A DNA stretch of 64,000 bases from Escherichia phage vB_EcoM_DE16, in the sequence record OP595145.1, one strand, 5' to 3'. The notes under the pieces were generated by a model. That model did no database searches and had not been told where the DNA came from. It worked only from the letters and a program-made list of their open reading frames with translations. A program made the translations under genes and the position numbers. Below are positions 1 through 64,000 of this stretch, piece by piece. Numbering within the stretch: the stretch's first letter is position 1; each line of letters opens with the position of its first letter.

Positions 1-2
1 TA

Positions 3-422
3 TTGTCTCATTTTATTGAGCGAGATGTAGATATTGTTGTAGAAGCTATAAACTCTCAACTGATCCCTCAAACACTACGACTAAACAATATCTTCCTTTC
101 TGATGAAGATATGCCTAAGTTTGTCAGTGGTGAAATGGGTGATCCTGATATTGAAGTAAATGCTAAAGCTATTCAGCAGTTGGTAGCCTCTGGTGCAATA
201 CCTTTAACCCCAGAAGTTATTAACGAGTTCCTTGAAAAAATTGGTTTTGAATATCGCATCCCTGACGATATTGTTGCCAATAAAGAGAAATTCTTTGAAT
301 TCATGGATAACTATATGCCTGACAAAACTTCACGATCAGGAGATGGTTTAGCTACAGCGGGAACTGGAACGTCTGATACTGTTTCTGCTTTAGATCCTTC
401 AGCACAAAACCTGTCGAATTAA
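3..422 (+). CDS. head morphogenesis protein, C-terminal fragment (possibly portal); ORF open at window start
   Basis: ORF runs from window edge to stop at 420-422; sits immediately upstream of the scaffold/decoration/major capsid block; no diagnostic motif recognised. Confidence 0.3.
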   Translation: MSHFIERDVDIVVEAINSQLIPQTLRLNNIFLSDEDMPKFVSGEMGDPDIEVNAKAIQQLVASGAIPLTPEVINEFLEKIGFEYRIPDDIVANKEKFFEFMDNYMPDKTSRSGDGLATAGTGTSDTVSALDPSAQNLSN

Positions 423-450
423 AAATATTTAATATTTTTTAATTTTTCTA

Positions 451-479
451 TTGACAAAACAACAAATATCCTGTAGACT
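451..479 (+). promoter_or_regulatory. sigma70-like promoter, TTGACA-N17-TAGACT
   Basis: Consensus -35 hexamer, 17-nt spacer, TAnnnT -10, about 35 nt upstream of the 516 ORF; coordinates approximate. Confidence 0.4.
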
Positions 480-515
480 AAGATTTATGGGATATCTGTT
501 TTTAAGAGGTTTCAA

Positions 516-995
516 ATGGAACTCAATAAAGATACACTGTGGGAACTCTTCAAAACCTTCGCTGGTTTTAAAGAGAATTCTGAATCCCAACAAGATTCTA
601 TACCATCTCAAAAACCTGAAACTTTAGTCAAACAAAATAAATTTGACGAAGAAAAGATGCAGGTTATTGAGGTCTTGTATTGTCCACCTGAAGAAGACGA
701 TCTCCACGGAGAGCGCATGTCTGATTTGGAAATCAGGAAGATGGTTGACAACTTCAATGAGAATATTACCAACATTAGTGGTAATCTTGGTCACATGAAG
801 AACACCGATAAGTTTTCTCCAATTAAAGCTTGGGTAAATGAAGTCGATTGTTACATTGGTGACGAACTCGTTGTGGAAGGAACTCCCCTCGTTAAAATCC
901 AATTCAACGACCCTGAATTATATCAAGCTCGTAAAGACGGCGTTCTTAAAGGTTTGAGTATAGGCGCAATGGGCGTTAAAGTCAAGAAGGACTAA
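516..995 (+). CDS. head assembly protein (possible prohead protease or scaffold-associated)
   Basis: 159 aa; RBS GAGG before ATG; position between putative portal fragment and scaffold-like gene; function inferred from gene order only. Confidence 0.4.
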   Translation: MELNKDTLWELFKTFAGFKENSESQQDSIPSQKPETLVKQNKFDEEKMQVIEVLYCPPEEDDLHGERMSDLEIRKMVDNFNENITNISGNLGHMKNTDKFSPIKAWVNEVDCYIGDELVVEGTPLVKIQFNDPELYQARKDGVLKGLSIGAMGVKVKKD

Positions 996-997
996 TC

Positions 998-2113
998 GTG
1001 GCAAATACATATTTAACTAACGTAGACTTTTCAGGAAAAGCTACGGAAGAGTCACTAGGTGCTCATATTGCTTACACTTTTGATTTTCAAGGTGGAGCGG
1101 CATCTGGTTACAATACCCCCCTTTTATTTAAGTCAGACGGATCTCCAGACATAACTTTTGAAAAGTTAGAAGCTCTCACTAAAATGGGAGAAGATGTTAC
1201 AGAGTTACGTAAAAGCTATATTCAACAAGTGATGGATCGCATTTCTGAAAAAGTGCGTGAAAAATTTGAAGCTGGTTGGGATTGGGTTTACGTTATTGAT
1301 GCTGACTTCGATGCGAACGTTGCAATTTTCTGTTCAGATAACGGTATGTTCTCTGTTGGCTTTAAAGTTGACGGACTGAATGTTGAAGTTGAAGAGGTTG
1401 CTAAACCTGTTGTTCGTGTTACTGATTATCAAGTTGTTGATGGTGATGTAATGATCTCCATTGATTTCTTTGAGGACGTTTTAGACGATGCTTTGAGTAA
1501 TCTCGTTAAGAGTTCCTTGAAACAAAGTCAAGTTAAAGATTATTTAGTGAAAGCTCACGCTAAAGCTAATACAAACTCTGTGGATGCAGAGGCTAACCCC
1601 GCAGGTGATAAATCTGCAAACACAACTGGAATCAATAAAGGAGAAACCCCTTTGGAAAATATCAACAAAGAAGAATTCCTGAAATCTGCTGAATTCCAAG
1701 AACTGATGAAAGCACAGATTGCTGAAGCTGTAGAAAAAGCAGCCGCAGATGCACGTGCAGCCGCAGAACTTGAAGCACAGGAAAAAATCGCTAAGGCAGA
1801 ACAGGAAGCAGAAGAACTTCGTAAAGCTGAACAAGCTCGTATCGAAGAAGAATATACAACTGTTGTTAAATCCTATTCTTTCGTAGAAGAAGACAAAGTT
1901 GAAGCTCTCGTTAAATATCTGGTAGACAATAAAGATATCGCTGAAACTATCGTCAAAGCATTCGAAAAAGCACGTGCAGAAGTGGACGCAGTTAAGAAAG
2001 AATTTGGAACAGAACGTGGTGTTGACGTGATCAATACTCAACCTGTAGCTAAATCTTCTTCTGAACTGATTAGTCAGAAAGCTGCTGAACTTAAAAAAGC
2101 CCAGAAACAATAA
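998..2113 (+). CDS. scaffolding protein (putative)
   Basis: 371 aa, GTG start; C-terminal half is A/E/K-rich predicted coiled coil (AEAVEKAAADARAAAELEAQEKIAKAEQEAEELRKAEQ); located before decoration and capsid genes. Confidence 0.5.
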   Translation: MANTYLTNVDFSGKATEESLGAHIAYTFDFQGGAASGYNTPLLFKSDGSPDITFEKLEALTKMGEDVTELRKSYIQQVMDRISEKVREKFEAGWDWVYVIDADFDANVAIFCSDNGMFSVGFKVDGLNVEVEEVAKPVVRVTDYQVVDGDVMISIDFFEDVLDDALSNLVKSSLKQSQVKDYLVKAHAKANTNSVDAEANPAGDKSANTTGINKGETPLENINKEEFLKSAEFQELMKAQIAEAVEKAAADARAAAELEAQEKIAKAEQEAEELRKAEQARIEEEYTTVVKSYSFVEEDKVEALVKYLVDNKDIAETIVKAFEKARAEVDAVKKEFGTERGVDVINTQPVAKSSSELISQKAAELKKAQKQ

Positions 2114-2132
2114 TCTTAGGAGATTAAATTAA

Positions 2133-2531
2133 ATGGCTAAAGGAATTACTTTATCTAACTCTCGCCAGGAATTCGGACACCTGGTTCTGGGTGGAGTGTT
2201 TAGCTCTGACCTTGGACACTGTGTACGTGAAGTTAACCTGGTTAAAACAGCAACCATGAAAATTGGTTCTATCCTGAAAGCTGACAACACTGAAGCTGCT
2301 AAAGCTGAAGCTGCCGATGCTGCTAAAGTTCTGATTTGGACTGATGCTCTGTTCGGTATTGACGATGTAGCAGTAGGTGACACTTTCACCGCAGTTGTTG
2401 GCGTACGTGATCTTACTCTGAACCGCTTTGCAGTATACTACAAAGATGGCTCCCTGGTAGATGACGCTGGCGTAGCAGCACTGGAAACACATGATCTGAA
2501 ACTGACCGAAAAAGTCGTTTTCACTTCTTAA
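2133..2531 (+). CDS. head decoration protein (lambda gpD-like position)
   Basis: 132 aa; strong RBS AGGAGATTAA; directly precedes the major capsid gene as D precedes E in lambda. Confidence 0.45.
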   Translation: MAKGITLSNSRQEFGHLVLGGVFSSDLGHCVREVNLVKTATMKIGSILKADNTEAAKAEAADAAKVLIWTDALFGIDDVAVGDTFTAVVGVRDLTLNRFAVYYKDGSLVDDAGVAALETHDLKLTEKVVFTS

Positions 2532-2552
2532 TTTTAATAGGAGATTAATATA

Positions 2553-3554
2553 ATGCCAGCAGTAATTTTAGATCAGGTTGTAGATTTCAGCCCTATGATC
2601 GAACTTCAGGATTCCCCTGATACACTGATTGCCAGCCTGAATCTGTTCAGTGTTGACTATCATTCAACTACCGCTATTGAAATCGGTAAAGAAAAAGCTG
2701 AAGATGCTCTGATCTCCGCTCGTGAGCGTGGTGGTGAGCGTAACTTCCTGACCATGAAAAATCCAGAACTGAAAGCGTTCCGCATTCCGTTCTTCCCTCT
2801 GGATAAAAACATCAAAGCTCAAGATATCCAATCTTTCCGTAGCTTTGCAATGGCAGGAATCAATGACTCTCTGCGCACAGACGCTGAAGTTGTTAACCGC
2901 TATATGTCCCAGATTCTGCGTGACGTAGCAAAAACCAAAGAGAAAATCTTTGCAGAAGCAGTTATGGGTCGTGCCTATAACGGCGTAGGTGGTGCAGCTA
3001 ACTCTGCATACAACTGGTATACCGAATGGGGTGCTACCCAGAAATCTGTTGCTGTAGACTTTGCTTCTACCACTGTTTCTCCAGCAGCCACTATCGAACA
3101 AGAAGCTCGTGCTTACATCATCGATACTAAACAAGATGGCTCTACCGCTACCCGTATCGTAGCTCTGTGTTCTCGTGAGTTTTTCGCATCTCTGGTTAAC
3201 TCTCCATTTGTTCGCCAGGCATATCAGTATTTCCAGGGAACTCCTAACCTTCTGCGTGACCGCCTTAGCGGTAACATGGATGTTCAGGTGTTCGAATGGA
3301 ACGGTGTAACTTACATTGAAGATATCCACGGTAACATCCCTGCTGGTGAAGCATATGTTCTGCCTATGGGTATCGAAGGTATGTTCCAGGCGCACTACGC
3401 TCCTGCGGATACTCCAGAACTGGCTAACACCCAGGCTCGTGAACTGTATACCTTCATGATCAGCCAGCACCGCACTATTCAGCTTCAGTCTGAATTCTCG
3501 CTGCTCGCAGTTAACACCCGTCCAGAACTGGTAGTTAAACTGACTACGGCTTAA
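2553..3554 (+). CDS. major capsid protein (lambda gpE-like family)
   Basis: 333 aa; strong RBS AGGAGATTAA; followed by a hairpin terminator; size and order (scaffold, decoration, capsid) match the lambda E-type head module; family assigned by recognition, not by search. Confidence 0.75.
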   Translation: MPAVILDQVVDFSPMIELQDSPDTLIASLNLFSVDYHSTTAIEIGKEKAEDALISARERGGERNFLTMKNPELKAFRIPFFPLDKNIKAQDIQSFRSFAMAGINDSLRTDAEVVNRYMSQILRDVAKTKEKIFAEAVMGRAYNGVGGAANSAYNWYTEWGATQKSVAVDFASTTVSPAATIEQEARAYIIDTKQDGSTATRIVALCSREFFASLVNSPFVRQAYQYFQGTPNLLRDRLSGNMDVQVFEWNGVTYIEDIHGNIPAGEAYVLPMGIEGMFQAHYAPADTPELANTQARELYTFMISQHRTIQLQSEFSLLAVNTRPELVVKLTTA

Positions 3555-3574
3555 TAGAACTCTGTTAAGATTAG

Positions 3575-3606
3575 AGGCTCGTCCGTGATGGGCGAGCCTT
3601 TTCTGT
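3575..3606 (+). terminator. rho-independent terminator after capsid gene
   Basis: Stem AGGCTCG/CGAGCCT with 11-nt loop followed by TTTTCTGTTTT. Confidence 0.55.
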
Positions 3607-3639
3607 TTTACAATAAGAGTTTACAACGAGGAGATTGAT

Positions 3640-3984
3640 ATGTCAAACCCAGAATTGAAACGTTACTTTAGTTATCACGAAATGATTCGTGATTTCGAAT
3701 CGCTTTCACCACTGATCGATGCTGATAAAACATTAGTATCTGCGCCACCAATGTCTTTCTATCTGAAAGATGGTCGTATTGCATTAGGTGGAAACTTCAT
3801 TCACTTCCTCACGCGTTTGAGAGAAGAAACAGGTATTCTTGTGCATCCTTTTGCAAGTGAAGAACACATGGGTTACTATCTTGTAAGTTACGAAGACTAT
3901 GCACCTGTAAAAATCAAAGAAGAAGTTTTAAAAGTAGAAGCGGTAGACACTCCAGCTAAAAAACGTTCCCTTCGTAAAAAATAA
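3640..3984 (+). CDS. hypothetical protein (head completion / head-tail joining region)
   Basis: 114 aa; RBS GAGGAG; lysine-rich C-terminus; position after capsid gene. Confidence 0.45.
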   Translation: MSNPELKRYFSYHEMIRDFESLSPLIDADKTLVSAPPMSFYLKDGRIALGGNFIHFLTRLREETGILVHPFASEEHMGYYLVSYEDYAPVKIKEEVLKVEAVDTPAKKRSLRKK

Positions 3985-3993
3985 GGTGGGCTT

Positions 3994-4542
3994 ATGCTGA
4001 ATGCGGTAGAGTTGGCACCACTGATCCGAATTCTTGTTTATAACCCTTCTCAAGAAGTATTGCCAGATGCAATGCTGATTCAGATCATCCAAACTTGGAT
4101 TGATATTATAGGGAATGAAGATAAGGATAAGTGTGCAGTATTGTGGAACAGCTTGATTTCTGTTTTAGAGTATCTATGGAACAACGATGTTCTTAACAAC
4201 AATACTCAAACAGGAGGAGCTATGTCCCGCAGAGAAAAGATGGGTGAAGTCGAAGTTGAAGTTAAATTTAACAACGGTCAAGTAACTTATAAGTCTCCGT
4301 GGGAAGATATCTATCATAACTATTTAAATGGTCTTATGGTCATTCCTGGGTGCACGGCAGGACGAGGAGCAACCAGTAAAGTTCTTATTGGCGGTGTGGA
4401 TGCTCGTGAGATTGATCGAGTAAACAGCGATCCTAACTCTGTGAATGGTCTTGGTAATGTTGCAAGTGTTGATCGTAATACACGTAACGTTAATTATTTG
4501 CGAAATTACGGACCTGTTTCTTTTTATCGTAGGGACAAATAA
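3994..4542 (+). CDS. hypothetical protein (head-tail connector region)
   Basis: 182 aa ORF tightly packed between neighbours. Confidence 0.45.
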   Translation: MLNAVELAPLIRILVYNPSQEVLPDAMLIQIIQTWIDIIGNEDKDKCAVLWNSLISVLEYLWNNDVLNNNTQTGGAMSRREKMGEVEVEVKFNNGQVTYKSPWEDIYHNYLNGLMVIPGCTAGRGATSKVLIGGVDAREIDRVNSDPNSVNGLGNVASVDRNTRNVNYLRNYGPVSFYRRDK

Positions 4543-5030
4543 TGGAAAGTGAGATCTTACCAGGTGACGATACAGATTGGGAAACCATTATCAAAAAGAT
4601 GATGGACCTTGAACAAGTTCAAATCGAAGCTGGTTTTTTAACAAACAAAAGGCATCCTGAATCAGATCTCACTATTCCTGCAATAGCAGCTATTCAACAA
4701 TATGGTAATGAAACAAATAACATACCTGCTCGTCCTTTTATAACAGATGGTGCTGTTATCTCACAGAACAATATCGCTAAAAAGATGAAGCAGGTTTTTG
4801 CAAATTACCTAATGAACAATGTTGGGTTGGCTGTTTTTGAGCCTATAGCGAGAGCCTCTAGAGAAGGAATAGCTCAAGCGATTGCAATGCAACGTTATCG
4901 TCCTTTATCTCCTGTGACAATTAAGATACGACAAGATAAAGGCAACTATTCTAATCATATCTTAATAGATACGGCACACATGATAAATGCAATCGAAACA
5001 AAAATCACAAAAAGCAAGTCTAAAAAATAA
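4542..5030 (+). CDS. hypothetical protein (possible head closure / neck protein)
   Basis: 162 aa; start overlaps upstream stop (ATGA). Confidence 0.4.
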   Translation: MESEILPGDDTDWETIIKKMMDLEQVQIEAGFLTNKRHPESDLTIPAIAAIQQYGNETNNIPARPFITDGAVISQNNIAKKMKQVFANYLMNNVGLAVFEPIARASREGIAQAIAMQRYRPLSPVTIKIRQDKGNYSNHILIDTAHMINAIETKITKSKSKK

Positions 5031-5031
5031 C

Positions 5032-5060
5032 TTGCATAAACTTTGTTTTTGATGTATACT
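5032..5060 (+). promoter_or_regulatory. sigma70-like promoter, TTGCAT-N17-TATACT
   Basis: Near-consensus hexamers with 17-nt spacer, followed by RBS AAGGAG and a GTG start at 5076. Confidence 0.45.
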
Positions 5061-5075
5061 AAAAAGGAGATACAA

Positions 5076-5492
5076 GTGTTACTAGATCAATTTACTCTCC
5101 TTGATCTAACTGAATACCAAGGTCGTAGACGAGTCTACAAAGAGGCCGTTGGTTCAGTTATTGCTAACTTAGAAAGTAGTGTAGAATATGAACCATTTAC
5201 TATTGAAGCGGCAAGCTTACAACCGATATCTGGTAAAACACTGAATGCACTACCCGAAGGTTACAGATCTAAGGCTCAATATAGTTTCTGGACTAAAACA
5301 GAAATGAAGGGGTTACAACAAGGAACAGAACAGTTATCAGATCAAATATTGATAGATGGTAAATGGTATTCTGTTTATTCCCTTAAAGATTGGACCAGAA
5401 CATCTTTCTTAGTCCATCATCACTGTGTTGCGATATTAGACGATCAAAACAACTCCTGGTCTTATGGAACAGAAGGAGGAAACTTTGGCTAA
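5076..5492 (+). CDS. hypothetical protein (neck / tail completion region)
   Basis: Track ORF begins at 5043; GTG at 5076 is preferred because AAGGAG lies 7 nt upstream and the promoter -10 overlaps 5055-5060. Confidence 0.45.
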   Translation: MLLDQFTLLDLTEYQGRRRVYKEAVGSVIANLESSVEYEPFTIEAASLQPISGKTLNALPEGYRSKAQYSFWTKTEMKGLQQGTEQLSDQILIDGKWYSVYSLKDWTRTSFLVHHHCVAILDDQNNSWSYGTEGGNFG

Positions 5493-6123
5493 TATTTACC
5501 AACAAATAGAAGCATACGAAAATGCCATCTACTTAAATATAGGTGGCTTCCTTCAAGAATTAGTGGGGTTGCCAGTCTATGTTATGGATAAGCCATTCAT
5601 TAAACCGGATACTCCTTACCTAGCACTACGTATTATCACTTCCAGCGATTCTGGAGGTTGGTCTTACCGAAGCTCTATTCAAAATGATATGTATTCCTAC
5701 GAGATGGATAATACCTACGAGATTGAACTTGTAGCCTATCGTGGAAGACCTACCACTTTGATGAGCTATGTTCTGGCTGCTCTCCGTGGTGCAGAGGAAT
5801 TAAAATACAAACATCTCTATTCTAAAGGTCTTGGTTTTTTAGGAGCCTCCAATATAGCTCAAGCCAATACAATTGTAGACGGAGATAAGACTGAATTAAG
5901 AGCGCGTATGGTTATGACGTTCAACACTCGTATGAGTATTGAAGATATTGCTACTACACCAATAGAAGCAATCAACATGCACATCCGTTCATTCAGAGAT
6001 AGTTACAATGATCCTATCCCTTTAGATTTAATTCTAAACAGGGTTTATGCAATTACTTTGGTTCCAGGCGAATACTCGTCAGTTAATCAAAATGGATCAT
6101 TATTTAACAACCCTACCGAATAA
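5464..6123 (+). CDS. hypothetical protein (possible tail terminator / sheath initiator)
   Basis: 219 aa; alternative TTG start at 5485 is preceded by GGAGG; overlaps upstream gene end. Confidence 0.4.
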   Translation: MEQKEETLANIYQQIEAYENAIYLNIGGFLQELVGLPVYVMDKPFIKPDTPYLALRIITSSDSGGWSYRSSIQNDMYSYEMDNTYEIELVAYRGRPTTLMSYVLAALRGAEELKYKHLYSKGLGFLGASNIAQANTIVDGDKTELRARMVMTFNTRMSIEDIATTPIEAINMHIRSFRDSYNDPIPLDLILNRVYAITLVPGEYSSVNQNGSLFNNPTE

Positions 6124-6157
6124 ACTCATTGGAATTAAGTTTCTAACAGGAGCATAA

Positions 6158-7531
6158 ATGGCAACTTTTCGTGAAAAGGTAGCAACCGTAACTTTACTGT
6201 ATGGTGCTACATCAATTCGTGAAACCCAGTTCGATATTCCCCTGATCCTTACAGGTCAGAATGTAACTGGCGAAGCGATTCAATATTACTCTTCTTCCGA
6301 TGCACTTTTGGAAGCAGGTTATGGATTAAATGATCCAGCGTATATTATGGCAGTCAAACTGTTTAACGGTTTGTTCCCACCAGATCAAGTCATGGTTGGT
6401 AAGCGTGAAGTTACAAACTTTACTCTAACTCCAATCGTAGAAGATAGTGCAACTTACACAATTACCATCAAAAATGGTACCAAGAAAAAAGAATTTAAAT
6501 TCATTGCTGATGACACTGCAACTGCACAAGAGATTGTAGTTGGTCTGACTGAAATGATCAATGCAGATCTTGTTTATGGCCCACTGTTTACAGTAGCTAA
6601 CAACGGCGCTGCAATGACTTTCACTCCAGTAGAAGGTAAGTTTGGTTCTATTGACAGCACAGGTTTCACTCAAGAAACTGTCTATGCTAATGCTATTACG
6701 GAAGATATCGCTGCTCTGCATGATATTGATAGTAGCTGGTTCTGGACCCTTTCAGATTCCCATGAAACAGAAGATGTTCTAGCTTTGGCTGCATGGGTAG
6801 AAGAGAATGATAAAGTTTACTTCTTCTCTAGCTCTGAACCTGGAATTAAAACGAAAGCAGAAGATAACGTTCTGGAACGACTGAATGACCTCGGCTATAA
6901 TAACACTTGCTTTGCTTTGTGGATGACCGATGCAGATTCTGTATTCCCAGAAGCAGCAGTTGTTGGTGCAATCTGTTCTCGTCAACCTGGTTTAACTACT
7001 CTTCACGGTAAAACACTGGTAGGTGTAGAGATCGAGAAACTGGATCAGACTTCGGAAAACAATATTGTTCAACAGAACGGTAACATCTATCGTAAAGAGC
7101 ATGGAACTCTGTTCTATCGTGATGGATTGATGGTTAGCGGTTTCTTTGTTGACTATGTTGTTCATGCTTTGTGGTTTAAAGCTCGCACAGAAGAATCACT
7201 GTTTACACTGTTTAAACAACAGTCTATGCTGGGTGGTGGTGTTCGTGCTACTTCAAACGGTCTGGCTTTGATTCGACAAGCTGTTCTGGCTAACCCGATC
7301 CAAGTAGGTATCCTCAACGGTTCCATCGCTAATGAAGTTGTTACTTCTGAAGAGACTGGTTTGCGTGTCGATCTGAAACCTATTGTTTATATTCCTTCTC
7401 GTGCCGATATGACCGATGCGCAAATCAATGCTCGTCTGGTTGATGGGATGAAGATTGAATATGTTTACGCTGGCTTCTTCCATTACGTTAAAGTTCAGGT
7501 CAACGTCCTGACTAACCGTACTGCAAACTAA
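6158..7531 (+). CDS. tail sheath protein
   Basis: 457 aa; RBS AGGAG; immediately precedes a 159-aa tube-like gene; size and order typical of contractile tails. Confidence 0.65.
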   Translation: MATFREKVATVTLLYGATSIRETQFDIPLILTGQNVTGEAIQYYSSSDALLEAGYGLNDPAYIMAVKLFNGLFPPDQVMVGKREVTNFTLTPIVEDSATYTITIKNGTKKKEFKFIADDTATAQEIVVGLTEMINADLVYGPLFTVANNGAAMTFTPVEGKFGSIDSTGFTQETVYANAITEDIAALHDIDSSWFWTLSDSHETEDVLALAAWVEENDKVYFFSSSEPGIKTKAEDNVLERLNDLGYNNTCFALWMTDADSVFPEAAVVGAICSRQPGLTTLHGKTLVGVEIEKLDQTSENNIVQQNGNIYRKEHGTLFYRDGLMVSGFFVDYVVHALWFKARTEESLFTLFKQQSMLGGGVRATSNGLALIRQAVLANPIQVGILNGSIANEVVTSEETGLRVDLKPIVYIPSRADMTDAQINARLVDGMKIEYVYAGFFHYVKVQVNVLTNRTAN

Positions 7532-7533
7532 TA

Positions 7534-7560
7534 CGGCGGGGGTTAAGCCCCCGTTATCAA
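7534..7560 (+). terminator. hairpin terminator after sheath gene
   Basis: GC stem CGGGGG/CCCCCG with short loop then TTATCAAAAT; T-tract is weak. Confidence 0.4.
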
Positions 7561-7577
7561 AATAAAGAGGATCTATA

Positions 7578-8057
7578 ATGGATAAAATGCTTACTGGCGT
7601 AATGGCCTACGACCCATCTCAAGTTATCCTTTCATTAGGTGGTTGGGAACCGTGGGGTTTTGCGGCTGATACTAAAATCGTTATTGCTAAATCTAACGAT
7701 ATTATCAACCCTTATTCAGGGACTGATGGTGACGTTTCACTAGCTTTGAGTCGTAACCGTTTGGGAACACTCACAATGTCTTTGCAACGCACATCTCCAG
7801 CTAACGAAGTACTTGCAACATATGCACAAACAATGTATTCTACTCGTCAAGTAGCATTCAGTGTTTACTTGGAAGACCCACGTGGCTATTACATTAGCAC
7901 GATTGGATGGATTCAAAGTCAGCCTGAAGATACTATTGGCGAAATGATTACAGAGAACCAATGGGTTATTGGTCTTAAAGATGCAAGCCTTCTGCGTAAT
8001 GAAGTTGGTGTAGGTTTGAGCACCCTTAACTCAATCTCTGCTCTGACAATTCAATAA
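7578..8057 (+). CDS. tail tube protein
   Basis: 159 aa; follows sheath; followed by a strong terminator. Confidence 0.6.
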   Translation: MDKMLTGVMAYDPSQVILSLGGWEPWGFAADTKIVIAKSNDIINPYSGTDGDVSLALSRNRLGTLTMSLQRTSPANEVLATYAQTMYSTRQVAFSVYLEDPRGYYISTIGWIQSQPEDTIGEMITENQWVIGLKDASLLRNEVGVGLSTLNSISALTIQ

Positions 8058-8063
8058 TAAATA

Positions 8064-8085
8064 AAGGGCAGAAATGCCCTTTTTA
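8064..8085 (+). terminator. rho-independent terminator after tube gene
   Basis: AAGGGCA-GAAA-TGCCCTT followed by TTTT. Confidence 0.65.
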
Positions 8086-8102
8086 TCATTAGAGAGGAAA
8101 AT

Positions 8103-8585
8103 ATGTCACAAGAACAAGATAACACAATTCAAAAATATGCTCGACCAGAAGAAGTAGTTGAGATTCCGTTAGATGGAAACAGATCTGTTACTTTCCGTAT
8201 TATGAAGTGGAGTCCATCTAAAGTGTTTGACAGGATTCCAGAATTGGGTAGTGTTCTGGTTGTTCCTATGACTATGTATAGCACAGCAACAATGTCCGCA
8301 GACGAAGACCTTGAGTCACGTATTGCTATGGCACTGATCCAACTTTTTGCAGGTTTGGAAGAAAAGAATTTAACTGTCTTTTTGCGTAAAATTTTAGATG
8401 AGGTTTATACTCAAGACGGTTATAACGTTGCAGAAAATTTTGATGAATTATTTATGGCTCACCCAGAACTAGTGTTAGATCTTACTGCTAAAGTTCTGGA
8501 GGTAAACTACGGCCCTTTTTTCAAACGAGGTTTCGGAAAACTGTTCACACAGCTTCAGGCGATGACGAGTTTAGCAGCAAATTAA
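8103..8585 (+). CDS. tail assembly chaperone (gpG/gpE-like)
   Basis: 160 aa between tube and tape measure genes; contains slippery heptamer T_TTT_TTC at 8516-8522. Confidence 0.55.
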   Translation: MSQEQDNTIQKYARPEEVVEIPLDGNRSVTFRIMKWSPSKVFDRIPELGSVLVVPMTMYSTATMSADEDLESRIAMALIQLFAGLEEKNLTVFLRKILDEVYTQDGYNVAENFDELFMAHPELVLDLTAKVLEVNYGPFFKRGFGKLFTQLQAMTSLAAN

Positions 8586-8851
8586 CACCTGCGATTGAAC
8601 ATGCTATCGACACAGCAACGAAAACCCTTACTTTGAAGTGGTATGAGGTTATTCTTTGCAAAGTCGTTAAAGATACCTCGGAAACACTGAAAACATTGGA
8701 TAACTACGGTGTAGATTATCTTTTAAAACTATATGAGTATTTAACATACGAAGAGTATGTTGAAGCCATGTATGTTAAAGACACTTCAATAAAGAGAAAA
8801 CATCAAAACCAGACAAATAAAATGTCAGATTTGTTTAAGAAACTTGTTTAA
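8103..8851 (+). CDS. tail assembly chaperone, predicted -1 frameshift-extended form (GT/E' analogue)
   Basis: The -1 frame is open from 8492 to the stop at 8849-8851; slip at 8516-8522 would fuse about 139 aa of frame 0 to about 110 aa of the -1 frame. Confidence 0.45.
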
Positions 8852-8871
8852 TCCAACACGAGGAACATACT

Positions 8872-10860
8872 TTGTTAGAAATTAACGCCTCCAAAATTAG
8901 TAACGTGGTTACGTTTAAGGTGGACAAGAACAGTCTCAAGGAAGCAAAAGATGCCGTGTTGAGTGTTCAGAAGTTTGCAAATAAAATGCAACCCACTATG
9001 AACATGACCAAGTTTAGACAACAAATGAAAGAGATTGAGCGTGAACTTAAGAAAGCTCAAACTCAAAGTCAAAAACCTATGCGAGCACCTACTCCCGCTG
9101 GAGCGGGTGCTCCTGTAGGCGGATCTGGCAGACCTAGAACTCCTAAAACCCCGCAAGGAAGAGAAGAAGAAAAAGCTCGTAAAGCGGCTGAACGCGAAGC
9201 TAAAGCAGCAGCACGTAGGGAAGACTTAGGTAATCTTCGTTTGCAGAACTTTAACTACCGAGCAAGAGCATTCAGTAAAGCTAGTCCTGGTGCTATGCAA
9301 GAAGCTAGAGACGTTATGGGTAAAGCTGTAGAGCAATACAAAAAGGGTGAAATAACTCTTCAACGTATGAACCAAGCTCTTGCTCACCAGTTGGATGCTT
9401 TACGCAGATCTCATCGTGAAAAGAATGCTGAAATAGAAGACGAGGTTCGCGGTCGTCGCCGTATTCGTAGAGAGCTAGAAGCAGAAGCTAAAATGCGTAT
9501 ACGTATGCGAAATCGTGAACTTAGAGATATAGAACGCAACCGTAAGCGGGAATTAGCTCAACAAAAACGTGATCGTGATCGTAGATATGGACAATTAAAA
9601 GAAGGTGCAGCAGGTCTTAATCCACGCATGATTGCATCCTCTTTGATTGGTGCTGGGCTGTTTGCAGGTGGTTCTGTAGTTGGTAACACGTTGATGAATA
9701 CTAACGAAAGAATTAAACTTGTAAGCCGTGGTGCTGAAAACGTTCAGACAAACGCCAACGCTATTTTGGCAATGACAGCTTGGGGTGAACAGAACGGTGT
9801 AGACTCTGCAAATATTATTAAATCAATAGATAATATTAAAGACGTTCGTGAACGTCTTGGTAATACAGTTTTAGCTGCAAAGTGGAATGAGAAAGAAGGG
9901 AAGTGGAAAGGCGGTGATAATGGCATAACTGACATTATGAACCTGTTTGGATGGAATCCAGAACAGCTTAAACCTTTACAGAACGATCCTTTAGCTTTTA
10001 TTCAGGCTACTGTTAATGAAGGTGAGCGTCGAGGTATGAACTCTGCTCAAATAGGGCGACTTCTTGAAAACCTTGGTGATGACCTTATGCACTACCAACG
10101 CATGTTTAGTAAAAACGGCGAAGGGTATAATGAAGTATTGAAAATGCTTCAAAGAACAGGTGCAACATTAACTCAAGAACAAATAGATGCTTCTAAGGAG
10201 TTTACTCGTTTTGCTGCAACAGTTCAGCTTGTAGGTCAAGGTATGCAGAACCATTTCTTAGAGGGTTTTGTGAAAGCCTTACCTAAAGATGATTCTTGGT
10301 TGGATAACGTTAAAGTGCTAGATCAGTTCGCCAAAGATTTAGGTGAAGAACTTGGTAAAACAACAGTTCAACTTGGTGGTTTTGCTAAAGAATTAGGAGA
10401 TGGTTTCGGATCTTTTACCAATTGGCTTAAAGAAACATTCCCAGATACCTTCGGAGACAACACAGATCCTAATAAATCTTTGGCACAAAAAGCATACGAG
10501 GCAACGCAAAGTGGAGACAGCAATCCTGTAGCAGATTGGTTGTACAATTTAACAGGTATTGATACACAAGATATTGGTCGTATGTGGAGAGGAGAACAAA
10601 CAAGGACACGTGCTTTTGGATTTGGTAATCCTCTTGAAGATTTACGTGAATCAGCCTATACACCTAACGTAAGTTTGGCTCGTAATCAACCTGTTGTTGA
10701 GAATACGGTAGCAATACCAAGTGATCTTATCAAAGTTACGATCAGTCCTTCTTCCGAGTTTGGAAATATTCTTGATGCAAGAATTCAAAATAGCGGAAAT
10801 AGCATTTTCCAACGTTTGTCTCTTTCAACTCTAAGTGGACAATCTAACACTGGTGGTTAA
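8872..10860 (+). CDS. tail tape measure protein
   Basis: 662 aa, TTG start after RBS; long charged R/E/K helical region (RRIRRELEAEAKMRIRMRNRELRDIERNRKRE) and a glycine-rich hydrophobic segment; position after chaperone. Confidence 0.65.
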   Translation: MLEINASKISNVVTFKVDKNSLKEAKDAVLSVQKFANKMQPTMNMTKFRQQMKEIERELKKAQTQSQKPMRAPTPAGAGAPVGGSGRPRTPKTPQGREEEKARKAAEREAKAAARREDLGNLRLQNFNYRARAFSKASPGAMQEARDVMGKAVEQYKKGEITLQRMNQALAHQLDALRRSHREKNAEIEDEVRGRRRIRRELEAEAKMRIRMRNRELRDIERNRKRELAQQKRDRDRRYGQLKEGAAGLNPRMIASSLIGAGLFAGGSVVGNTLMNTNERIKLVSRGAENVQTNANAILAMTAWGEQNGVDSANIIKSIDNIKDVRERLGNTVLAAKWNEKEGKWKGGDNGITDIMNLFGWNPEQLKPLQNDPLAFIQATVNEGERRGMNSAQIGRLLENLGDDLMHYQRMFSKNGEGYNEVLKMLQRTGATLTQEQIDASKEFTRFAATVQLVGQGMQNHFLEGFVKALPKDDSWLDNVKVLDQFAKDLGEELGKTTVQLGGFAKELGDGFGSFTNWLKETFPDTFGDNTDPNKSLAQKAYEATQSGDSNPVADWLYNLTGIDTQDIGRMWRGEQTRTRAFGFGNPLEDLRESAYTPNVSLARNQPVVENTVAIPSDLIKVTISPSSEFGNILDARIQNSGNSIFQRLSLSTLSGQSNTGG

Positions 10861-10864
10861 TAAA

Positions 10865-10890
10865 ATACCTCGCTTCGGCGGGGTTTTTTC
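10865..10890 (+). terminator. rho-independent terminator after tape measure gene
   Basis: CCTCGC-TTCG-GCGGGG stem-loop followed by TTTTTT. Confidence 0.6.
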
Positions 10891-10897
10891 GTTTCCC

Positions 10898-10927
10898 TTG
10901 ACACGAAGTTTCTATATGTGTTACAAT
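10898..10927 (+). promoter_or_regulatory. sigma70-like promoter, TTGACA-N18-TACAAT
   Basis: Consensus -35 directly after the terminator, 18-nt spacer, upstream of the 10987 ORF. Confidence 0.35.
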
Positions 10928-10986
10928 AATCAATATGGGAAGATCTTGCATCTTCCTTTTGGCATTATCATTACTACGAGGTTATC

Positions 10987-11688
10987 ATGGCAGCAATGAC
11001 TCCACAACAGTCGGTGAGAGCCGTCTATAAGGCAGAACAGGAAATCAACTCTACCGAGAATAAAAATACCTCGGCATCTACTGTAAAGGGTGATAATGGT
11101 TTCTGCATTTTAGCAAGTGTTTATAATAGTTCAAGTGATCAATACATTCAAAACTTTAAAGCAATTACTTTCGATTCAGTCCCTGAAATAGGTGTAACTC
11201 GTGAGGCAGATGTTACAAGTTTTCCAGTAGAATCAGGATCGGATGTAAGTGACCACGTTCAAATAAAAAACAACAGATTTAAACTTTCAGGTATAATTAC
11301 CGAAACACCAATTCGGCTTATGCGAGATCAATTATACAGTGCAGGTGTAAATGGTGCTAGGATTTCTCAAGCAATAGAGTATCTAGATCAAATATTTGAG
11401 TCAAGACAACCAATAGTTCTTTTGACAGAACACAGAACTTTTGAAAATGTTATTCTCAAAGGTTATTCGTATGATTATAAATCTGAATTTGCTATGCAAT
11501 TTGATTTAGAGTTTGAACAAATCCGTCTCGTTTCTAAGGCCACTACTAACGCTATTGCTGTAAAAACAGCACCAAATAAGTCAACTGGTGGTGATGTGAA
11601 AGGTCAAGTTGCTTCGAATGGTCCTAAGTCAGATATTACAGTAAGAACTGCTGAAGCTACTAATACCCCAACAAACAACGGAGGTTAA
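10987..11688 (+). CDS. hypothetical tail/baseplate protein
   Basis: 233 aa ORF with RBS; first gene after tape measure. Confidence 0.4.
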   Translation: MAAMTPQQSVRAVYKAEQEINSTENKNTSASTVKGDNGFCILASVYNSSSDQYIQNFKAITFDSVPEIGVTREADVTSFPVESGSDVSDHVQIKNNRFKLSGIITETPIRLMRDQLYSAGVNGARISQAIEYLDQIFESRQPIVLLTEHRTFENVILKGYSYDYKSEFAMQFDLEFEQIRLVSKATTNAIAVKTAPNKSTGGDVKGQVASNGPKSDITVRTAEATNTPTNNGG

Positions 11689-11690
11689 TA

Positions 11691-12104
11691 GTGACAACTT
11701 ATTCTAAAACAACAAGGTCTACAAGTAATACAGGCTACAGTGCAGTTTATCTGGAGGACCATTCTACTTATTTTGCATGGTATCTGAAAACTGAAGAGTA
11801 TCCTGATCAAACATATACAGTTACATTGGATGGAGTTGATTATGACATTCGTTTAAGGTGGAACACTAGGGACGAGTCTTGGCAATGTCAAATAGGATTA
11901 TCTGGAGATGATCCAAGTATAAGTTTCAAAGTTACAAACGGTTTAGATCTTCTTAAACCTTATAAATATCTTGAAAGTGTGCCAGATGGTCAATTGTATA
12001 TAGTAGATACAGTTAAGATTAATGGTCGTCCTGGGTATACAACTACAGGTCGAGATAAACGTTTTGTATTGGTTTATATTGATAACAAACCTAATCAGGC
12101 GTAA
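11691..12104 (+). CDS. hypothetical tail/baseplate protein
   Basis: 137 aa, GTG start directly after upstream stop. Confidence 0.4.
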   Translation: MTTYSKTTRSTSNTGYSAVYLEDHSTYFAWYLKTEEYPDQTYTVTLDGVDYDIRLRWNTRDESWQCQIGLSGDDPSISFKVTNGLDLLKPYKYLESVPDGQLYIVDTVKINGRPGYTTTGRDKRFVLVYIDNKPNQA

Positions 12105-12113
12105 GGAGATAAT

Positions 12114-13124
12114 ATGGCAGAAAGAGAGTATACAAAAGCTCCTGCCCCTAATTTAAACAGGGCATACAAATTATTAATTGGTTCTGCCACAAACACAATA
12201 CAGAAGAGAACTAAGAACTCGGCATTTAAATCTACAGTAGATTTGGATACCAAGTTAGGGACAACAGAAAAATCCTCTTCTAATTTGTATTTGTTGCAAG
12301 ACCATCAAATAACCTTCAGTATTAAGAAAGATAATAACAAAGATCCTAACCAAGCAGAGATTGTAGTTTATAACCTTTCGGATGATACTGTTAACTATAT
12401 AAACCGTGGTATCCGAAATAACTTGGCTGTTGCTTTAGCGGTAGGATACGCAGGTGAAGAGTTGGTTATGATCTTCAAAGGAACTATCCAGTGGGTTAGT
12501 GATACTTTTGACTCGGTAGACAGGAAAACCACTTTACACTGTTTGGATGGTGGTATTAACATTGCAGAAGCAAGAACAAGCCGCAGTTATCCAAAAGGAA
12601 CTAAAATCAAACGTGTTGTGACAGATTTGGTAAAGGATTTAGGAACTACAGAAGGTAATATACACGTAGATAATGATCAAACCTTATCTTCAGCAACAGC
12701 TATGTGCGGAAACACTTCACATTACCTAGAACATATTTGTAAGAGTATTGATCACAATGTGTCAATACAAGATGGATCTGTTTACGTTACTCCTCGTTCA
12801 CAAATGTCTAGTGCACGTAGCGCCTACATTAGTCCTGAAACTGGTCTGATAGGAAGTCCAGAACCATTCCACAACGATATAAAACCTACTAAAAAAGTTA
12901 CCAAGTCCTCTAAGAAGGCAAAGAAACCTACAGACGGTGTTAAATTCAAATGCCAAATGAATGGTGCAATATTACCAGAAAAAACAATCTGGTTAAAAAG
13001 CCGAGATTATGATGGTCCATTTAAAGTAGTTTCTGTTTCTCACAACGGAGATAAAGAAGGTAAAGAGTGGGTTACTGAAGTGGAATGTGTATCCGTGTCT
13101 GAAATAATGACTAAGGAGAAATAA
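12114..13124 (+). CDS. baseplate hub-like protein (putative)
   Basis: 336 aa; RBS AAGGAGA; precedes the spike gene; assignment by position only. Confidence 0.3.
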   Translation: MAEREYTKAPAPNLNRAYKLLIGSATNTIQKRTKNSAFKSTVDLDTKLGTTEKSSSNLYLLQDHQITFSIKKDNNKDPNQAEIVVYNLSDDTVNYINRGIRNNLAVALAVGYAGEELVMIFKGTIQWVSDTFDSVDRKTTLHCLDGGINIAEARTSRSYPKGTKIKRVVTDLVKDLGTTEGNIHVDNDQTLSSATAMCGNTSHYLEHICKSIDHNVSIQDGSVYVTPRSQMSSARSAYISPETGLIGSPEPFHNDIKPTKKVTKSSKKAKKPTDGVKFKCQMNGAILPEKTIWLKSRDYDGPFKVVSVSHNGDKEGKEWVTEVECVSVSEIMTKEK

Positions 13125-13858
13125 TGGATGCATTGAATTTTGTCACAGCAATGCGTGGCTTAATGACAGAACAATTAGCAGAAGTCCATACAGCCTTGCC
13201 AGTCCGTGTGACTGGCGTTAATTATGGTGCTAAAACTGTCACCTTAGAATCTATTGTTAAAAACACACGATCTAGTGAAGATGAAATAGATTATCCTACT
13301 TTTGAAGATGTTCCTTTTATGGTTAATGGTGGTGGGACAGGAAGAATCTCATTCCCTATTAAAGCTGGCGATTTAGGAACTGTTATATTTTCTGAAAGAG
13401 ATCCTTCTAATGCACTGCAAACTAGTGGGGAAACCTCTTCATCATCCACTTTTATGCAGCCTTGTGGATTATACCCTATTTGTTTTATTCCTAAAATAGC
13501 TACAGGAACAGATTCAACAGAAGCTGTAGATTCTGAAAAGGTAGTTATTTCTAATAACAAAAACACATACGCTTCTTTCGATCCTACAGGCAATATTTCA
13601 ATATGGAATAGTCAAGGGATGAAAATAGATATTACTACCTCCGGTATTACTATTACAGATGGCACAGGGACTTTGGATCTAAAAGGTGGTAATTTAACTT
13701 TCAAAGGCGGCGTAGCAGATATCAATGGTCTTAAAATAGATCAGAACGGTTTGATGACAGATGGTAATGGCATCGGATTCCATACTCACACGCACACGGT
13801 TCGTAACATTCAGAGCGGTAGCTCAAGTGCCGAGTCCTTAAAACCAACAGGAGCCTAA
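13124..13858 (+). CDS. baseplate central spike protein (P2 gpV / gp5-like)
   Basis: 244 aa; C-terminal GIGFHTHTHTVRN His-x-His motif typical of metal-binding spike tips; precedes a gp25-like gene. Confidence 0.55.
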   Translation: MDALNFVTAMRGLMTEQLAEVHTALPVRVTGVNYGAKTVTLESIVKNTRSSEDEIDYPTFEDVPFMVNGGGTGRISFPIKAGDLGTVIFSERDPSNALQTSGETSSSSTFMQPCGLYPICFIPKIATGTDSTEAVDSEKVVISNNKNTYASFDPTGNISIWNSQGMKIDITTSGITITDGTGTLDLKGGNLTFKGGVADINGLKIDQNGLMTDGNGIGFHTHTHTVRNIQSGSSSAESLKPTGA

Positions 13859-13859
13859 C

Positions 13860-14486
13860 ATGGGAATCCCTTTTGACTTAAAACTTGGACCAAACAACGA
13901 CCTCATCATGGATGATGGGGATTTGGTCCTCACTACAACCAGAACAGAAATTGCAGCACAAACTCTTGGGATAACTCTGAACACGTATCGTGGGGAGTGG
14001 TTTTTAAATACTAACTTCGGTGTTCCTTACTTACAAGAGATTATTGGTGTTGCTAGAAAGAAAGATATTGTAGACAGAATATTTTTAGCAGAGATTGCCA
14101 AAAACGTTTACATAGATACAATAAACAGTTATAAATCTGCTTATGACATGGACCAACGTTATTATTCAATGACAGTTATGGTCACAGTTGGAGCAGATAC
14201 AGTAACATCTATATTCAATACTCAACCTTCTGAAGAGTTTATTTACCCTGAAGCTGGTGAAGACAATGCAGCGATCATTTGTGAAGCTTACAGTATTGTT
14301 GAGAATTCGAATAGACTTTATCGCTTTATCAACTTTGTTGGTTTGCCACGTGATACCTACTCTACTTGGTGGAATGAATGGTCTACAGAGTCAGCAGTGG
14401 AAAGAATCATGGTTAACGAAAAAGGTGATGCATTAGCTACAAACAATAATTTCGGTATAACAGCTATGACAGGAGTAGAAGAGTAA
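13860..14486 (+). CDS. baseplate protein, gp25/gpW-like N-terminal domain
   Basis: 208 aa; N-terminal TYRGEWFLNTNFGVPY resembles the GPW/gp25 signature; follows spike gene. Confidence 0.45.
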   Translation: MGIPFDLKLGPNNDLIMDDGDLVLTTTRTEIAAQTLGITLNTYRGEWFLNTNFGVPYLQEIIGVARKKDIVDRIFLAEIAKNVYIDTINSYKSAYDMDQRYYSMTVMVTVGADTVTSIFNTQPSEEFIYPEAGEDNAAIICEAYSIVENSNRLYRFINFVGLPRDTYSTWWNEWSTESAVERIMVNEKGDALATNNNFGITAMTGVEE

Positions 14487-14959
14487 TGGCAGATTTAACT
14501 ACGATCAAAATTTCTGATCTTACACAAACAACCTCTGTGTCTGATACAGATTTCTTTGTAACAGATCAGGCTGGAATAACAAAGAAAACTTCTTTGAAAG
14601 TGCTGTTGAGTGGTGCAGGGGTAACTAGAAACCGTCTGAATGCACGGGGAACAGTAACTAGCACCTTGGCATTAGATATTAGTTCGGCAGAATATTTTTC
14701 AGCAACTTTATCTTCTGCAACGTGCACAATTAGTTTTACTAATATTCCAGTAGCAACAAATGCAGTTTTAAACTTTACTTTAGCTTTGCGTCAAGGAAGT
14801 GGTGCAAATAAAGTCGTATGGCCTTCTTCTGTAAAATGGAGTTTTGGTCGTTCCCCAGTTTTGAGTTATCGTCAAGGTGCAACAGACACTTTTGAGTTTA
14901 TCAGTTATGATAATGGTGCAACTTGGACAGGTAGCTTAGTTTTAGCAGGAGTTATTTAA
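14486..14959 (+). CDS. hypothetical tail-associated protein
   Basis: 157 aa; ATGA overlap with upstream gene. Confidence 0.4.
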   Translation: MADLTTIKISDLTQTTSVSDTDFFVTDQAGITKKTSLKVLLSGAGVTRNRLNARGTVTSTLALDISSAEYFSATLSSATCTISFTNIPVATNAVLNFTLALRQGSGANKVVWPSSVKWSFGRSPVLSYRQGATDTFEFISYDNGATWTGSLVLAGVI

Positions 14960-17835
14960 TGTCAAGAGTTAAGCACAATATTGACAACACGTTTCAGTTG
15001 ATTGAAGGGTTGGTTCAGTTTTTGGAAAGAAATACTGGGCTTACCATAGATCCTACGGTTCAGCATTACATTATCAACCCACAAAACGTATTGGCGAACA
15101 ACAGACACTTTATTAACTGGACAGCGCAGGAAGGGCAACCAAACGGTGACGCTACTACCGAAGGTCAATCTGTGCTTATCACTGGTTTTGCCTATGCATA
15201 TTTGGCTACAGGGGATAAAAAATATCTTGAATCTGCCGAGAAGTACTGGCAAGCCTATATAGATCACTTCTTCGGGGGCCAACCTATTCCTGATCCTCCG
15301 GCTAAGTATCGTCCCAACTGGATCATCAATGGTAAAGAACCACGTTTAGCACATTACCCTCTCACAGATGATGGGTATCCTACGCACGGTGGGTTCAAAG
15401 GTAGCATGATGACTTGGATTAACGGAAGGACTGTTATTCCTAAAGGTGCACCGCATTGGGGGGAATACTTAGATAAAGCTTGGTTTGCTTTCAATGGCAA
15501 TCTTGGTTGGAACTCCGTTAACGCAACAGTTTATGCAACTAACCCAGATGGTTCAACTAACTGGAAAGAATATGGAGATCAGTGGGACGTTGAATGGATT
15601 ATAGATCGTCTAGGACGTAAAGTTGATTGGGATGGTAACATTTTATCTACAGGTCACAGCTTCGCAGAATATGGAACAGTGCAACTTAAAAATGCTTCTG
15701 TGAACGGTGATTATAAATTCAACTACGCTACATGCAACCCTGTAGAACACGGTGGATATCTGCTTAAGCGTAATGAGATGTGGCATAACCGTCCTGTAAA
15801 CGTTCCGGTAGAGTTAGGTTATCAAGATAATGCTTCCGATGCTGAAACGTGGTGGTGTGATGCAAACTACTTGATGTATCAGATCACAGGAGAGAGAAAA
15901 TACTGGCTTTGCTGGCAATCTTCTTTATTGTTGTGTCAAGACTACTCAAACATCGATATGTTTGATAAATTCTTCCGTAGATCTACGACAGCAATAATTC
16001 CTTTTACAGATGGTATCTCGTATGATTACTCATACCCATCTACAGCAATACCTAAATATTCTCGTGATGAATTAGGATACACAGTAATTCGCCAAGATGT
16101 TTCAGCACAAACAACTCTAGAACAACAGGCAGTTTGGTTCAGAGTGGATCAGAATTCAAAACTGCGTATTGAGTTTCAAGGTGTAGATGATGCAGGGGAA
16201 GGTGTTCTTTTCCGTCCAGAGCTAGAATTAAGCAAAACTAAGAGTGAAACAGACACAGTGACATATCGTTGTGGCTTACCTCTTGGTGCAGCTAATATGA
16301 CTAAGATGGATATACCTTTATCCAGTTTTATGCGCACCGAACCTCCTGGAGGTGGTGTATATATTATTGCTGAACCCAGAATTATTGTTGACTGGGGAAG
16401 CAATACTGTGATACAATATAAATATGCAACTGGTATTGCTGGGACAAATAGTGATCAGATAGTTTCTGCTAATATGGATTCAGATGGTGGTTTTACTGTT
16501 GGGTTTTGGTTAACACCAACTAAAACAGCCAATTTAAAATCTATTACATATCGTTCATACGCAGATGATTTTAACATCACTATTACGGATTCCGCAGGTT
16601 GGAGATGGTGGGCCATGTTAGAAAAAACAAATTCTGCATGGGTTACTAAAGCTTTAAGTCCTGCTGATTTCAAATTAAGCACTTGGCAACCCAATCATAA
16701 CGACACAGAGACAAAACCTTCGTCAATAAACCTGACTGCTGTTGATCAGATCAACATTGCATTGGATTCTGAACCTGCAAATGGCTTGACAGGGGCAATC
16801 GATTTTTATTGTGTTAACGATATCCCATCTTTGTATTCTTCAGCCGCTGGTGATGATTACACAATGTATTTCAGGGTTACAGTTTCATCTGAAAATCCTT
16901 ATACAGCAAAACTTGGAGATTGTACAATACTGGACTATAAACTTGACAGTTTGAATTATACTCCAGGAATCATTCCATTTTCCAATATTAGTGATCCTAA
17001 CACAGCATTATATGACGGTTGGCGTGGTATTCCTTACCCAGGCTATCAATACCCATCCTTATATTGTTTTAAAGGGAGAGATATTGACTGGGTTCGTATG
17101 AACAACAGTATAGACTTTTTATATGATTCACAAATGTGGTTTTATAATAAGTTTGCCCCTGTGATGCCTGGGCCAATGGCACAAGCTTATGTTTGGGATC
17201 GTTGGGATGCTCATAAATACGGAAACAAGAATGAGTTCACAATGTATCATTGGAACGATAAAGCTTGGGATGGTTATGAAGCACGAGCATTCTTCTGTGC
17301 GTGTCATACAGTATACGAACTGAAGCAACGAGGAGCAGAAGTTCCTGCAAAACTTTTAACAGTTTGTAAAAACTGGATCAATTATCTGAAGTGGTTCCAA
17401 GATAACAACGAAGGAAGAACACCAACAATATTTTATCCCAACGGAGAAGTGGCTGCGCCTGTAGATGACTTTACAAGTCACATGTCTGCGCTCTTTATGG
17501 CGGGATGTGCTATAATGGGGATGGCTGGATATGATTCAGAAATTCCTAACATTAAAATAGTAGCAGATCGCTGTTTTGAACTTATTCAGGAAAATTATAT
17601 TGTTCTTGGTCCTAATCACGTTATGAATGGTTGTTGGAGTGCTGCCCCTAGACCAGACAGTGATAACGGAGTCTTCTTTGGCTTCCACGCCGGAGAGTTG
17701 TTACGTGGTTTTGGGTTGTATGCCTTATACAAAAAACTTAATCCCCAAAATGCATTACCTGTTTTGGATTCGAGCAATATTCCTGCACTTACTGTTTTGA
17801 CAATGGCAAACATTAGTGTGGACGTTACCGAGTAA
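14959..17835 (+). CDS. large tail-associated protein, possible carbohydrate-active (W/Y-rich) domain
   Basis: 958 aa; aromatic-rich composition suggestive of a glycan-binding or hydrolase fold; no catalytic motif identified. Confidence 0.35.
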   Translation: MSRVKHNIDNTFQLIEGLVQFLERNTGLTIDPTVQHYIINPQNVLANNRHFINWTAQEGQPNGDATTEGQSVLITGFAYAYLATGDKKYLESAEKYWQAYIDHFFGGQPIPDPPAKYRPNWIINGKEPRLAHYPLTDDGYPTHGGFKGSMMTWINGRTVIPKGAPHWGEYLDKAWFAFNGNLGWNSVNATVYATNPDGSTNWKEYGDQWDVEWIIDRLGRKVDWDGNILSTGHSFAEYGTVQLKNASVNGDYKFNYATCNPVEHGGYLLKRNEMWHNRPVNVPVELGYQDNASDAETWWCDANYLMYQITGERKYWLCWQSSLLLCQDYSNIDMFDKFFRRSTTAIIPFTDGISYDYSYPSTAIPKYSRDELGYTVIRQDVSAQTTLEQQAVWFRVDQNSKLRIEFQGVDDAGEGVLFRPELELSKTKSETDTVTYRCGLPLGAANMTKMDIPLSSFMRTEPPGGGVYIIAEPRIIVDWGSNTVIQYKYATGIAGTNSDQIVSANMDSDGGFTVGFWLTPTKTANLKSITYRSYADDFNITITDSAGWRWWAMLEKTNSAWVTKALSPADFKLSTWQPNHNDTETKPSSINLTAVDQINIALDSEPANGLTGAIDFYCVNDIPSLYSSAAGDDYTMYFRVTVSSENPYTAKLGDCTILDYKLDSLNYTPGIIPFSNISDPNTALYDGWRGIPYPGYQYPSLYCFKGRDIDWVRMNNSIDFLYDSQMWFYNKFAPVMPGPMAQAYVWDRWDAHKYGNKNEFTMYHWNDKAWDGYEARAFFCACHTVYELKQRGAEVPAKLLTVCKNWINYLKWFQDNNEGRTPTIFYPNGEVAAPVDDFTSHMSALFMAGCAIMGMAGYDSEIPNIKIVADRCFELIQENYIVLGPNHVMNGCWSAAPRPDSDNGVFFGFHAGELLRGFGLYALYKKLNPQNALPVLDSSNIPALTVLTMANISVDVTE

Positions 17836-17843
17836 GGGGTAAA

Positions 17844-19997
17844 ATGAAACAAGCTATATTTACTGTCACGCGAGACAAGAGAGTAAATGCGAGTTCATTT
17901 AACTACACGACTGTTGATGGAACAGCAGTCGCTGGTAGAGATTATATTGCAAAATCGGGAACACTTGTGTTCCCTGATGATGCTGATTCTGCTACTATTG
18001 TGGTTGAAGTATTTGAACGACCAAAGAACTCAATAGATCTTAACTTCTCCCTCCAAGTTTCAGGGATTAGTCAAAATAATATGATGGTTGAAACAACCAT
18101 CAATTGTATTATAACTACTATCCAAGAAAATACCACTCCAATAACTTGGACTACAAAAGACGTTAAAATGTTCTCTCCTATGTATTGGACAATAGATTCT
18201 CAAGCAACGGAAAGTTGTTCTATTGTATCTCATGGAGACTCTTTTACTGCAAGATTTGTAAACAGAACAACAGCAGGTTTGGCAGGGGTTATCTGGAGCA
18301 CAGTTGACAAATATGACCATAAAGGTGTTGGGTATTTACCCCACACAGATTTAAGTTCAGAGAAACTTTGGTTTAAAATGGAAATTAGTCAAAACATGCC
18401 AGGTTTTAAAGAAGAACCTTTGGTGCCGACTTTGACTGTAACTCTCCTGGATAAAAGTGTTCATTATGTCAGTTTAGGATTCTATGCTTCAGATATTTCA
18501 GAAGATGGTAAAACAGCCACAATCAAGCTAGATTTTGGTAATATCTTTTCTGGCCCTAATAATGATATTCCTTTGGATATGAGTGCCGTAGACAATATTT
18601 TCTTCTCTTTGATTACAGCAAGGTATGAAGAAATAGAGGAGATTGTACCTATTGACAGTCAAGAGGCTTGGTTTACTTTCACTCTTCTTGAACCTACTTC
18701 TGGTTATAGTATGATGAAAGTCAGCAACCTTGTCCAGCCTGAACATGATATTCGCATGTGCACATCTTATGATGATATGTATAACCTGACTCCAGAGAGA
18801 GTTATTTATAATACATATGCACTAGGTTATCGTGGAATGATTAACCATTACAACGGAATGTCTCACTATTATGAGTTCTCATGGAACGGAACATCTTGGG
18901 CTTTAAATAGATCTGTTTTCCTGAATCCGGCTACAGAAGCTTGGCTTAACAGTTTCCATTCTATAGCTAATGAAAATGGCTACACAATAATGAACTCTTT
19001 GAGTTTTGAGTTGATGAGCACAGTTTGTCCTGTAGAATGGGTTCAACATGATTGGAACGATGCTCTTGCAGCAACAGGTTATAAGCCGCCTAGCTATGTG
19101 TTATCTCCAACAATTGATGAAGGTATGGAATATTTGCAAAATGTTATTAACAAAATAGCATCTATTTCTCAAGCTAACAATATTCCAATCGTTATTCAAA
19201 TTGGTGAACCTTGGTGGTGGTATAATACAGCAAGTAAAATGCCTTGTATATATGATTACACTACCAAACTGGCATTCAATACTGAAACAGGCTTATTTGC
19301 ACAAGATGCAGGAACTATAGATAATTATAAAACAGGAACACCATTTGACGAATACTATGCATTTTTGTCTCGTAAACTAGGGTTAAGAGTTACAAAGTTT
19401 GCAACAGACACCAGAGCAACTTATCCAGGAGCTAAAGTAACATTGCTTCCGTTCTTACCATCAATTATCGGCAACGGTTTGATGGAGAAAGTTAACTTTC
19501 CGTCTGATTACTACATTCCTGAAGCTTTTGATTTTTATTGTTCAGAGTGTTACGACTGGCTTCTGGAAGGTAAAATGATGAAAGCATTTGATGCAATTAC
19601 CATACCACATGAAAAATTAGGTTTTGAATATTCTGATATTCACTATCTTGCAGGTTTTGTTCCAGATGCTACTCTTGCACCTTTGTATGGCTTTGATCCT
19701 GAATCAAACTACCGCACGTATCTTTGGAAAATGATTATAGGTAATATAGTGTTGAACGCCAATAAGTTCAATGGACTTACACAATATATATGGGCCTATC
19801 CTCAAATAATGCACGATTCTATCACGGTAGTTAATTCTCAATCCCAAGTTTTCTATATGGGTAACGTGCCTTTGAACGCTTATTTACAGGATATCACTCT
19901 TAAACAGGTAAATGTTGAGATTGCCACCATAAGTGGAATTACATTAGCCACTAAATCTGGAGAAGATTTAGTAACAACACAAAAATTTTATATATAG
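17844..19997 (+). CDS. tail-associated protein with N-terminal Calx-beta domain
   Basis: 717 aa; N-terminus FNYTTVDGTAVAGRDYIAKSGTLVFPDDADSATIVVEV matches the Calx-beta signature. Confidence 0.55.
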   Translation: MKQAIFTVTRDKRVNASSFNYTTVDGTAVAGRDYIAKSGTLVFPDDADSATIVVEVFERPKNSIDLNFSLQVSGISQNNMMVETTINCIITTIQENTTPITWTTKDVKMFSPMYWTIDSQATESCSIVSHGDSFTARFVNRTTAGLAGVIWSTVDKYDHKGVGYLPHTDLSSEKLWFKMEISQNMPGFKEEPLVPTLTVTLLDKSVHYVSLGFYASDISEDGKTATIKLDFGNIFSGPNNDIPLDMSAVDNIFFSLITARYEEIEEIVPIDSQEAWFTFTLLEPTSGYSMMKVSNLVQPEHDIRMCTSYDDMYNLTPERVIYNTYALGYRGMINHYNGMSHYYEFSWNGTSWALNRSVFLNPATEAWLNSFHSIANENGYTIMNSLSFELMSTVCPVEWVQHDWNDALAATGYKPPSYVLSPTIDEGMEYLQNVINKIASISQANNIPIVIQIGEPWWWYNTASKMPCIYDYTTKLAFNTETGLFAQDAGTIDNYKTGTPFDEYYAFLSRKLGLRVTKFATDTRATYPGAKVTLLPFLPSIIGNGLMEKVNFPSDYYIPEAFDFYCSECYDWLLEGKMMKAFDAITIPHEKLGFEYSDIHYLAGFVPDATLAPLYGFDPESNYRTYLWKMIIGNIVLNANKFNGLTQYIWAYPQIMHDSITVVNSQSQVFYMGNVPLNAYLQDITLKQVNVEIATISGITLATKSGEDLVTTQKFYI

Positions 19998-20005
19998 GAG
20001 TAAAA

Positions 20006-21946
20006 ATGTCAACTACAATTACTAATTTACCCGAAACATCAAAAGTTAATGATTCTGATTACCTGGTTTTAGACCAACCTGATAAGACTGTTAAAAGCAC
20101 AGTTTCCAACTTTCTTACTGACACTGGGGTGGTTTTAGCCACCCAGTTGAAAGATACAGATGGAGCAGATTTAATACAATCCTCAAATGGTAATACTGTT
20201 CAGGAAGAGTTGAATAACAATCTTCTTAATGATCGTGAACAGTGGCGTCGTAGTCTTGCTGAGGCTGGCTTAACGCTTGTTGATGGTAGTTTTGAAGACG
20301 GTGCTACAGCAAATAGTAAAACTGATGCCGTTTGGTATAGGACAGGAGGTCAGTGTTATGTGTGGGATGGTGTCGGGGTTAAAAATGTACCTGCTAAATC
20401 AACTCCAACATCAACTGGCGGGGAAGGGGTTGATAAGTGGCTTAATGTTAGTAATGTTACACTTAGGAGTGGGATAGTAGCCTCTATAAATCCAGTAGAT
20501 AATCTAAGCGCACTTAAATCGTCCCTTGCATCAAAGAAGATAACCACATTAACTGAGGCTGTAACCACTACGGATGTAATTATTGTTCCTTCCTACAGTG
20601 AGTTAAGAGGCATTGGTCATAATATAGGAATCATTGCACAACAACCGAAGCCGCAAAAAGTAATATCAAAATCTGGAAATAAAAAATATGATTTTGTTAA
20701 TACAAATAAACCACTTCAGTCGAGAGATGCAATATTAGCTATAGATCCTGCGTGGATTGACGGAGTATACCCCCAACATACAATAATCGATGGGGTATCC
20801 TTACTTGGTGATCCATCCAGTAAAAATGATGTCGGGCTATTTATTTTTCAGGGTGGAAATTTCACCATCAGGAACATGCAGATAGCGAACTGCCTAGACG
20901 GGATTCTTAGCAGTGGCTGCTGGATTAGTCGCTTTGAGAACGTGAGTGCGCTTGGTGGCAGTCTGGCTTTTAATGGTGGCACAAGCCATGTATTAATTGG
21001 GTGCGCTGCCTGGGCTACCGCTGAGAATGACGGAGCATTTTATTTTAATGACGTAACATACAGCAGCATGGTTGGATGCACATCTGACCACTCGGAAGCT
21101 CCAGCTAACTTCTTCAGAGATGGCGTGCAGATGACCATGGTTAACTGCGGAAGCGAGTTCGCTACCTCACCGGGAGGTGGTGTTGGTAGCATGATTGCGT
21201 CAGCAGGTGCGGGCAATAAAATCACGGTACTTGGATATAAAGGGGTTCCAAAGGCTGGGCAGACTGACCCGCTAATTAGTATTTCAGAAAACAGTACGAT
21301 GCACATTATCAATTGGTACAGCAATGAGCCAGACTATCCGAATAGTTTAGACGTCAGTGTAAATGGTGACGGAAGCACTATTATTGTTGAAGATAGTATA
21401 TTCTCTGGAGGCCGAACCCTGCCGGTTGTACAGTTCAGGGGCAACCAACCGAACAGTAAAGTTATTGTTAAGAGCGGCGGTAATGAATATGTATATACCT
21501 CACCTCTGGGGGGTGGTATTGTAAGTTCACCAGAACGTAAGTACAGAGGTACAACGTATACACCGAAGCTACTGGTTAATGGCGCGAATGTTGCCGAGCT
21601 AACATATTCCACTGCTATAGGTAGTGCAGTAAAGAATGGTAATCAACTAACAGTAAACTTTAATTTAGTTATATCAGCCGCTCCTTCATCCCCATCTCAG
21701 GGTACTATTACACTGGATTTACTTTCTACTGAGACGGGGTACGTTCCTGAATATGAATCGTGTGGTGTGCTAGTAGTTTCTAATGGTGTGGGTTTCAGTG
21801 GGGTGGCATGCGTAGTGTCGCCCAATGAGACTATGGTTTATTTAAAAAGCAGTGATGGGGTAAATATGCAACTACAGCATATAAAGGCAGGAACGCAAAT
21901 CAGAGGAGCGGTGACATTTAAAGTAAAAAGATCTGGTTGGTCATGA
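20006..21946 (+). CDS. tailspike / tail fiber with parallel beta-helix-like region (possible depolymerase)
   Basis: 646 aa; RBS AGGAG; central region rich in G/N/S/T/V with repetitive short beta-strand pattern. Confidence 0.45.
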   Translation: MSTTITNLPETSKVNDSDYLVLDQPDKTVKSTVSNFLTDTGVVLATQLKDTDGADLIQSSNGNTVQEELNNNLLNDREQWRRSLAEAGLTLVDGSFEDGATANSKTDAVWYRTGGQCYVWDGVGVKNVPAKSTPTSTGGEGVDKWLNVSNVTLRSGIVASINPVDNLSALKSSLASKKITTLTEAVTTTDVIIVPSYSELRGIGHNIGIIAQQPKPQKVISKSGNKKYDFVNTNKPLQSRDAILAIDPAWIDGVYPQHTIIDGVSLLGDPSSKNDVGLFIFQGGNFTIRNMQIANCLDGILSSGCWISRFENVSALGGSLAFNGGTSHVLIGCAAWATAENDGAFYFNDVTYSSMVGCTSDHSEAPANFFRDGVQMTMVNCGSEFATSPGGGVGSMIASAGAGNKITVLGYKGVPKAGQTDPLISISENSTMHIINWYSNEPDYPNSLDVSVNGDGSTIIVEDSIFSGGRTLPVVQFRGNQPNSKVIVKSGGNEYVYTSPLGGGIVSSPERKYRGTTYTPKLLVNGANVAELTYSTAIGSAVKNGNQLTVNFNLVISAAPSSPSQGTITLDLLSTETGYVPEYESCGVLVVSNGVGFSGVACVVSPNETMVYLKSSDGVNMQLQHIKAGTQIRGAVTFKVKRSGWS

Positions 21947-22112
21947 TTATATGCTAACAGGATGCTGAAGATATGGGAGTGAGTTTTCCCTTTCTTAATC
22001 TGAACTGTATATGGCATCAGTGGCGTGGATGCCCATGGATGGCACCACGCTAACTGGTGTTAATAATCTTGATTTGACTTTCTACTATTAATAGAAAAAC
22101 AAAGAGGTTTAT

Positions 22113-22421
22113 ATGAACGAAATGTTCTCACAAGGTGGTAAAGGTTCAACCGGAATCTTAACCAATAAACAAGCAGTAGCCCGTCACTTTGGAGTTAAAC
22201 AATCTGAGGTTGTTTACTTCTCAGTTGGTGTGGATTTGGGTGGGTATAAGGTTATCTATGATAAGGAGACGCAAAGGGCGTATTCCCTACCTGCTGATAT
22301 TGCCCCAGGTACTACTGCCATTAGTCTTAGTGCTGCTGTACTTGTGCATTCAGCGGGTTCTGTAGACCTTGGGGAATTAGCTGTATCTTGTGATTTAAAA
22401 AGTAATGAGAACGCACCATGA
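22113..22421 (+). CDS. small tail-fiber-associated protein, homologous to an internal module of the 26745 tailspike
   Basis: 102 aa; residues 17-92 align with the segment of the 1017-aa protein encoded around 27420-27660. Confidence 0.45.
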   Translation: MNEMFSQGGKGSTGILTNKQAVARHFGVKQSEVVYFSVGVDLGGYKVIYDKETQRAYSLPADIAPGTTAISLSAAVLVHSAGSVDLGELAVSCDLKSNENAP

Positions 22422-22660
22422 GAAAGTTTTTAATCGGAATGTTTTGTACTTATCCAAACAACAAAATCAGTTCTACTAAAGTGTGGAACGCACTGGGAAT
22501 GCTAACCATGACAGGCATGTTTATCTTTTTAGGAATAGAAAAAGAAATTCCTGAATGGATGGGTTGGGCTTTTGTTTTCATGATAACCCCTTCTCGCCTC
22601 ATGAAAAATCTTATTGATTTACGTTGGGGCAGATCACAATCTACCAAAGAGGATGACTAA
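22418..22660 (+). CDS. small membrane protein (2 predicted TM helices; holin-like topology)
   Basis: 80 aa; hydrophobic segments VWNALGMLTMTGMFIFLGI and WMGWAFVFMITP; charged C-terminus. Confidence 0.3.
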   Translation: MRKFLIGMFCTYPNNKISSTKVWNALGMLTMTGMFIFLGIEKEIPEWMGWAFVFMITPSRLMKNLIDLRWGRSQSTKEDD

Positions 22661-24147
22661 TGGACGAATATGGTTTGACAGATGCGGGATTTGTAATCCC
22701 GACTTTTGACGATGTTCTAAACAATTATATGACAGCAGTAAAAAACACATTTGGTGCAGATGCAGCCACTTCGGAAGATACTGTGATCGGACAACTGTTT
22801 AGAATAATTGCATACACAGATTACACATTGTGGGAAGGTATGCAAGGTGTTTATAATACTCAAACACTGGATGGTGCAGAAGGTATTTATCTTGACGAAA
22901 TCTTTTCTAAGCGCGGTTTCTATCGAGCAGGGGCAGCAGCAAGTACAGGTTATGCCTATGTTAAGAGTAATAACAAAGCAGCTTGGACTTATGAGTTAGG
23001 CACGGATATTTACTTCAACTCTGATAGTGATATGAACTACTATGTTAGCACACCAACTATGTTGAATGCTAAGATTGCAGCTTATCAAATCTCTCGTGCT
23101 AATGCAACTGCTACAGGTGTTCCAAATATTACTTTTTATGCACAAAGTGCGGTGGATGGAGGACTAAACAGTAAAACACTTGCACCTGGTTCTTCTACAT
23201 TTATAACCGATCTTGAAACTTTTATCAAGGCGAATTTAACAGAAGCTGATCGTAGTCTTGTATTTTCTGATTCAGGTAACTTATCAATTGGTTTTACTTC
23301 TTTAACCAGTGATACTCCAGTGGGGCTGGTAACTCCTATTAAATTTTATGCTAGTGTTCCGGTTGGAACCAAGTGGAGTGAGATTCCGGTAGTTGCAGCA
23401 GAGAAAGGATACAATCCTGTTGGTGTGGAGTCTATTACAGGGATATCTTCTACCTTTACAGGTTATCTTGATAGTGGTAACTTCTATTCATTTTCCCCTG
23501 GTCGAGATGTTGAGACAGACGCAGAATTCCGCTCTCGTTTCAATGACAACGTTGACGAAGCTAACGCAGGGACACGAGCAGCTATTGTGAAAGCTCTGCT
23601 ACTTACAGATGGTGTTACTAAGGTGAAGATTTATGATAACCCTACATTACATGATCAAGAACATGCTCCAGCTATGACTTTCCAGACTATAGTTTATGGT
23701 GGCAGTGCAGAAGAAATTGCAAATGTTATCTATAAAACCAAACCAATCAACACTTTGACACACGGAACAACTAACATAACAGTTACAACAGAAGATGGAG
23801 GACAAGAAATTATCCGCTTCTCTCCTGGTACTTCTGCTATGTATTCCGTAAAACTTGTTTATCAAACTGTCAACGGAACAACTTTAAGTGGAACAGAAAA
23901 ACAAAACATCGTAGAAGCTTTACAAAACCTGCAAGCTTACTTTGAGTTAGGTTCTTCAGTAACGAACGATCAAATCAAAGGTGTTATTTATGCAGCACTT
24001 GCTTTTGGACGCTTGACTTCTCTTCGTGTTTATGTTAAACTTAATACTGAGGATGACAGTAAATATACAGAGAATAATATAGTTCCTGCTTATAATGTTG
24101 TCCCTTCTTTTGACCTTGATAACATTTCTTACGAGTATGGAGTGTAA
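22660..24147 (+). CDS. baseplate wedge protein (gpJ / gp6-like)
   Basis: 495 aa; N-terminal region follows the Baseplate_J pattern (TLDGAEGIYLDEIFSKRGFYRAGAAASTGYAYV); precedes gpI-like and fiber genes as in P2. Confidence 0.55.
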   Translation: MDEYGLTDAGFVIPTFDDVLNNYMTAVKNTFGADAATSEDTVIGQLFRIIAYTDYTLWEGMQGVYNTQTLDGAEGIYLDEIFSKRGFYRAGAAASTGYAYVKSNNKAAWTYELGTDIYFNSDSDMNYYVSTPTMLNAKIAAYQISRANATATGVPNITFYAQSAVDGGLNSKTLAPGSSTFITDLETFIKANLTEADRSLVFSDSGNLSIGFTSLTSDTPVGLVTPIKFYASVPVGTKWSEIPVVAAEKGYNPVGVESITGISSTFTGYLDSGNFYSFSPGRDVETDAEFRSRFNDNVDEANAGTRAAIVKALLLTDGVTKVKIYDNPTLHDQEHAPAMTFQTIVYGGSAEEIANVIYKTKPINTLTHGTTNITVTTEDGGQEIIRFSPGTSAMYSVKLVYQTVNGTTLSGTEKQNIVEALQNLQAYFELGSSVTNDQIKGVIYAALAFGRLTSLRVYVKLNTEDDSKYTENNIVPAYNVVPSFDLDNISYEYGV

Positions 24148-24149
24148 AA

Positions 24150-24779
24150 ATGGCAGTGAGTGTTGACCATGTAACAACTTGGGCCAGTATCAATGAAGAT
24201 GTTAAAAACCTTCTGATTGAAGATTTTAAATCTTCTCCTAACATTGTCAAGCTCCTCTACATCGTATCCAGTGAAAAGCAAAAGATAGATCAGGCAATGA
24301 TCTATCTTGCTAAACACCGCTTGATCTCTACAGCTACAGGCAAATACCTAGATATTCTAGGGGAAGAAATGGGGATCGAACGTAATGGCTCTGATGATGA
24401 AGAGTATAGAACAATATTAAAAATCAGGGCTTACCGCGTAGCCTCATCGGGGACTCGTGGTGACATAATTGATATCTTCGCCCGTTTCACAGGAACAGAG
24501 CGTGAAACGCTTAATACTTACGTAGGTTTGAATAAAACCTTTGATGTGTTTTTCTACAACCTGTGTCTTCAATCTGATCAAGCTTTAGAGCAGTTGCTAA
24601 GTGTTTTCCCTATTATTAGTAGCTACCGTCTTGGAGCAAAAGCAGGATCAGCTTTTGGTTTTAGTTCTTATTATGCTACCAAACCGCCTCATGGTATTGG
24701 TGGTTTAGGTTCCCTGTACATGGAATCTACTGGGGATGAAACAGGACGCATGTGTACGCTTCTCAAGCAAATAGATTAA
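24150..24779 (+). CDS. baseplate/tail protein (P2 gpI-like position)
   Basis: 209 aa between J-like and tail fiber genes. Confidence 0.35.
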   Translation: MAVSVDHVTTWASINEDVKNLLIEDFKSSPNIVKLLYIVSSEKQKIDQAMIYLAKHRLISTATGKYLDILGEEMGIERNGSDDEEYRTILKIRAYRVASSGTRGDIIDIFARFTGTERETLNTYVGLNKTFDVFFYNLCLQSDQALEQLLSVFPIISSYRLGAKAGSAFGFSSYYATKPPHGIGGLGSLYMESTGDETGRMCTLLKQID

Positions 24780-24788
24780 GGAGTTTAA

Positions 24789-25850
24789 ATGGCGAAGCCA
24801 ATATATTATCCTGACTGGGCTACACAAACTGTAACGCTCCCAGGAACTTTAAACACAAACAAAATTAGACCTAAAGAAACCATCCGCACAGTTGGTATGG
24901 ATTATGGTCAAATCATGACTTGCGAAGAAATGAACTGGATTCTTAATAATATCGGTTTATGGATTCGCTATTTGGTGGATGATTTTCTTCCAACTTTACC
25001 TAATACCTACTTGCCTTTAGTGGGAACTAAGATTACAATGGCAGGTGATGCTACTGGTGAGGCCACTTGGAACGGTAACAAAGAAGTTACTTTATCTATC
25101 CAAGTTCAAGATAACAGTCATAATCACTTGTCAGCAAACATTACAGATGCTACTAGTTCAACAGTAACACCAAACGTGTTGGTAAAACGTGATGCGGGTG
25201 GTGCTATTTATGGTGGTGATGTTTATGTTAACGGTACTTCCACAACAGATCCTGCAACACTGTTCTTCAAAAACTTTGCAGGACAAACAAATGGTGAGAT
25301 TTCTGCCGAGTATCAAAGCGGAGGTCAGCTTTACATCTATCGTAGAAATCCTAACACAGGTAGTGTATTGGCAGGTGTTCGTTTATATGATGCAGGTTAT
25401 GTTCTAATAGATAATCCAAGATCGAACAGTGGACAAGATACTTCTAACGGAAATGCTTTAGTTCGTTTAGATTATCTGAACTCTCGTTTGACTTCCCTTC
25501 AGAACACATTGCAGACGAATATTAACACTGTTCAAAACAACTTGAATAATGTTAACAACAACCTCTCTTCTCGTATAAACAATGTAGAAAGTAATCATCA
25601 AAGTCAGATTACAAATAACTACAACTATGCTAACGGAACCTTTGTAAGAGATATTCGTTATACTAGCCAAGGTGTGTATTATCCGCCAGGGAACGAGGTT
25701 TCTTGGACTTATATCTGTTCTTCTGGTTATGTTCTTTCTGGTATTATCGTACAGGAAACAGGACGTAGCTCTGCGGATAACATCGGTGGGGTTTACTTCA
25801 AACGCCTCCAGCGCAACGTTAACGGAAACTGGTACGATATTGGAGGCTAA
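24789..25850 (+). CDS. tail fiber protein
   Basis: 353 aa; N/Q/S/T-rich repeat region (NTLQTNINTVQNNLNNVNNNLSSRINNVESN) typical of fiber shafts; followed by an assembly chaperone-like gene. Confidence 0.55.
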   Translation: MAKPIYYPDWATQTVTLPGTLNTNKIRPKETIRTVGMDYGQIMTCEEMNWILNNIGLWIRYLVDDFLPTLPNTYLPLVGTKITMAGDATGEATWNGNKEVTLSIQVQDNSHNHLSANITDATSSTVTPNVLVKRDAGGAIYGGDVYVNGTSTTDPATLFFKNFAGQTNGEISAEYQSGGQLYIYRRNPNTGSVLAGVRLYDAGYVLIDNPRSNSGQDTSNGNALVRLDYLNSRLTSLQNTLQTNINTVQNNLNNVNNNLSSRINNVESNHQSQITNNYNYANGTFVRDIRYTSQGVYYPPGNEVSWTYICSSGYVLSGIIVQETGRSSADNIGGVYFKRLQRNVNGNWYDIGG

Positions 25851-26396
25851 ATGATATTTACAAACTTTAAAAAATATATTCCTGAAGACCCTGAACTAAA
25901 AGAATTGGTAGAAGCAGAGAACATTCTTTTTCTTCGTTGCGATCAAGGTTACGACTGGTATGATTTACGTAGCACAGAATTCAATAACGATAAAATGAAA
26001 GTCGTTTTTGATGATCAAAATCGTATTGTGTTTTGGAATACTGATCCTACACTACTTTGCCCTGAAGATCTTTCTATAGCACAAGTAGACTTTAATATAG
26101 ATACTTTTGAGGATATTAGGAACAAGGTTCTGGATTTAGAAACCTTAACTCTTAAGGATAAAGAGTATTCCCGTGAAGAGTTGATGACACAAGCTAGTGC
26201 AAAAATTCGCTCTTTACAAGAAACAGCGGTAGCACTTATAACACCTTTACAGTATGCTAAAGATTTAGAAATGGCTACTGAAGACGAATTAGCTTATCTT
26301 AAAAATCTTCAAGTTTATGTAGTTAAACTAAATCGTGTTCCGCTTCAAAAAGACTATCCTTACGCTATAGATTGGCCTACATTACCGACAGAATAA
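25851..26396 (+). CDS. tail fiber assembly chaperone (Tfa / gpG-like)
   Basis: 181 aa immediately downstream of the fiber gene with ATGA overlap. Confidence 0.45.
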   Translation: MIFTNFKKYIPEDPELKELVEAENILFLRCDQGYDWYDLRSTEFNNDKMKVVFDDQNRIVFWNTDPTLLCPEDLSIAQVDFNIDTFEDIRNKVLDLETLTLKDKEYSREELMTQASAKIRSLQETAVALITPLQYAKDLEMATEDELAYLKNLQVYVVKLNRVPLQKDYPYAIDWPTLPTE

Positions 26397-26405
26397 GGGA
26401 TCACT

Positions 26406-26741
26406 ATGGAATTTCAAGAAGCATGGGGACTTGCAAAGGATGCAATAATCCCTTTAATCGGAGTCATCTGGTTCTTTTTCAAACAAAAAATGGATAAATT
26501 CGGCTCTGATCTTGAGGAAATGGAGGAGAAAAGTCGAGAGCTAGAGAAGAAGTTGGTCTTTGTTGAATCAACTTATGCAACTAAAGCCGAACTTACCCAG
26601 ATGCTAAATCAAATTAACTCTACATTAATGGCAAATAATAACACCCTTGAGCAAAAAATTGAAAAGATTATGGACCTCAAGAATGCGACTATCCAAATGA
26701 TGCTAGATGACATAGTTAAACGTACACAGAATAAGGGGTAA
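26406..26741 (+). CDS. small protein with N-terminal TM helix and coiled coil
   Basis: 111 aa; hydrophobic AIIPLIGVIWFFF then heptad-like helical region. Confidence 0.35.
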   Translation: MEFQEAWGLAKDAIIPLIGVIWFFFKQKMDKFGSDLEEMEEKSRELEKKLVFVESTYATKAELTQMLNQINSTLMANNNTLEQKIEKIMDLKNATIQMMLDDIVKRTQNKG

Positions 26742-26744
26742 TTA

Positions 26745-29700
26745 ATGGCAACATTCCCAACATATCCAGCAACGTCTCTCGAACAGGGCGTAGACCTGGT
26801 TATTTTCTCATCTAACCAACTCCATGATGTTATTAATGGAAGTGCTACAGAGAGTATTGAAACAGAATCAGGGTTGATACCAACCCTGAGAAAAGCCCTT
26901 GTTGACAACTTTTTCTTTAAAAGCCCATTGGATTGGGCGCAAGGCACAAACGAAACAGTTTTTAACCAACTTCGTTATTTCCAGAATGGAGTATTGAGCG
27001 GTTATTACTATGCCCCTAACGCTACATTGGTTAACCCAATCCCTATGCAAGGGACTCCAGTAGGAGATAACAACTGGGTATTGTGGGGACTGAAAACAGA
27101 ACAATTAGCAACAGAAGTCACCCCGTGGGTATACTCTGGTGCAACGGGTTATGAAACAGTAATTAGTCCTCCTTACATCTTTGATAGTGCTATTGTTACG
27201 ATCAATGGTGTTATTCAGGTTCTGGGGGAAGCTTTCCGTATAGAAGATAGTAAGATCATCTTATCTGAACCTTTGGGACACGATCCTGCAACAGGACTAC
27301 CAAACAAGCTTTTTGCTTATATTGGTAAAATCGTAGCTTCAGCAGATACAGATCCTAATCTAGAGAACCGTCTTGTTAGTTTAGAAACAAAAACGGAAGA
27401 ACTAACAGAAAGCATGGATAAAGTCCCTCTGCAAACTATTGCTCGTAAATATGGTTTGTTAGATGATGAGGTGGCTTACGCAACAGCAGGTCAATCGTTA
27501 ACAGGGATTAAAGCTCTGTATGATCCAGTAGCACAGTCTTCCTACACATTACCTCCTAACATCACAGGAACTTTAACATCCTTGTCTGTTTCTGGAGTAA
27601 TGACTTATTCTGGGGGGTCTGTAGATCTTTCTGCACTAGCTGTTGAACGTGGACAGTTTGTTCATTTGCCTACAAGCTTTGGTAATAACGTAACTCTGAC
27701 AGCTAAAAATCAGACGATTGGACGTGGTGCTGGTCGTTATCGTTGGGCTGGAAGTTTACCAAAAAGTATTTTGGCTTCTGATACATTGGAGACAAGCGGT
27801 GGATTAGGTCCAAATGCATGGGTTCTGACCAATACAGAAGGACTGTTAACCCCTCGTGGTGGAACATACAACGATTTATTCGATGTTGTCTACTTGTCAG
27901 AATTTGCTAACAACACAACAACATATACCACACCAGAAGCAGCTTTCCAAGCGGCACTGTTAGCAGCAAAAGCTTCGAAAAGCAAGATTCTCGATGCTTA
28001 CGGTTGCGATATGACTTTCACGACAAGCTCTTTTGATATTCAAGGTATCACTTTGCGTGGGGGTGTGTTCCGTGGTCAACGCGACTATCGTGTGCAAAAT
28101 GCTACAGTAGAAGGCACAACTTTCCGTAACTCTCGTGTTATGTATTGGGGTGGTGCTGTGCGCATGTTCGATTGTTTGTGGGACGGTGCTCCTCGCGCAG
28201 GTCAAGTTGGTAGCTTGGTATTCCAAGGCAACCCAATATCAGGTACTTTTGAAATTGATAATTGTACTTTTAAAAACGGGTTATACGGCATCCTTCAACA
28301 AGGAACAGGGGAACCAGTAACACGTGGTGTCTTCCGTAACCTTACCTTCATGGACATGCAAGGTGATGCAATAGAACTGAACGTCATCAATAAACATTAT
28401 GACGATGGTTGTGTGATTGAGAATATTTACCTGTCTAATATCGATGGAACTAATGCTCCTATTCCTCTGTCCAACTGGGGTATCGGTATTGGTGTAGCTG
28501 GTAAAGGACCATATGGTTACGGAATCCCTGATGATCAATATTGTAAGAATATTACAATTCGTAACGTTTTTGCAAAACGTTGCCGTCAGATTGTCCACGT
28601 AGAAGTTGGTCGTAATATCTCTATCGAAAACATTCATGGCGATCCAGACCAGACTGTATCTGTTGGGACAGGTTTGGCAACTGGCGCAGTTGTAATGTAT
28701 GGAAGTAAAGATTTTACGATTGATGGTGTTTATGGAGAGCCTAAAACAGACGGTAGCACACTTGCAAGTAATATCCGTATGATTTATTTGGAGTGGGGAA
28801 CTAACGCAGTTCTGGACGAAGAGGGTAATCCGGTAGTTCCGGCACAGGGCAGACCTTCAAATCCATGCTTTAACTATTCTGTTCGTAACATTCACACCAA
28901 AACTGGGCGTGTTTTTGCGGGAGTTTCCGCTGGGCCAGGTTATGAAAACAGAGTTAGCTTTGAAAATATTCGTTGCGCTGCATTGCAGTTGTTCGGTATA
29001 GCTTCTTGGCTTTCAATGTCTAACATCACCTGTAATATCTTCGATTGTGTTGGTCAACCTGAATCTGGTCCAGGGACATTTTATGATGGATTCTTCCGTA
29101 GAGAAAAATCTGTTCTTGAAATGGTTAACGTAAACTGTTACCCAGATGGCAAGACGATGGTTACTGGTCGTCCACAGTGGAGCCGTTGCCGTTACTCGGA
29201 TATTCATCGTGTCAACTGTAATGTTGAAGCTAATATGTATACCAATATCGCAGGTGGTATTGGAGCTATTGTAGGGACAACGGGCAAAGTTTATTACTTA
29301 GAGCCTAATCCTAGTCGAAACATTGATGGAATGCATTTCCCAACAGGGAAAGAGTTTGACAAAGGGGATATGATAGTCAAGGCGGATAATACGTTCTTCC
29401 TTGTAACAACAAGTGGGGCATATATTCCAGATATCCCAGCTTTCGGTATTCGAGCTACACAGGCAGGAGATACCTTCCTGACACAGAACTTGACTCCTAA
29501 CGGGACAGCAACAAATGCTTCTTGGTTGTATCATTACCCTCTGTCAGCAGGGACACGTATCCGTATTCCTGGTGCTGGTGTAGGTGGAGCAGATTTGGAC
29601 ACAGTTATTACTCGTGCACCTTATCAAGATAATGATACGTGGACTAACCCAGTTAAAATAGACATTGCAGATCCAATTGTAACGCCTACAAGTGCTGGAG

Positions 29701-29798
29701 TTAGAATTAAAACCATACCTAATGATTCCAGTAATGTTTCTGTAGGTAATACTGCGGTTATTCGCCCAACGCCAGTAGTAGATGTGCCAACAACCTAA
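26745..29798 (+). CDS. large tailspike with beta-helix-like domain (possible polysaccharide depolymerase)
   Basis: 1017 aa; central region shows beta-helix-like repeats (NITIRNVFAKRCRQIVHVEVGRNISIENIHG); contains the module shared with the 22113 ORF. Confidence 0.5.
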   Translation: MATFPTYPATSLEQGVDLVIFSSNQLHDVINGSATESIETESGLIPTLRKALVDNFFFKSPLDWAQGTNETVFNQLRYFQNGVLSGYYYAPNATLVNPIPMQGTPVGDNNWVLWGLKTEQLATEVTPWVYSGATGYETVISPPYIFDSAIVTINGVIQVLGEAFRIEDSKIILSEPLGHDPATGLPNKLFAYIGKIVASADTDPNLENRLVSLETKTEELTESMDKVPLQTIARKYGLLDDEVAYATAGQSLTGIKALYDPVAQSSYTLPPNITGTLTSLSVSGVMTYSGGSVDLSALAVERGQFVHLPTSFGNNVTLTAKNQTIGRGAGRYRWAGSLPKSILASDTLETSGGLGPNAWVLTNTEGLLTPRGGTYNDLFDVVYLSEFANNTTTYTTPEAAFQAALLAAKASKSKILDAYGCDMTFTTSSFDIQGITLRGGVFRGQRDYRVQNATVEGTTFRNSRVMYWGGAVRMFDCLWDGAPRAGQVGSLVFQGNPISGTFEIDNCTFKNGLYGILQQGTGEPVTRGVFRNLTFMDMQGDAIELNVINKHYDDGCVIENIYLSNIDGTNAPIPLSNWGIGIGVAGKGPYGYGIPDDQYCKNITIRNVFAKRCRQIVHVEVGRNISIENIHGDPDQTVSVGTGLATGAVVMYGSKDFTIDGVYGEPKTDGSTLASNIRMIYLEWGTNAVLDEEGNPVVPAQGRPSNPCFNYSVRNIHTKTGRVFAGVSAGPGYENRVSFENIRCAALQLFGIASWLSMSNITCNIFDCVGQPESGPGTFYDGFFRREKSVLEMVNVNCYPDGKTMVTGRPQWSRCRYSDIHRVNCNVEANMYTNIAGGIGAIVGTTGKVYYLEPNPSRNIDGMHFPTGKEFDKGDMIVKADNTFFLVTTSGAYIPDIPAFGIRATQAGDTFLTQNLTPNGTATNASWLYHYPLSAGTRIRIPGAGVGGADLDTVITRAPYQDNDTWTNPVKIDIADPIVTPTSAGVRIKTIPNDSSNVSVGNTAVIRPTPVVDVPTT

Positions 29799-29804
29799 TG
29801 GAAT

Positions 29805-29825
29805 AGAGGGGGATTCCCCCTCTTC
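29805..29825 (+). terminator. hairpin terminator after tailspike gene
   Basis: AGAGGGGG-ATT-CCCCCTCT followed by TCTTCC. Confidence 0.45.
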
Positions 29826-29859
29826 TTCCAATAGAATGGTCTAATGATAGGAGAGATAA

Positions 29860-31884
29860 ATGAATTTAACAAGACCTAATAGTGCGATAGCCGATCTGGT
29901 AGAAGCTACTTATCGAAAACGTCGCAGCTTTGAGGCAGGTTTTACATTACGTAATTCCCGTGAAGTTTTGCTGTTAGCAGCAGAAGGGAATTATTACCAA
30001 TGGAAAGGAACTTTTCCTAAAGTTGTTCCAGCAAACTCTACGCCAGCCACCACAGGTGGTATTTCTTCCCTTGCATGGCAAAGTGTTGGGACCGCTGATG
30101 ATATAGCAATTATCAATGCCAAGTTTACAGCAATGCAGCAACAGATTGATGATCTGTCGGAAACAATACCTGAAGCTGGTAAATCGGCTTATCAGATCGC
30201 ACTTGATAATGGTTTTGTTGGAACAGAAGCACAATGGCTTGCTTCTTTGAAAGGGGATACTGGTGCTCAACTTAATATTAAAGGATCATTAGCAAGCACT
30301 AGTGAACTACCATCCACAGGTAACGTTGCAGGGGATGGTTATATCGTAGGTGATGTAATCTACGCTTGGGATGGTTCTGTTTGGAAACTTATTTCTTCTC
30401 TTGGGCCAGAAGGTAAATCAGCTTACGAGGTATGGTTGGCAGATGGTAATACAGGATCTGTTTATGATTTTCTTACCTCTATAAAAGGTGATAAAGGTGA
30501 TGTTGGTCCTACAGGGCCACAGGGAGCACCTGGTGTTAACGCCAACGGTTTTGATTATCGTGGGGATTTGCCTTCTACAAGTAACTTACCACAACCTAAC
30601 TCTGAAAACGTAAGCCAAGCTTATTCTATCAATGGTAATCTTTATGTCTCTAATGGGACAGCTTGGGTCAACATGGGTAATATTGTTGGTCCTCAAGGTC
30701 CACAAGGTGAGGCAGGTAAAGACGGTCTTGATGGAACAGATGGAGATGAAGGGAAATCTGCATATCAAAGTTGGCTGGATGCTGGTAATGAAGGGACAGA
30801 AGTAGATTTTATTGCCTCACTTAAAGGTCCAAAAGGAGACAAGGGTGATCAAGGAGAGCGAGGTCCACAAGGTGAACTAGGTCCACAAGGACCAGTGGGT
30901 GCAACAGGATCAGGTTTAGAGATTATCGGGGTTCTGAACAGTGAAGCTGAACTTCCTCCTACTGGAGAAGTAGGTGATGCATATAAAATTAATAATGATT
31001 TGTATGTTTGGATTCAAGATGCTACGGAATGGATGAATGTTGGCAGTCTTGGAGGAACATCAATTACAGCTAAAGGTCATGTTCCGAACAGTGAAGCTCT
31101 CCCTGTTTATAATAACTATGGTGATGCCTATTTAACTGAAGACACTAGTAATCTTTACATCTATACCTACGATCAAGACACCAATTCCGCATCTTTTGTT
31201 GACATGGGAAGTATTAAAGGCGACAAAGGTGAAAAAGGGGATAAAGGAGATAAGGGTGATCCTGGAACAAACGGAACCAACGGTACTGATGGGACCAACG
31301 GTAAGGACGGCGCACAGTGGTTTGTAGCAACAACTAATCCAGTTGCAGGAGACGGTGTTATCAATGATTACGCTTTCAACACTACCACTGGAGCAGTGTT
31401 TAAGAAAACAGATTCTTCTACATGGACACTTATAGGAACTCTTCCTAGTATACCAGAAGCACCTCAAGACGGCTTGACGTATGGTCGTTCTGATGGGAAC
31501 TGGATCGAAATATCAGGATCAGATCCTACAGAAGCTATAACACCAACTAAAGTTACAGCAGGTTTCATGGAACTTGAAACAACTACTGCCAACTCTGGAG
31601 CATCTTGGACTCCTTCTGGAACTTCCAATATGTATGTTGTTACAGTAACTGACGCTCTGACAGTTGGAGCATGGCCTGGTGTCACTGGCTCTACAAAGCC
31701 TAAAGCGTTTTCAGCAATGATTTATTTGATTCAAGATACAACGGGACACACGGTTACACTAGATGCGTCTTATGGAGCACTGAATGATACAGAAATAGCA
31801 ACTACTGCTAACGCAGTAACAATTTTGCAATTAACGTATCCTGGTGTGGGTGATATCGTGGACATGGTTGTTGTAACACGATAA
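29860..31884 (+). CDS. tail fiber protein with collagen-like Gly-X-Y repeats and phage tail-fibre repeats
   Basis: 674 aa; G-X-Y runs (KGDKGDQGERGPQGELGPQGPVGATG; KGDKGEKGDKGDKGDPGTNGTNGTDGTNGKDG) and three GKSAY...WL..GN.G...DF..S.KG repeats. Confidence 0.65.
   Translation: MNLTRPNSAIADLVEATYRKRRSFEAGFTLRNSREVLLLAAEGNYYQWKGTFPKVVPANSTPATTGGISSLAWQSVGTADDIAIINAKFTAMQQQIDDLSETIPEAGKSAYQIALDNGFVGTEAQWLASLKGDTGAQLNIKGSLASTSELPSTGNVAGDGYIVGDVIYAWDGSVWKLISSLGPEGKSAYEVWLADGNTGSVYDFLTSIKGDKGDVGPTGPQGAPGVNANGFDYRGDLPSTSNLPQPNSENVSQAYSINGNLYVSNGTAWVNMGNIVGPQGPQGEAGKDGLDGTDGDEGKSAYQSWLDAGNEGTEVDFIASLKGPKGDKGDQGERGPQGELGPQGPVGATGSGLEIIGVLNSEAELPPTGEVGDAYKINNDLYVWIQDATEWMNVGSLGGTSITAKGHVPNSEALPVYNNYGDAYLTEDTSNLYIYTYDQDTNSASFVDMGSIKGDKGEKGDKGDKGDPGTNGTNGTDGTNGKDGAQWFVATTNPVAGDGVINDYAFNTTTGAVFKKTDSSTWTLIGTLPSIPEAPQDGLTYGRSDGNWIEISGSDPTEAITPTKVTAGFMELETTTANSGASWTPSGTSNMYVVTVTDALTVGAWPGVTGSTKPKAFSAMIYLIQDTTGHTVTLDASYGALNDTEIATTANAVTILQLTYPGVGDIVDMVVVTR
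30470..31320 (+). repeat. coding collagen-like (G-X-Y)n segments inside the tail fiber gene
   Basis: Four separate Gly-X-Y blocks in the translated sequence; boundaries approximate. Confidence 0.6.
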
Positions 31885-31886
31885 CA

Positions 31887-31912
31887 GAAGCCCCGAAAGG
31901 GGCTTTCTTTTT
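31887..31912 (+). terminator. rho-independent terminator after collagen-like fiber gene
   Basis: AGCCCC-GAAA-GGGGCT followed by TTCTTTTT. Confidence 0.7.
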
Positions 31913-31925
31913 ATGGAGGGTTTAA

Positions 31926-34598
31926 ATGTTTCCAATTCCAATATTTACTATTATGACCAGCACTGGTGTCGTTCCTCTGCCAGCAGGTATTGTTAAAAAA
32001 GTAATTACTTTAGATTACCCAGATAACGCTGGTAATTCTAACAGCAGTTTAGCAATTTTGCTTAATGATGGTAGATTGTTTACTCAAGGCGCAAACCTCT
32101 TTGGTGAGATTGCAGATGGAACTCGTAGTGCACGATTCAATAATTTCCACTTAGCTTCTACTGTAGTAGCAGATGTGTTTACCGCAGATCGTTGTTTTGT
32201 TATTAAAACTAACAGTGGGGGATGGCAATATTCAGGATTGACAGCAGGGTTGGTAGGATCTATAGCAGCAGGTGGTACGGATGCATGTGTAACTACTTGG
32301 ACCAGCTTTCCATCTGTAATAACAGGGACTATTTCTTTAGCCAATCTTAAAGAGGTTAAAGGAGGGTATAACAATACTCTCTGGTTAATGAATAGTGGTG
32401 TTCTTTATGGATCGGGTCAAAACACAGTAGGCAGTTTAGGTGCAAGCACTACTAACGAAGTTTCTACTCCTCGTCAGATAACAAGCGCAGCAGTTGCTTT
32501 TGATGCAGGTTACAACCAATGCTCTTATGTCAACAATGTGGGAACCTTGCGTGTTTGTGGAGCTAGTAAAGGTTTAGCAGGTAATAATAACACAACAACC
32601 GCTTTTGTCAATGCCAAGATATCCACTACTGAAACAGTGTATGTCAAAGATTACATCAATACAGTTTCCCAGACAATAGTTGTAGGAGATACCTCCGGTG
32701 GTACGGGTACGGTAAACTACTTATATGTTAGGTCTAATACAGAAACAACCTACACTAAACTGGACACCTTTGCAGCAGGTTTCTCAACATGGAAGTTTCC
32801 ACCAAGCCGCCACTCTTTTTTCGTTGGGATCAATAATTCCTTGTGGGCTATTGGTAAGAACTACACTGCAAACTTAGGTTTGGGGTATGATTCTGCGAGC
32901 GGAGATCCGCTTCAAGTGGGAAAACCAGTTAAACCTGAAGGAGTGGGTTCCTGGGATATAAACAAGCTCACAAGCGTTCATACGCTGAATATGGATGTTA
33001 CTAACCAATTAGGTTATCAAGGAACCTTTTTCGTTTATAACGGGGATATGTATTATTCCGGTATTTGGAAAGATGGGAAAGCCTCGTATCTGTTCAATAG
33101 TGGTTTAAACTATAATAAATTCACACCAATAGCAAGCTCTGTGATTACAGGGGATGTGCTGGCAACTAGCTTAACTACAGATTCTTTAGGAATTTGTATT
33201 GTAGGTGGAACTAAACAGTTGACGCATTCTGTTAGCCCAGAAGGAGGTAAACTTTTCAATATTAAATACACTTCTTCTGCCCCTGCAAACATGACAATAT
33301 CATCTACTGGTTTAATGACTTTCCATGCAGAAGGTGGTTTTGATGCAGGTATGACAGCCTTAAACGCTGAAGGAACAACTTTATCAGATACCTCTGGAGG
33401 ATATGCTTCAACATTAAGTGTTTACACCCCTAGCTTATCTGCGATGGATGTAGGAACAACACAAACAATGGTAGCAGAAATAACGCCAACAGGGGCAGCA
33501 AGCTTACCTGGTATGGTTGTTGAGTATACAACTACAGATCCTAATGTTGCTACAGTAGATCCTACAACTGGTGTAATAACTGGTGTTGGTGATGGTGGTT
33601 GTAGAATTGGTTGCACAGCTACGTATCAAGGTGTTGTTACCGCTTCTGATAGTTCTTATTTAACGGTGAACGCTGTTGCGGGAAAGGAGTTAGCTCCATC
33701 TCCGAGTAGTAGTTTAACGGTTCTAAACGGATATTTCAACCACTCGGCAGATGGGGCAATCACGTTCCCAATTTTATCGGGTACTGTCACACCAGCTAAC
33801 TTTGTAGTTAAGGTGGATGACGTTGTAATACCTTCAAATAAAGTAATATTTAGAAATAAAGCTTTCTCTACAGTGGATAGTTATCCAGCAGGAGAATATA
33901 GACTGGCTATTGAATTTGCAAGTGCTTCAGTAGTGAATAGTGTTGATGTGTCTATGGAAGCAAATCCAGATCTTTTAGAATTATGGGGCGGCAACAGAAT
34001 TGGTTATTCTACAAGCCCAGCCTCACAATTCTTAAAAGGTTGTGCTAACTTAAGACGAATAACTTCTGATTGTTTTAGTAACACATCTTACACCGGAACA
34101 TCTATAAGTGGTATCTTCTCTGGCTGTACAAGTTTGACAGCTATCCCTGAAGGATTATTCAGTGATGCTTTATTTCCTTCAATGACAACAATGTCAAGCA
34201 CGTTTGAAGGTTGTACATCTTTAACATCTATTCCTTCAGATTTATTTAAGAATCTGTCAAAAGTTACAAGATATTCTTACACCTTTAAAGATTGCACCTC
34301 TCTTGCAGAAGTTCCAGCAGGAATGTTTGATAATATTCCAACGAAAGTGACCTCTTTAACAGCTACATTCCAAGGTTGTTTAGCACTTACAGATTTTAAT
34401 AAAATCTTTAATGACAATCCAGGGTTAACTGTTTGTGGTAAACGTGGATCATTATCTTCTTTCTTTAGTGGATGCACAAATCTTACAGGAACAGGAACAA
34501 CATTAACAAATACATTAGGCGGAGTAGCTAATAGTTACCTATTCAGGTATTGCACAAAACTTTCTGATTATAATAATATTCCTTCGGGTTATAAATAA
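31926..34598 (+). CDS. multidomain tail-associated protein: RCC1-like repeats + Big_2 Ig-like domain + BspA-type leucine-rich repeats
   Basis: 890 aa; RCC1-like stretches (NSLWAIGKNYTANLGLG, SGVLYGSGQNTVGSLG); Big_2-like TTTDPNVATVDPTTGVITGVGDGGCRIGCTATYQG; C-terminal repeats FSGCTSLTAIPEGLF / FEGCTSLTSIPSDLF / FKDCTSLAEVPAGMF. Confidence 0.55.
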   Translation: MFPIPIFTIMTSTGVVPLPAGIVKKVITLDYPDNAGNSNSSLAILLNDGRLFTQGANLFGEIADGTRSARFNNFHLASTVVADVFTADRCFVIKTNSGGWQYSGLTAGLVGSIAAGGTDACVTTWTSFPSVITGTISLANLKEVKGGYNNTLWLMNSGVLYGSGQNTVGSLGASTTNEVSTPRQITSAAVAFDAGYNQCSYVNNVGTLRVCGASKGLAGNNNTTTAFVNAKISTTETVYVKDYINTVSQTIVVGDTSGGTGTVNYLYVRSNTETTYTKLDTFAAGFSTWKFPPSRHSFFVGINNSLWAIGKNYTANLGLGYDSASGDPLQVGKPVKPEGVGSWDINKLTSVHTLNMDVTNQLGYQGTFFVYNGDMYYSGIWKDGKASYLFNSGLNYNKFTPIASSVITGDVLATSLTTDSLGICIVGGTKQLTHSVSPEGGKLFNIKYTSSAPANMTISSTGLMTFHAEGGFDAGMTALNAEGTTLSDTSGGYASTLSVYTPSLSAMDVGTTQTMVAEITPTGAASLPGMVVEYTTTDPNVATVDPTTGVITGVGDGGCRIGCTATYQGVVTASDSSYLTVNAVAGKELAPSPSSSLTVLNGYFNHSADGAITFPILSGTVTPANFVVKVDDVVIPSNKVIFRNKAFSTVDSYPAGEYRLAIEFASASVVNSVDVSMEANPDLLELWGGNRIGYSTSPASQFLKGCANLRRITSDCFSNTSYTGTSISGIFSGCTSLTAIPEGLFSDALFPSMTTMSSTFEGCTSLTSIPSDLFKNLSKVTRYSYTFKDCTSLAEVPAGMFDNIPTKVTSLTATFQGCLALTDFNKIFNDNPGLTVCGKRGSLSSFFSGCTNLTGTGTTLTNTLGGVANSYLFRYCTKLSDYNNIPSGYK

Positions 34599-34599
34599 G

Positions 34600-34628
34600 A
34601 AAAGGAGCCATTTGGCTCCTTTCTTTTA
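34600..34628. terminator. bidirectional terminator at convergence of plus and minus transcription units
   Basis: GGAGCC-ATTT-GGCTCC hairpin flanked by A-run on one side and T-run on the other, between the stops of the 31926 (+) and 34663 (-) genes. Confidence 0.6.
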
Positions 34629-34662
34629 TTCAGCATTCAACCTCACACACTTGAAACAAACC

Positions 34663-35595
34663 TTAGAAGCAATGCAGGAAGTTTCGACCATATTGCAGTC
34701 CAATAGGAGCAAATGGAATATCATCGTCGAAGTCCATTGGAGGTTCTTCTTGATTACTTGGAGTTGGTTCTGGTTGTGGTTCAGGCTTCTTAACTTCTTT
34801 CTTCTCTTCTTTCTTAGGTTGTTCTGCGGAACCACGAATGGCAGCAGCAACTTTATCAGACAGAGCCAGAACTTTACGAGCAGAGTCAATCAGATCTTCT
34901 ACAGATACAGTCTTAATGGTATGGTCTTTACAAGCATTGAGAATAGCGTGACCAACAGATGCCCCAAGATCATAATCATTAATATCAACGCCACGAGATT
35001 CAGCAATTTCCGATTTCAGCGTGACAGTTGCAGATTGAACAACCCCAGCGATATCGAAAGCATCACCTTTAACACCATTACGAATCAGTTCCAGTGCACC
35101 ATTTACTGCGTGACCAGTTTCCAGACCTACAGTATCACGTTTTTTATAGGACTGCTTAGGAGCAGCATCGTTGGAACCTTTATTGCCAGAAGATTTGTTA
35201 GACTTCTGAACACCATCGGTAGACAATACTGTAATACGAGATTTTTTAGTATTGTAGTAAGTTTTACCGCCTTTATTATCAACGCGATCAATATCAATAC
35301 TTACTTCTACACCTTTTTCAATAGTGATCCAATTATCACCTTCTTTGACTTGCAGGTTTTCATAACCTTCTTTCAGTTCAATGTCACCAAGAGAAATCCA
35401 AACACCTTTCTCATCTGGTTTAGCACCTTTCTCTTTCAGAACAAGAGAAGCTCGGTGAGTTGAAACAATCGTTTTTCCTTCCCAATGAAAAGTTTTAGGT
35501 TCAGCGAATTTATCCAGTTTAACGTAGTCTACGATACCAGTTGCATAAGTTACGGTTTTGCCTTTACGATCAGTTTCAGTATTAATTACGGACAT
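34663..35595 (-). CDS. single-stranded DNA-binding protein-like, carrying an E. coli SSB-type acidic tip motif
   Basis: 310 aa; RBS GAGGAG; acidic/proline-rich tail with PPMDFDDDIPF followed by 15 more residues; N-terminal beta-rich region. Confidence 0.45.
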   Translation of the reverse strand: MSVINTETDRKGKTVTYATGIVDYVKLDKFAEPKTFHWEGKTIVSTHRASLVLKEKGAKPDEKGVWISLGDIELKEGYENLQVKEGDNWITIEKGVEVSIDIDRVDNKGGKTYYNTKKSRITVLSTDGVQKSNKSSGNKGSNDAAPKQSYKKRDTVGLETGHAVNGALELIRNGVKGDAFDIAGVVQSATVTLKSEIAESRGVDINDYDLGASVGHAILNACKDHTIKTVSVEDLIDSARKVLALSDKVAAAIRGSAEQPKKEEKKEVKKPEPQPEPTPSNQEEPPMDFDDDIPFAPIGLQYGRNFLHCF

Positions 35596-35611
35596 TATTA
35601 TCTCCTCTACA

Positions 35612-36004
35612 TTACATTAATTTTGCACAGAAAGAACGGAGTCTTTCCATATCATCTTGCTCTAACAGGTATTTACCTTTACCTATTCCAACTCCAATTT
35701 CACCATTAGGAAAATGAACTATTTGCACTGGGAAACCTCCGAGTTTAATTGTGGCAGCTTTGCCTTCTTCGTCTATAACGTTTCGGATTGTATCTTGCAG
35801 TGAAATGAATTCTTTGTTTGTAACGGTGGTTTCAATTATTTCAGATGTTTCAACACGAGCAGTTAGCTTCTTGTTTCCACCTTGAATAACCAAAATTTGA
35901 AAATAAAAAGAGTTGTCAAGACCTACAACATTTTTCTCAACTAGTGTCAAACTGGTATAGTTTCCATAAACAGTTTCAACAGCTATCTTAGAACGTTCAG
36001 TCAT
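35612..36004 (-). CDS. hypothetical protein
   Basis: 130 aa ORF in the minus-strand operon. Confidence 0.4.
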   Translation of the reverse strand: MTERSKIAVETVYGNYTSLTLVEKNVVGLDNSFYFQILVIQGGNKKLTARVETSEIIETTVTNKEFISLQDTIRNVIDEEGKAATIKLGGFPVQIVHFPNGEIGVGIGKGKYLLEQDDMERLRSFCAKLM

Positions 36005-36049
36005 TGAATGCTATCCTATCATAAAATGTTTAATATTGTCAAGCTTTAA

Positions 36050-36643
36050 TTACCAAGGAATATCATCTTCTTCCAATCTGGTATCTACTTGAGGTGGACG
36101 TGGAACCTTAACCTCTTTCACAAAACGAAGATATGGGAAACGTGTAGCAATTTTAATAACATGTTTGGCATCTTCTCTAACATCTTTGTGCAAGAAGCAG
36201 ATCCCTGTTTCCAAGGTTGTTTCAAAATCTTCAGAATAATAACAATCCTTCCCATCAAATGCAGCCTGGCAGATGGACAGATCGAACTCATTTAGAAAGG
36301 TTGTCATTACGCTTGTTTCCATAATCATAAGGTTGCAAAGCTGACCATCACGTTCAAACTCAAAAACGTGTTTAAGACCAGTAACACCTTCATAATTGTC
36401 AGAAGCCTCTTTGTTTCCTAGTTTACGAATATTGGTTCCCATTAAAGCAGATGCAATTAATCCTTGTATTTGTTCTTCAGTCCGATGTGCAGGAAGGGAT
36501 GTATAGAAATCCAGATCACGTCCAGCAATATCAAGAATACGCCAATCACGAACAGCACCGCCAGCCAAGACAGAATTAGGATCAGCGATCTTTAATACGG
36601 TAAGAATCTCTTTGGCAATATTGATTTGTTTTGATTTAGTCAT
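36050..36643 (-). CDS. minimal Pol-beta-superfamily nucleotidyltransferase (CCA-adding / poly(A) polymerase head-like)
   Basis: 197 aa; GGAVRD followed by DLD (LAGGAVRDWRILDIAGRDLDFYT); C-terminus ends EEDDIPW. Confidence 0.5.
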   Translation of the reverse strand: MTKSKQINIAKEILTVLKIADPNSVLAGGAVRDWRILDIAGRDLDFYTSLPAHRTEEQIQGLIASALMGTNIRKLGNKEASDNYEGVTGLKHVFEFERDGQLCNLMIMETSVMTTFLNEFDLSICQAAFDGKDCYYSEDFETTLETGICFLHKDVREDAKHVIKIATRFPYLRFVKEVKVPRPPQVDTRLEEDDIPW

Positions 36644-36854
36644 TGATACGCTCCACAGTTACTTTTACAACATCGTCCATATTAATCTCATCCCCCAAGA
36701 CCTCAATAACACCTTCCTCATAAAGTCGAGCACATTCTTCCCACACTTCAGCTTCCGTCATTCCACCTGCAATCTTATTTGCAAGACCTTTAATAACATC
36801 TTCATTTTGTTCATCAATAAGAATTGAAACATTAAAGCTCACTAATTTACGCAT
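36636..36854 (-). CDS. hypothetical small acidic protein
   Basis: 72 aa ORF with RBS GGAGAA. Confidence 0.4.
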   Translation of the reverse strand: MRKLVSFNVSILIDEQNEDVIKGLANKIAGGMTEAEVWEECARLYEEGVIEVLGDEINMDDVVKVTVERIND

Positions 36855-36864
36855 TGTTTTCTCC

Positions 36865-37032
36865 TTATACTTCTAAACGGAAAGTTTCTTTAGATACAAA
36901 ATCGTATCCACCTTTTTCAAGCCAGTCATTGTAAACCTCATCAGCTTGAGACTCTATCATAAAATACCGAGTGGTAACTTCGTCTCCGACAATACGCACA
37001 ATTTTATAGCAAATCATGATACCATTTCCCAT
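36865..37032 (-). CDS. hypothetical small protein (55 aa, below ORF-track cutoff)
   Basis: ATG overlaps the upstream stop (TAATG) and is preceded by GGAGGAAG; found by manual translation. Confidence 0.3.
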   Translation of the reverse strand: MGNGIMICYKIVRIVGDEVTTRYFMIESQADEVYNDWLEKGGYDFVSKETFRLEV

Positions 37033-37223
37033 TAATCTTCCTCCAGATCAATTTCATTATAACAATGTATACAGAAACCATCATTGTGCATATGTTGTTC
37101 ATAAGACATATCTTTACCACAAGACCAACAACGGATATCCCCATCGTCCCATTCACGTTCTTCTTCGCCTTCAAATTCATCTGGTAGGTAAGGCATACCA
37201 AAATAATCTAAATCGTAACTCAT
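37032..37223 (-). CDS. small zinc-ribbon protein
   Basis: Start re-assigned to internal ATG (MSYDL) preceded by AGGAGA; paired CxxC motifs (CWSCG ... CIHCY). Confidence 0.45.
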   Translation of the reverse strand: MSYDLDYFGMPYLPDEFEGEEEREWDDGDIRCWSCGKDMSYEQHMHNDGFCIHCYNEIDLEED

Positions 37224-37272
37224 ATCTTCTCCTATAAAGGGGCAGAAGCCCCTTATAAAACAATACGTTAGA

Positions 37273-39870
37273 TCAATGACAGGATGCCCAGGAATTACCC
37301 ACATCATATCCGGCAGTAAGCTGAACATTAAGATTGTAAAATTCTCCAGCCTTAGTAACAGCTAAGGCAGCAAGTTCACCTGCCCGACTATAGGCTGTAA
37401 ACCATCCACCTTTGGGAGATTCATGAATGTTAGCCCAAATTTGCCCTGTCTCTTTTTCCTTATTATGCTTCCATTCTTCGACTTTAGCAAGGCATTCTTT
37501 ATCAATTTTCTTTTGTTCTTCAGGATCGTCTACTTTCTTCCAACCTAATGATTCAGGTGAAAACCATTTGAATTCTACAAGGTTACGAGAAACTTCAAGC
37601 TGGGCTTCATCGTGGTATGCAATCATTTGTTGCACGAAGTCTTTATTCTTCCAATCATCTTTAAAGAAGTCAACACTTAGTCCTTCTTCTTCGATCATGT
37701 CGTCATAAATAACCATTGCACGTTTAGCACAGATAACCCCACCACTTTGGAACAGAGAGTTAAGAATCGCGTGAGCAGAACGAGTAGGAACCTTACGACC
37801 GTCAATACCCAAAACATATTGTTTACCAGTCTTAACCCAGAAATCGTTTAAACGTTCTTTAAGACGCGCCAATGGGAATGCAGCTTCCCAGAAAGCATCG
37901 AACACCAATTGACCTGTAAACTTATCGCTACCAATTGTTTTAGCAACCTTGTCGGCTTGTGCACCATAGGTAATACCATACTTAACAGATTTAGCAGGAC
38001 TACGTTCAAATTTACGTCCAATAGTTTCAGTGATACGTTTTGCCATCATTGTGTGAACATCATTAGGTTTCTCTAACAACAGGGCGTTACAATACTCGTG
38101 TGGCTCCGGCTCGTACCGCCAACAGTAGTGTGATTCAATTTTTGCTTCCAAAGAGTCGAAGTCGTAGCCGATCTGGAAGTATTTAGGAACCTCCACACCA
38201 AACAAGTTACGCATCTCCCATCCAAACAAAGATGTGACACGAGGAATATTAGCTACAGACCTATGCTTCATACGCGAGGTTGCAGCATCACATGTAGCGG
38301 CTGGGGTAGGAATACGCCCATCCGCCCTTACTGCGGCTAAGAAACCTTTATCGTATTCTTGATCTTCTTCATCTTCTTCCCAATCAGCACCGCCACCTAA
38401 AATAGAGTTCCTACGATGTTTATACGTTAAGTATTCTACAATCTGTGTAGCATAAGGGAATTTCTCACCCAAAGCTTGCAGGTTAGGACAGATTTCTTTT
38501 TCCTGACCTTTGGTAAAGCATGGGTTAGTCAATACTTTAAGACCGCGACCTTTACCTTTTGCTATACGCTCTTGAATCTTCCTTTCCAAAGTTTCCGGTG
38601 TGCACTCCAGATGATCACAACGATCCTGACAAAAATTAGAAGATAGAGTTTGCTCAACGTAAGCTCGAATACCTTTCTGAAGTTCTTCCTCGCTCTTTTT
38701 AATCTTGGTGCCAGATTTAAGAGTCAAGTCTTTATCTTTATATTCAGACGGTACCCAACCTAATCCTACAAGCCAGTTTTTAATATGGGTAGTATCGTTC
38801 AATGTTGCAGGGATGTTAGGATCACACAAAGGCTCATCTGCTGCAACTGGCAGTTTCCACTCTTTCCCCAACATCACTAACCACCAATCTCCATCCCTCT
38901 CTTCCAAATGACCATCATGTTTCTTAGCAAAATTGATCATATGGTTAGTTGGCTCTAAGTTCTTTTTAATTTGCAACTTAGGTGGAATAAAAGCCTTAAG
39001 ATAACCTTTTGTTGCTGGTTTAGGTGGCAAAATAGGCTCAACGAGTAAACGAAGACGCTCCATTTCTGCATCCAAAAAAGCAAGGTTCTCTTCTGCTTGC
39101 TTCATGTTAAAAGCAAACCCACGGTGTTCCTGGCGTGTAATAATGTCTGCTACACGTTGTTCAAGTTCAAATGGACCTTCCCATTTATCATAATCACCCC
39201 ATTCTTCCATAAGGTAATTATATACGCTCGTATTGGCTTTGTTGTCATAGATACAGTAATAAAGCATATCAGCAGCAAAAGTCTTAAATCGATCTTCTTC
39301 TGGAATCTCTTTACGGAAATCTATTTTTACATCACCCCCTGCCTTTCGAGAAAGTGCTGCCAAACTATGTCCTGATTTGCCTTCAATCTTTCGATCTGGG
39401 TTTAACACTTTACTCAAAATCAAGGAGTCAATAAGTTTTACCTTATTTTTGCCCCACGTATTATATTTAACACTGTAATCTAAGCCATAAAACAGTTTTG
39501 TAGCCAACCAGTCATAGTTGATACCGTTGTGAGCCACAGCCATTTCAACCAGATATTCAGGCTTATCTTTAAAATAACCTTCATGATTAATAAAGTCTGG
39601 GAAATCTTTTAGTTGAAAATGTGTGTAATCTTGCGCCACATACTCTTTAAGAACATATGTGTATTTACCATCTGACTCTTCATAAGGACGCCCATCAAAG
39701 ATGTATTTAGGGCCATCGTGGAAAGCTACTATTTCTCCTGTTTCATGGTTCTCTAAGACAATACAGTGCATTTGAAATGTGTCTTTGAGACGATAAGGAC
39801 TAGCTAAATAATCGATAGTGTCATTATTCAACAATCCGTTTGCTTCAATATCCCATGTAAACTTACTCAC
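37273..39870 (-). CDS. DNA polymerase, family A, with 3'-5' exonuclease domain
   Basis: 865 aa; exonuclease motif DIEANGL; motif B-like KSVKYGITYGAQ; motif C YHDE; GTG start after AAGGAGG. Confidence 0.85.
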   Translation of the reverse strand: MSKFTWDIEANGLLNNDTIDYLASPYRLKDTFQMHCIVLENHETGEIVAFHDGPKYIFDGRPYEESDGKYTYVLKEYVAQDYTHFQLKDFPDFINHEGYFKDKPEYLVEMAVAHNGINYDWLATKLFYGLDYSVKYNTWGKNKVKLIDSLILSKVLNPDRKIEGKSGHSLAALSRKAGGDVKIDFRKEIPEEDRFKTFAADMLYYCIYDNKANTSVYNYLMEEWGDYDKWEGPFELEQRVADIITRQEHRGFAFNMKQAEENLAFLDAEMERLRLLVEPILPPKPATKGYLKAFIPPKLQIKKNLEPTNHMINFAKKHDGHLEERDGDWWLVMLGKEWKLPVAADEPLCDPNIPATLNDTTHIKNWLVGLGWVPSEYKDKDLTLKSGTKIKKSEEELQKGIRAYVEQTLSSNFCQDRCDHLECTPETLERKIQERIAKGKGRGLKVLTNPCFTKGQEKEICPNLQALGEKFPYATQIVEYLTYKHRRNSILGGGADWEEDEEDQEYDKGFLAAVRADGRIPTPAATCDAATSRMKHRSVANIPRVTSLFGWEMRNLFGVEVPKYFQIGYDFDSLEAKIESHYCWRYEPEPHEYCNALLLEKPNDVHTMMAKRITETIGRKFERSPAKSVKYGITYGAQADKVAKTIGSDKFTGQLVFDAFWEAAFPLARLKERLNDFWVKTGKQYVLGIDGRKVPTRSAHAILNSLFQSGGVICAKRAMVIYDDMIEEEGLSVDFFKDDWKNKDFVQQMIAYHDEAQLEVSRNLVEFKWFSPESLGWKKVDDPEEQKKIDKECLAKVEEWKHNKEKETGQIWANIHESPKGGWFTAYSRAGELAALAVTKAGEFYNLNVQLTAGYDVGNSWASCH

Positions 39871-40664
39871 TATTCCTCCTTTCTAATGTTCTCCAGAACC
39901 CACTGAAGTTCTTTTAAACTTAAACTTCTTACTCCCGCAGTTTTACTAGCTTCAGCTTTAAGTAACGGGTAAGCCTCAATGATACGCGTTTTAAGATCAG
40001 AAGTCAAGGCTTTTAAAAAATAGGTAGATGCTTCAGATAAAGAATCTTCTTCTGATAACACTTTACCTGCACTTGCTCCCGCTCTCCTAACGGCTATATC
40101 GTAGTCTTTACTGTTACCTAATACGAATAGTCGATTCTCTCCTAAAACAACGGGAGAACGCTTCTCGTTGCGTTTAATCCATATCTGGAATACACAAGGA
40201 ACATCCCAAGGTTCTCCATGAAGAATAAAAGATCCTTTTGGACATTCTTCTTCGTAAAGAAGATGCATATGGGGATTTAGTTTGTGTGCAAAAAAGATTT
40301 TTTGAAATGTGCGAGGCAAGATAAAACAAATACCACCTTCGTTATCCAGCATTTCAGCACAATGGTTAAAGAATTTAATGGCAAGACTAGCATTTTTTCC
40401 AAATGGAGGATTACCGACAAAAGCAGTTACACTACCAACAGACTCAACAGATTGAGCTAAAAAATCTGCCTCAATACAATCTTCAAACTTAGGGTCAATA
40501 TCAAAAGAAGTTATGTTTTTAAAACAAGAAGAGAAAGCTCCTTCTCCCGCAGATGGTTCTACGTAGTTAGCTTCCTCTCCAAAAATTTCTTTGATCTTAT
40601 CACATAAGAACCCCGCATAAGCGGGGTTAGTGTAATATTGATCAAGTGTGTTCAACTTGCTCAA
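39870..40664 (-). CDS. DNA N6-adenine methyltransferase (putative)
   Basis: 264 aa; AdoMet motif I EPSAGEGAF and catalytic motif IV NPPF; stop overlaps polymerase start (TAGTG). Confidence 0.65.
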   Translation of the reverse strand: MSKLNTLDQYYTNPAYAGFLCDKIKEIFGEEANYVEPSAGEGAFSSCFKNITSFDIDPKFEDCIEADFLAQSVESVGSVTAFVGNPPFGKNASLAIKFFNHCAEMLDNEGGICFILPRTFQKIFFAHKLNPHMHLLYEEECPKGSFILHGEPWDVPCVFQIWIKRNEKRSPVVLGENRLFVLGNSKDYDIAVRRAGASAGKVLSEEDSLSEASTYFLKALTSDLKTRIIEAYPLLKAEASKTAGVRSLSLKELQWVLENIRKEE

Positions 40665-40673
40665 TAGTCCTCC

Positions 40674-41105
40674 TTAGTTGTTAGCGAACTCAATAGTGAG
40701 GTCCACTTTACCATCATCAGAAATAACCATGTTTTTGGTATTTTTAAAGATGATATCTACTTTACCTTCACTTACACGACAGAATGCAACACCATCTGCA
40801 ACTTTATCAATATAATATTTGTAAGAAAGAATACCCACTTTACTACGACCAGCACCTTTTGTGAAAGAAGGGCTTACATCGAAACGGAAACCTTTAGAAG
40901 AAACAACACGGTAAGAACGTCCAGTTGGGATATGTTCAATAACAGAGACATTGTTCTCAACAACTTTTACAGCAAACTCTTCAGGATGATCCTCAACAAT
41001 CATGTGCGGAATGGCAAATGCCAACGCTTGTTTGTGTTTAATAACACCAGCACCCAGAGCACCAGCAGCTTTAACTTTTGCATTCAGATCGATTGTCATA
41101 CGCAT
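40674..41105 (-). CDS. hypothetical protein
   Basis: 143 aa; RBS GGAGA; sits behind a near-consensus promoter. Confidence 0.45.
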   Translation of the reverse strand: MRMTIDLNAKVKAAGALGAGVIKHKQALAFAIPHMIVEDHPEEFAVKVVENNVSVIEHIPTGRSYRVVSSKGFRFDVSPSFTKGAGRSKVGILSYKYYIDKVADGVAFCRVSEGKVDIIFKNTKNMVISDDGKVDLTIEFANN

Positions 41106-41138
41106 TTTTACTTCTCCTCTTGTTTGGTTGATGAGACA

Positions 41139-41167
41139 AGTATAAGTCCCTTCCGCAAAGTTGTCAA
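41139..41167 (-). promoter_or_regulatory. sigma70-like promoter, TTGACA-N17-TATACT
   Basis: Perfect -35, 17-nt spacer, TATACT -10, about 30 nt upstream of the 41105 start codon. Confidence 0.5.
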
Positions 41168-41171
41168 CAGG

Positions 41172-41195
41172 TATTTTTAATAAAAGGGCCGAAGC
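41172..41195 (-). terminator. hairpin terminator after primase-helicase gene
   Basis: GGGC-TTCG-GCCC stem-loop followed by TTTTATT on the minus strand. Confidence 0.5.
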
Positions 41196-41197
41196 CC

Positions 41198-42976
41198 TTA
41201 ATAGTTGCTATCCGTAGGCAAATTAGCAGGATTGTTGAAATACTGCTCTTTGTCATGCAGAGTTGCAGTTCTAATGTCATAGTAAAACTGCCCTGCTGGA
41301 CCAGTCTCTGAGAACTCACGGTTTTTTAGGATAAAGCAATGAGTCGTATTTCGTTCTACAGGGTCTTCAGCGGCTTTATCTCGTTCCAAAGCCAAGGTAA
41401 TACCAGCACCTTTAGCCAAGAAACTACTACCCATTGCATCGTCCTCTGTTAAGTGTTCATTGCCACCATTAGCCGATTTCTTAACGTGTGAGATGACAAT
41501 AATAGTTATAGCATACTCTTTCATGATGCGCTTCAACCATGTTGCTAACTCTTCCTGGGCTTGAACATCCATACCAGAAAGCAAATCAGAATAAGGGTCG
41601 ATAACAAGAATTGTTACTCCAAAATAGATGATCATCTCCAAAACTTTTTCTTTGATAGACTCCACATCTGCTCCACGATCATCACACACATAAAAACGTG
41701 GTGATCCATCTTCTCTTTCGTAAAAATCTAGGATTTTTTCTTTATTCTCTTCCAAGATTTGAAATTTCTCTTCCGGTGTTTTCCTATGTAGAGGAATGTG
41801 CAGGAAAGAGGACAACAGGTTACGAGAATATTTCTTATAGGTTGCTTCCAATGACAGAATACCGAGGGTATGTTCTGGGTGTGCAACAATAATATGTTTG
41901 GTGATCTCGTTCACCATCAAAGTTTTACCGATACTGGTCTTTGCCAGGATGACTGTAATCTCTTCCTCTACTAAACCACCACCCAGCATATTTGCAGCAA
42001 CACGCATAAAAGGAGGCAAGGTAATCATCTTGGATTCCAAACATTCTAATGCAGCTTCATACAAGACATTAGAAGCATAAACACCTGCTGGGGTGTATAG
42101 ACGAGCACTCCAAAAAGCTTTTACGAAATCCTTTGCACGACCTTCTTCCAGATACTGATTGGCATCCTTAAGATCCATCTGCATACGGTAGACTTTGTTA
42201 CGAGGCAGCACCTTAACAATATTTTCAAATGCCTCATTACCCGCTTTGTCATTATCCATGCAAACAATAATCTTCTTAAATTTTTCAAAGAAAGGATATT
42301 GTGCCTGAACTTGTTTATACATACTGGTTTCACCAGTTGTGCCACTTACTACTGCTGGAAGCTCATATTTGTTGTCCAAGTTTTCAGACAGCATTTGATA
42401 AGCTGCCAGAGCATCGTGTTCACCACCTGTAATTACCACAGTATGAGAACGATCTGCAAAACGAATTTGTCCAAAAAGATCTACATCTTTACCTACTTGA
42501 CCAATAGGTTTACTGAAATCTTTAGGATGAATACGACGCTTAAAACCAACCAATTCTTTACCGATGGTAGTCGGATATAAACAACTTTCTACTACCATCT
42601 GATCCCCTTCCTGACGGTATTCATAACGAACACCATAGAAAGATGAAACTTTTTCTTTAATGCCTCGATAACCACGTGGGTTGGTTGATGTTTCTTGAAC
42701 AATTTTACGATGAATCTGTTTATTAAATTCCGAACCCACAATCTCCTCCTCTTCTTCTAAAACTTCACCATTTTCTCGTAACCATTCTACGCTAGGAATA
42801 GTGTATTCACACGCAAAGCACTTAGCACCTTTATGCTCTCCATTAGAATCTAATCCATAAACCATCAGGTTATTACGAGAGCGATCCTTGCCATTTTTCA
42901 TGCAGCGCGGACAACCTGTATGCCCTTCCTTGCTAAGATCAACATCAAATCCATATTTAGTTATAATGTGCGACAC
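41198..42976 (-). CDS. DNA primase-helicase (zinc finger + TOPRIM + DnaB/gp4-like helicase)
   Basis: 592 aa; N-terminal CPRCMKNG...CFACEY zinc ribbon; TOPRIM acidic motifs (GGEHDA; CMDNDKAG); Walker A ILAKTSIGKT; Walker B LVIDPYSD. Confidence 0.8.
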   Translation of the reverse strand: MSHIITKYGFDVDLSKEGHTGCPRCMKNGKDRSRNNLMVYGLDSNGEHKGAKCFACEYTIPSVEWLRENGEVLEEEEEIVGSEFNKQIHRKIVQETSTNPRGYRGIKEKVSSFYGVRYEYRQEGDQMVVESCLYPTTIGKELVGFKRRIHPKDFSKPIGQVGKDVDLFGQIRFADRSHTVVITGGEHDALAAYQMLSENLDNKYELPAVVSGTTGETSMYKQVQAQYPFFEKFKKIIVCMDNDKAGNEAFENIVKVLPRNKVYRMQMDLKDANQYLEEGRAKDFVKAFWSARLYTPAGVYASNVLYEAALECLESKMITLPPFMRVAANMLGGGLVEEEITVILAKTSIGKTLMVNEITKHIIVAHPEHTLGILSLEATYKKYSRNLLSSFLHIPLHRKTPEEKFQILEENKEKILDFYEREDGSPRFYVCDDRGADVESIKEKVLEMIIYFGVTILVIDPYSDLLSGMDVQAQEELATWLKRIMKEYAITIIVISHVKKSANGGNEHLTEDDAMGSSFLAKGAGITLALERDKAAEDPVERNTTHCFILKNREFSETGPAGQFYYDIRTATLHDKEQYFNNPANLPTDSNY

Positions 42977-42988
42977 TTTGTTCTCCTG

Positions 42989-43267
42989 TTAAAATGGTTC
43001 GTTAGTCTCCATCATATATTCTGCTTCTAGTTCTTCCATGTGCTTTCTAAATTGGAAAGCAATTTCTGCTACAGTTACATTTAAATCTTTTTCAAAAACT
43101 TCTGTAGAGCCTTCGTAAAAACGAATACCGTCAATTAAAAGCCCTCCGTGGTAATCCCAATCACTTTCACGAGAAAGCGGGTTAGGCTCTTCATAATAGT
43201 AATCCACCTCCACGACTAAGGCTTTCCCGTTACGAGTGGTGTATTCAAAATCAAAAGTGTTAATCAT
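42989..43267 (-). CDS. hypothetical protein
   Basis: 92 aa ORF. Confidence 0.4.
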   Translation of the reverse strand: MINTFDFEYTTRNGKALVVEVDYYYEEPNPLSRESDWDYHGGLLIDGIRFYEGSTEVFEKDLNVTVAEIAFQFRKHMEELEAEYMMETNEPF

Positions 43268-44211
43268 TATAGCTCCTCAAATAAAAGTCTACGACGCTCA
43301 TTCAACACATCAATGTGATAATGAGTCCTGACATACTTAGCTAATGCTAATCCTTTCTCCATGCAAACATCGGGAGCACTTAATAAGTATTCCGTAATAT
43401 CTTTCCACTCGGAAGGTGTTTCAGCAAAGAATAACAGATCTTTAAACTCTTGTGTATGATAATTCTCACGAGGAGAACAAATCAAAGGTAAACCCTTAGC
43501 ACCTGCCTCAAGAATTTTAAGATTGCTTTTTGCATTATTAAACACGTTATCAATCAATGGCGCAAGACTGACTTGATGACCATCGTAAGATTCCATGTAG
43601 TTGGCATATGGTCTTACACCTTCATAAACACAAGTTGGTGCTACATTTTCTCTGATTACAGACCATTCACGACTACTTAAAACTTCAGAATCCCTACGAA
43701 AACCACATATTGTAAGATCTTTACCAAAATCGGGCAAGATAGCCAAATCTTGTTTATGTGTTTCACTTCCAGCCCAGACTAATGGAGTTTTGGAGTAGCG
43801 ATCACGGGTCAACACAAATTGACCTTCATCGTAAGGAAGTCCATTAGGGATTATGTGCACATTATCATTGTATTGTGAAAGTTCAACTTGCAAGGCAGGT
43901 GTCGTAGTTGTAACAAGGTCACTGTGCTCTAAAAACCATTTTAAATGTTCACGAATACCTGATTCAAAAATACCTTCTAACATGTGTCCTTTTGGAATAA
44001 CTAAAGAGTCATCCAAATCCATAACCATTTTAAAGCCTAGGTTTTTAAGGGCTAAAAAGCCCTCTTTACCTTTTGTTGGCACTCCGTTAAAAACGAAAAC
44101 GTTGTGTTTAGGTTGTGAAGAGAACTGCCTTGAGTAAGGCAGCACTACCCTATGGAAATCGCAGACACTATAATTGATTCCGTTACGATTGTCAAGAATT
44201 ATTTGTCCCAT
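43267..44211 (-). CDS. glycosyltransferase-like protein (GT-B fold type), paralogue 1
   Basis: 314 aa; paralogous to the 44219 gene; C-terminal NAKSNLKILEAGAKGLPLICS resembles the GT-B donor-binding region. Confidence 0.4.
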   Translation of the reverse strand: MGQIILDNRNGINYSVCDFHRVVLPYSRQFSSQPKHNVFVFNGVPTKGKEGFLALKNLGFKMVMDLDDSLVIPKGHMLEGIFESGIREHLKWFLEHSDLVTTTTPALQVELSQYNDNVHIIPNGLPYDEGQFVLTRDRYSKTPLVWAGSETHKQDLAILPDFGKDLTICGFRRDSEVLSSREWSVIRENVAPTCVYEGVRPYANYMESYDGHQVSLAPLIDNVFNNAKSNLKILEAGAKGLPLICSPRENYHTQEFKDLLFFAETPSEWKDITEYLLSAPDVCMEKGLALAKYVRTHYHIDVLNERRRLLFEEL

Positions 44212-44218
44212 ACTTCAC

Positions 44219-45166
44219 CTACAAACTTTCAATAACCTGGCGTCGCAATTCGTTTGCATCTGCCAGATTATAATGTGTTCGAACATGTTCAGCCAAGAAC
44301 AAGCCACGATCTTCCCGATAGTTTGGATTGCGAAGAAGCTTAACAATTTCGTAATGCCATTCTGCTTTATTCTCTGCGTAAGCAACAGCACGAGCATCTA
44401 CAGGGTTAAAATAAGGTAACACCTTAGAACAAACAATCGGAATACCTTTTGCCCCAGCTTCCAGGATTTTGAGATTACTTTTGCAATTATTAAAATCATT
44501 ATCTACCAAAGGAGCTATAGCAATAGCATGACTTTCGTAAACACTCATGTAATTATCTAAATCTTTTACAGCAGCTTTATATTTAGCGTTTGGTAAATTT
44601 CTGCGAATCTTAATCCACTCTTGTCCCGTGATGCTCTGTGATGCTTCATATCCCGCAATAGTAAGAAGTTCATCATCGAAAGTATTAGAGACTAGTCGTA
44701 AGTCGGGTTCGTGACTAGCACCGCCAGCCCATACAACAGGGGTACCGGATGAACGATCATTTGACAAAGTGAATTGTCCACTATCAAAAGGAAGTGCATT
44801 TCGGATCACAACAACATTCCTATTTAAGTGACGGATCTTATATGCCAAGTATTCCGTAGTCACAATAACCACATCAGCAAGCTTAACCATAGCCACAATA
44901 GCATGAGTGTTTGACTCGTATAAACTTGCCAAATAATGCTCTGGATTAAGTTGGTAAAAATCATCTAAGTCTACAACAATCTTAACACCTTGACGTTTCA
45001 AAGATAAAACGTATTCTGCACCTTTAGAGTGGATACGGTTAAACACAACAACATCTTTCTTAGGTTGAATATTACTGTTGTTAAATGGTATAACAATACG
45101 ATGATAGTCACAACCGCTGTGAGGTTTTGCATCAATTTTTAGTTTAGACCATTTTTTATTTGACAT
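44219..45166 (-). CDS. glycosyltransferase-like protein (GT-B fold type), paralogue 2
   Basis: 315 aa; shares HRxVxP N-terminal and CKSNLKILEAGAKGIPIVCS C-terminal motifs with the 43267 gene. Confidence 0.4.
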   Translation of the reverse strand: MSNKKWSKLKIDAKPHSGCDYHRIVIPFNNSNIQPKKDVVVFNRIHSKGAEYVLSLKRQGVKIVVDLDDFYQLNPEHYLASLYESNTHAIVAMVKLADVVIVTTEYLAYKIRHLNRNVVVIRNALPFDSGQFTLSNDRSSGTPVVWAGGASHEPDLRLVSNTFDDELLTIAGYEASQSITGQEWIKIRRNLPNAKYKAAVKDLDNYMSVYESHAIAIAPLVDNDFNNCKSNLKILEAGAKGIPIVCSKVLPYFNPVDARAVAYAENKAEWHYEIVKLLRNPNYREDRGLFLAEHVRTHYNLADANELRRQVIESL

Positions 45167-45839
45167 GTGCTAGTGCCTCCTCATAGGAAATTCGGATTTT
45201 CCCATTTTTAATATCCTCTAAAGATGCTTTATATTCTTCCCAGTTAATCCCAATAGCAGCTTCTTTCTCTTCTTTTGTCAGGTTAGCAAAAGGCATAGGA
45301 TTGTTTCCAAAAACATCGTCTGGGTGGATATAAGCCATGATACGAAGTGGACAAGGTGTTGCCTGAATACCATGATTCAAACCAGCAGCTTGCAAACGGT
45401 GTCCCCATTCAGCATCTTCAAAACCATAACCGTGAGTGTAAGGACGGAAATAACCCATCTTCTCAACAACGGCACGAGAATACATTGCAAATTGACACAT
45501 TGCAAGTTCCCAGAGAATAACTTCTCCTTTGCTTCCAACAACTTTATCTTTGAAATACTCCGGCATACCAAAGAAATCCCATCCTCCAGAAACAGCCTGA
45601 TCTACAAAGTATGTTTCCCATCCTTCCATGACTGGGTAGCAATCATCGTCAAAAATAAACCAATAATCATAACCTTCTTCATAAAACTGGTGCATAAGTT
45701 CATTCCTGGCATAAGCTACACCTTTACGATCTGGATCGTTGAATACTCGAAAATCTGCACGTGGATCTGTTACAAGGTAGTCTTTAAGTGGACGGACACC
45801 TACAGTGATAACACCCACTCCGATTTTAATATTTTCCAT
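45156..45839 (-). CDS. glycosyltransferase-like protein (GT-A fold, DxD type)
   Basis: 227 aa; N-terminal beta-strand IGVGVITVG and FIFDDDC DxD-like motif. Confidence 0.4.
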   Translation of the reverse strand: MENIKIGVGVITVGVRPLKDYLVTDPRADFRVFNDPDRKGVAYARNELMHQFYEEGYDYWFIFDDDCYPVMEGWETYFVDQAVSGGWDFFGMPEYFKDKVVGSKGEVILWELAMCQFAMYSRAVVEKMGYFRPYTHGYGFEDAEWGHRLQAAGLNHGIQATPCPLRIMAYIHPDDVFGNNPMPFANLTKEEKEAAIGINWEEYKASLEDIKNGKIRISYEEALAHVK

Positions 45840-45847
45840 TATCTCTC

Positions 45848-46411
45848 CTAAATAGTTTTACTGTGATCGTGACAGTGTAATAAATGATGTATAGACCGTT
45901 GAGGATTTGTTTGACCTAATCTGTAAATGTGGAACAGATACATTCCCCGCATCAATCCTAACCTTTTTCCTTTTTCGTGTAAAGTGCGAGAGAAAATTAA
46001 GTCAAATTGAATAGATTTTTCTTCGAAAGGAATTTCATTCCATAGTGATTTCCTAAAAAGCAAAAAGAAACCTGCCAGAGGTGTTCCGAAAGGAACTTCT
46101 TCAACACTCACTTTATGATATTCTCTTGCAATCTTAGCATATTCTATATGGTTTAGAATATCTGGATCATCGTTAATTTGGTTAGAGAAAAGCTGATAAC
46201 CACTGCCTAACCTGTTACAAGTTGCACCTATTACATCAAAAGGCGGGTTTGACATAACAAGCTCTTCAAGCATAGATGGTTGATCAGGTAGGAGGAACAT
46301 TGTATCGGTATCTCTTAAACACACCCAACTATCATCTGGAAGAACGGCAATGGCTTCATTGATAGCCTTGCCGATATTTCCTGTCAGATAGGGAGTAATA
46401 TAATAAATCAT
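45848..46411 (-). CDS. hypothetical protein, possible small GT-A-like transferase
   Basis: 187 aa; RDTDTMF DxD-like motif; weak. Confidence 0.3.
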   Translation of the reverse strand: MIYYITPYLTGNIGKAINEAIAVLPDDSWVCLRDTDTMFLLPDQPSMLEELVMSNPPFDVIGATCNRLGSGYQLFSNQINDDPDILNHIEYAKIAREYHKVSVEEVPFGTPLAGFFLLFRKSLWNEIPFEEKSIQFDLIFSRTLHEKGKRLGLMRGMYLFHIYRLGQTNPQRSIHHLLHCHDHSKTI

Positions 46412-46427
46412 TCTCCCCTCCGTTATA

Positions 46428-46619
46428 TTAACTGTCGGCTACAATCCCACGTTTAATCATTTCTTGTTGAATCTGGATCACACGATCTCGTGCTTCCATA
46501 TATTCTTTAAAAGATTCTTGAAGATGGTCACGAGCTACGTCTCGTAGCTTAATCAGTTTGTCGTTTGTCACTTCTTGAAGAGAGATTTCGCCAGTTTCAT
46601 TGGTCCCAAGCGTTTTCAT
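46428..46619 (-). CDS. hypothetical small helical protein
   Basis: 63 aa ORF. Confidence 0.35.
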   Translation of the reverse strand: MKTLGTNETGEISLQEVTNDKLIKLRDVARDHLQESFKEYMEARDRVIQIQQEMIKRGIVADS

Positions 46620-46827
46620 TTACAACCTCCTTAATAGCTACTGCACAGTTCTTACAAATACATTGACCTTTGTTCTTAGAAATTTCAATGTAAGGTTCAT
46701 TTTCGTTTTCTCCGCGTCGTGAGTCGTATATTACTGTATTGAAGCAGACAACGCAAATGTTTTTAATAACGACATATTTTTGCACTTTCTGTTTAGTGCG
46801 AAAATTGACTTCAATGACTTCTCCCAT
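46597..46827 (-). CDS. small zinc-finger protein
   Basis: Start re-assigned to ATG (MGEVIE) preceded by GGGGAG; CVVC ... CICKNC motifs. Confidence 0.4.
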   Translation of the reverse strand: MGEVIEVNFRTKQKVQKYVVIKNICVVCFNTVIYDSRRGENENEPYIEISKNKGQCICKNCAVAIKEVVNENAWDQ

Positions 46828-47111
46828 CAGTGAATCTCCCCTAAAATGTTGTTTTGAGACATTACTGCGGAGCATTCTACAGCATCATGAGTCCTTGCAA
46901 AACGCTCCCACAACACAGCATCTACTTTAAGAACCATACAAGGATAAATACTGTCGTTGATCATGTCAATGCTATATTTATCTACATCCTTTTCATCTTC
47001 CATAAACAAAGTAGCGTATGCTTCTAAATGCTTACGGGTGTAGTATACATCCTCCTCGGTAAGACCGACAACCAGGTAACTTGCTACAACAACAGTATTA
47101 TCTTCTTGCAT
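46827..47111 (-). CDS. hypothetical protein
   Basis: Start re-assigned to ATG (MQEDN) preceded by AAGGGGAG; 94 aa. Confidence 0.4.
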   Translation of the reverse strand: MQEDNTVVVASYLVVGLTEEDVYYTRKHLEAYATLFMEDEKDVDKYSIDMINDSIYPCMVLKVDAVLWERFARTHDAVECSAVMSQNNILGEIH

Positions 47112-47112
47112 T

Positions 47113-47634
47113 TTAACTCCCCTTTGGTAGATAGAAACCATGCACTTTATCTCGATAAACAAGACGCATATCACGTTCCCAGTGTGTCCTTATATTCCGT
47201 TTCTTGAAGTATAGAGCACCTTTAGTAACATCTAAAACAGACCGCAATTCAGGAAAATGTTTCTCTAAATAAAGTAAACGCTCCGCTATTGCTTTTGCTT
47301 CCTGCCATTTATCTTTTTCTGTTACGTTAAAAGTTTTCGCATATGAGAATTGCCCTTTCTGGAACAAAACTCCTCTGACTGTGTTAGGGAAGTAGGTATC
47401 ATTTCTTCTGTTGATTACCACATTCCCAACGGCATTCATTCCTTTTTTACCCAGACCGCGACCTTCTGCGTAAATTGCACAAGCTAATAGAATTTTATCA
47501 TTATATTGCTTTGTACATTTGTGAACTACTTTAGCGGTTTTTACGTTTGCAGCTTCGGCTTTCGCCACAACAGGTGTAAATGTAAAAGCAGTTAAGGATA
47601 GTAACGCAACTGTTACAAAGTTTTTTATCAGCAA
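47113..47634 (-). CDS. secreted cell wall hydrolase, SleB / Hydrolase_2 family (possible endolysin)
   Basis: 173 aa; N-terminal signal peptide (LLSLTAFTFTPVVAKAEA); motifs YAEGRG, NVVINRR, FQKGQFS; TTG start after GGAGG. Confidence 0.6.
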   Translation of the reverse strand: MLIKNFVTVALLSLTAFTFTPVVAKAEAANVKTAKVVHKCTKQYNDKILLACAIYAEGRGLGKKGMNAVGNVVINRRNDTYFPNTVRGVLFQKGQFSYAKTFNVTEKDKWQEAKAIAERLLYLEKHFPELRSVLDVTKGALYFKKRNIRTHWERDMRLVYRDKVHGFYLPKGS

Positions 47635-47666
47635 ATTTTGCCTCCTTTTTAAGTTAACGAATTTCT

Positions 47667-47695
47667 AGTATAACACGATAGAGGCTTTATTGCAA
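47667..47695 (-). promoter_or_regulatory. sigma70-like promoter, TTGCAA-N17-TATACT, preceded by a GC hairpin
   Basis: Hexamers with 17-nt spacer upstream of the SleB-like gene; hairpin GAGGGGGA-TTTC-TCCCCCTC just upstream. Confidence 0.45.
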
Positions 47696-47733
47696 GAGGG
47701 GGATTTCTCCCCCTCAAAATCATTTGTTAATTA

Positions 47734-48336
47734 TTATGGACATTCATACCATTCTTTTTTACCACCGAAGGCCATCACCACATCACAAATATCCAGACCA
47801 GCTTTACCTACACCATATGCTTTCAGCTTCCATTCTCCATCTTCACGAACCAAGGAAGCCACGTGGCAGATTGTGTTGCCAGCTACTTCAGGAGCCAGGA
47901 AGTCAAAATCCAGAATTTCCACATTGCGCTCGGAGTCGAAGATTTTAAGCATACCTTCAGAAGCATGACCAAAACGTTTCAGACCTGTATCATCATCAAT
48001 GGTCAGAACAAAGGCAATCTCTTGTGCATCAGGAGAGATTTTAGCCAGAGTAATATCAATCTGCTCCATGCTGCCAGTTCCATCACGAACATCATCACCA
48101 GCGAAGGTAGAACGTTCAGGATCAAACTTGTTAGCATAGCAAACCAGATGACGTGCAGACAGCATTTCAGGATTGCCAGCGGCATTGTGACGACAAACCA
48201 GTGCACTTACATCCAGGTCCAGTTTAGAATCAGATTTCCAAGAGAATTCCAGGCGCAGTTCTTTCAGAGCCGGAGCAACTTTCTTCAGGGAAATTTTTTC
48301 GCTAGAGCCTTTTTTCAGGGAAATTTTATCAGTCAT
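47734..48336 (-). CDS. terD: TerD-domain protein
   Basis: 200 aa; tandem KISLKK strands at the N-terminus, LDLDVSAL motif, acidic GDDVRDGTG loop; closely follows the E. coli TerD N-terminal pattern. Confidence 0.7.
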   Translation of the reverse strand: MTDKISLKKGSSEKISLKKVAPALKELRLEFSWKSDSKLDLDVSALVCRHNAAGNPEMLSARHLVCYANKFDPERSTFAGDDVRDGTGSMEQIDITLAKISPDAQEIAFVLTIDDDTGLKRFGHASEGMLKIFDSERNVEILDFDFLAPEVAGNTICHVASLVREDGEWKLKAYGVGKAGLDICDVVMAFGGKKEWYECP

Positions 48337-48351
48337 CTTTTGTCTCCTCTA

Positions 48352-48621
48352 TTATTTAAGTGTAATACCAGTTACAGTCAATTCTACTTCCAAAAGCTTA
48401 GATGTGTTTTGGATTGATACTAATTGTGCATGATGGTTTAGTTCTACAGCAGAATAATCATTCTCCCCATCATCTACTTTTAAATAAACAATAACTTCAC
48501 TAAGGTCTAAACCATTTTCGTCAAATGCAGTTTCATAGACGAAAGTATCTCCTACATCCAAATCTTTAATGGTAAGGCATCGTTTATTTACTTTTTGCTC
48601 ATCAATTTCGAAGTTTAACAC
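48352..48621 (-). CDS. small TerD-adjacent protein, paralogue A
   Basis: 89 aa; paralogous to the 49643 gene (shared DLxxGxTF and GLD motifs and ITLK end). Confidence 0.45.
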   Translation of the reverse strand: MLNFEIDEQKVNKRCLTIKDLDVGDTFVYETAFDENGLDLSEVIVYLKVDDGENDYSAVELNHHAQLVSIQNTSKLLEVELTVTGITLK

Positions 48622-48850
48622 TTCTTCCTCCTAATGTTATCTCCGGTTTGTATATACGAAGAATTATAGCATTTTCATTTTCTTTGTCAACCCATTCTTC
48701 ATAATCGGGCCATACATGAATCTCTACTCTATTCGCAATATCTTCCATCCGCACAGTCCCAATGAAATACTCTTTGAGACTGCGCATAATGAAAGCTTCT
48801 CTCTCGCGCCAATAATTTTCTACGACTTGAGAGGCAAGCTCGTCGATCAT
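48602..48850 (-). CDS. hypothetical protein
   Basis: 82 aa ORF between the vWA and paralogue A genes. Confidence 0.35.
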   Translation of the reverse strand: MIDELASQVVENYWREREAFIMRSLKEYFIGTVRMEDIANRVEIHVWPDYEEWVDKENENAIILRIYKPEITLGGRSVKLRN

Positions 48851-49641
48851 TTTTTAGCACCTACTTTAACAACCCACTCTCCGAACTCTTCAGATAAGAG
48901 TTTGTCATAAAGCTCTGAATCTGTCAAGTCTAAATCTTTAATGCCAATAAAACCAACATTATCATAAGCATTTGCCAGTTCTTTCAGGAAGCCAAACTTC
49001 TCATTACCAACGCCAACCATGAACCAATAGATAGGCTTATTCTTATTTTCTTCAATAAGACGACGAACAGCACTAGGATCACCATTCTCACCATCTGTCT
49101 GGAAGAATACAACACCAGGGGTAACGTCAGCACCTGGTTCAGATACAGCTACAACCTTTTCACGCTCTACAGACACTGTTTCAGTTTTACCAAGCAGACG
49201 ATTAAAGAAGCCTTTCTTTGGAGCCTCCTCTTGTACCACTTGTTTAGTGGTAATATATTTGGTAACAGTGCCAAAATACTCATCGTAGATATCTGCCATT
49301 ACAGGGGCGTAATTTGTTCCACCTCCGATACGAACATTACGCATACATTTACCAACATAGTCATCGTAAACGTCTGCTGTTGCTGGAGTAAGCTCTTGAG
49401 AACTCGTATTGAAGGCCCACATGTCAATTTGTTCATTATCGTCGAACAGCATACCAAAAGGAAGCAGTTTACCTACAAAATCACTCACTACCCCACGAGC
49501 ATATAGACTATGCATACTACCAGAAATATCTAGAGCACATGCTACACGAAGAACAATCTTACCTTCATTCAGGTTCTTATTCTTTTTCAGAGAGAAAGCA
49601 AGGTTTTCTTGACGTTTTTTCAGGCTGATTTTCTCGGACAT
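48847..49641 (-). CDS. vWA-domain protein with TerD-like N-terminal strand (TerF-C-like / TerY-like)
   Basis: 264 aa; N-terminal KISLKK ... FSLKK; MIDAS motif DISGSM, downstream GGGTNYAPV. Confidence 0.6.
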   Translation of the reverse strand: MSEKISLKKRQENLAFSLKKNKNLNEGKIVLRVACALDISGSMHSLYARGVVSDFVGKLLPFGMLFDDNEQIDMWAFNTSSQELTPATADVYDDYVGKCMRNVRIGGGTNYAPVMADIYDEYFGTVTKYITTKQVVQEEAPKKGFFNRLLGKTETVSVEREKVVAVSEPGADVTPGVVFFQTDGENGDPSAVRRLIEENKNKPIYWFMVGVGNEKFGFLKELANAYDNVGFIGIKDLDLTDSELYDKLLSEEFGEWVVKVGAKK

Positions 49642-49642
49642 A

Positions 49643-49921
49643 TTATTTCTCCTTCTTAAGTGTAATGTTGGTAACTTCTAAATCTACTTCCACCATATTT
49701 GTATCTGGTGGGATACAATGAGTATAGCCTCGTTGTGCTAGTGATCCATTAATACAAATCGCACTGTTTGTGGAATTTTTAATGAACACCAAGTTACGGT
49801 AGGTATCCAACCCTGCGTCTTCATAGGCATCATAATACATGAATGTGGCCCCTATGCCAAGATCTTCGAAAGCAATAGGCAAATCCTGACACTTTTCTTC
49901 TTGAATATTGAATCTAAACAC
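49643..49921 (-). CDS. small vWA-adjacent protein, paralogue B
   Basis: Start re-assigned to GTG preceded by GAGGAGG; 92 aa; aligns with paralogue A over its full length. Confidence 0.45.
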   Translation of the reverse strand: MFRFNIQEEKCQDLPIAFEDLGIGATFMYYDAYEDAGLDTYRNLVFIKNSTNSAICINGSLAQRGYTHCIPPDTNMVEVDLEVTNITLKKEK

Positions 49922-50477
49922 GCATACCTCCTCTACCAATTTTGAAGCCCAAATCGTAAGCTTCCTTAGTGATCTTTTGTAACTCACTTATAGGAAGTGT
50001 TACAAGAGGATCATCTTCTTCAATTTCCATCTTGTCATCTTCTGTTTCAATGAGAGTATTATGCACTTTGTGATAAGGGTTGTCAACACGTTTAAACTTA
50101 TTCTTTTCTGTGCTGAAAAAACAATCTGGATCTTCTTCACCATCACCCCAACCTTGGTTAGGATCTCCGTCAGATTGTTCTGTAGGGATTTCACCTGTAA
50201 AGTACTCTTCCAGCACCATAGCAATACCGTCCCTTGGATTTGAGGAATGCATTAAATCACAAACCTTACCCCAATCCATAGCCCATTCGAACCGTTCACG
50301 AACGCCATTTTCATCCTCCTTTCCAGAGAAAACACAACCATAACTATCATAGTTGCCATACATCTCTTCAATAACAACACCATCCTTCAAAAGAAAGAGA
50401 TAACAAGGTGATCCGTCGAAAGAAGTAGAAAGGGCAGCTTTGCCAGATTCCTTACACAAAAAACTAAAACAACCCAT
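49914..50477 (-). CDS. hypothetical acidic protein
   Basis: 187 aa ORF. Confidence 0.4.
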   Translation of the reverse strand: MGCFSFLCKESGKAALSTSFDGSPCYLFLLKDGVVIEEMYGNYDSYGCVFSGKEDENGVRERFEWAMDWGKVCDLMHSSNPRDGIAMVLEEYFTGEIPTEQSDGDPNQGWGDGEEDPDCFFSTEKNKFKRVDNPYHKVHNTLIETEDDKMEIEEDDPLVTLPISELQKITKEAYDLGFKIGRGGMRV

Positions 50478-50680
50478 TACAAACCCTCCTTCAGATTATC
50501 AAGAGCTACAGTGGTTTCACAAAAGTCTCCATACGTTTTATGATGTTCCAGAAAAGCTTCGGGTCCACCCCAATCATTATCTTGTGTATTCCAGCCATCA
50601 ATAAAAGCATCTTCAATGATTGTGATCAGTTCTTGTCGGGTTAACTGGATAATATCAGGATCGTTATCGTAGTTAAACAT
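50477..50680 (-). CDS. hypothetical small protein
   Basis: 67 aa ORF. Confidence 0.35.
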   Translation of the reverse strand: MFNYDNDPDIIQLTRQELITIIEDAFIDGWNTQDNDWGGPEAFLEHHKTYGDFCETTVALDNLKEGL

Positions 50681-50846
50681 CTTCTTCCTCCTCTAAAATA
50701 TGAAACCCGTAATTACAATAGTCCTGAAATGTTTCGTGTGCAAGATCTTCTATATCCTCTTGAGACATATCATCTTCAATTTCGATATCCACAACCTCAT
50801 TGCATCCACACCAAGCAGTTTCAATATTCACTCGTAATATTTTCAT
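50673..50846 (-). CDS. hypothetical small acidic protein (57 aa, below ORF-track cutoff)
   Basis: ATG preceded by GGAGGAGGA, overlapping upstream stop (TAATG); found by manual translation. Confidence 0.3.
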   Translation of the reverse strand: MKILRVNIETAWCGCNEVVDIEIEDDMSQEDIEDLAHETFQDYCNYGFHILEEEEDV

Positions 50847-51043
50847 TATTCCTCCTCCTCGTTGAAGTCGATATCTGCAAGTAGTTGGAATTTACGGAAG
50901 TTACGACAACCTTCATAAATATAACAATCACGACAAACTGCTAGAACACTTGGGGGATATATGCCTCCCATCGGTGCGAATCGTTTTTCGTCATCATAAC
51001 GGACACCAATGTCTTCATCAATTATATAGATACGGATTCTCAT
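50846..51043 (-). CDS. hypothetical small cysteine-containing protein
   Basis: 65 aa; start overlaps TelA-like stop. Confidence 0.35.
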   Translation of the reverse strand: MRIRIYIIDEDIGVRYDDEKRFAPMGGIYPPSVLAVCRDCYIYEGCRNFRKFQLLADIDFNEEEE

Positions 51044-52152
51044 TTACCAAGCCCTCGTTTCACAGCAGCTACCATCCCGTCTTCCAGAGATTGAACTTCA
51101 TTAATATAATCAACACGAGCAGCACGGGCTTCCGTATTGATGCGGTTAGTTTCTTCCAACATCTTAACCAAGTTTTCCTGATCGTGACGCAGAGTTTCAA
51201 TATCCAACACTTGACGGTTAGCCAGTGCTGCTGCTTCGATCTGATTCTGTGTGGCAAGATCGCTACCCAGTTTAATTGCCAGGTTAAATTCGTCAAGAAC
51301 GTTATTCTGCGTCTCTGCTGCTTTCATTTGACGTAAGCTCTCGATATACATGGAGAAGTTAGCAGAGTAAGCAGGAATAACATTATTTACTATGTTACGC
51401 GCAGATCGCATTAAGCTTGCAGAAACTTTTTGCATACCTTGTACACGCGGTCCCATTTGGACACACAGTAGGCGCAATGCTTTTAAATCTGCAATACGAA
51501 TCTCCAGAAGATCCAAAGTATCTCGGATCACTTGTCGCTGTTCTACTGCATCTTCTGGAAGAGCAGCCAAAGCTTGTTCTTCTTTTTCATAGGTTGCTGT
51601 TAGAAGCTGCATATCTCGGTTCAAACTTGCAGCATATTGTCCAATAGCTTGATGTAGCTTTTCAAGATATACCAAGGAATCTTCTTCTTTGCGAATATCC
51701 ATTTGAAGGTTCTTTACCAACTCTTCAATACGGTTATTAACATTATCAAACTCCCCAAACAGGTCTTCTTTCATACCCATAACTTTTTTAATGAGTTTAG
51801 TAATACCCTTGCTTTGTTTAATAGAGTTTGGATCAAGTTGTTTTGCCTGTTTAATCAAAGCTGTGAGTCGTTCACTCATCTGATCACCTTGATTACTACG
51901 TTGATGTTTTAATACCTCGGCATTCAAGGAACGCAAGGTTGTTCCTGCCTCTGCCCCGATTTCTTCGATTTCTTGCCTGGTCATAGAAGGCAAAGCTGGT
52001 ACTTCTTGCGGTGCGGCTGGTGCATAAACAGGACTGGCATCTAACACGCTTGGAGCGAATACAGATTTACTGGCATCTGTTGTTGCAGCAAATACGCTCA
52101 TTTCAGGCTTCTTCTGACCACCAGTAGCTGCTTTTAAAAATGGACTTGTCAT
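51040..52152 (-). CDS. TelA-like (toxic anion resistance) protein, putative
   Basis: 370 aa, all-helical with A/P/S-rich N-terminus; assignment rests on size, helical character and Ter gene context, no sharp motif. Confidence 0.4.
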   Translation of the reverse strand: MTSPFLKAATGGQKKPEMSVFAATTDASKSVFAPSVLDASPVYAPAAPQEVPALPSMTRQEIEEIGAEAGTTLRSLNAEVLKHQRSNQGDQMSERLTALIKQAKQLDPNSIKQSKGITKLIKKVMGMKEDLFGEFDNVNNRIEELVKNLQMDIRKEEDSLVYLEKLHQAIGQYAASLNRDMQLLTATYEKEEQALAALPEDAVEQRQVIRDTLDLLEIRIADLKALRLLCVQMGPRVQGMQKVSASLMRSARNIVNNVIPAYSANFSMYIESLRQMKAAETQNNVLDEFNLAIKLGSDLATQNQIEAAALANRQVLDIETLRHDQENLVKMLEETNRINTEARAARVDYINEVQSLEDGMVAAVKRGLGK

Positions 52153-52739
52153 TCTTCATTCTCCTCTTCTGCATCTCTTATATATGGTGAAACACCGTAC
52201 TCTTTAGCTACTTTAACCCAATCGTCCCATTTATACAACCATAATTTTCCTTCTGTCCCTTCTTTATCTGATTTCAACCACATATTAGGTTGCTTACCTG
52301 GGTACATGCGATTAGGTTTACGATTATAACCTCTAACACATCTTGTCGCAAACCTATCTACCAGAACAAGAACATATTTATATTCGTGGTTCAACGGCTC
52401 TTTGGAAGTGGCTTTAGGATTAGCCCCTAATTCTGCTGCCAGTTTTTGCCAATGAGCACCGTGCCTACTAAACTTACCCATACAACCATCAATAGCATGA
52501 GCAATTTCGTGCTTCATTGTATCTACGATCATATCTCTTGTGGAGTTCTTATGCAAGTGCCAATTTACAACAACAATTTTATCTCGGTAGTTGCACCAAC
52601 CGAAAGAGTTATTCACTTTGTTTCTAACACAAGCTTTATATCCTGCTTCACGTAACATGTTGTAGTAAACAGGAAAATCTTCTTTTATTTCCTGCATCAC
52701 TTCCCACCACAAGAGTTGCAAGTCTCTCTCGGTATGCAT
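52149..52739 (-). CDS. SprT-like zinc metallopeptidase domain protein
   Basis: 196 aa; HEIAH (HExxH) motif. Confidence 0.4.
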   Translation of the reverse strand: MHTERDLQLLWWEVMQEIKEDFPVYYNMLREAGYKACVRNKVNNSFGWCNYRDKIVVVNWHLHKNSTRDMIVDTMKHEIAHAIDGCMGKFSRHGAHWQKLAAELGANPKATSKEPLNHEYKYVLVLVDRFATRCVRGYNRKPNRMYPGKQPNMWLKSDKEGTEGKLWLYKWDDWVKVAKEYGVSPYIRDAEEENEE

Positions 52740-52742
52740 AAC

Positions 52743-53336
52743 TTACACCTTAAAAGCGAAATGTGTGGTCGTGGCTTCAAAATCAGGGCCAGATAAACTT
52801 GCACTGAAATCTGAAATATTTGTAATTAAAAAGCTTTTATGCATACCTAACACAGCCACGCTTTCAATATCTTCTACTAACATTTCAATCATGTTAGAAA
52901 CATGGCTGAACGTATAGTTTTGTTTTTTGATGGTGTAGAAAGAAAGACTCCCACCTGCTGTATAAGATACCTCTTCAAAATCTTTAATCGTATATTGTGT
53001 GCCATCAGTAAAGAAAATGGTAGCTTTATTAGTAGCACGTTTCTTGTTTTTTGGTCCTTTTTTACGTTTACTGCGAGTAGGCAAACCATTTGGAAATACC
53101 GTAGCTACAAATTCTTCAGGAGAAACCTCCTTACCGAAATCATAACCGTAAGAAACAGCGTCTATAAACTCGTCGTCTTCATTTTTAAAATAATGAAAAT
53201 AGGGCCAATTTGAGAGATTATCGAGCATCTTGTGCTCATCCACAGCAGAGAACGTATCCCTCAAAGCACGTGTGATTTGCAAAGCATTAGGCAAACTTTT
53301 AACACCTGTAATGGAAGTACGAATAGAAATTGTCAT
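52743..53336 (-). CDS. hypothetical protein
   Basis: 197 aa; basic KRKKGPKNKKR patch. Confidence 0.4.
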   Translation of the reverse strand: MTISIRTSITGVKSLPNALQITRALRDTFSAVDEHKMLDNLSNWPYFHYFKNEDDEFIDAVSYGYDFGKEVSPEEFVATVFPNGLPTRSKRKKGPKNKKRATNKATIFFTDGTQYTIKDFEEVSYTAGGSLSFYTIKKQNYTFSHVSNMIEMLVEDIESVAVLGMHKSFLITNISDFSASLSGPDFEATTTHFAFKV

Positions 53337-53350
53337 TGTTTTTCTCCTTA

Positions 53351-53788
53351 TTAACGTCGCTTGCTACGAGATGAACTCTTTTTACTTAAAGGGCTATTGT
53401 AAGATTTACGAGTTGTATAGCTACTATTTGTTTTAAAAGTTTGTCTCGGCTTTTCATAAGTTTTTATCTCTTGTTTAGGCTTACCATAAAAATTAGTTTT
53501 CGGTTTAGGTGTATTATAATGCTTATTAATAATCGTTCTGTTATCGTTATAATCTCCACTGCTACGATTACTACCGCCACTCATCATATGCCCTAACAAC
53601 ATACCTGTAGCAAACTCACCAACACCGCTACTACTAGAACCGCCACCATTGTTGATAATAGTTGTATCTCCGTCAGATCCTTGTTGAGCGTATTGTTGAG
53701 GAGGTTGTTGGTATTGTGCAGGATTTGTTTCATCCTCGCAAGCTGTTAAAAAGATACAACCAATTAAAATCAGGGCTAGTTTTTTCAT
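53351..53788 (-). CDS. lipoprotein (signal peptidase II substrate), low-complexity
   Basis: Start re-assigned to ATG (MKKLALILIGCIFLTAC) after GAGGAAAG; lipobox LTAC; Q/G/S-rich mature region. Confidence 0.5.
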   Translation of the reverse strand: MKKLALILIGCIFLTACEDETNPAQYQQPPQQYAQQGSDGDTTIINNGGGSSSSGVGEFATGMLLGHMMSGGSNRSSGDYNDNRTIINKHYNTPKPKTNFYGKPKQEIKTYEKPRQTFKTNSSYTTRKSYNSPLSKKSSSRSKRR

Positions 53789-53877
53789 ATTTGCTTTCCT
53801 CGTTTTGGCTATTAATACATCTGTGTTTGAAATCTCCAGAGAAGCAATAAAGTTGCTCTCCATCTCGGTATAAACTC

Positions 53878-53906
53878 ACTTTACTGCCGTTGATTATGCT
53901 TGTCAA
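53878..53906 (-). promoter_or_regulatory. sigma70-like promoter, TTGACA-N17-TAAAGT
   Basis: Consensus -35 with 17-nt spacer upstream of the lipoprotein gene. Confidence 0.35.
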
Positions 53907-53971
53907 TACAAAAATTACAACAAACAACCCTATTGCAAAACAGATATTTTCAAACACAACCAACAAGTATT

Positions 53972-54322
53972 TCATTTTAAAAATACCTCATCATCAGTTT
54001 CATTATCCCAGAAGAACAAATCCCAACCACTTGGATCATTCCATTTGGCTGCTGGAGAAGTCCATATTTGCTCAATATCAATATTCAAAACTTCACCGTT
54101 TCGTTTTGAAACAGCTTTAGTTAATTCCCAACGGGATACAGGCTCCACTTCCCCTGAACCACTCCCACAACAAGCTACAACATTAGGAGGCAAATTAATT
54201 GGATCTTTGGTCACAATCATAACGCTTACCCCAGGGTAAACTTTTGAAAGATAATCTGAAATATAATCCACATCACCAGATAAATCCCAAACAAGTTCTT
54301 GAATTTCATCAAAATTATTCAT
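53972..54322 (-). CDS. hypothetical protein
   Basis: 116 aa; RBS GGAGG. Confidence 0.4.
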   Translation of the reverse strand: MNNFDEIQELVWDLSGDVDYISDYLSKVYPGVSVMIVTKDPINLPPNVVACCGSGSGEVEPVSRWELTKAVSKRNGEVLNIDIEQIWTSPAAKWNDPSGWDLFFWDNETDDEVFLK

Positions 54323-54364
54323 AAGTCTCTCCTATAAAATAGCCTCCCGAAGGAGGCTCATCTA

Positions 54365-55339
54365 TTAAACAGCAGCTTCTTCTTTTTCAGGGAAGATAAA
54401 GCTTGCAATAACACCAAGAGCTAATGTGCCTAGAACAATCATCAGACTTACGTTAGGGGAAATATCATGCGGGAGGAATGACCACTTGGCATGAAGTGTT
54501 TCACCGAACGGGTGATACATAAGTTTAGCACCAACAAACACCAGAACCACAGCAACAGCTTTCTCTAAGTGAACCAGATATTTCACAGCTACACTTAACA
54601 CAAAGAAAAGTGCACGTAAACCAAGAACAGCCATCAGCATTGCAGAATAAACTAGCAGAGGTTCTTGTGTCACCCCGATCACAGCCGGAACTGAATCAAA
54701 AGAGAAGACAATATCTGTAAGCTCAATAACAAACACACAAAGAAGAGCAGGAGTTGCATATTTAATACCATTCTTAATGGTAATGAACTTTTCACCATCT
54801 AGTGCATTGTGCACAGGCAGAACTTTACCTACTAAACGAACAGCCCAATGCTTAGAGTAATCAATATCCTCTTCTTCGTCACCACCTTTGATGATAGCCA
54901 CGGCAGACCAAGCTACAATCAAACCGAACAACACTTGGACCGACCAATGAAGGTTAAACAAAGCGGTCCCTGCTGCAACAAAAATACCTCGGAAGACAAT
55001 GGCTCCTGCAATCCCCCAAAGTAAAATCTTATGTTGGAGATGTGTGCTCTTAATTCCAAAGCTTGCAAAAATTGCCATGAACACCATCAGGTTATCTACA
55101 GAAAGACTCTTTTCCAACACATAACCACTTAGGAAAAGCGCGGCAAACTCTTTACCATGTTCTACCCAAATGAATGCGTAATATCCTAAAGCTAAAGCAA
55201 TCCAAAAAACAGACCAAAGCAAAGCAGATTTAATTCCAATTTCTTTATTCTCTTTATGACCAAAGAAATCGATACCAATAGACAATGCCAAAATACCAAC
55301 TAAAACAACTACATCAATAATTGGGAAACCGAGTTGCAT
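54365..55339 (-). CDS. terC: TerC-family integral membrane protein
   Basis: 324 aa, multiple TM helices; conserved YVLEKSLSVDN and FSFDSVPAV motifs. Confidence 0.7.
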   Translation of the reverse strand: MQLGFPIIDVVVLVGILALSIGIDFFGHKENKEIGIKSALLWSVFWIALALGYYAFIWVEHGKEFAALFLSGYVLEKSLSVDNLMVFMAIFASFGIKSTHLQHKILLWGIAGAIVFRGIFVAAGTALFNLHWSVQVLFGLIVAWSAVAIIKGGDEEEDIDYSKHWAVRLVGKVLPVHNALDGEKFITIKNGIKYATPALLCVFVIELTDIVFSFDSVPAVIGVTQEPLLVYSAMLMAVLGLRALFFVLSVAVKYLVHLEKAVAVVLVFVGAKLMYHPFGETLHAKWSFLPHDISPNVSLMIVLGTLALGVIASFIFPEKEEAAV

Positions 55340-55386
55340 TCTTTTCTCCTCTCTTTGCGGGGAACTATTCCCCGCTTCATGTGATA

Positions 55387-55414
55387 TATCTTACTCTTTT
55401 TAAGAACTATGTCA
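55387..55414 (-). promoter_or_regulatory. sigma70-like promoter, TTGACA-N16-TAAGAT, upstream of terC
   Basis: Hexamers with 16-nt spacer; followed by a 5'-UTR hairpin GCGGGGA/TCCCCGC and RBS GAGGAG. Confidence 0.4.
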
Positions 55415-55418
55415 ACAC

Positions 55419-55640
55419 TTATTTTGTTGAATGAGAGGAAAAGATTCCTCGTAATACCGCCAGAATAAACGAAACACAAACCACGGTCCAGAAGGTTACT
55501 GGGACAGTGATATCTGCATGACCCATAACTTCAGCAACATAGTTGTAAGCCAGCAACAGTAACCAAGCTGGAATCAAACTAAGCATAAAAGCAATAACAA
55601 AAAAGCTTACCACTGCAACAATACCTGCAAAAACACCCAT
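55419..55640 (-). CDS. small membrane protein (2 TM)
   Basis: 73 aa, two hydrophobic helices. Confidence 0.4.
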   Translation of the reverse strand: MGVFAGIVAVVSFFVIAFMLSLIPAWLLLLAYNYVAEVMGHADITVPVTFWTVVCVSFILAVLRGIFSSHSTK

Positions 55641-55652
55641 ACTAATCTCCTC

Positions 55653-56126
55653 TTAAAGTTTATAAATAGTCACATCGTGACCTGTTTTTACTAAAGTTTC
55701 TTCAATCATCACTTGGATGATAGCCCAATTACCTCCGGCATGTCCCGCTCCAATCATAGGTAAACCGATCTTACATTTTTGGTCACGGAGAAGCAAATCA
55801 TTAGCCATAGCTATTAGTGCATCGTATAGGGCATCATAGTCCAACTGACGACCTTTAGCATTATATCCGTAACGGTATTGCCCGTATAGATTATATACCA
55901 AAGGGTCTGATTGTTCGTCTGGCACCCCTAAACTAAAAGAACCTAACTTACTTTGATCACCAGCCATTGTGTCTAAATCTGCCGCATATGCATAAGGGAA
56001 TGCTCGTTTAATTTGCGGAGCAATTCCTGCCCCCATATTACACATACAATTGCAACAATGAGCAATAACAGTTACTTCACCTGCTTTAGCGGCATCAATA
56101 AGATTACCTGTTTTCATTTTAAGCAT
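55653..56126 (-). CDS. macro domain protein (ADP-ribose binding / hydrolase-like)
   Basis: 157 aa; N-terminal NLIDAAKAGEVTVIAHCCNCMCNMGAGIA and later LPMIGAGHAGGN follow the macro-domain glycine-rich pattern. Confidence 0.5.
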   Translation of the reverse strand: MLKMKTGNLIDAAKAGEVTVIAHCCNCMCNMGAGIAPQIKRAFPYAYAADLDTMAGDQSKLGSFSLGVPDEQSDPLVYNLYGQYRYGYNAKGRQLDYDALYDALIAMANDLLLRDQKCKIGLPMIGAGHAGGNWAIIQVMIEETLVKTGHDVTIYKL

Positions 56127-56138
56127 TTTAGCTCCTTA

Positions 56139-56966
56139 TTACAGAATGTGTTGTTTTGTGTAACGATCCAAGAATTCAAAGTTTTCAGCATACTTTGAAA
56201 TTCGGTTGTAACCTTCTCCCAAACATCCGAAGAAAAGTTGCTCTACATAGTAGTGTGGCAATTGGCTAAGAATGATTTTGAAGTCTTCGTGATTTTGGCC
56301 CATAAGATACTTAATAGGACGAACAAGACACTGTGCATCACGTTCTTCATTAATCATTTTAACAAACGCTTCTGGTGTATTAATATAATTAAAATTCAGT
56401 TTAGCTTCGGTATCTGCTTGATTACCTTCATATTTTGCAAAATACAAGAAGTAAACATCATTTTTAACTTGATTTTCATCAAGGATCTCAATCAGTTTGT
56501 CTTCATGAGTTCCAGTGATATTTACATCATCAATAAACACAAGCTTCTTATCACCCCAGAATTCTTTGTTGCAGTAGAATGTATCCCCATCGATAAGTTT
56601 CTTACGACTAGCTTTATCCAAGAAACCATAATCGTTGATATAGCTAACTTTACGATGAATAATATCCAGTTCTGCTGAACGACCTTGATCATATTGTGAT
56701 TGCAACATATTAAAGTAATTAATAAAATGATCTGTCATCATTGTTGCAGCATTATGCACATGGTTGTAAGGAGAAGGAATGATAACAAATTGTTCCCCAA
56801 TATGTTTCATTGCCACTTGAGCAAAAAACTGAAGTGCCAATTCTTTACCCATACGACGCGCAGCCTGGTTACTACCAAATTTCAATTTTGAATAATCTTG
56901 GATATCAAAAGTAGCAGTTTCCAGGTCATCAAATTTATTTGCAAAAATTTGAGTTTGATTACGCAT
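56139..56966 (-). CDS. phosphoribosyltransferase-like protein
   Basis: 275 aa; PRPP-binding-like loop KLVFIDDVNITGTH. Confidence 0.45.
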   Translation of the reverse strand: MRNQTQIFANKFDDLETATFDIQDYSKLKFGSNQAARRMGKELALQFFAQVAMKHIGEQFVIIPSPYNHVHNAATMMTDHFINYFNMLQSQYDQGRSAELDIIHRKVSYINDYGFLDKASRKKLIDGDTFYCNKEFWGDKKLVFIDDVNITGTHEDKLIEILDENQVKNDVYFLYFAKYEGNQADTEAKLNFNYINTPEAFVKMINEERDAQCLVRPIKYLMGQNHEDFKIILSQLPHYYVEQLFFGCLGEGYNRISKYAENFEFLDRYTKQHIL

Positions 56967-57636
56967 TTACAATTTCTCCTCTTTTAAGTTTCTCTAGTAA
57001 GTCGTTAGGGTTCTTAATATGACAGAAGTTAATCCCTATGTCAACACATTTACCATCAAATTCTTCGCTGTCCCCAACATGTAAAATCTCTTCAGCCTTC
57101 AAAGGAATGCTTGAATATGTGGCGGTCCTAACAAAGAATCTAGGATCTGGTTTACACAACAGATGTTCGTCTGAAAAATGCATAAATTCAAAACAATTCC
57201 AACTGTCGAACATACAAGCACGACGCAAAATATCCCCAGATATAAAATTAGTATTGCTTTTAATACTAAGATCATATTTACCAGACAAGTATAGCAAACA
57301 AACTGGCAAATCTAAAGCAATATGTGGAGGAAATTTAAGAAACCATTGCTCACACTCAAAACGCATTTGTGCAGATTCTACAGGGGTTAAACCTATCTTT
57401 CTTCCCAACATATTCCATGCATATGCTACACCTTCTGCACACCCATTTAGTGCAGCATTATCCATAATTTCTTTGGCATCTTTATATGCTTCTTTTGCCG
57501 CACGTTCAGACATTCTACCATATGTAGCAATAGTGTGCGTACGTGCATCTGCATAGTTTTGATTGGCAGAAATAAGAGTATTCCATACATCAAAAGAGAT
57601 ATGTTTTATTGTCATACTAGGCCCACCATGCATCAA
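56959..57636 (-). CDS. HAD-superfamily hydrolase-like protein
   Basis: 225 aa; motif I-like ISFDVWNTL and motif IV-like HVGDSEEFD. Confidence 0.4.
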   Translation of the reverse strand: MMHGGPSMTIKHISFDVWNTLISANQNYADARTHTIATYGRMSERAAKEAYKDAKEIMDNAALNGCAEGVAYAWNMLGRKIGLTPVESAQMRFECEQWFLKFPPHIALDLPVCLLYLSGKYDLSIKSNTNFISGDILRRACMFDSWNCFEFMHFSDEHLLCKPDPRFFVRTATYSSIPLKAEEILHVGDSEEFDGKCVDIGINFCHIKNPNDLLEKLKRGEIVNA

Positions 57637-58222
57637 GATTTAAGTTACTGTCTACCACAACTTGTTCTATGTGGTAGCCTTTTATCTGTATGCCACTGTT
57701 CAAGAGCATATCATATGCTTCATTGAAACGCAACTTATCTTCTGCGGAATATAAGCGAGCATTATAAAATCGGTAATCAATTTCTTCAGCATTAGAAGAA
57801 ATACGGAAGAAGTTTGTTTCTACTTCGGGATCACTTGCTGAAGTCTTAATGTGAACTTCTCCATAATTTTCTTTACTTAGATCCATGAAAAGAACACAGG
57901 CAACATGTTTAAACATTCGTTCCAGTTTGTAACGAACAACATTGAAACCTGCATTCTCAAGTTTTTCTACACACTGCAACATTAAAGTAGTGTCGAGATC
58001 GCTTTGATACTTTGTTAACATACGATCACGTTGAGACTTTGTATCCCGATGTAAATCAATTGTTGTGCATTTTGCACCAATAATCTTAGCTGCTTTCATC
58101 AACTCTTCAGAACTAACGTTAGATAAAGTAAGATGAAAATGGGCTTTCCACACTTTTTTAGCAGGGACACCAAAAGATTTATCCCCACTATTCGGCATGT
58201 TGACTACTACACTATGTTGCAT
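57617..58222 (-). CDS. hypothetical protein
   Basis: 201 aa ORF. Confidence 0.4.
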   Translation of the reverse strand: MQHSVVVNMPNSGDKSFGVPAKKVWKAHFHLTLSNVSSEELMKAAKIIGAKCTTIDLHRDTKSQRDRMLTKYQSDLDTTLMLQCVEKLENAGFNVVRYKLERMFKHVACVLFMDLSKENYGEVHIKTSASDPEVETNFFRISSNAEEIDYRFYNARLYSAEDKLRFNEAYDMLLNSGIQIKGYHIEQVVVDSNLNLDAWWA

Positions 58223-58237
58223 TACTTATCTCCTCAC

Positions 58238-58429
58238 TTAAAATGGAAGTCTTTGAAGTTCATCTCCTCCGATATCAAGTAATTTAGCAACATCTCGATC
58301 AGAAAGCAACTCTTTTCTTTGTAAAATATCCACAAGGGTTGCAAGAATGTCCTTAACGTCCCGATCACTGTTCTTCAAAAGTTCTCCTGCCGTCCCTACT
58401 TTATCTCCTACAGCAAAATATGTAACCAT
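58238..58429 (-). CDS. hypothetical small protein
   Basis: Start re-assigned to ATG (MVTYF) after TAGGAGG; 63 aa. Confidence 0.35.
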   Translation of the reverse strand: MVTYFAVGDKVGTAGELLKNSDRDVKDILATLVDILQRKELLSDRDVAKLLDIGGDELQRLPF

Positions 58430-58442
58430 GAAACCTCCTAAG

Positions 58443-58913
58443 TTAATCTGATTGCCAACCACTTGCCGTTTTGGTCCATAATCTTTGATTATCTGACCCT
58501 CTGAAAGGTTTTGTAGTTGGATTGTTTATTTCATACTTTCCGTCTACAATAATGTCAACAAGATTTTTAATATATAAAGGCACTTCCTCAAAAGTATATC
58601 CTGTATACACCATTATATCTTTGCTTGACCCATAAACGTCTCTAACCTTTTCTATAAGGCTTTTAACATTGTAAATATTCTGCGGATCTAATGGTTCTCC
58701 TCCTAAAATTGTTAAACCTTTTACAAACGGTCTTGACAAATCTTTTAAAACTTGCTCTACATTTTCGTGAGTAAATGGTTTCCCGTAAGAATAAGACCAG
58801 GCTTTCTGGTTAAAACAGCCACGACAACCGTGGCTACAACCACTAACCCAGAGGGAGCACCTAACTCCCTCACCATTAATAAGATCTACAGGTTCATATC
58901 CTGCAAAATTCAA
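58443..58913 (-). CDS. nrdG: anaerobic ribonucleotide reductase activating protein (radical SAM)
   Basis: 156 aa; CSHGCRGC CxxxCxxC cluster; directly downstream of nrdD with overlapping stop/start. Confidence 0.8.
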   Translation of the reverse strand: MNFAGYEPVDLINGEGVRCSLWVSGCSHGCRGCFNQKAWSYSYGKPFTHENVEQVLKDLSRPFVKGLTILGGEPLDPQNIYNVKSLIEKVRDVYGSSKDIMVYTGYTFEEVPLYIKNLVDIIVDGKYEINNPTTKPFRGSDNQRLWTKTASGWQSD

Positions 58914-60724
58914 AGATGTTTCTCCCTTTGCAAAACTTCCTGCATTTTACCTTTGTTATAAGGCCGTGAATTAGGGGCAGAAAGATACCCTGATACACGT
59001 CTAACTACAGAAATAGTTTCTTCTTCATGGTTGCCACAATCAGGGCACTCAAACCCTTTAGCCGTTGCCTTAAATTCTCCATGAAAACCACACTTAAAGC
59101 ATTGATCCACGGGCTGATTAATACCAAAATAGTGAATATGTTCATAAGCGTAGTCTACTAAAGTCTCCAAAGCTTCTAAGTTATTCTTTAAGTTTGGTGT
59201 TTCGACATAACTTATGTTACCACCATTGCTAATCTGTGCAAAACCTGCTTCATAATCCCATTTTTCAAAAGGATTTGTTACCAACCATACAGGTTGATGA
59301 AAAGAGTTGGTAAGATAGTCTCTTTCTACCAAACCTGGGTATTTTTCATTTAAAGCTGTTGCAAACTTATAGCACAAGGATTCTGCTGGAGTTCCATAGA
59401 GACTAAACGCCAGTTTAGATCGTTCTTTAAACACAGCACACACATCTTTCATATGTTGCAGAATGTTTTTACCAAGTTCCTTTTTATCTTTTTCTTCTGG
59501 ATAAAGGATTTCCAAAGCTTCAGCAAGACCTACATAACCAATACTAATAGAAGCATAACCATCTTCAAACAAAACACCAATTTCATCGTTGGCATTTAAA
59601 CGCGCTAAAGCCCCTTCCATGAAAAGAATAGGGTTTTCAGATGCTTTGGTATGTCTAATACGGTTTACACGTAGCATGTGAGCATCATAGGCTATCTCCA
59701 TATGCTTATTAAGAAGATCGGTGAAAGATTCTCCTTTGCTTCTCGCTTCCGCAGCAATCAGAGGCAAGTTGATAGAAACTACTCCAAGGTTGAATCGTCC
59801 ATCATATTTTTCTCCTTGTTCTGTGGCATAGTACGACAAAAAGGAACGACAGCCCATACTCGTAACGGTACCATCTGCTGATCCCGTAACTTCTTTGTTC
59901 AAAGGAACAGAAATAAAATCTGGATAAATACGATCAGCACAACATGCCAAAGCTTGTTGCTTAAGGTCATAGTTAGGATCACTAGGTTTCATGTTAACAC
60001 CTTCTTGTAAAAAGAAAATAACTTTAGGGAATACAGGCGTTACATGATCTTTGCCTAGACCATTACTATGCACTTTAAGATAGTTAGCTGTGATCATTCT
60101 GCCAAAAACAGAGGTATCCAGACCCATACTGATTGTAATAAAAGGAGATTGTCCATTTACACTCATTAAAGTATTAACCTGATACAAGAGAGTTTGCATA
60201 GCATCATATACATCTTGTTCAGTCATTTCTAGGGCTTCTTTCCTTGCATAACAACCGTAGCGACGTTTGGTTATCTCCATGTTTTTAAGGAAACTAGCTT
60301 CAACATAAGGACTAAGACCTTTATCAATGTGCGCACACGTCTGACCGCCATACTGACTGGAGGCAACAGCTTGGATGATTTGAGTTAGCACTGTAGTAGC
60401 TACTCCAATAGATTTTGGTTTTTCTATCTGTGCAGCACCGATCTTAAAACCATTCTCTAACATATCTTGATAATTAACAAGACAACAGTTTGTAAGAGGA
60501 GAGAGTAGATAATCCAAGTCGTGAATATGTCCAAAACCTTCTGTATGCCATTCTGACAAGTTTTTTGGCAGTATCTGTGTCATTGCCATATGTTTGCTTA
60601 AAATCCCCGCCAAGAGATCCCTGTGCGTGTTAACGAGGTGGGAAGGTTTGTTTGCATTCTCTCTAGTGTATGTTTCTGAAGTGCGATCTAAAAAAGAAAA
60701 AACATCTTGGTACAAATCTTTCAT
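58910..60724 (-). CDS. nrdD: anaerobic ribonucleoside-triphosphate reductase
   Basis: 604 aa; C-terminal CxxC...CPDCG zinc ribbon and glycyl radical motif RRVSGY. Confidence 0.85.
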   Translation of the reverse strand: MKDLYQDVFSFLDRTSETYTRENANKPSHLVNTHRDLLAGILSKHMAMTQILPKNLSEWHTEGFGHIHDLDYLLSPLTNCCLVNYQDMLENGFKIGAAQIEKPKSIGVATTVLTQIIQAVASSQYGGQTCAHIDKGLSPYVEASFLKNMEITKRRYGCYARKEALEMTEQDVYDAMQTLLYQVNTLMSVNGQSPFITISMGLDTSVFGRMITANYLKVHSNGLGKDHVTPVFPKVIFFLQEGVNMKPSDPNYDLKQQALACCADRIYPDFISVPLNKEVTGSADGTVTSMGCRSFLSYYATEQGEKYDGRFNLGVVSINLPLIAAEARSKGESFTDLLNKHMEIAYDAHMLRVNRIRHTKASENPILFMEGALARLNANDEIGVLFEDGYASISIGYVGLAEALEILYPEEKDKKELGKNILQHMKDVCAVFKERSKLAFSLYGTPAESLCYKFATALNEKYPGLVERDYLTNSFHQPVWLVTNPFEKWDYEAGFAQISNGGNISYVETPNLKNNLEALETLVDYAYEHIHYFGINQPVDQCFKCGFHGEFKATAKGFECPDCGNHEEETISVVRRVSGYLSAPNSRPYNKGKMQEVLQREKHL

Positions 60725-60792
60725 TATTAATCCTTATTTTGTGAGTAGAACTATTATTCTACCTCTTTCAACCGAAAAAAGCTTTGAGGGAA

Positions 60793-60820
60793 ATCAAAAA
60801 AGGCGCAAAGTGCGCCTTTA
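60793..60820 (-). terminator. rho-independent terminator between the 60825 gene and nrdD
   Basis: GGCGCA/TGCGCC hairpin followed on the minus strand by TTTTTT. Confidence 0.6.
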
Positions 60821-60824
60821 AGTT

Positions 60825-62174
60825 TTATCGTTTGGAGAGGAATTGTCTTCCCATGATCTTACCATTCTTTACAGCGGTCCCATCATGTCCATTATAATCC
60901 CAAGTTCCGTCGATATTACGCAAGAAACTATCACGAACAGTGTAGGCTTTACCGTTCTCTACTTTACTTTCTTCCACAATGATCGCCATAACAAGCTTAT
61001 TTTCAATTTCGGTAGTAACCGATTCTTTGATACCCTCTGTAACTTCACGATCATATTGGATATAAACTCGCTCCTCAGTCACTTGCACGTCTACCACATT
61101 TTTAAATGTGTAGGTCTGTTGTGTAGTGTAGAGGACACGAACGACACTCTTCTTACCTACTGGCGGCTTCTGACGACGTTTGCGGTAACGTGGAGACGGG
61201 TTAAGTTTAATATAGCCTACAATGTCTGATCCATCTCCAGAGTGGCTCCAATAAAGTGTCTCTGCCAACAAACCTTTTCCTTGGTCCCCATTTCGAAAAA
61301 GAACATCAACAGGACCATCACAAGGGCGTTTACCTCCGATGTGGGCTTGGTATTTTGCTGTTCTTGGGAGAACAAAATATTCTTCAATCTGCCATTCACT
61401 ATCGTATTTCTCCCACTCAAAGTGGTTGGCTTTGCATACTTCTAAAACACCATTTTTGTAACGGACTTGAACAAAGTCCTCACAAGGTTGAATACCTGTA
61501 TTAGGAATATAGGTAGGCTCTGTGTCTTCTGGTTCAAAAGTCTCTTTTTGTTGTTCCACATCTTCCACTTTTCTTACATGCTTAGTATAAAACATATCTT
61601 TAAACTCCTGTGCTTCAACCTCAACTGCAAATTCATGTTCTCTGACAGCCGGAGGCACAAGGCTTCCACACTCAAGATGTAGAGCATCCAGACCTGCCAT
61701 TTTATCGTAAAAGATAACTTTTCGATACTTCTTACCGTCTTCTGGAATAGCAGGGTCTACTCGTTTAAGACGGGAAGCATCGCTTTTAGTCCAAAAACTC
61801 TTCCCTGTTGTATTATTGAAAGTAGTAATCATTTCTCCAATTTCTTCTTCAGAAAGGTTACTAGTGTCTGTGTAAACATCTTCAATTTTTAGCATTTTAG
61901 TTTTCTTAAAAATTAAATCTAGCATTGCATCTCCTGTAAAACGTAGTTCATTATCTCCTACTGTCGGCTCTCCAGTAAATTCATCGGTCCCGACTGTGTG
62001 ACAGATGTATGGAAAATTTGTGCAACCGTGTAAAAGAGCATATTGTCCTGTAAGTTTAGGATCTGTCTCTTTAGTCCAACCATATGCAATCTCAATAGCT
62101 TTGCAAAGCTTATCGAACAAGCCCCGATTGTTTGCCGCTGTTACCAAATCTTGCTTATGTGCATATACATTCAT
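60825..62174 (-). CDS. hypothetical protein
   Basis: 449 aa ORF; no motif recognised. Confidence 0.45.
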   Translation of the reverse strand: MNVYAHKQDLVTAANNRGLFDKLCKAIEIAYGWTKETDPKLTGQYALLHGCTNFPYICHTVGTDEFTGEPTVGDNELRFTGDAMLDLIFKKTKMLKIEDVYTDTSNLSEEEIGEMITTFNNTTGKSFWTKSDASRLKRVDPAIPEDGKKYRKVIFYDKMAGLDALHLECGSLVPPAVREHEFAVEVEAQEFKDMFYTKHVRKVEDVEQQKETFEPEDTEPTYIPNTGIQPCEDFVQVRYKNGVLEVCKANHFEWEKYDSEWQIEEYFVLPRTAKYQAHIGGKRPCDGPVDVLFRNGDQGKGLLAETLYWSHSGDGSDIVGYIKLNPSPRYRKRRQKPPVGKKSVVRVLYTTQQTYTFKNVVDVQVTEERVYIQYDREVTEGIKESVTTEIENKLVMAIIVEESKVENGKAYTVRDSFLRNIDGTWDYNGHDGTAVKNGKIMGRQFLSKR

Positions 62175-62725
62175 AATAACCCTCCTCGTTTTATTGCAAT
62201 AGATGCCCTAGGCTCTGCGATACCAGTGGCGTATAAATATGGATGACCTTGTGGAGAAGTTCTCATCCCAAACGAACCTAATTCTAACCCATACATATCT
62301 TCCACGTCAAGACCAATATCTGTCTCTATGATTTGAGTTTGAACTTTGTAATACGTCCAAAAGAAATAGCGCATAGTTTCGGCATATTCTTTGACGGACG
62401 CTCCTGGATAAAACTCAATAATTTCCAACTTTAAGAAAATGTTAAAATGAGCATCATCCAATTCTTCTTCTGTTCGGTAGCAAGGTGTTAGAGCCATATA
62501 AGGATGATCTGTTGAAAATTCAAACCCATCTTTCTCCATCTGGAGGAAAGACTGCTCTGCACTGGCTACGTAGAACTTACCATTAGGATGCCCCAAGGGG
62601 CGATCCTCTTTACCTTCTGGTAATGTATATGCAAGGATATCCGCATCTACAAGATAAGGGACTTCCAACATCTCCGCAAATCGCCCGTAGTAATCAATAG
62701 CTTGAGCAATAACAGCTACGTTCAT
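62171..62725 (-). CDS. hypothetical protein
   Basis: 184 aa ORF; ATGA overlap with downstream gene. Confidence 0.4.
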   Translation of the reverse strand: MNVAVIAQAIDYYGRFAEMLEVPYLVDADILAYTLPEGKEDRPLGHPNGKFYVASAEQSFLQMEKDGFEFSTDHPYMALTPCYRTEEELDDAHFNIFLKLEIIEFYPGASVKEYAETMRYFFWTYYKVQTQIIETDIGLDVEDMYGLELGSFGMRTSPQGHPYLYATGIAEPRASIAIKRGGLL

Positions 62726-62973
62726 GATCTTCCTCCTGTGCGGAAAGCGCGTTTAGTAATGTTGGACATAATGATTAAATCTTGTAAAGTCATATCTGGG
62801 AACTGTTGTTCTAAAACTCCCTCAACAGCACCTATAATATCTGACAATTCAACAAGTTGCATTATTTTGCAATCCTGTTCAACAGCATCAAAAAGTTCTT
62901 CTACTTCCTCTTTAATCTTTTCTATGCTGCCATAAGGTTGTTTCTTAATGTCTGTTATGTGATACCCCGCCAT
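62722..62973 (-). CDS. small acidic helical protein (possible MazG-like NTP pyrophosphohydrolase domain)
   Basis: 83 aa; EEVEELFDAVEQD and ELSDIIGAVEG acidic helices; weak. Confidence 0.25.
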   Translation of the reverse strand: MAGYHITDIKKQPYGSIEKIKEEVEELFDAVEQDCKIMQLVELSDIIGAVEGVLEQQFPDMTLQDLIIMSNITKRAFRTGGRS

Positions 62974-64000
62974 TTAACGATCCTCTCTGATTTGATTAAT
63001 CTTACGAGCAAGGGCAGCTATAAGCTTATCTTCTTCGGATACAGGAGCCGTGCTCTTACCTAAACGATGCATGTCTAGAATCTCTTGAACAGTCCGGTTC
63101 CATTGTAGACATTTAATACAACGTGTATGTGCAACATACAGAAGATTTCGTTCTGATTCTTCAAGACCTACCCACTCACCCTTCTTATCATAATTAGAAG
63201 GGAAGTCATTTGCAACAATAACCTGATCCCATTCCAAACCTTTTGATTTGTGGGCTGTAGTTAAAGTAACTTTAGCCGTTGGAGAGTTACGGTGCATACG
63301 TAAAGTGTATGCAATATTATTAGCTTTACCAGAAACAACAATGTTTAAAAGTCGTTTTGCATCAGGATCTGATTCTGCACACTCTACAAATTCTTCCCAA
63401 GAAGTGTAAGGTAGAACTGTCTCATGCTTAACTTTGTCCAAATCACCTCTACGTAAAGCATTAACACTATCAACCATAGAAATGAAATCTTTGGTATCTA
63501 CGTTAATAATAATCTCTTCTCCGTTAGCGATTCGGTCCATAGCTTCGAGCAACAGGGTCAAATTCTTACGGAAAATAATGGTGTAAGGTTTACTATAATC
63601 TACCACATCAGAATGAAAACTTCCAGTGACAGTATCATAACCTTTCCCTACCAGCGGATGCTTCAGAGGTGAGCGATCAGAAAGGATCGCATTAGCAATG
63701 TCCGCAACTTTAGGACCAAAGCGAAAACAAGCTGTCAGAGGCAACTCAACCCCATATGTAGCCGTTTGCTTCATCATGTTCTGGCTTCCACGGAACTGAT
63801 AAATACTCTGAAACTCATCACCCACAACAACAATACGTTTAGCCGATTTAGCATTGCGAAGGATAGACAGGAATGCAGGGTTAACATCCTGGAATTCATC
63901 TCCAAAAATAATATCGTATCCTAAATCTTCTTTACTCAATTCAAAGAGTTTCACATAGGTGTCATGAGTCATAATGGTTTCTGATTTAGGATCAATACGC
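62974..64000 (-). CDS. UvrD/Rep-like superfamily 1 helicase, C-terminal part (N-terminus beyond window end)
   Basis: Motif II DEFQD, motif III VVVGDEFQSIYQFRG, motif VI TAHKSKGLEWD; reading frame stays open to position 64000. Confidence 0.65.
   Translation of the reverse strand, partial: RIDPKSETIMTHDTYVKLFELSKEDLGYDIIFGDEFQDVNPAFLSILRNAKSAKRIVVVGDEFQSIYQFRGSQNMMKQTATYGVELPLTACFRFGPKVADIANAILSDRSPLKHPLVGKGYDTVTGSFHSDVVDYSKPYTIIFRKNLTLLLEAMDRIANGEEIIINVDTKDFISMVDSVNALRRGDLDKVKHETVLPYTSWEEFVECAESDPDAKRLLNIVVSGKANNIAYTLRMHRNSPTAKVTLTTAHKSKGLEWDQVIVANDFPSNYDKKGEWVGLEESERNLLYVAHTRCIKCLQWNRTVQEILDMHRLGKSTAPVSEEDKLIAALARKINQIREDR

Follow-up and report, generated by a model that had tools for sequence, protein, structure and literature searches.

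The locus examined here raises the question of what a phage of Escherichia coli would do with a cell wall hydrolase that carries an export signal of its own and stands among accessory genes, that is, whether it serves as the endolysin or acts on the wall for another purpose. The gene lies in a 64,000-nucleotide stretch of Escherichia phage vB_EcoM_DE16 (OP595145.1; hereafter, the window), at 47113-47634, and the open reading frame and the motifs YAEGRG, NVVINRR and FQKGQFS, from which the original prediction derived a SleB-type enzyme, are present exactly as described. The gene is real and encodes a putative exported peptidoglycan-cutting enzyme, probably not the phage's only lysin but a second wall enzyme under tight control.

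By nucleotide comparison, the window is a Phapecoctavirus (Stephanstirmvirinae) sequence; a 3-kb query spanning the gene (window 46000-49000) was 98.6–99.1% identical to more than 60 phage records, and the SleB-like gene itself is 98–100% identical in more than 60 records. The closest complete genome is that of EF1-1 (~98–99% identical to the window where aligned), on which the window maps to 67,410-133,032 and whose SleB-like protein is 100% identical. The gene corresponds to phAPEC8 gp067, labelled 'putative cell wall hydrolase SleB' or 'endolysin', and is an orthologue of phi92 gp170; it is thus already known, having been annotated since 2012 with the phAPEC8-like coliphages. Both the gene and the signal peptide of a relative's homologue are already on record in the literature or GenBank, as is the presence of two lysins. 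The regulatory region, comprising a hairpin, a promoter, an anti-Shine-Dalgarno block and a TTG start, is newly described here, and parts of it we infer. As for the window at large, its collinearity with EF1-1 breaks at 20418-22092, 37235-37272 and ~38122, with a replaced segment in the tail-spike region, and it lacks ~0.6 kb found at EF1-1 104,958-105,571 (an annotated HNH endonuclease gene) and ~0.7 kb found at EF1-1 106,425-107,156, inside a gene annotated as DNA polymerase I. Near-identical or related genomes are also deposited under Acinetobacter, Campylobacter, Pseudomonas and 'Dompiswa', host attributions that look questionable for E. coli-type phages.

The gene and the parts of its product are arranged as follows.

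47113..47634, minus strand: SleB-like (Hydrolase_2) coding sequence, 173 aa, TTG start, TAA stop
47641..47646, minus strand: Shine-Dalgarno (SD) sequence AGGAGG, kept in six lineages
47551..47634, minus strand: Sec-type signal peptide, codons 1-28, assigned from rules, conservation and the AF2 model
47479..47517, minus strand: Cys pair HxC...LAC (Cys52 codon, 47479-47481; Cys40 codon, 47515-47517)
47464..47466, minus strand: GAA codon of catalytic Glu57, by alignment with SleB YGESRG; invariant in 97 sequences
47116..47523, minus strand: catalytic domain of SleB fold, residues 38-173, from profile matches and the AF2 model

The TTG codon lies 6 nt past the perfect SD sequence and is the sole workable start, because the next in-frame Met (residue 66) falls beyond the catalytic residue. 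The product is small and basic (precursor, 19.8 kDa; mature form, ~17 kDa; pI ~10), and its sole Pfam domain, Hydrolase_2 (PF07486; residues 62–168), was matched at 64.1 bits against a cutoff of 27 (E = 1.9e-17) over profile positions 3–100 of 100; it also matches PHROG 938, 'endolysin'. It further matches the solved structures 4F55 and 4FET, both SleB catalytic domains, in whose YGESRG motif the catalytic Glu aligns with Glu57 (YAEGRG) of the phage protein, and a profile built from 97 diverse relatives reached 4F55/4FET over the whole domain (E = 4.5e-24). Glu57 and Arg76 are the only invariant residues in this 97-sequence alignment, on which the AF2 model used here was built; a model from an 18-sequence alignment gave a pLDDT of 58 and was discarded. 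The profile matches and the AF2 model thus bear out the SleB catalytic-domain fold. With regard to sampling, a word-based homologue search recovered only the close phage clade (18 proteins), an exhaustive profile search recovered 17,198 family members, and a contig scan of genomes with the single SleB-like protein as query returned no bacterial relative.

The designation 'SleB-family' holds in the sense of Hydrolase_2 membership but not in that of SleB orthology, since the TIGR02869 equivalog scored 51.7 bits against a cutoff of 236.5. SleB proper is also contradicted by the lack of an N-terminal PG_binding domain and of a sporulation/YpeB context, the host being E. coli and the phage a virulent myovirus. 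Bacillus SleB (4F55, 4FET) is a germination-specific lytic transglycosylase, from which the phage protein further differs in its predicted export to a Gram-negative periplasm and in its substrate, which cannot be the muramic-delta-lactam cortex. Cys40 and Cys52 (HxC...LAC), invariant in the subfamily down to 30% identity, form a candidate periplasmic disulfide, and such a pair would fit an oxidised periplasmic protein.

The N-terminus runs MLIK (n-region), FVTVALLSLTAFTFTPVV and A-K-A-E-A-A, and has the parts of a Sec (type I) signal peptide, namely a positively charged n-region (K4), a hydrophobic h-region of ~18 residues (F6–V23) with Pro21 as helix breaker, and small residues at -3/-1. Overlapping small-x-small motifs provide candidate signal peptidase I (SPase I) sites after A24 (VVA↓K), A26 (AKA↓E) and A28 (AEA↓A); by homology to the P-V-x-A↓ motif of Vequintavirinae, the likeliest cut would be A24↓K25, with A26↓E27 and A28↓A29 as alternatives. 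Across 17 relatives (59–89% identity), no stretch varies more than the c-region, which has indels and 44% pairwise identity, yet the small residues at -3/-1 are retained, as would be expected of a real signal-peptidase site. The h-region shows 86% pairwise identity compared with 71% for the mature part, and relatives in other genera have unrelated h-regions of the same layout, often ending in ...P-V-x-A↓K/A.... The export signal is common to the Stephanstirmvirinae homologues and is found also in those of Vequintavirus, Seunavirus, Henunavirus, Mydovirus, Septuagintavirus, an Acinetobacter phage and T5-like phages, and an N-terminal hydrophobic segment is present in 136 of 150 wider-family representatives. 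In the AF2 model, residues 4–16 form a detached helix followed by a lower-confidence linker (residues 17–37). The Sec-type signal of the original prediction is therefore supported by rule-based features as well as by conservation, the two grounds on which it was assigned here.

A lipoprotein signal (SPase II) was rejected, there being no lipobox L-[AS]-[GA]-C and no Cys before residue 40. In the literature, a signal peptide has been predicted for the homologue of Pectobacterium phage CB7 (PMC7344957), and for near-identical phages the proteins were stated to have no signal peptides detected (PMC10698182). Some deposited coding sequences are truncated at this end: that of Klebsiella phage NDO71 (L012, 1345-1728) starts at an internal ATG and omits the signal peptide, the full frame running from a GTG upstream, and that of Acinetobacter phage ABPH49 (L014, 1372-1623) likewise starts at an internal ATG and lacks the signal peptide, the full frame running from an upstream ATG. 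Many Vequintavirinae-type homologues carry an extra Cys inside the h-region, besides the invariant Cys pair near the catalytic Glu, which recalls how P1 Lyz is controlled by thiol isomerisation; the window protein lacks this extra Cys.

The gene was originally placed inside a Ter-like block, whose members and nearest downstream neighbour are as follows.

47734..48336, minus strand: terD (PF02342, by Pfam), upstream neighbour and last gene of the Ter block
48847-49641, minus strand: vWA-TerF-like
51040-52152, minus strand: TelA
52149-52739, minus strand: SprT-like
54365-55339, minus strand: TerC
55653-56126, minus strand: Macro
56139-56966, minus strand: ComF-like PRTase
56959-57633, minus strand: HAD-like, a weak match below the Pfam cutoff
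46827..47111, minus strand: downstream gene, 94 aa, PHROG 16257, no TMD, ATG 1 nt past the SleB-like stop

The SleB-like gene was found at the 3' edge of this block rather than inside it, past the sole sizeable intergenic gap (99 nt) in ~10 kb and separated from terD by a hairpin and a sigma-70-type promoter, both conserved. It opens the next unit, which continues with three small genes and then four glycosyltransferases, and it falls in the leftward replication/accessory block, so that its position among accessory genes and away from a holin had been read correctly; nor does a spanin adjoin it. The order of terD, gap and SleB-like gene is kept in six divergent Stephanstirmvirinae-type genomes; because rII genes are the neighbours in Vequintavirinae, the Ter linkage is specific to the Stephanstirmvirinae lineage. 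In Pfam and PHROG searches, the three downstream genes encode soluble proteins of no known family, and a holin among them was rejected, since none has a TMD. Thus, the linkage to holin and spanin genes that is typical of an endolysin is absent, the neighbours being terD and three soluble proteins. The Ter-type block itself is a full one (47734-57633, minus strand) and resembles bacterial Ter-dependent stress-response gene neighbourhoods. The four glycosyltransferase genes, past the SleB-like gene and the three small ORFs, occupy 43267-46411 (minus strand) in the same direction, and dTDP-rhamnose pathway genes lie elsewhere in relatives (EF1-1 35468-38746, outside the window).

Between terD and the SleB-like gene, the following elements were recognised.

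47696..47715, minus strand: GC-rich hairpin GAGGGGGA-GAAA-TCCCCCTC, between terD, which it follows directly, and the -35 element, which it abuts
47667..47695, minus strand: sigma-70-type promoter (-35 TTGCAA, 47690-47695; 17-nt spacer; TG-extended -10 TATACT, 47667-47672)
47680-47685, minus strand: anti-SD block GCCTCT, in the spacer (47673-47689), complementary to the SD as GGAGGC

The regulatory comparison comprised the window and five divergent relatives of 60–75% protein identity (six loci), and the hairpin and promoter were accepted only after comparison across these six lineages. The hairpin follows terD in all six loci, its base changes being compensatory and its loop mostly GAAA; it was missed by the terminator scan because its T-run is short, and it carries a rho-independent terminator annotation in phage ASO2A. 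Immediately after it, every locus has TTGC[A/C]A, a 17-nt spacer and a TG-extended TAnAnT, followed by a leader of 23–25 nt with the AGGAGG SD. The promoter scan gave 35 promoter-like hexamers against 21.9 expected, which is not above chance in AT-rich DNA, where such hexamers are common, and hence the promoter call rests on conservation and not on the scan. The anti-SD block reads GCCTCT in five loci and CCTCC in the other (L015), and is missing from two other hairpin-plus-promoter regions in the window. The TTG start is likewise common to all six loci, compared with 7 of the 118 annotated starts of EF1-1. On folding of the read-through RNA from terD, the unpaired probability of the SD was 0.00–0.12 in all six, and on folding of the promoter-initiated RNA it was 0.08–0.54; moreover, the palindromic -35 sequence TTGCAA can pair with TTGC of the start codon region.

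Constraint at the nucleotide level extends into the coding sequence. In pooled 10-codon bins of the six genomes, the identical-codon fraction was ~0.72 over codons 1–50 (~47485-47634) and ~0.44 downstream, and within codons 1–50 the stretch CTATCCTTAACTGCTTTTACATTTACACCTGT is nearly invariant. Because synonymous change is suppressed there, the conservation of the signal-peptide region is largely nucleotide-level; the suppression could stem from recombination, from codon choice suited to Sec targeting or from mRNA structure, an internal TCCTT being able to pair with the SD. We infer from these elements that the upstream design may keep the output of the SleB-like gene low and independent of upstream transcription, which would suit a dangerous exported enzyme. 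Similar elements occur elsewhere in the window: the hairpin GAGGGGGA...TCCCCCTC is present in two intergenic regions on opposite strands (~29806-29822, plus, and 47696-47715, minus); a hairpin followed by TTGACA-17-TAnAnT with TG stands also at 10861-10986 (plus) and 41106-41197 (minus); the order is reversed at 55340-55418 (minus), with the promoter first and the hairpin in the leader; and a sigma-70 sequence that agrees with the consensus at all 12 positions (TTGACA-16-TATAAT with TG) lies at 48663-48690 (minus), inside ORF 48602-48850 and upstream of ORF 48352-48621.

Whether the protein is the only lysin depends on what else the genome encodes. Pfam scans of 30 window proteins, including the tape measure and baseplate, revealed no other peptidoglycan hydrolase in the window, in agreement with the original prediction. 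Outside the window range, EF1-1 encodes gp90, a free-standing 166-aa T4-type lysozyme (PF00959; no TMD) with the Glu/Asp/Thr triad of T4 lysozyme intact, and an Rz/Rz1-type spanin pair directly upstream of terL; the spanins (63.4–64.1 kb) lie ~52 kb from the SleB-like gene (116.1–116.7 kb), and no homologue of this lysozyme or of the spanins was found in the window. Because the top PHROG of the T4-type protein is tail lysozyme, its role as endolysin is likewise putative. Two lytic proteins have been reported for Phapecoctavirus (PMC10793346). A hydropathy scan of EF1-1 gave several small two-TMD proteins, with no convincing holin beside either lysin. The only holin-like candidates are small two-TMD proteins at window 55419-55640 (minus strand), beside terC, and a pair at EF1-1 51524-51897, beside DNA ligase; none of them adjoins either lysin. 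Hence, of the lysis partners to be located, the spanins were placed beside terL in EF1-1 and a holin was placed next to neither enzyme. The suggestion that the SleB-like protein could be the endolysin is weakened by the T4-type lysozyme and Rz/Rz1 but falls short of being refuted, because a holin adjoins neither lysin.

Homologues were detected by tblastn in 1093 phage records, with identities of 60–100% in Stephanstirmvirinae, ~35% in Vequintavirinae and ~37% over the domain in T5-like Demerecviridae, and also in Pakpunavirus and some jumbo phages. In the lineages compared, the genes sit among early/middle DNA-metabolism genes and in no case in a lysis cassette: the neighbours are rIIA/rIIB in Vequintavirus, Seunavirus and Henunavirus, the early region in T5-likes, and DNA ligase in Pakpunavirus. 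According to the literature, every lineage for which reports were found has a different, additional endolysin, that is, an M15 or lysozyme-like enzyme in Certrevirus, an M15C enzyme in Septuagintavirus, a GH19 or lysozyme-like enzyme in Vequintavirus, PVP-SE1gp146 in Seunavirus and a holin-adjacent M15 enzyme in T5-likes. The literature search found no direct experiment on this protein or any family member; the CB7 homologue (CB7_83) was stated to be toxic when expressed in E. coli, as data not shown by its authors, and is not among the 26 virion proteins identified (PMC7344957). A virion-associated lysin was rejected on the basis of the export signal and of the absence of homologues from the virion proteomes of CB7 and PA5oct.

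The same gene is present in phAPEC8 (gp067), phi92 (gp170) and other Phapecoctavirus and Justusliebigvirus phages (75% identical in the latter), with the same synteny of terD, ~90-nt gap, SleB-like gene, three small genes and glycosyltransferases and no difference of substance, the annotations being computational. The Vequintavirinae proteins (CB7_83, CR3_087 and rV5-/PVP-SE1-type) share the size, signal peptide, HxC...LAC pair and catalytic Glu at ~35% identity, often with a non-ATG start and an upstream hairpin as here, each in a phage that also has a different canonical endolysin; a TTG or GTG start was found in 5 of 8 rV5-type genera examined. Their genes differ in preceding rIIA/rIIB, from which a two-TMD holin-like gene often separates them, such a gene directly following the SleB-like gene in Certrevirus, Seunavirus and Henunavirus. 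Furthermore, the hairpin in most Vequintavirinae genera examined, as in Pakpunavirus, has a T-run and stands just before the SD; in Vequintavirinae it is a terminator that leaves no room for the promoter seen here. The T5-like (Demerecviridae) 'second endolysin' shares the signal peptide, the single Hydrolase_2 domain and a location in the early region far from the holin/M15 pair, and differs in its ATG start, its other Cys pattern and the lack of an upstream hairpin.

On these grounds, we propose that the SleB-like protein is a second murein hydrolase of the lytic-transglycosylase type, exported by Sec independently of a holin, and put the chance that this proposal is right in full at about even. 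The gene would be driven by its own sigma-70-type promoter and translated from the weak TTG codon, with its output kept low and separate from upstream transcription. The precursor would leave the cytoplasm through the Sec pathway, and cleavage by signal peptidase I would free the enzyme in the periplasm, where the SleB-type domain, with Glu57 as general acid, would cut glycan strands of the host sacculus, its chemistry most likely being that of a lytic transglycosylase. Needing no holin for export, the enzyme would supplement the cytoplasmic T4-type lysozyme and the Rz/Rz1 spanins, and would weaken the wall or help its dissolution rather than act as sole endolysin. Bacillus SleB needs muramic-delta-lactam, which E. 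coli murein does not contain, and activity on ordinary peptidoglycan is therefore an assumption of the proposal. An active muralytic enzyme free in the periplasm would be expected to kill the cell unless its amount or its activity were curbed, by a mechanism that is here putative. Holin-independent Sec export with restraint needed until lysis is known for Lys44 of Oenococcus phage fOg44, which has a cleavable signal peptide, and for the SAR endolysins P1 Lyz and R21; these enzymes have other folds and lie in lysis cassettes, the host of Lys44 is Gram-positive, and SAR domains remain uncleaved.

Instead of contributing to lysis, the protein might remodel periplasmic murein early or midway in infection, loosening the sacculus for enlargement, changing the envelope against superinfection or releasing muropeptides, an alternative that we consider unlikely though worth serious attention. 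It draws on the placement among DNA-metabolism or early genes in Stephanstirmvirinae, Vequintavirinae, T5-likes and Pakpunavirus, on the adjoining genes linked to membrane integrity (rIIA/rIIB in Vequintavirinae; terD/telA/terC here) and on the host-type promoter with features suggesting low expression; E. coli also tolerates its own periplasmic lytic transglycosylases. Map position, however, is no guide to timing: early regions also contain T4 gene e and the T5 holin and lysin genes, structural genes in the window are likewise preceded by sigma-70-like promoters, and a literature search that covered transcriptomes of Vequintavirinae phages found no transcript data. Any specific non-lytic role is conjectural. 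In a broader form, which we advance tentatively and regard as rather doubtful, the homologues of Stephanstirmvirinae, Vequintavirinae, T5-like Demerecviridae and possibly Pakpunavirus would constitute a non-endolysin class of Sec-secreted murein-remodelling enzymes in large virulent Gram-negative phages, made before lysis for a separate periplasmic task and decoupled from read-through by the terminator hairpin, the promoter with its anti-SD spacer, the TTG start and the nucleotide-constrained 5' coding region.

It is improbable, in our estimate, that the SleB-like protein is the principal endolysin, secreted by Sec and set free to act once the membrane is depolarised by a (pin)holin, in which case the T4-type lysozyme would have another role, for example in entry. 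The SleB-like protein is indeed the lysin conserved across Stephanstirmvirinae and Vequintavirinae, the second lysin being swapped between genera, and the holin-like gene that follows it in three genera, the toxicity of the CB7 homologue, the database label of endolysin and the tail-lysozyme PHROG of the T4-type protein all agree with such a role. Against these stand the three downstream genes of the window, which offer neither a TMD nor a known family, and the T5-likes, which carry a homologue although their holin-adjacent M15 enzyme is the recognised lysis enzyme. The T4-type protein, free-standing, of 166 aa and with an intact triad, has the usual format of an endolysin, and the non-SleB lysin of a related rV5-like phage is enzymatically active (PMC9728275).

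Least probable, and in our judgement very much so, is an uncleaved SAR-type signal anchor that would tether the enzyme inactive in the inner membrane until depolarisation, as in P1 Lyz and R21 (a matter of topology that is compatible with the other readings): the fairly Thr/Ser/Ala-rich h-region (G/A/S/T, 8 of 19 residues), its unusual conservation, the N-terminal TMD of the Pakpunavirus homologue, which lacks an obvious cleavage site, and the additional N-terminal Cys of several Vequintavirinae homologues speak for it, but the small -3/-1 residues survive the c-region indels, Pro at -4 is a hallmark of a cleaved signal, the conserved cleavage-type motifs come after the segment, classic SAR domains have a higher G/A/S/T content, and the h-region conservation, being largely nucleotide-level, need not reflect protein function.

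The gene call as such adds nothing, the gene having been deposited and named since the phAPEC8 genome publication. What the comparison brings out is that many large virulent phages of Gram-negative bacteria have an exported SleB-type hydrolase together with a conventional endolysin, a combination that poses a small puzzle; the two-lysin question has been stated explicitly in a paper on T5-like Salmonella phages. If the protein is active on ordinary Gram-negative peptidoglycan and exports itself, it would be a candidate enzybiotic scaffold and would offer a Gram-negative case of a signal-peptide lysin that needs restraint. The arrangement of hairpin, promoter, anti-SD block and TTG start provides a concrete, testable model of how a phage may set a safe dose of a dangerous periplasmic enzyme.

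What the first reader, a model, noticed from the sequence alone, without database searches (positions are those of the whole stretch)
55653..56126. Macro domain protein: possible reversal of ADP-ribosylation-based defence
The 157-aa ORF shows the glycine-rich macro-domain pattern. Macro domains remove ADP-ribose from proteins or DNA; the bacterial DarG antitoxin uses one to reverse DarT modification of ssDNA. A phage-encoded macro domain adjacent to a PRTase/HAD pair could be an anti-defence enzyme or part of a ribose-phosphate metabolite pathway.
Basis: partly seen in the sequence, partly recalled or inferred. Interest (0 to 1): 0.6.

Follow-up and report, generated by a model that had tools for sequence, protein, structure and literature searches.

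The report
Phage macrodomain that removes ADP-ribose
This 157-residue phage gene really does encode a macrodomain enzyme, but it belongs to a widespread phage family whose members were recently shown to undo ADP-ribose-based bacterial defences, so it is a new member of a known kind and not a new discovery.

Summary
The ORF is real: 55653-56126, minus strand, 157 aa, with an AAGGAG ribosome-binding site. It is a macrodomain: Pfam is marginal (23 bits, cutoff 22), but PDB sequence hits (SCO6735 1e-12, DarG 9e-7, TARG1 3.5e-6), phrog_335 (1e-55) and a pLDDT 94 model matching TARG1, DarG and Poa1p settle it.

The window is a Phapecoctavirus (98-99% to ZCKP1 and ESCO5). The protein is 37% identical to T4 Tk.4 (AdfM), which protects T4 from DarTG2. 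It is 41% identical to Vibrio phage Gary Adpp, an ADP-ribose-1''-phosphate phosphatase that lets the NARP1 pathway beat aRES. All three share one active site, with Gln in place of the DarG/TARG1 lysine, as in SCO6735, which cleaves thymidine-linked ADP-ribose on DNA.

The close relative ESCO5 has no Adps or Namat but carries an AdfN-like NADAR. Removal of DarT2-type ADP-ribose from phage DNA is therefore the likeliest role (about 0.5). The ADPR-1''P phosphatase role is the main rival.

The PRTase/HAD neighbours are a separately conserved pair that occurs without a macrodomain in other phage lineages, so a shared pathway is not supported.

Verdict: new member of a known kind, low to moderate interest.

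The parts
55653..56126 (-). Macrodomain gene, 157 aa, member of the phage Tk.4(AdfM)/Adpp family (phrog_335)
   Evidence: ORF. Pfam, PHROG, PDB, PADLOC and NCBIfam hits. AF2 model pLDDT 94.3. Foldseek hits to TARG1, DarG, Poa1p and SCO6735. 37% identity to T4 Tk.4 and 41% to Vibrio phage Gary Adpp.
56132..56137 (-). Shine-Dalgarno sequence AAGGAG, 5 nt upstream of the ATG
   Evidence: Read directly from the sequence (plus strand ctcctt at 56132-56137).
56019..56051 (-). Codons for N26 to A36 (N-C-M-C-N-M-G-A-G-I-A): first ADP-ribose-binding loop, with the conserved Asn
   Evidence: N26, G34 and A36 are invariant in 56 homologues and in 87 family members. N26 aligns with N23 of PhiKZ AdfM, whose N23A mutant loses activity.
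55878..55880 (-). Codon CAA for Gln83, at the catalytic position (motif N79-L-Y-G-Q83-Y)
   Evidence: Aligns with SCO6735 Gln85, DarG Lys80 and TARG1 Lys84. Invariant in the 56 homologues and the majority residue in 97-98% of 87 family members. SCO6735 Q85A is inactive (PMC9411070).
55731..55754 (-). Codons for I125 to G132 (I-G-A-G-H-A-G-G): second glycine-rich diphosphate-binding loop. H129 replaces a nearly invariant Leu.
   Evidence: G126 and G132 are invariant; G128, L129 and A130 are at least 90% conserved. H129 is seen only in the window sequence among the six PRTase/HAD-linked copies. Ala130 sits where TARG1 has the catalytic Asp125.

Best explanation
The gene encodes a stand-alone macrodomain hydrolase of the DarG/TARG1/SCO6735 ('ALC1-like') class. 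It belongs to the large phage family that contains T4 Tk.4 (AdfM) and Vibrio phage Gary Adpp.

Mechanism, inferred from homologues: the two glycine-rich loops and Asn26 hold ADP-ribose. The bond at C1'' of the distal ribose is then hydrolysed by the SCO6735-type mechanism, in which Gln83 positions the substrate and an activated water. Gln83 occupies the place of the Lys used by DarG and TARG1.

Most likely role in this phage, which appears to lack the NARP1 NAD+ rebuilding genes: it acts on phage DNA. It would remove the ADP-ribose that DarT2-type toxins of E. coli DarTG2 systems put on thymidines in single-stranded DNA, so replication can continue. That makes it an orphan-antitoxin-like counter-defence, an AdfM.

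Shown here: the fold, family membership, active-site conservation, and absence of NARP1 in the near-identical relative ESCO5.
Inferred: the catalytic activity, the DNA substrate, and protection from DarTG2.
For: 1. Macro fold and class are established.
2. The protein is 37% identical (E 2e-21) to T4 Tk.4. Knocking out tk.4 sensitises T4 to DarTG2, and it was named AdfM (preprint 10.1101/2025.11.20.689424).
3. The best PDB sequence match is SCO6735 (1.1e-12), which shares the Gln at the catalytic position and the GxAGG loop. SCO6735 cleaves thymidine-linked ADPr from DNA and protects against DarT (PMC9411070).
4. DarG profiles match over the macrodomain part only: PADLOC 1.6e-10, NCBIfam 4.5e-9.
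5. A stand-alone phage macrodomain, PhiKZ AdfM, has been shown biochemically to erase DarT2 marks.
6. There is no Adps or Namat homologue anywhere in ESCO5 or in the window (best tblastn E 0.085). The alternative Adpp role therefore lacks its partner enzymes.
7. ESCO5 also carries a NADAR protein (PF08719, 1.8e-35). It is about 59% identical to that of Justusliebigvirus relatives. The NADAR of Bas60-62 neutralises DarT1 (PMC11825919). The lineage would thus hold a guanine eraser plus a thymine eraser, as T4 does with AdfN and AdfM.
8. The gene sits in the early/replication gene block, tightly packed on the same strand as the nrdDG, DNA polymerase and SSB genes.
Against: 1. No experiment exists on this protein or on any Stephanstirmvirinae macrodomain.
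2. It is somewhat closer to Gary Adpp (41%, 108 bits, full length) than to T4 Tk.4 (37%, 72 bits over 124 residues). It also shares with Adpp and SCO6735 the longer loop after Gln83, which T4 Tk.4 lacks.
3. In an unbootstrapped NJ tree its clade lies nearer the NARP1-linked copies than T4 or rV5.
4. The T4 evidence is genetic only and comes from a preprint.
5. No residue was found that separates DNA-acting from ADPR-1''P-acting members.
6. Absence of NARP1 was tested on the relative ESCO5, not on the unseen remainder of this phage's own genome.
7. H129 replaces a nearly invariant Leu next to the active site; the effect is unknown.
Confidence: 0.5

Rival explanations
1. It is an Adpp-type ADP-ribose-1''-phosphate phosphatase. 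RES-domain defence proteins (aRES) split NAD+ into nicotinamide and ADPR-1''P. The macrodomain removes the 1''-phosphate to give ADPR, which is then rebuilt into NAD+ or otherwise detoxified.
For: - Closest characterised relative by score: Vibrio phage Gary Adpp (KNV71_gp137), 41% identity over the full length, E 2e-35. Purified Adpp converts ADPR-1P to ADPR and is required for NARP1-AP to beat aRES.
- Family members lie within 6 kb of a Nampt-like gene in 33 of 80 IMG/VR loci and of a Prs-like gene in 28 of 80.
- The nearest non-Stephanstirmvirinae homologue in the phage collection (Pseudomonas phage PPSC2, about 50%) and Vibrio phage Bennett lie next to or inside Prs and Nampt-like genes.
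- aRES occurs in E. coli, Klebsiella and Enterobacter.
- Poa1p is a clear structural match.
Against: - No Adps or Namat in ESCO5 or in the window. ADPR alone does not restore NAD+, and the preprint shows all three genes are needed.
- Sequence matches to Poa1p are weak (E 0.0023), while SCO6735, DarG and TARG1 are much stronger.
- Most of the 2,983 phage records with a family member are T4-like or similar phages. T4 and rV5 show no NARP1 genes near the macrodomain gene.
Confidence: 0.25
2. It is a component of a metabolite pathway with its neighbours. The HAD phosphatase and PRTase_3 (with TerC and TelA) would make a Ter-type nucleoside-like compound, and the macrodomain would process a ribose-phosphate or ADP-ribose intermediate of that pathway.
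For: - Tight same-strand packing: HAD overlaps PRTase_3 by 8 nt, and 12-nt gaps flank the macrodomain gene.
- The order HAD, PRTase_3, macro, small membrane protein, TerC is kept between Phapecoctavirus and Justusliebigvirus despite only about 49% macrodomain identity.
- Terminator-like hairpins bracket nrdD to terC as one possible transcription unit.
- PRTases, HAD enzymes, TerC and TelA are the parts of the Ter system as described by Aravind's group (PMC7824862).
- The family is often found next to other phosphoribosyltransferase-type genes.
Against: - The HAD-PRTase_3 pair occurs in 156 phage records. In Xanthomonas XaC1, Rhizobium TM21B and Brevundimonas Gurke it has no macrodomain nearby.
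- Only 5 of 80 macrodomain loci have the pair, all from related large myovirus contigs.
- T4, rV5 and Seunavirus homologues sit among unrelated genes.
- Conserved order within one subfamily is expected from common descent.
Confidence: 0.07
3. It serves the phage's own NAD+-consuming enzymes or reverses protein ADP-ribosylation. Examples: deacylating O-acetyl-ADP-ribose made by the phage Sir2, or removing ADP-ribose from proteins modified by host or phage ADP-ribosyltransferases.
For: - TARG1/OARD1 is the top structural match, and it deacylates O-acyl-ADPR and removes Glu-linked ADPr (established knowledge of TARG1).
- SCO6735 also acts on auto-modified PARP1.
- ESCO5 encodes a Sir2-family protein (PF02146, 1.7e-20).
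Against: - The Sir2 gene lies about 100 kb away and is not linked.
- The TARG1 catalytic Lys/Asp dyad is absent; the protein has Gln83 and Ala130.
- No phage homologue has been shown to act this way, whereas two anti-defence roles have been demonstrated in the family.
Confidence: 0.1
4. It acts mainly by binding rather than by catalysis: it sequesters an ADP-ribose-derived signal or blocks DarT by direct interaction.
For: Catalytically dead SCO6735 Q85A still inhibits DarT, more strongly than dead DarG or TARG1. Phage sponges for ADPR-derived Thoeris signals are known (established knowledge).
Against: - Every residue needed for catalysis in SCO6735 and PhiKZ AdfM is conserved (H23, N26, Q83, both glycine loops).
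- The DarT-binding C-terminal domain of DarG is absent; only profile positions 1-144 of 329 are matched.
Confidence: 0.05

Closest known systems
T4 Tk.4 = AdfM (anti-DarT factor macrodomain), preprint 10.1101/2025.11.20.689424
   Same: - Stand-alone phage macrodomain of about 155 aa in an E. coli myovirus.
- 37% identity, E 2e-21.
- Same H-x-x-N-C, G-x-G and N-L-Y-x-Q motifs, with Gln at the catalytic position.
- Both lie in phages without NARP1 that also carry a NADAR protein (AdfN).
   Different: - T4 Tk.4 lacks the 5-6 residue loop after the catalytic Gln and has G-I-G-K-G in place of G-H-A-G-G.
- The genomic neighbourhood differs (tk to vs region).
- Protection from DarTG2 is shown genetically for T4 only.
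Adpp of Vibrio phage Gary (NARP1-AP pathway), preprint 10.64898/2026.01.28.702374
   Same: Highest-scoring characterised relative: 41% identity over the full length, E 2e-35. It has the same active-site residues and the same long loop after Gln83.
   Different: Adpp is encoded between Adps and Namat and needs both to counter aRES. This phage lineage has neither gene.
SCO6735 of Streptomyces coelicolor (PDB 5E3B)
   Same: - Best solved-structure sequence match (1.1e-12).
- Same Gln in place of the catalytic Lys, and the same G-x-A-G-G-x-W loop.
- Stand-alone macrodomain that removes thymidine-linked ADPr from DNA.
   Different: It is a bacterial chromosomal gene under a DNA-damage-type promoter, not a phage gene. 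Identity is about 30%.
DarG2 antitoxin macrodomain (T. aquaticus 5M31/5M3E, M. tuberculosis 5M3I)
   Same: Same fold and class (Foldseek 1.6e-10; phmmer 9e-7). DarG profiles match residues 1-156.
   Different: - No C-terminal DarT-binding domain.
- No adjacent darT.
- Gln83 where DarG has the catalytic Lys80.
- 36 bits against an equivalog cutoff of 250.
PhiKZ gp104 = AdfM of chimalliviruses (Cell Rep 2026, PMC13309987)
   Same: Stand-alone phage macrodomain. The conserved Asn (N23 there, N26 here) and the glycine loops are shared.
   Different: - Only about 17% identity in the alignment.
- PhiKZ AdfM keeps the DarG-type Lys (F-P-T-K motif), so it is a separate, DarG-like lineage.
- It is imported into the phage nucleus.
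Human TARG1/OARD1 and yeast Poa1p
   Same: TARG1 is the top structural neighbour (4.8e-12, TM 0.78-0.87) and Poa1p is also a clear one (1.3e-8). Both act at C1'' of ADP-ribose.
   Different: The TARG1 Lys84/Asp125 dyad is replaced by Gln83/Ala130. Poa1p sequence similarity is weak (E 0.0023).

Membership tests
Macrodomain superfamily (Pfam PF01661) | Three-layer alpha/beta/alpha macro fold | tested here: met
   AF2 model pLDDT 94.3, pTM 0.91. 224 PDB macrodomain-type matches at E<=0.001, led by TARG1, BT1257, DarG, Poa1p and SCO6735 with TM 0.74-0.87.
Macrodomain superfamily (Pfam PF01661) | Profile match above the curated threshold | tested here: met
   23.0 bits against a cutoff of 22. This is marginal on its own, but it is backed by phmmer against PDB at 1.1e-12.
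Macrodomain superfamily (Pfam PF01661) | ADP-ribose binding | not testable with these tools
   Binding loops N26..G32-A-G34 and G126-A-G-H-A-G-G132 are conserved.
ALC1-like class (TARG1 / DarG / SCO6735) | Closest sequence and structure neighbours are members of this class | tested here: met
ALC1-like class (TARG1 / DarG / SCO6735) | Catalytic Lys (TARG1 K84, DarG K80), or the SCO6735 variant Gln85, at the end of the central strand | tested here: met
   Gln83 aligns with SCO6735 Gln85. It is invariant in 56 homologues. This is the SCO6735 variant, not the Lys variant.
DarG antitoxin (NCBIfam NF048014 equivalog) | Full-length architecture: macrodomain plus C-terminal DarT-binding domain | tested here: not met
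   Only profile positions 2-147 of 338 are matched, at 36 bits against a cutoff of 250. PADLOC matches positions 1-144 of 329.
DarG antitoxin (NCBIfam NF048014 equivalog) | Encoded next to a darT toxin gene | tested here: not met
   The neighbours are PRTase_3, HAD, a 73-aa membrane protein and TerC. PADLOC gave no DarT hit among the neighbours it scanned (PRTase_3, HAD, the 201-aa ORF).
AdfM (phage anti-DarT factor macrodomain, T4 Tk.4 type) | Homology to T4 Tk.4 with a conserved active site | tested here: met
   37% identity, E 2e-21. Shared motifs. Same PHROG-level family (tk.4 annotations).
AdfM (phage anti-DarT factor macrodomain, T4 Tk.4 type) | Protects the phage from DarTG2 and removes DarT2 ADP-ribose from DNA | not testable with these tools
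   Needs plaque assays and an in vitro de-ADP-ribosylation assay.
Adpp / NARP1-AP | Homology to Vibrio phage Gary Adpp | tested here: met
   41% identity over the full length, E 2e-35.
Adpp / NARP1-AP | Encoded in or next to an operon with Adps (Prs-like) and Namat (Nampt-like) | tested here: not met
   No hit better than E 0.085 to Bennett or PPSC2 Adps/Namat proteins in the window or in the whole ESCO5 genome. None is annotated there.
Adpp / NARP1-AP | ADPR-1''-phosphate phosphatase activity | not testable with these tools
   Needs LC-MS with purified ADPR-1''P.
Ter stress-response system (Anantharaman, Iyer and Aravind 2012) | Macrodomain is a recurrent partner of the PRTase/HAD biosynthetic genes | tested here: not met
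   The HAD-PRTase_3 pair occurs without a macrodomain in three distant phage lineages. Only 5 of 80 macrodomain loci have the pair.

The most novel reading that the evidence does not exclude
The macrodomain, the PRTase_3/HAD pair and perhaps the 201-aa protein upstream together form an undescribed ADP-ribose or NAD+ salvage route that replaces NARP1 in Stephanstirmvirinae. The macrodomain would free ADP-ribose from DNA adducts or from ADPR-1''P, and a type I phosphoribosyltransferase, rather than Namat, would carry out the base-transfer step.

A milder version: the Tk.4/Adpp family is generally bifunctional, so a single enzyme disarms both DarTG2 and, where NARP1 is present, aRES. Neither source preprint notes this link.
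Probability: 0.08. Interest if true: 0.6.

Novelty: new member of a known kind. Interest (0 to 1): 0.27.

Why it matters
Phapecoctaviruses are used and studied as therapeutic E. coli and Klebsiella phages, so knowing which defences they can disarm helps predict host range.

This gene, together with the NADAR gene elsewhere in close relatives, suggests the lineage carries erasers for both kinds of DNA ADP-ribosylation (DarT1 on guanine, DarT2 on thymine), as T4 does.

A more general point came out of the comparison. The T4 anti-DarTG2 factor AdfM and the NARP1-associated phosphatase Adpp were described separately in 2025-2026. They are homologues, 35% identical with the same active site. The substrate range of this very common phage family (about 3,000 of 50,697 phage records) therefore deserves a direct side-by-side test.

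Tried and rejected
1. **NARP1 partner genes.** I searched for Adps and Namat with tblastn, using the Bennett and PPSC2 proteins against the window and the whole ESCO5 genome. Nothing scored better than E 0.085.

2. **Residues separating NARP1-linked from other family members.** A column-by-column comparison of 35 against 45 sequences found none in the active site. Isoelectric points also did not separate the groups.

4. **Genes next to PRTase_3 in other phages as NAD+ enzymes.** XaC1_252 has the size of Nampt but gave no tblastn match to the Bennett Nampt. The Rhizobium phage gene annotated 'NMN adenylyltransferase/NUDIX' is only 188 aa, too short for a bifunctional enzyme. Neither was scanned against a domain library, so there is no support for an NAD+ link.

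5. **Ter-system paper.** The original paper (PMC4104200) is not held in the library. I relied on the same group's summary in PMC7824862.

6. **Phylogeny.** I built only a neighbour-joining tree without bootstrap and treat it as indicative.

7. **Literature.** A search for work on Phapecoctavirus macrodomains found nothing specific.

Full report
**1. The observation**

An ORF of 157 codons runs on the minus strand from an ATG at 56126 to a stop at 55653. An AAGGAG ribosome-binding site lies 5 nt upstream of the ATG (sequence).

The Pfam Macro model matches only just above its threshold: 23.0 bits against 22, E 7.9e-5. Taken alone that would be weak. Other lines settle it:
- phrog_335 matches at 1e-55.
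- phmmer against the PDB finds the Streptomyces macrodomain SCO6735 (1.1e-12), Bacteroides BT1257 (1.7e-8), the Thermus aquaticus DarG macrodomain (9e-7) and human TARG1 (3.5e-6).
- DarG profiles of PADLOC (1.6e-10) and NCBIfam (4.5e-9) match the macrodomain part only.
- An AlphaFold2 model built on 56 homologues has pLDDT 94.3 and pTM 0.91.
- Foldseek places the model next to TARG1 (4.8e-12, TM 0.78/0.87), DarG (1.6e-10), Poa1p (1.3e-8) and SCO6735 (1.6e-8).

**2. Where the window comes from**

The region is 98-99% identical to phAPEC8-like phages of E. coli and Klebsiella: ZCKP1, nieznany and ESCO5, genus Phapecoctavirus, subfamily Stephanstirmvirinae.

The gene lies in a long minus-strand block of early, replication and nucleotide-metabolism genes. 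In transcription order these are:
- nrdD, nrdG, a small ORF and a 201-aa unknown;
- a HAD hydrolase and a ComF-like PRTase_3 (PF15610, 2.2e-41);
- the macrodomain and a 73-aa membrane protein;
- TerC (3e-40);
- further on, an SprT-like peptidase and TelA (3.1e-33).

Gaps around the macrodomain gene are 12 nt on each side. Terminator-like hairpins at 60819-60799 and 54358-54341 bracket nrdD to terC. That is a consensus match only.

**3. What is already known about such proteins**

The literature search changed the picture. Two separate functions have recently been shown for stand-alone phage macrodomains.

(a) AdfM, 'anti-DarT factor macrodomain'.
- PhiKZ gp104 removes DarT2 ADP-ribose from DNA in vitro, neutralises DarT2 toxicity and protects the phage.
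- In T4, a transposon screen found tk.4 as the single gene needed on a DarTG2 host, and a clean knockout became sensitive.

(b) Adpp.
- In Vibrio phage Gary a macrodomain is encoded between Adps and Namat. It converts ADPR-1''-phosphate, the product of the RES-domain defence aRES, to ADPR.
- The NARP1 pathway can then rebuild NAD+ from that ADPR. All three genes are required.

**4. Placing this protein**

Direct comparisons:
- 37% identity to T4 Tk.4 over 124 residues (72 bits, E 2e-21).
- 41% identity over the full length to Gary Adpp (108 bits, E 2e-35).
- Tk.4 and Adpp are themselves 35% identical.

So all three belong to one family. tblastn finds this family in 2,983 of 50,697 phage records, many of them annotated 'tk.4: phosphatase'.

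The family shares an active site. Across the 56 homologues and the 87 sequences, the residues H23, N26, G34, D50, T53, K60, G62, N79, Y81, Y97, G126 and W134 are invariant or at least 94% conserved. Q83 is invariant and 97-98%. G132 is invariant, but only 84% among the members without NARP1 genes nearby; rV5 has Leu there.

The key position is Gln83. It aligns with Lys80 of DarG and Lys84 of TARG1, and with Gln85 of SCO6735. SCO6735 lacks the Lys/Asp dyad, needs Gln85, and cleaves thymidine-linked ADP-ribose from DNA efficiently. PhiKZ AdfM, in contrast, keeps the DarG-type Lys and is only about 17% identical. It represents a second, independent recruitment of a macrodomain by phages.

**5. 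Which of the two known roles?**

Sequence cannot decide. No active-site column separates family members that lie next to NARP1 genes from those that do not, and overall charge does not either.

Points towards Adpp:
- The protein is slightly nearer to Adpp.
- It shares Adpp's longer loop after Gln83.
- In a rough neighbour-joining tree its clade sits nearer NARP1-linked copies than T4.

Points towards AdfM:
- The Adpp role needs Adps and Namat. Neither the window nor the complete genome of the near-identical ESCO5 contains a homologue (best E 0.085; annotation).
- ESCO5 does encode a NADAR protein (1.8e-35). It is identical in phAPEC8 and about 59% identical in Justusliebigvirus relatives.
- The NADAR of Bas60-62 was shown to neutralise DarT1.
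- T4 likewise pairs a NADAR (AdfN, guanine-ADPr) with Tk.4 (AdfM, thymine-ADPr).

On balance I favour an AdfM-type role, removal of DarT2 marks from phage ssDNA, at about 0.5. The Adpp-type phosphatase role gets about 0.25. The two are not exclusive: both reactions break a bond at C1'' of ADP-ribose in the same pocket, so the enzyme may well do both.

**6. The PRTase/HAD neighbours**

I tested it from both sides.

From the macrodomain side, 80 related IMG/VR loci were examined:
- Only 5 have PRTase_3 and HAD beside the macrodomain, all from related myovirus contigs (three of 146-153 kb, two shorter fragments).
- 33 have a Nampt-like gene and 28 a Prs-like gene within 6 kb.
- The loci are partly redundant, so these are counts of contigs, not of independent events.

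From the PRTase_3 side:
- The HAD-PRTase_3 pair occurs in 156 phage records.
- It is intact in Xanthomonas XaC1, Rhizobium TM21B and Brevundimonas Gurke with no macrodomain nearby.
- The macrodomain joins it only in Stephanstirmvirinae (Phapecoctavirus and Justusliebigvirus, for example bas62_0068).

The pair, with TerC and TelA, fits the 'Ter system' as summarised by Aravind's group, who noted that some phages carry it. A functional link to the macrodomain is therefore not supported, though conserved order within the subfamily keeps it from being excluded (0.07).

**7. The upstream 201-aa ORF**

**8. Comparison and membership**

- It is a macrodomain of the ALC1-like class, SCO6735 (Gln) variant.
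- It is not a DarG antitoxin: no C-terminal domain, no darT neighbour, no Lys80, and far below the equivalog cutoff.
- It is a homologue of both T4 AdfM and Gary Adpp.
- It fails the operon criterion for NARP1-AP.
- The functional criteria for AdfM and Adpp cannot be tested here.

**9. Novelty and score**

The kind of thing, an orphan antitoxin-like macrodomain that phages use against ADP-ribose-based immunity, is already described, and the family is very common. This particular protein and its subfamily are uncharacterised. The rating is therefore 'new member of a known kind', interest about 0.27.

Two small additions may be useful:
- The observation that AdfM(T4) and Adpp(Gary) are homologues with one active site. 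Neither source preprint mentions the other function.
- The lineage-specific H129 next to the catalytic pocket.

Noticed in passing
window 56139-57636 (minus strand): The HAD hydrolase (56959-57636) overlaps by 8 nt a ComF-like PRTase_3 (56139-56966; PF15610, 2.2e-41). This pair is conserved as a unit in 156 phage records, including Xanthomonas, Rhizobium, Brevundimonas and Caulobacter phages. Its substrate and product are unknown.
   Followed up: partly
window 51040-55339 (minus strand): Ter-system-like genes in a phage: TelA (51040-52152; PF05816, 3.1e-33), an SprT-like metallopeptidase (52149-52739; 4.2e-9) and TerC (54365-55339; PF03741, 3e-40). Pseudomonas phage PPSC2 also has TelA and TerC a few kb from its macrodomain.
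   Followed up: partly
[not shown]
   Followed up: partly
IMG/VR loci L008-L087; L003 (PPSC2); L005 (Bennett); L091 (Gary): Macrodomains of this family lie within 6 kb of a Nampt-like gene in 33 of 80 loci and of a Prs-like gene in 28 of 80. That matches the published NARP1-AP arrangement. T4 AdfM and Gary Adpp are 35% identical homologues, a link that neither source preprint mentions.
   Followed up: yes
window 55740-55742 (codon for His129): His replaces a Leu that is at least 90% conserved in the family (G-A-G-H-A-G-G against G-A-G-L-A-G-G). It is next to the position of the TARG1 catalytic Asp. It is seen only in the window sequence; the 91%-identical IMG/VR relative L008 does not have it.
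   Followed up: no
ESCO5 record NC_047776.2, 139336-139878 and 17518-18318 (outside the window): The close relative encodes a NADAR protein (PF08719, 1.8e-35; annotated 'GTP cyclohydrolase II') that is probably an AdfN-type anti-DarT1 factor. It also encodes a Sir2-family protein (PF02146, 1.7e-20).
   Followed up: partly
window 60799-60819 and 54341-54358: Strong terminator-like hairpins on the minus strand, each followed by a T-rich tail. They bracket the nrdD to terC block. A promoter-like site at 55415-55388 lies in the 79-nt gap before terC.
   Followed up: no
L092 (Escherichia phage JohannJBalmer, Bas62) 4833-5567: The Justusliebigvirus macrodomain gene bas62_0068 is annotated as 244 aa, with about 90 extra N-terminal residues. 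Only the last 152 or so align with the family. This is either a mis-called start or an added domain.
   Followed up: no
window 60825-62174 (minus strand): A 449-aa ORF just upstream of nrdD has no Pfam match, although the ESCO5 RefSeq record annotates it as 'ribonucleotide reductase'. The annotation looks doubtful.
   Followed up: no
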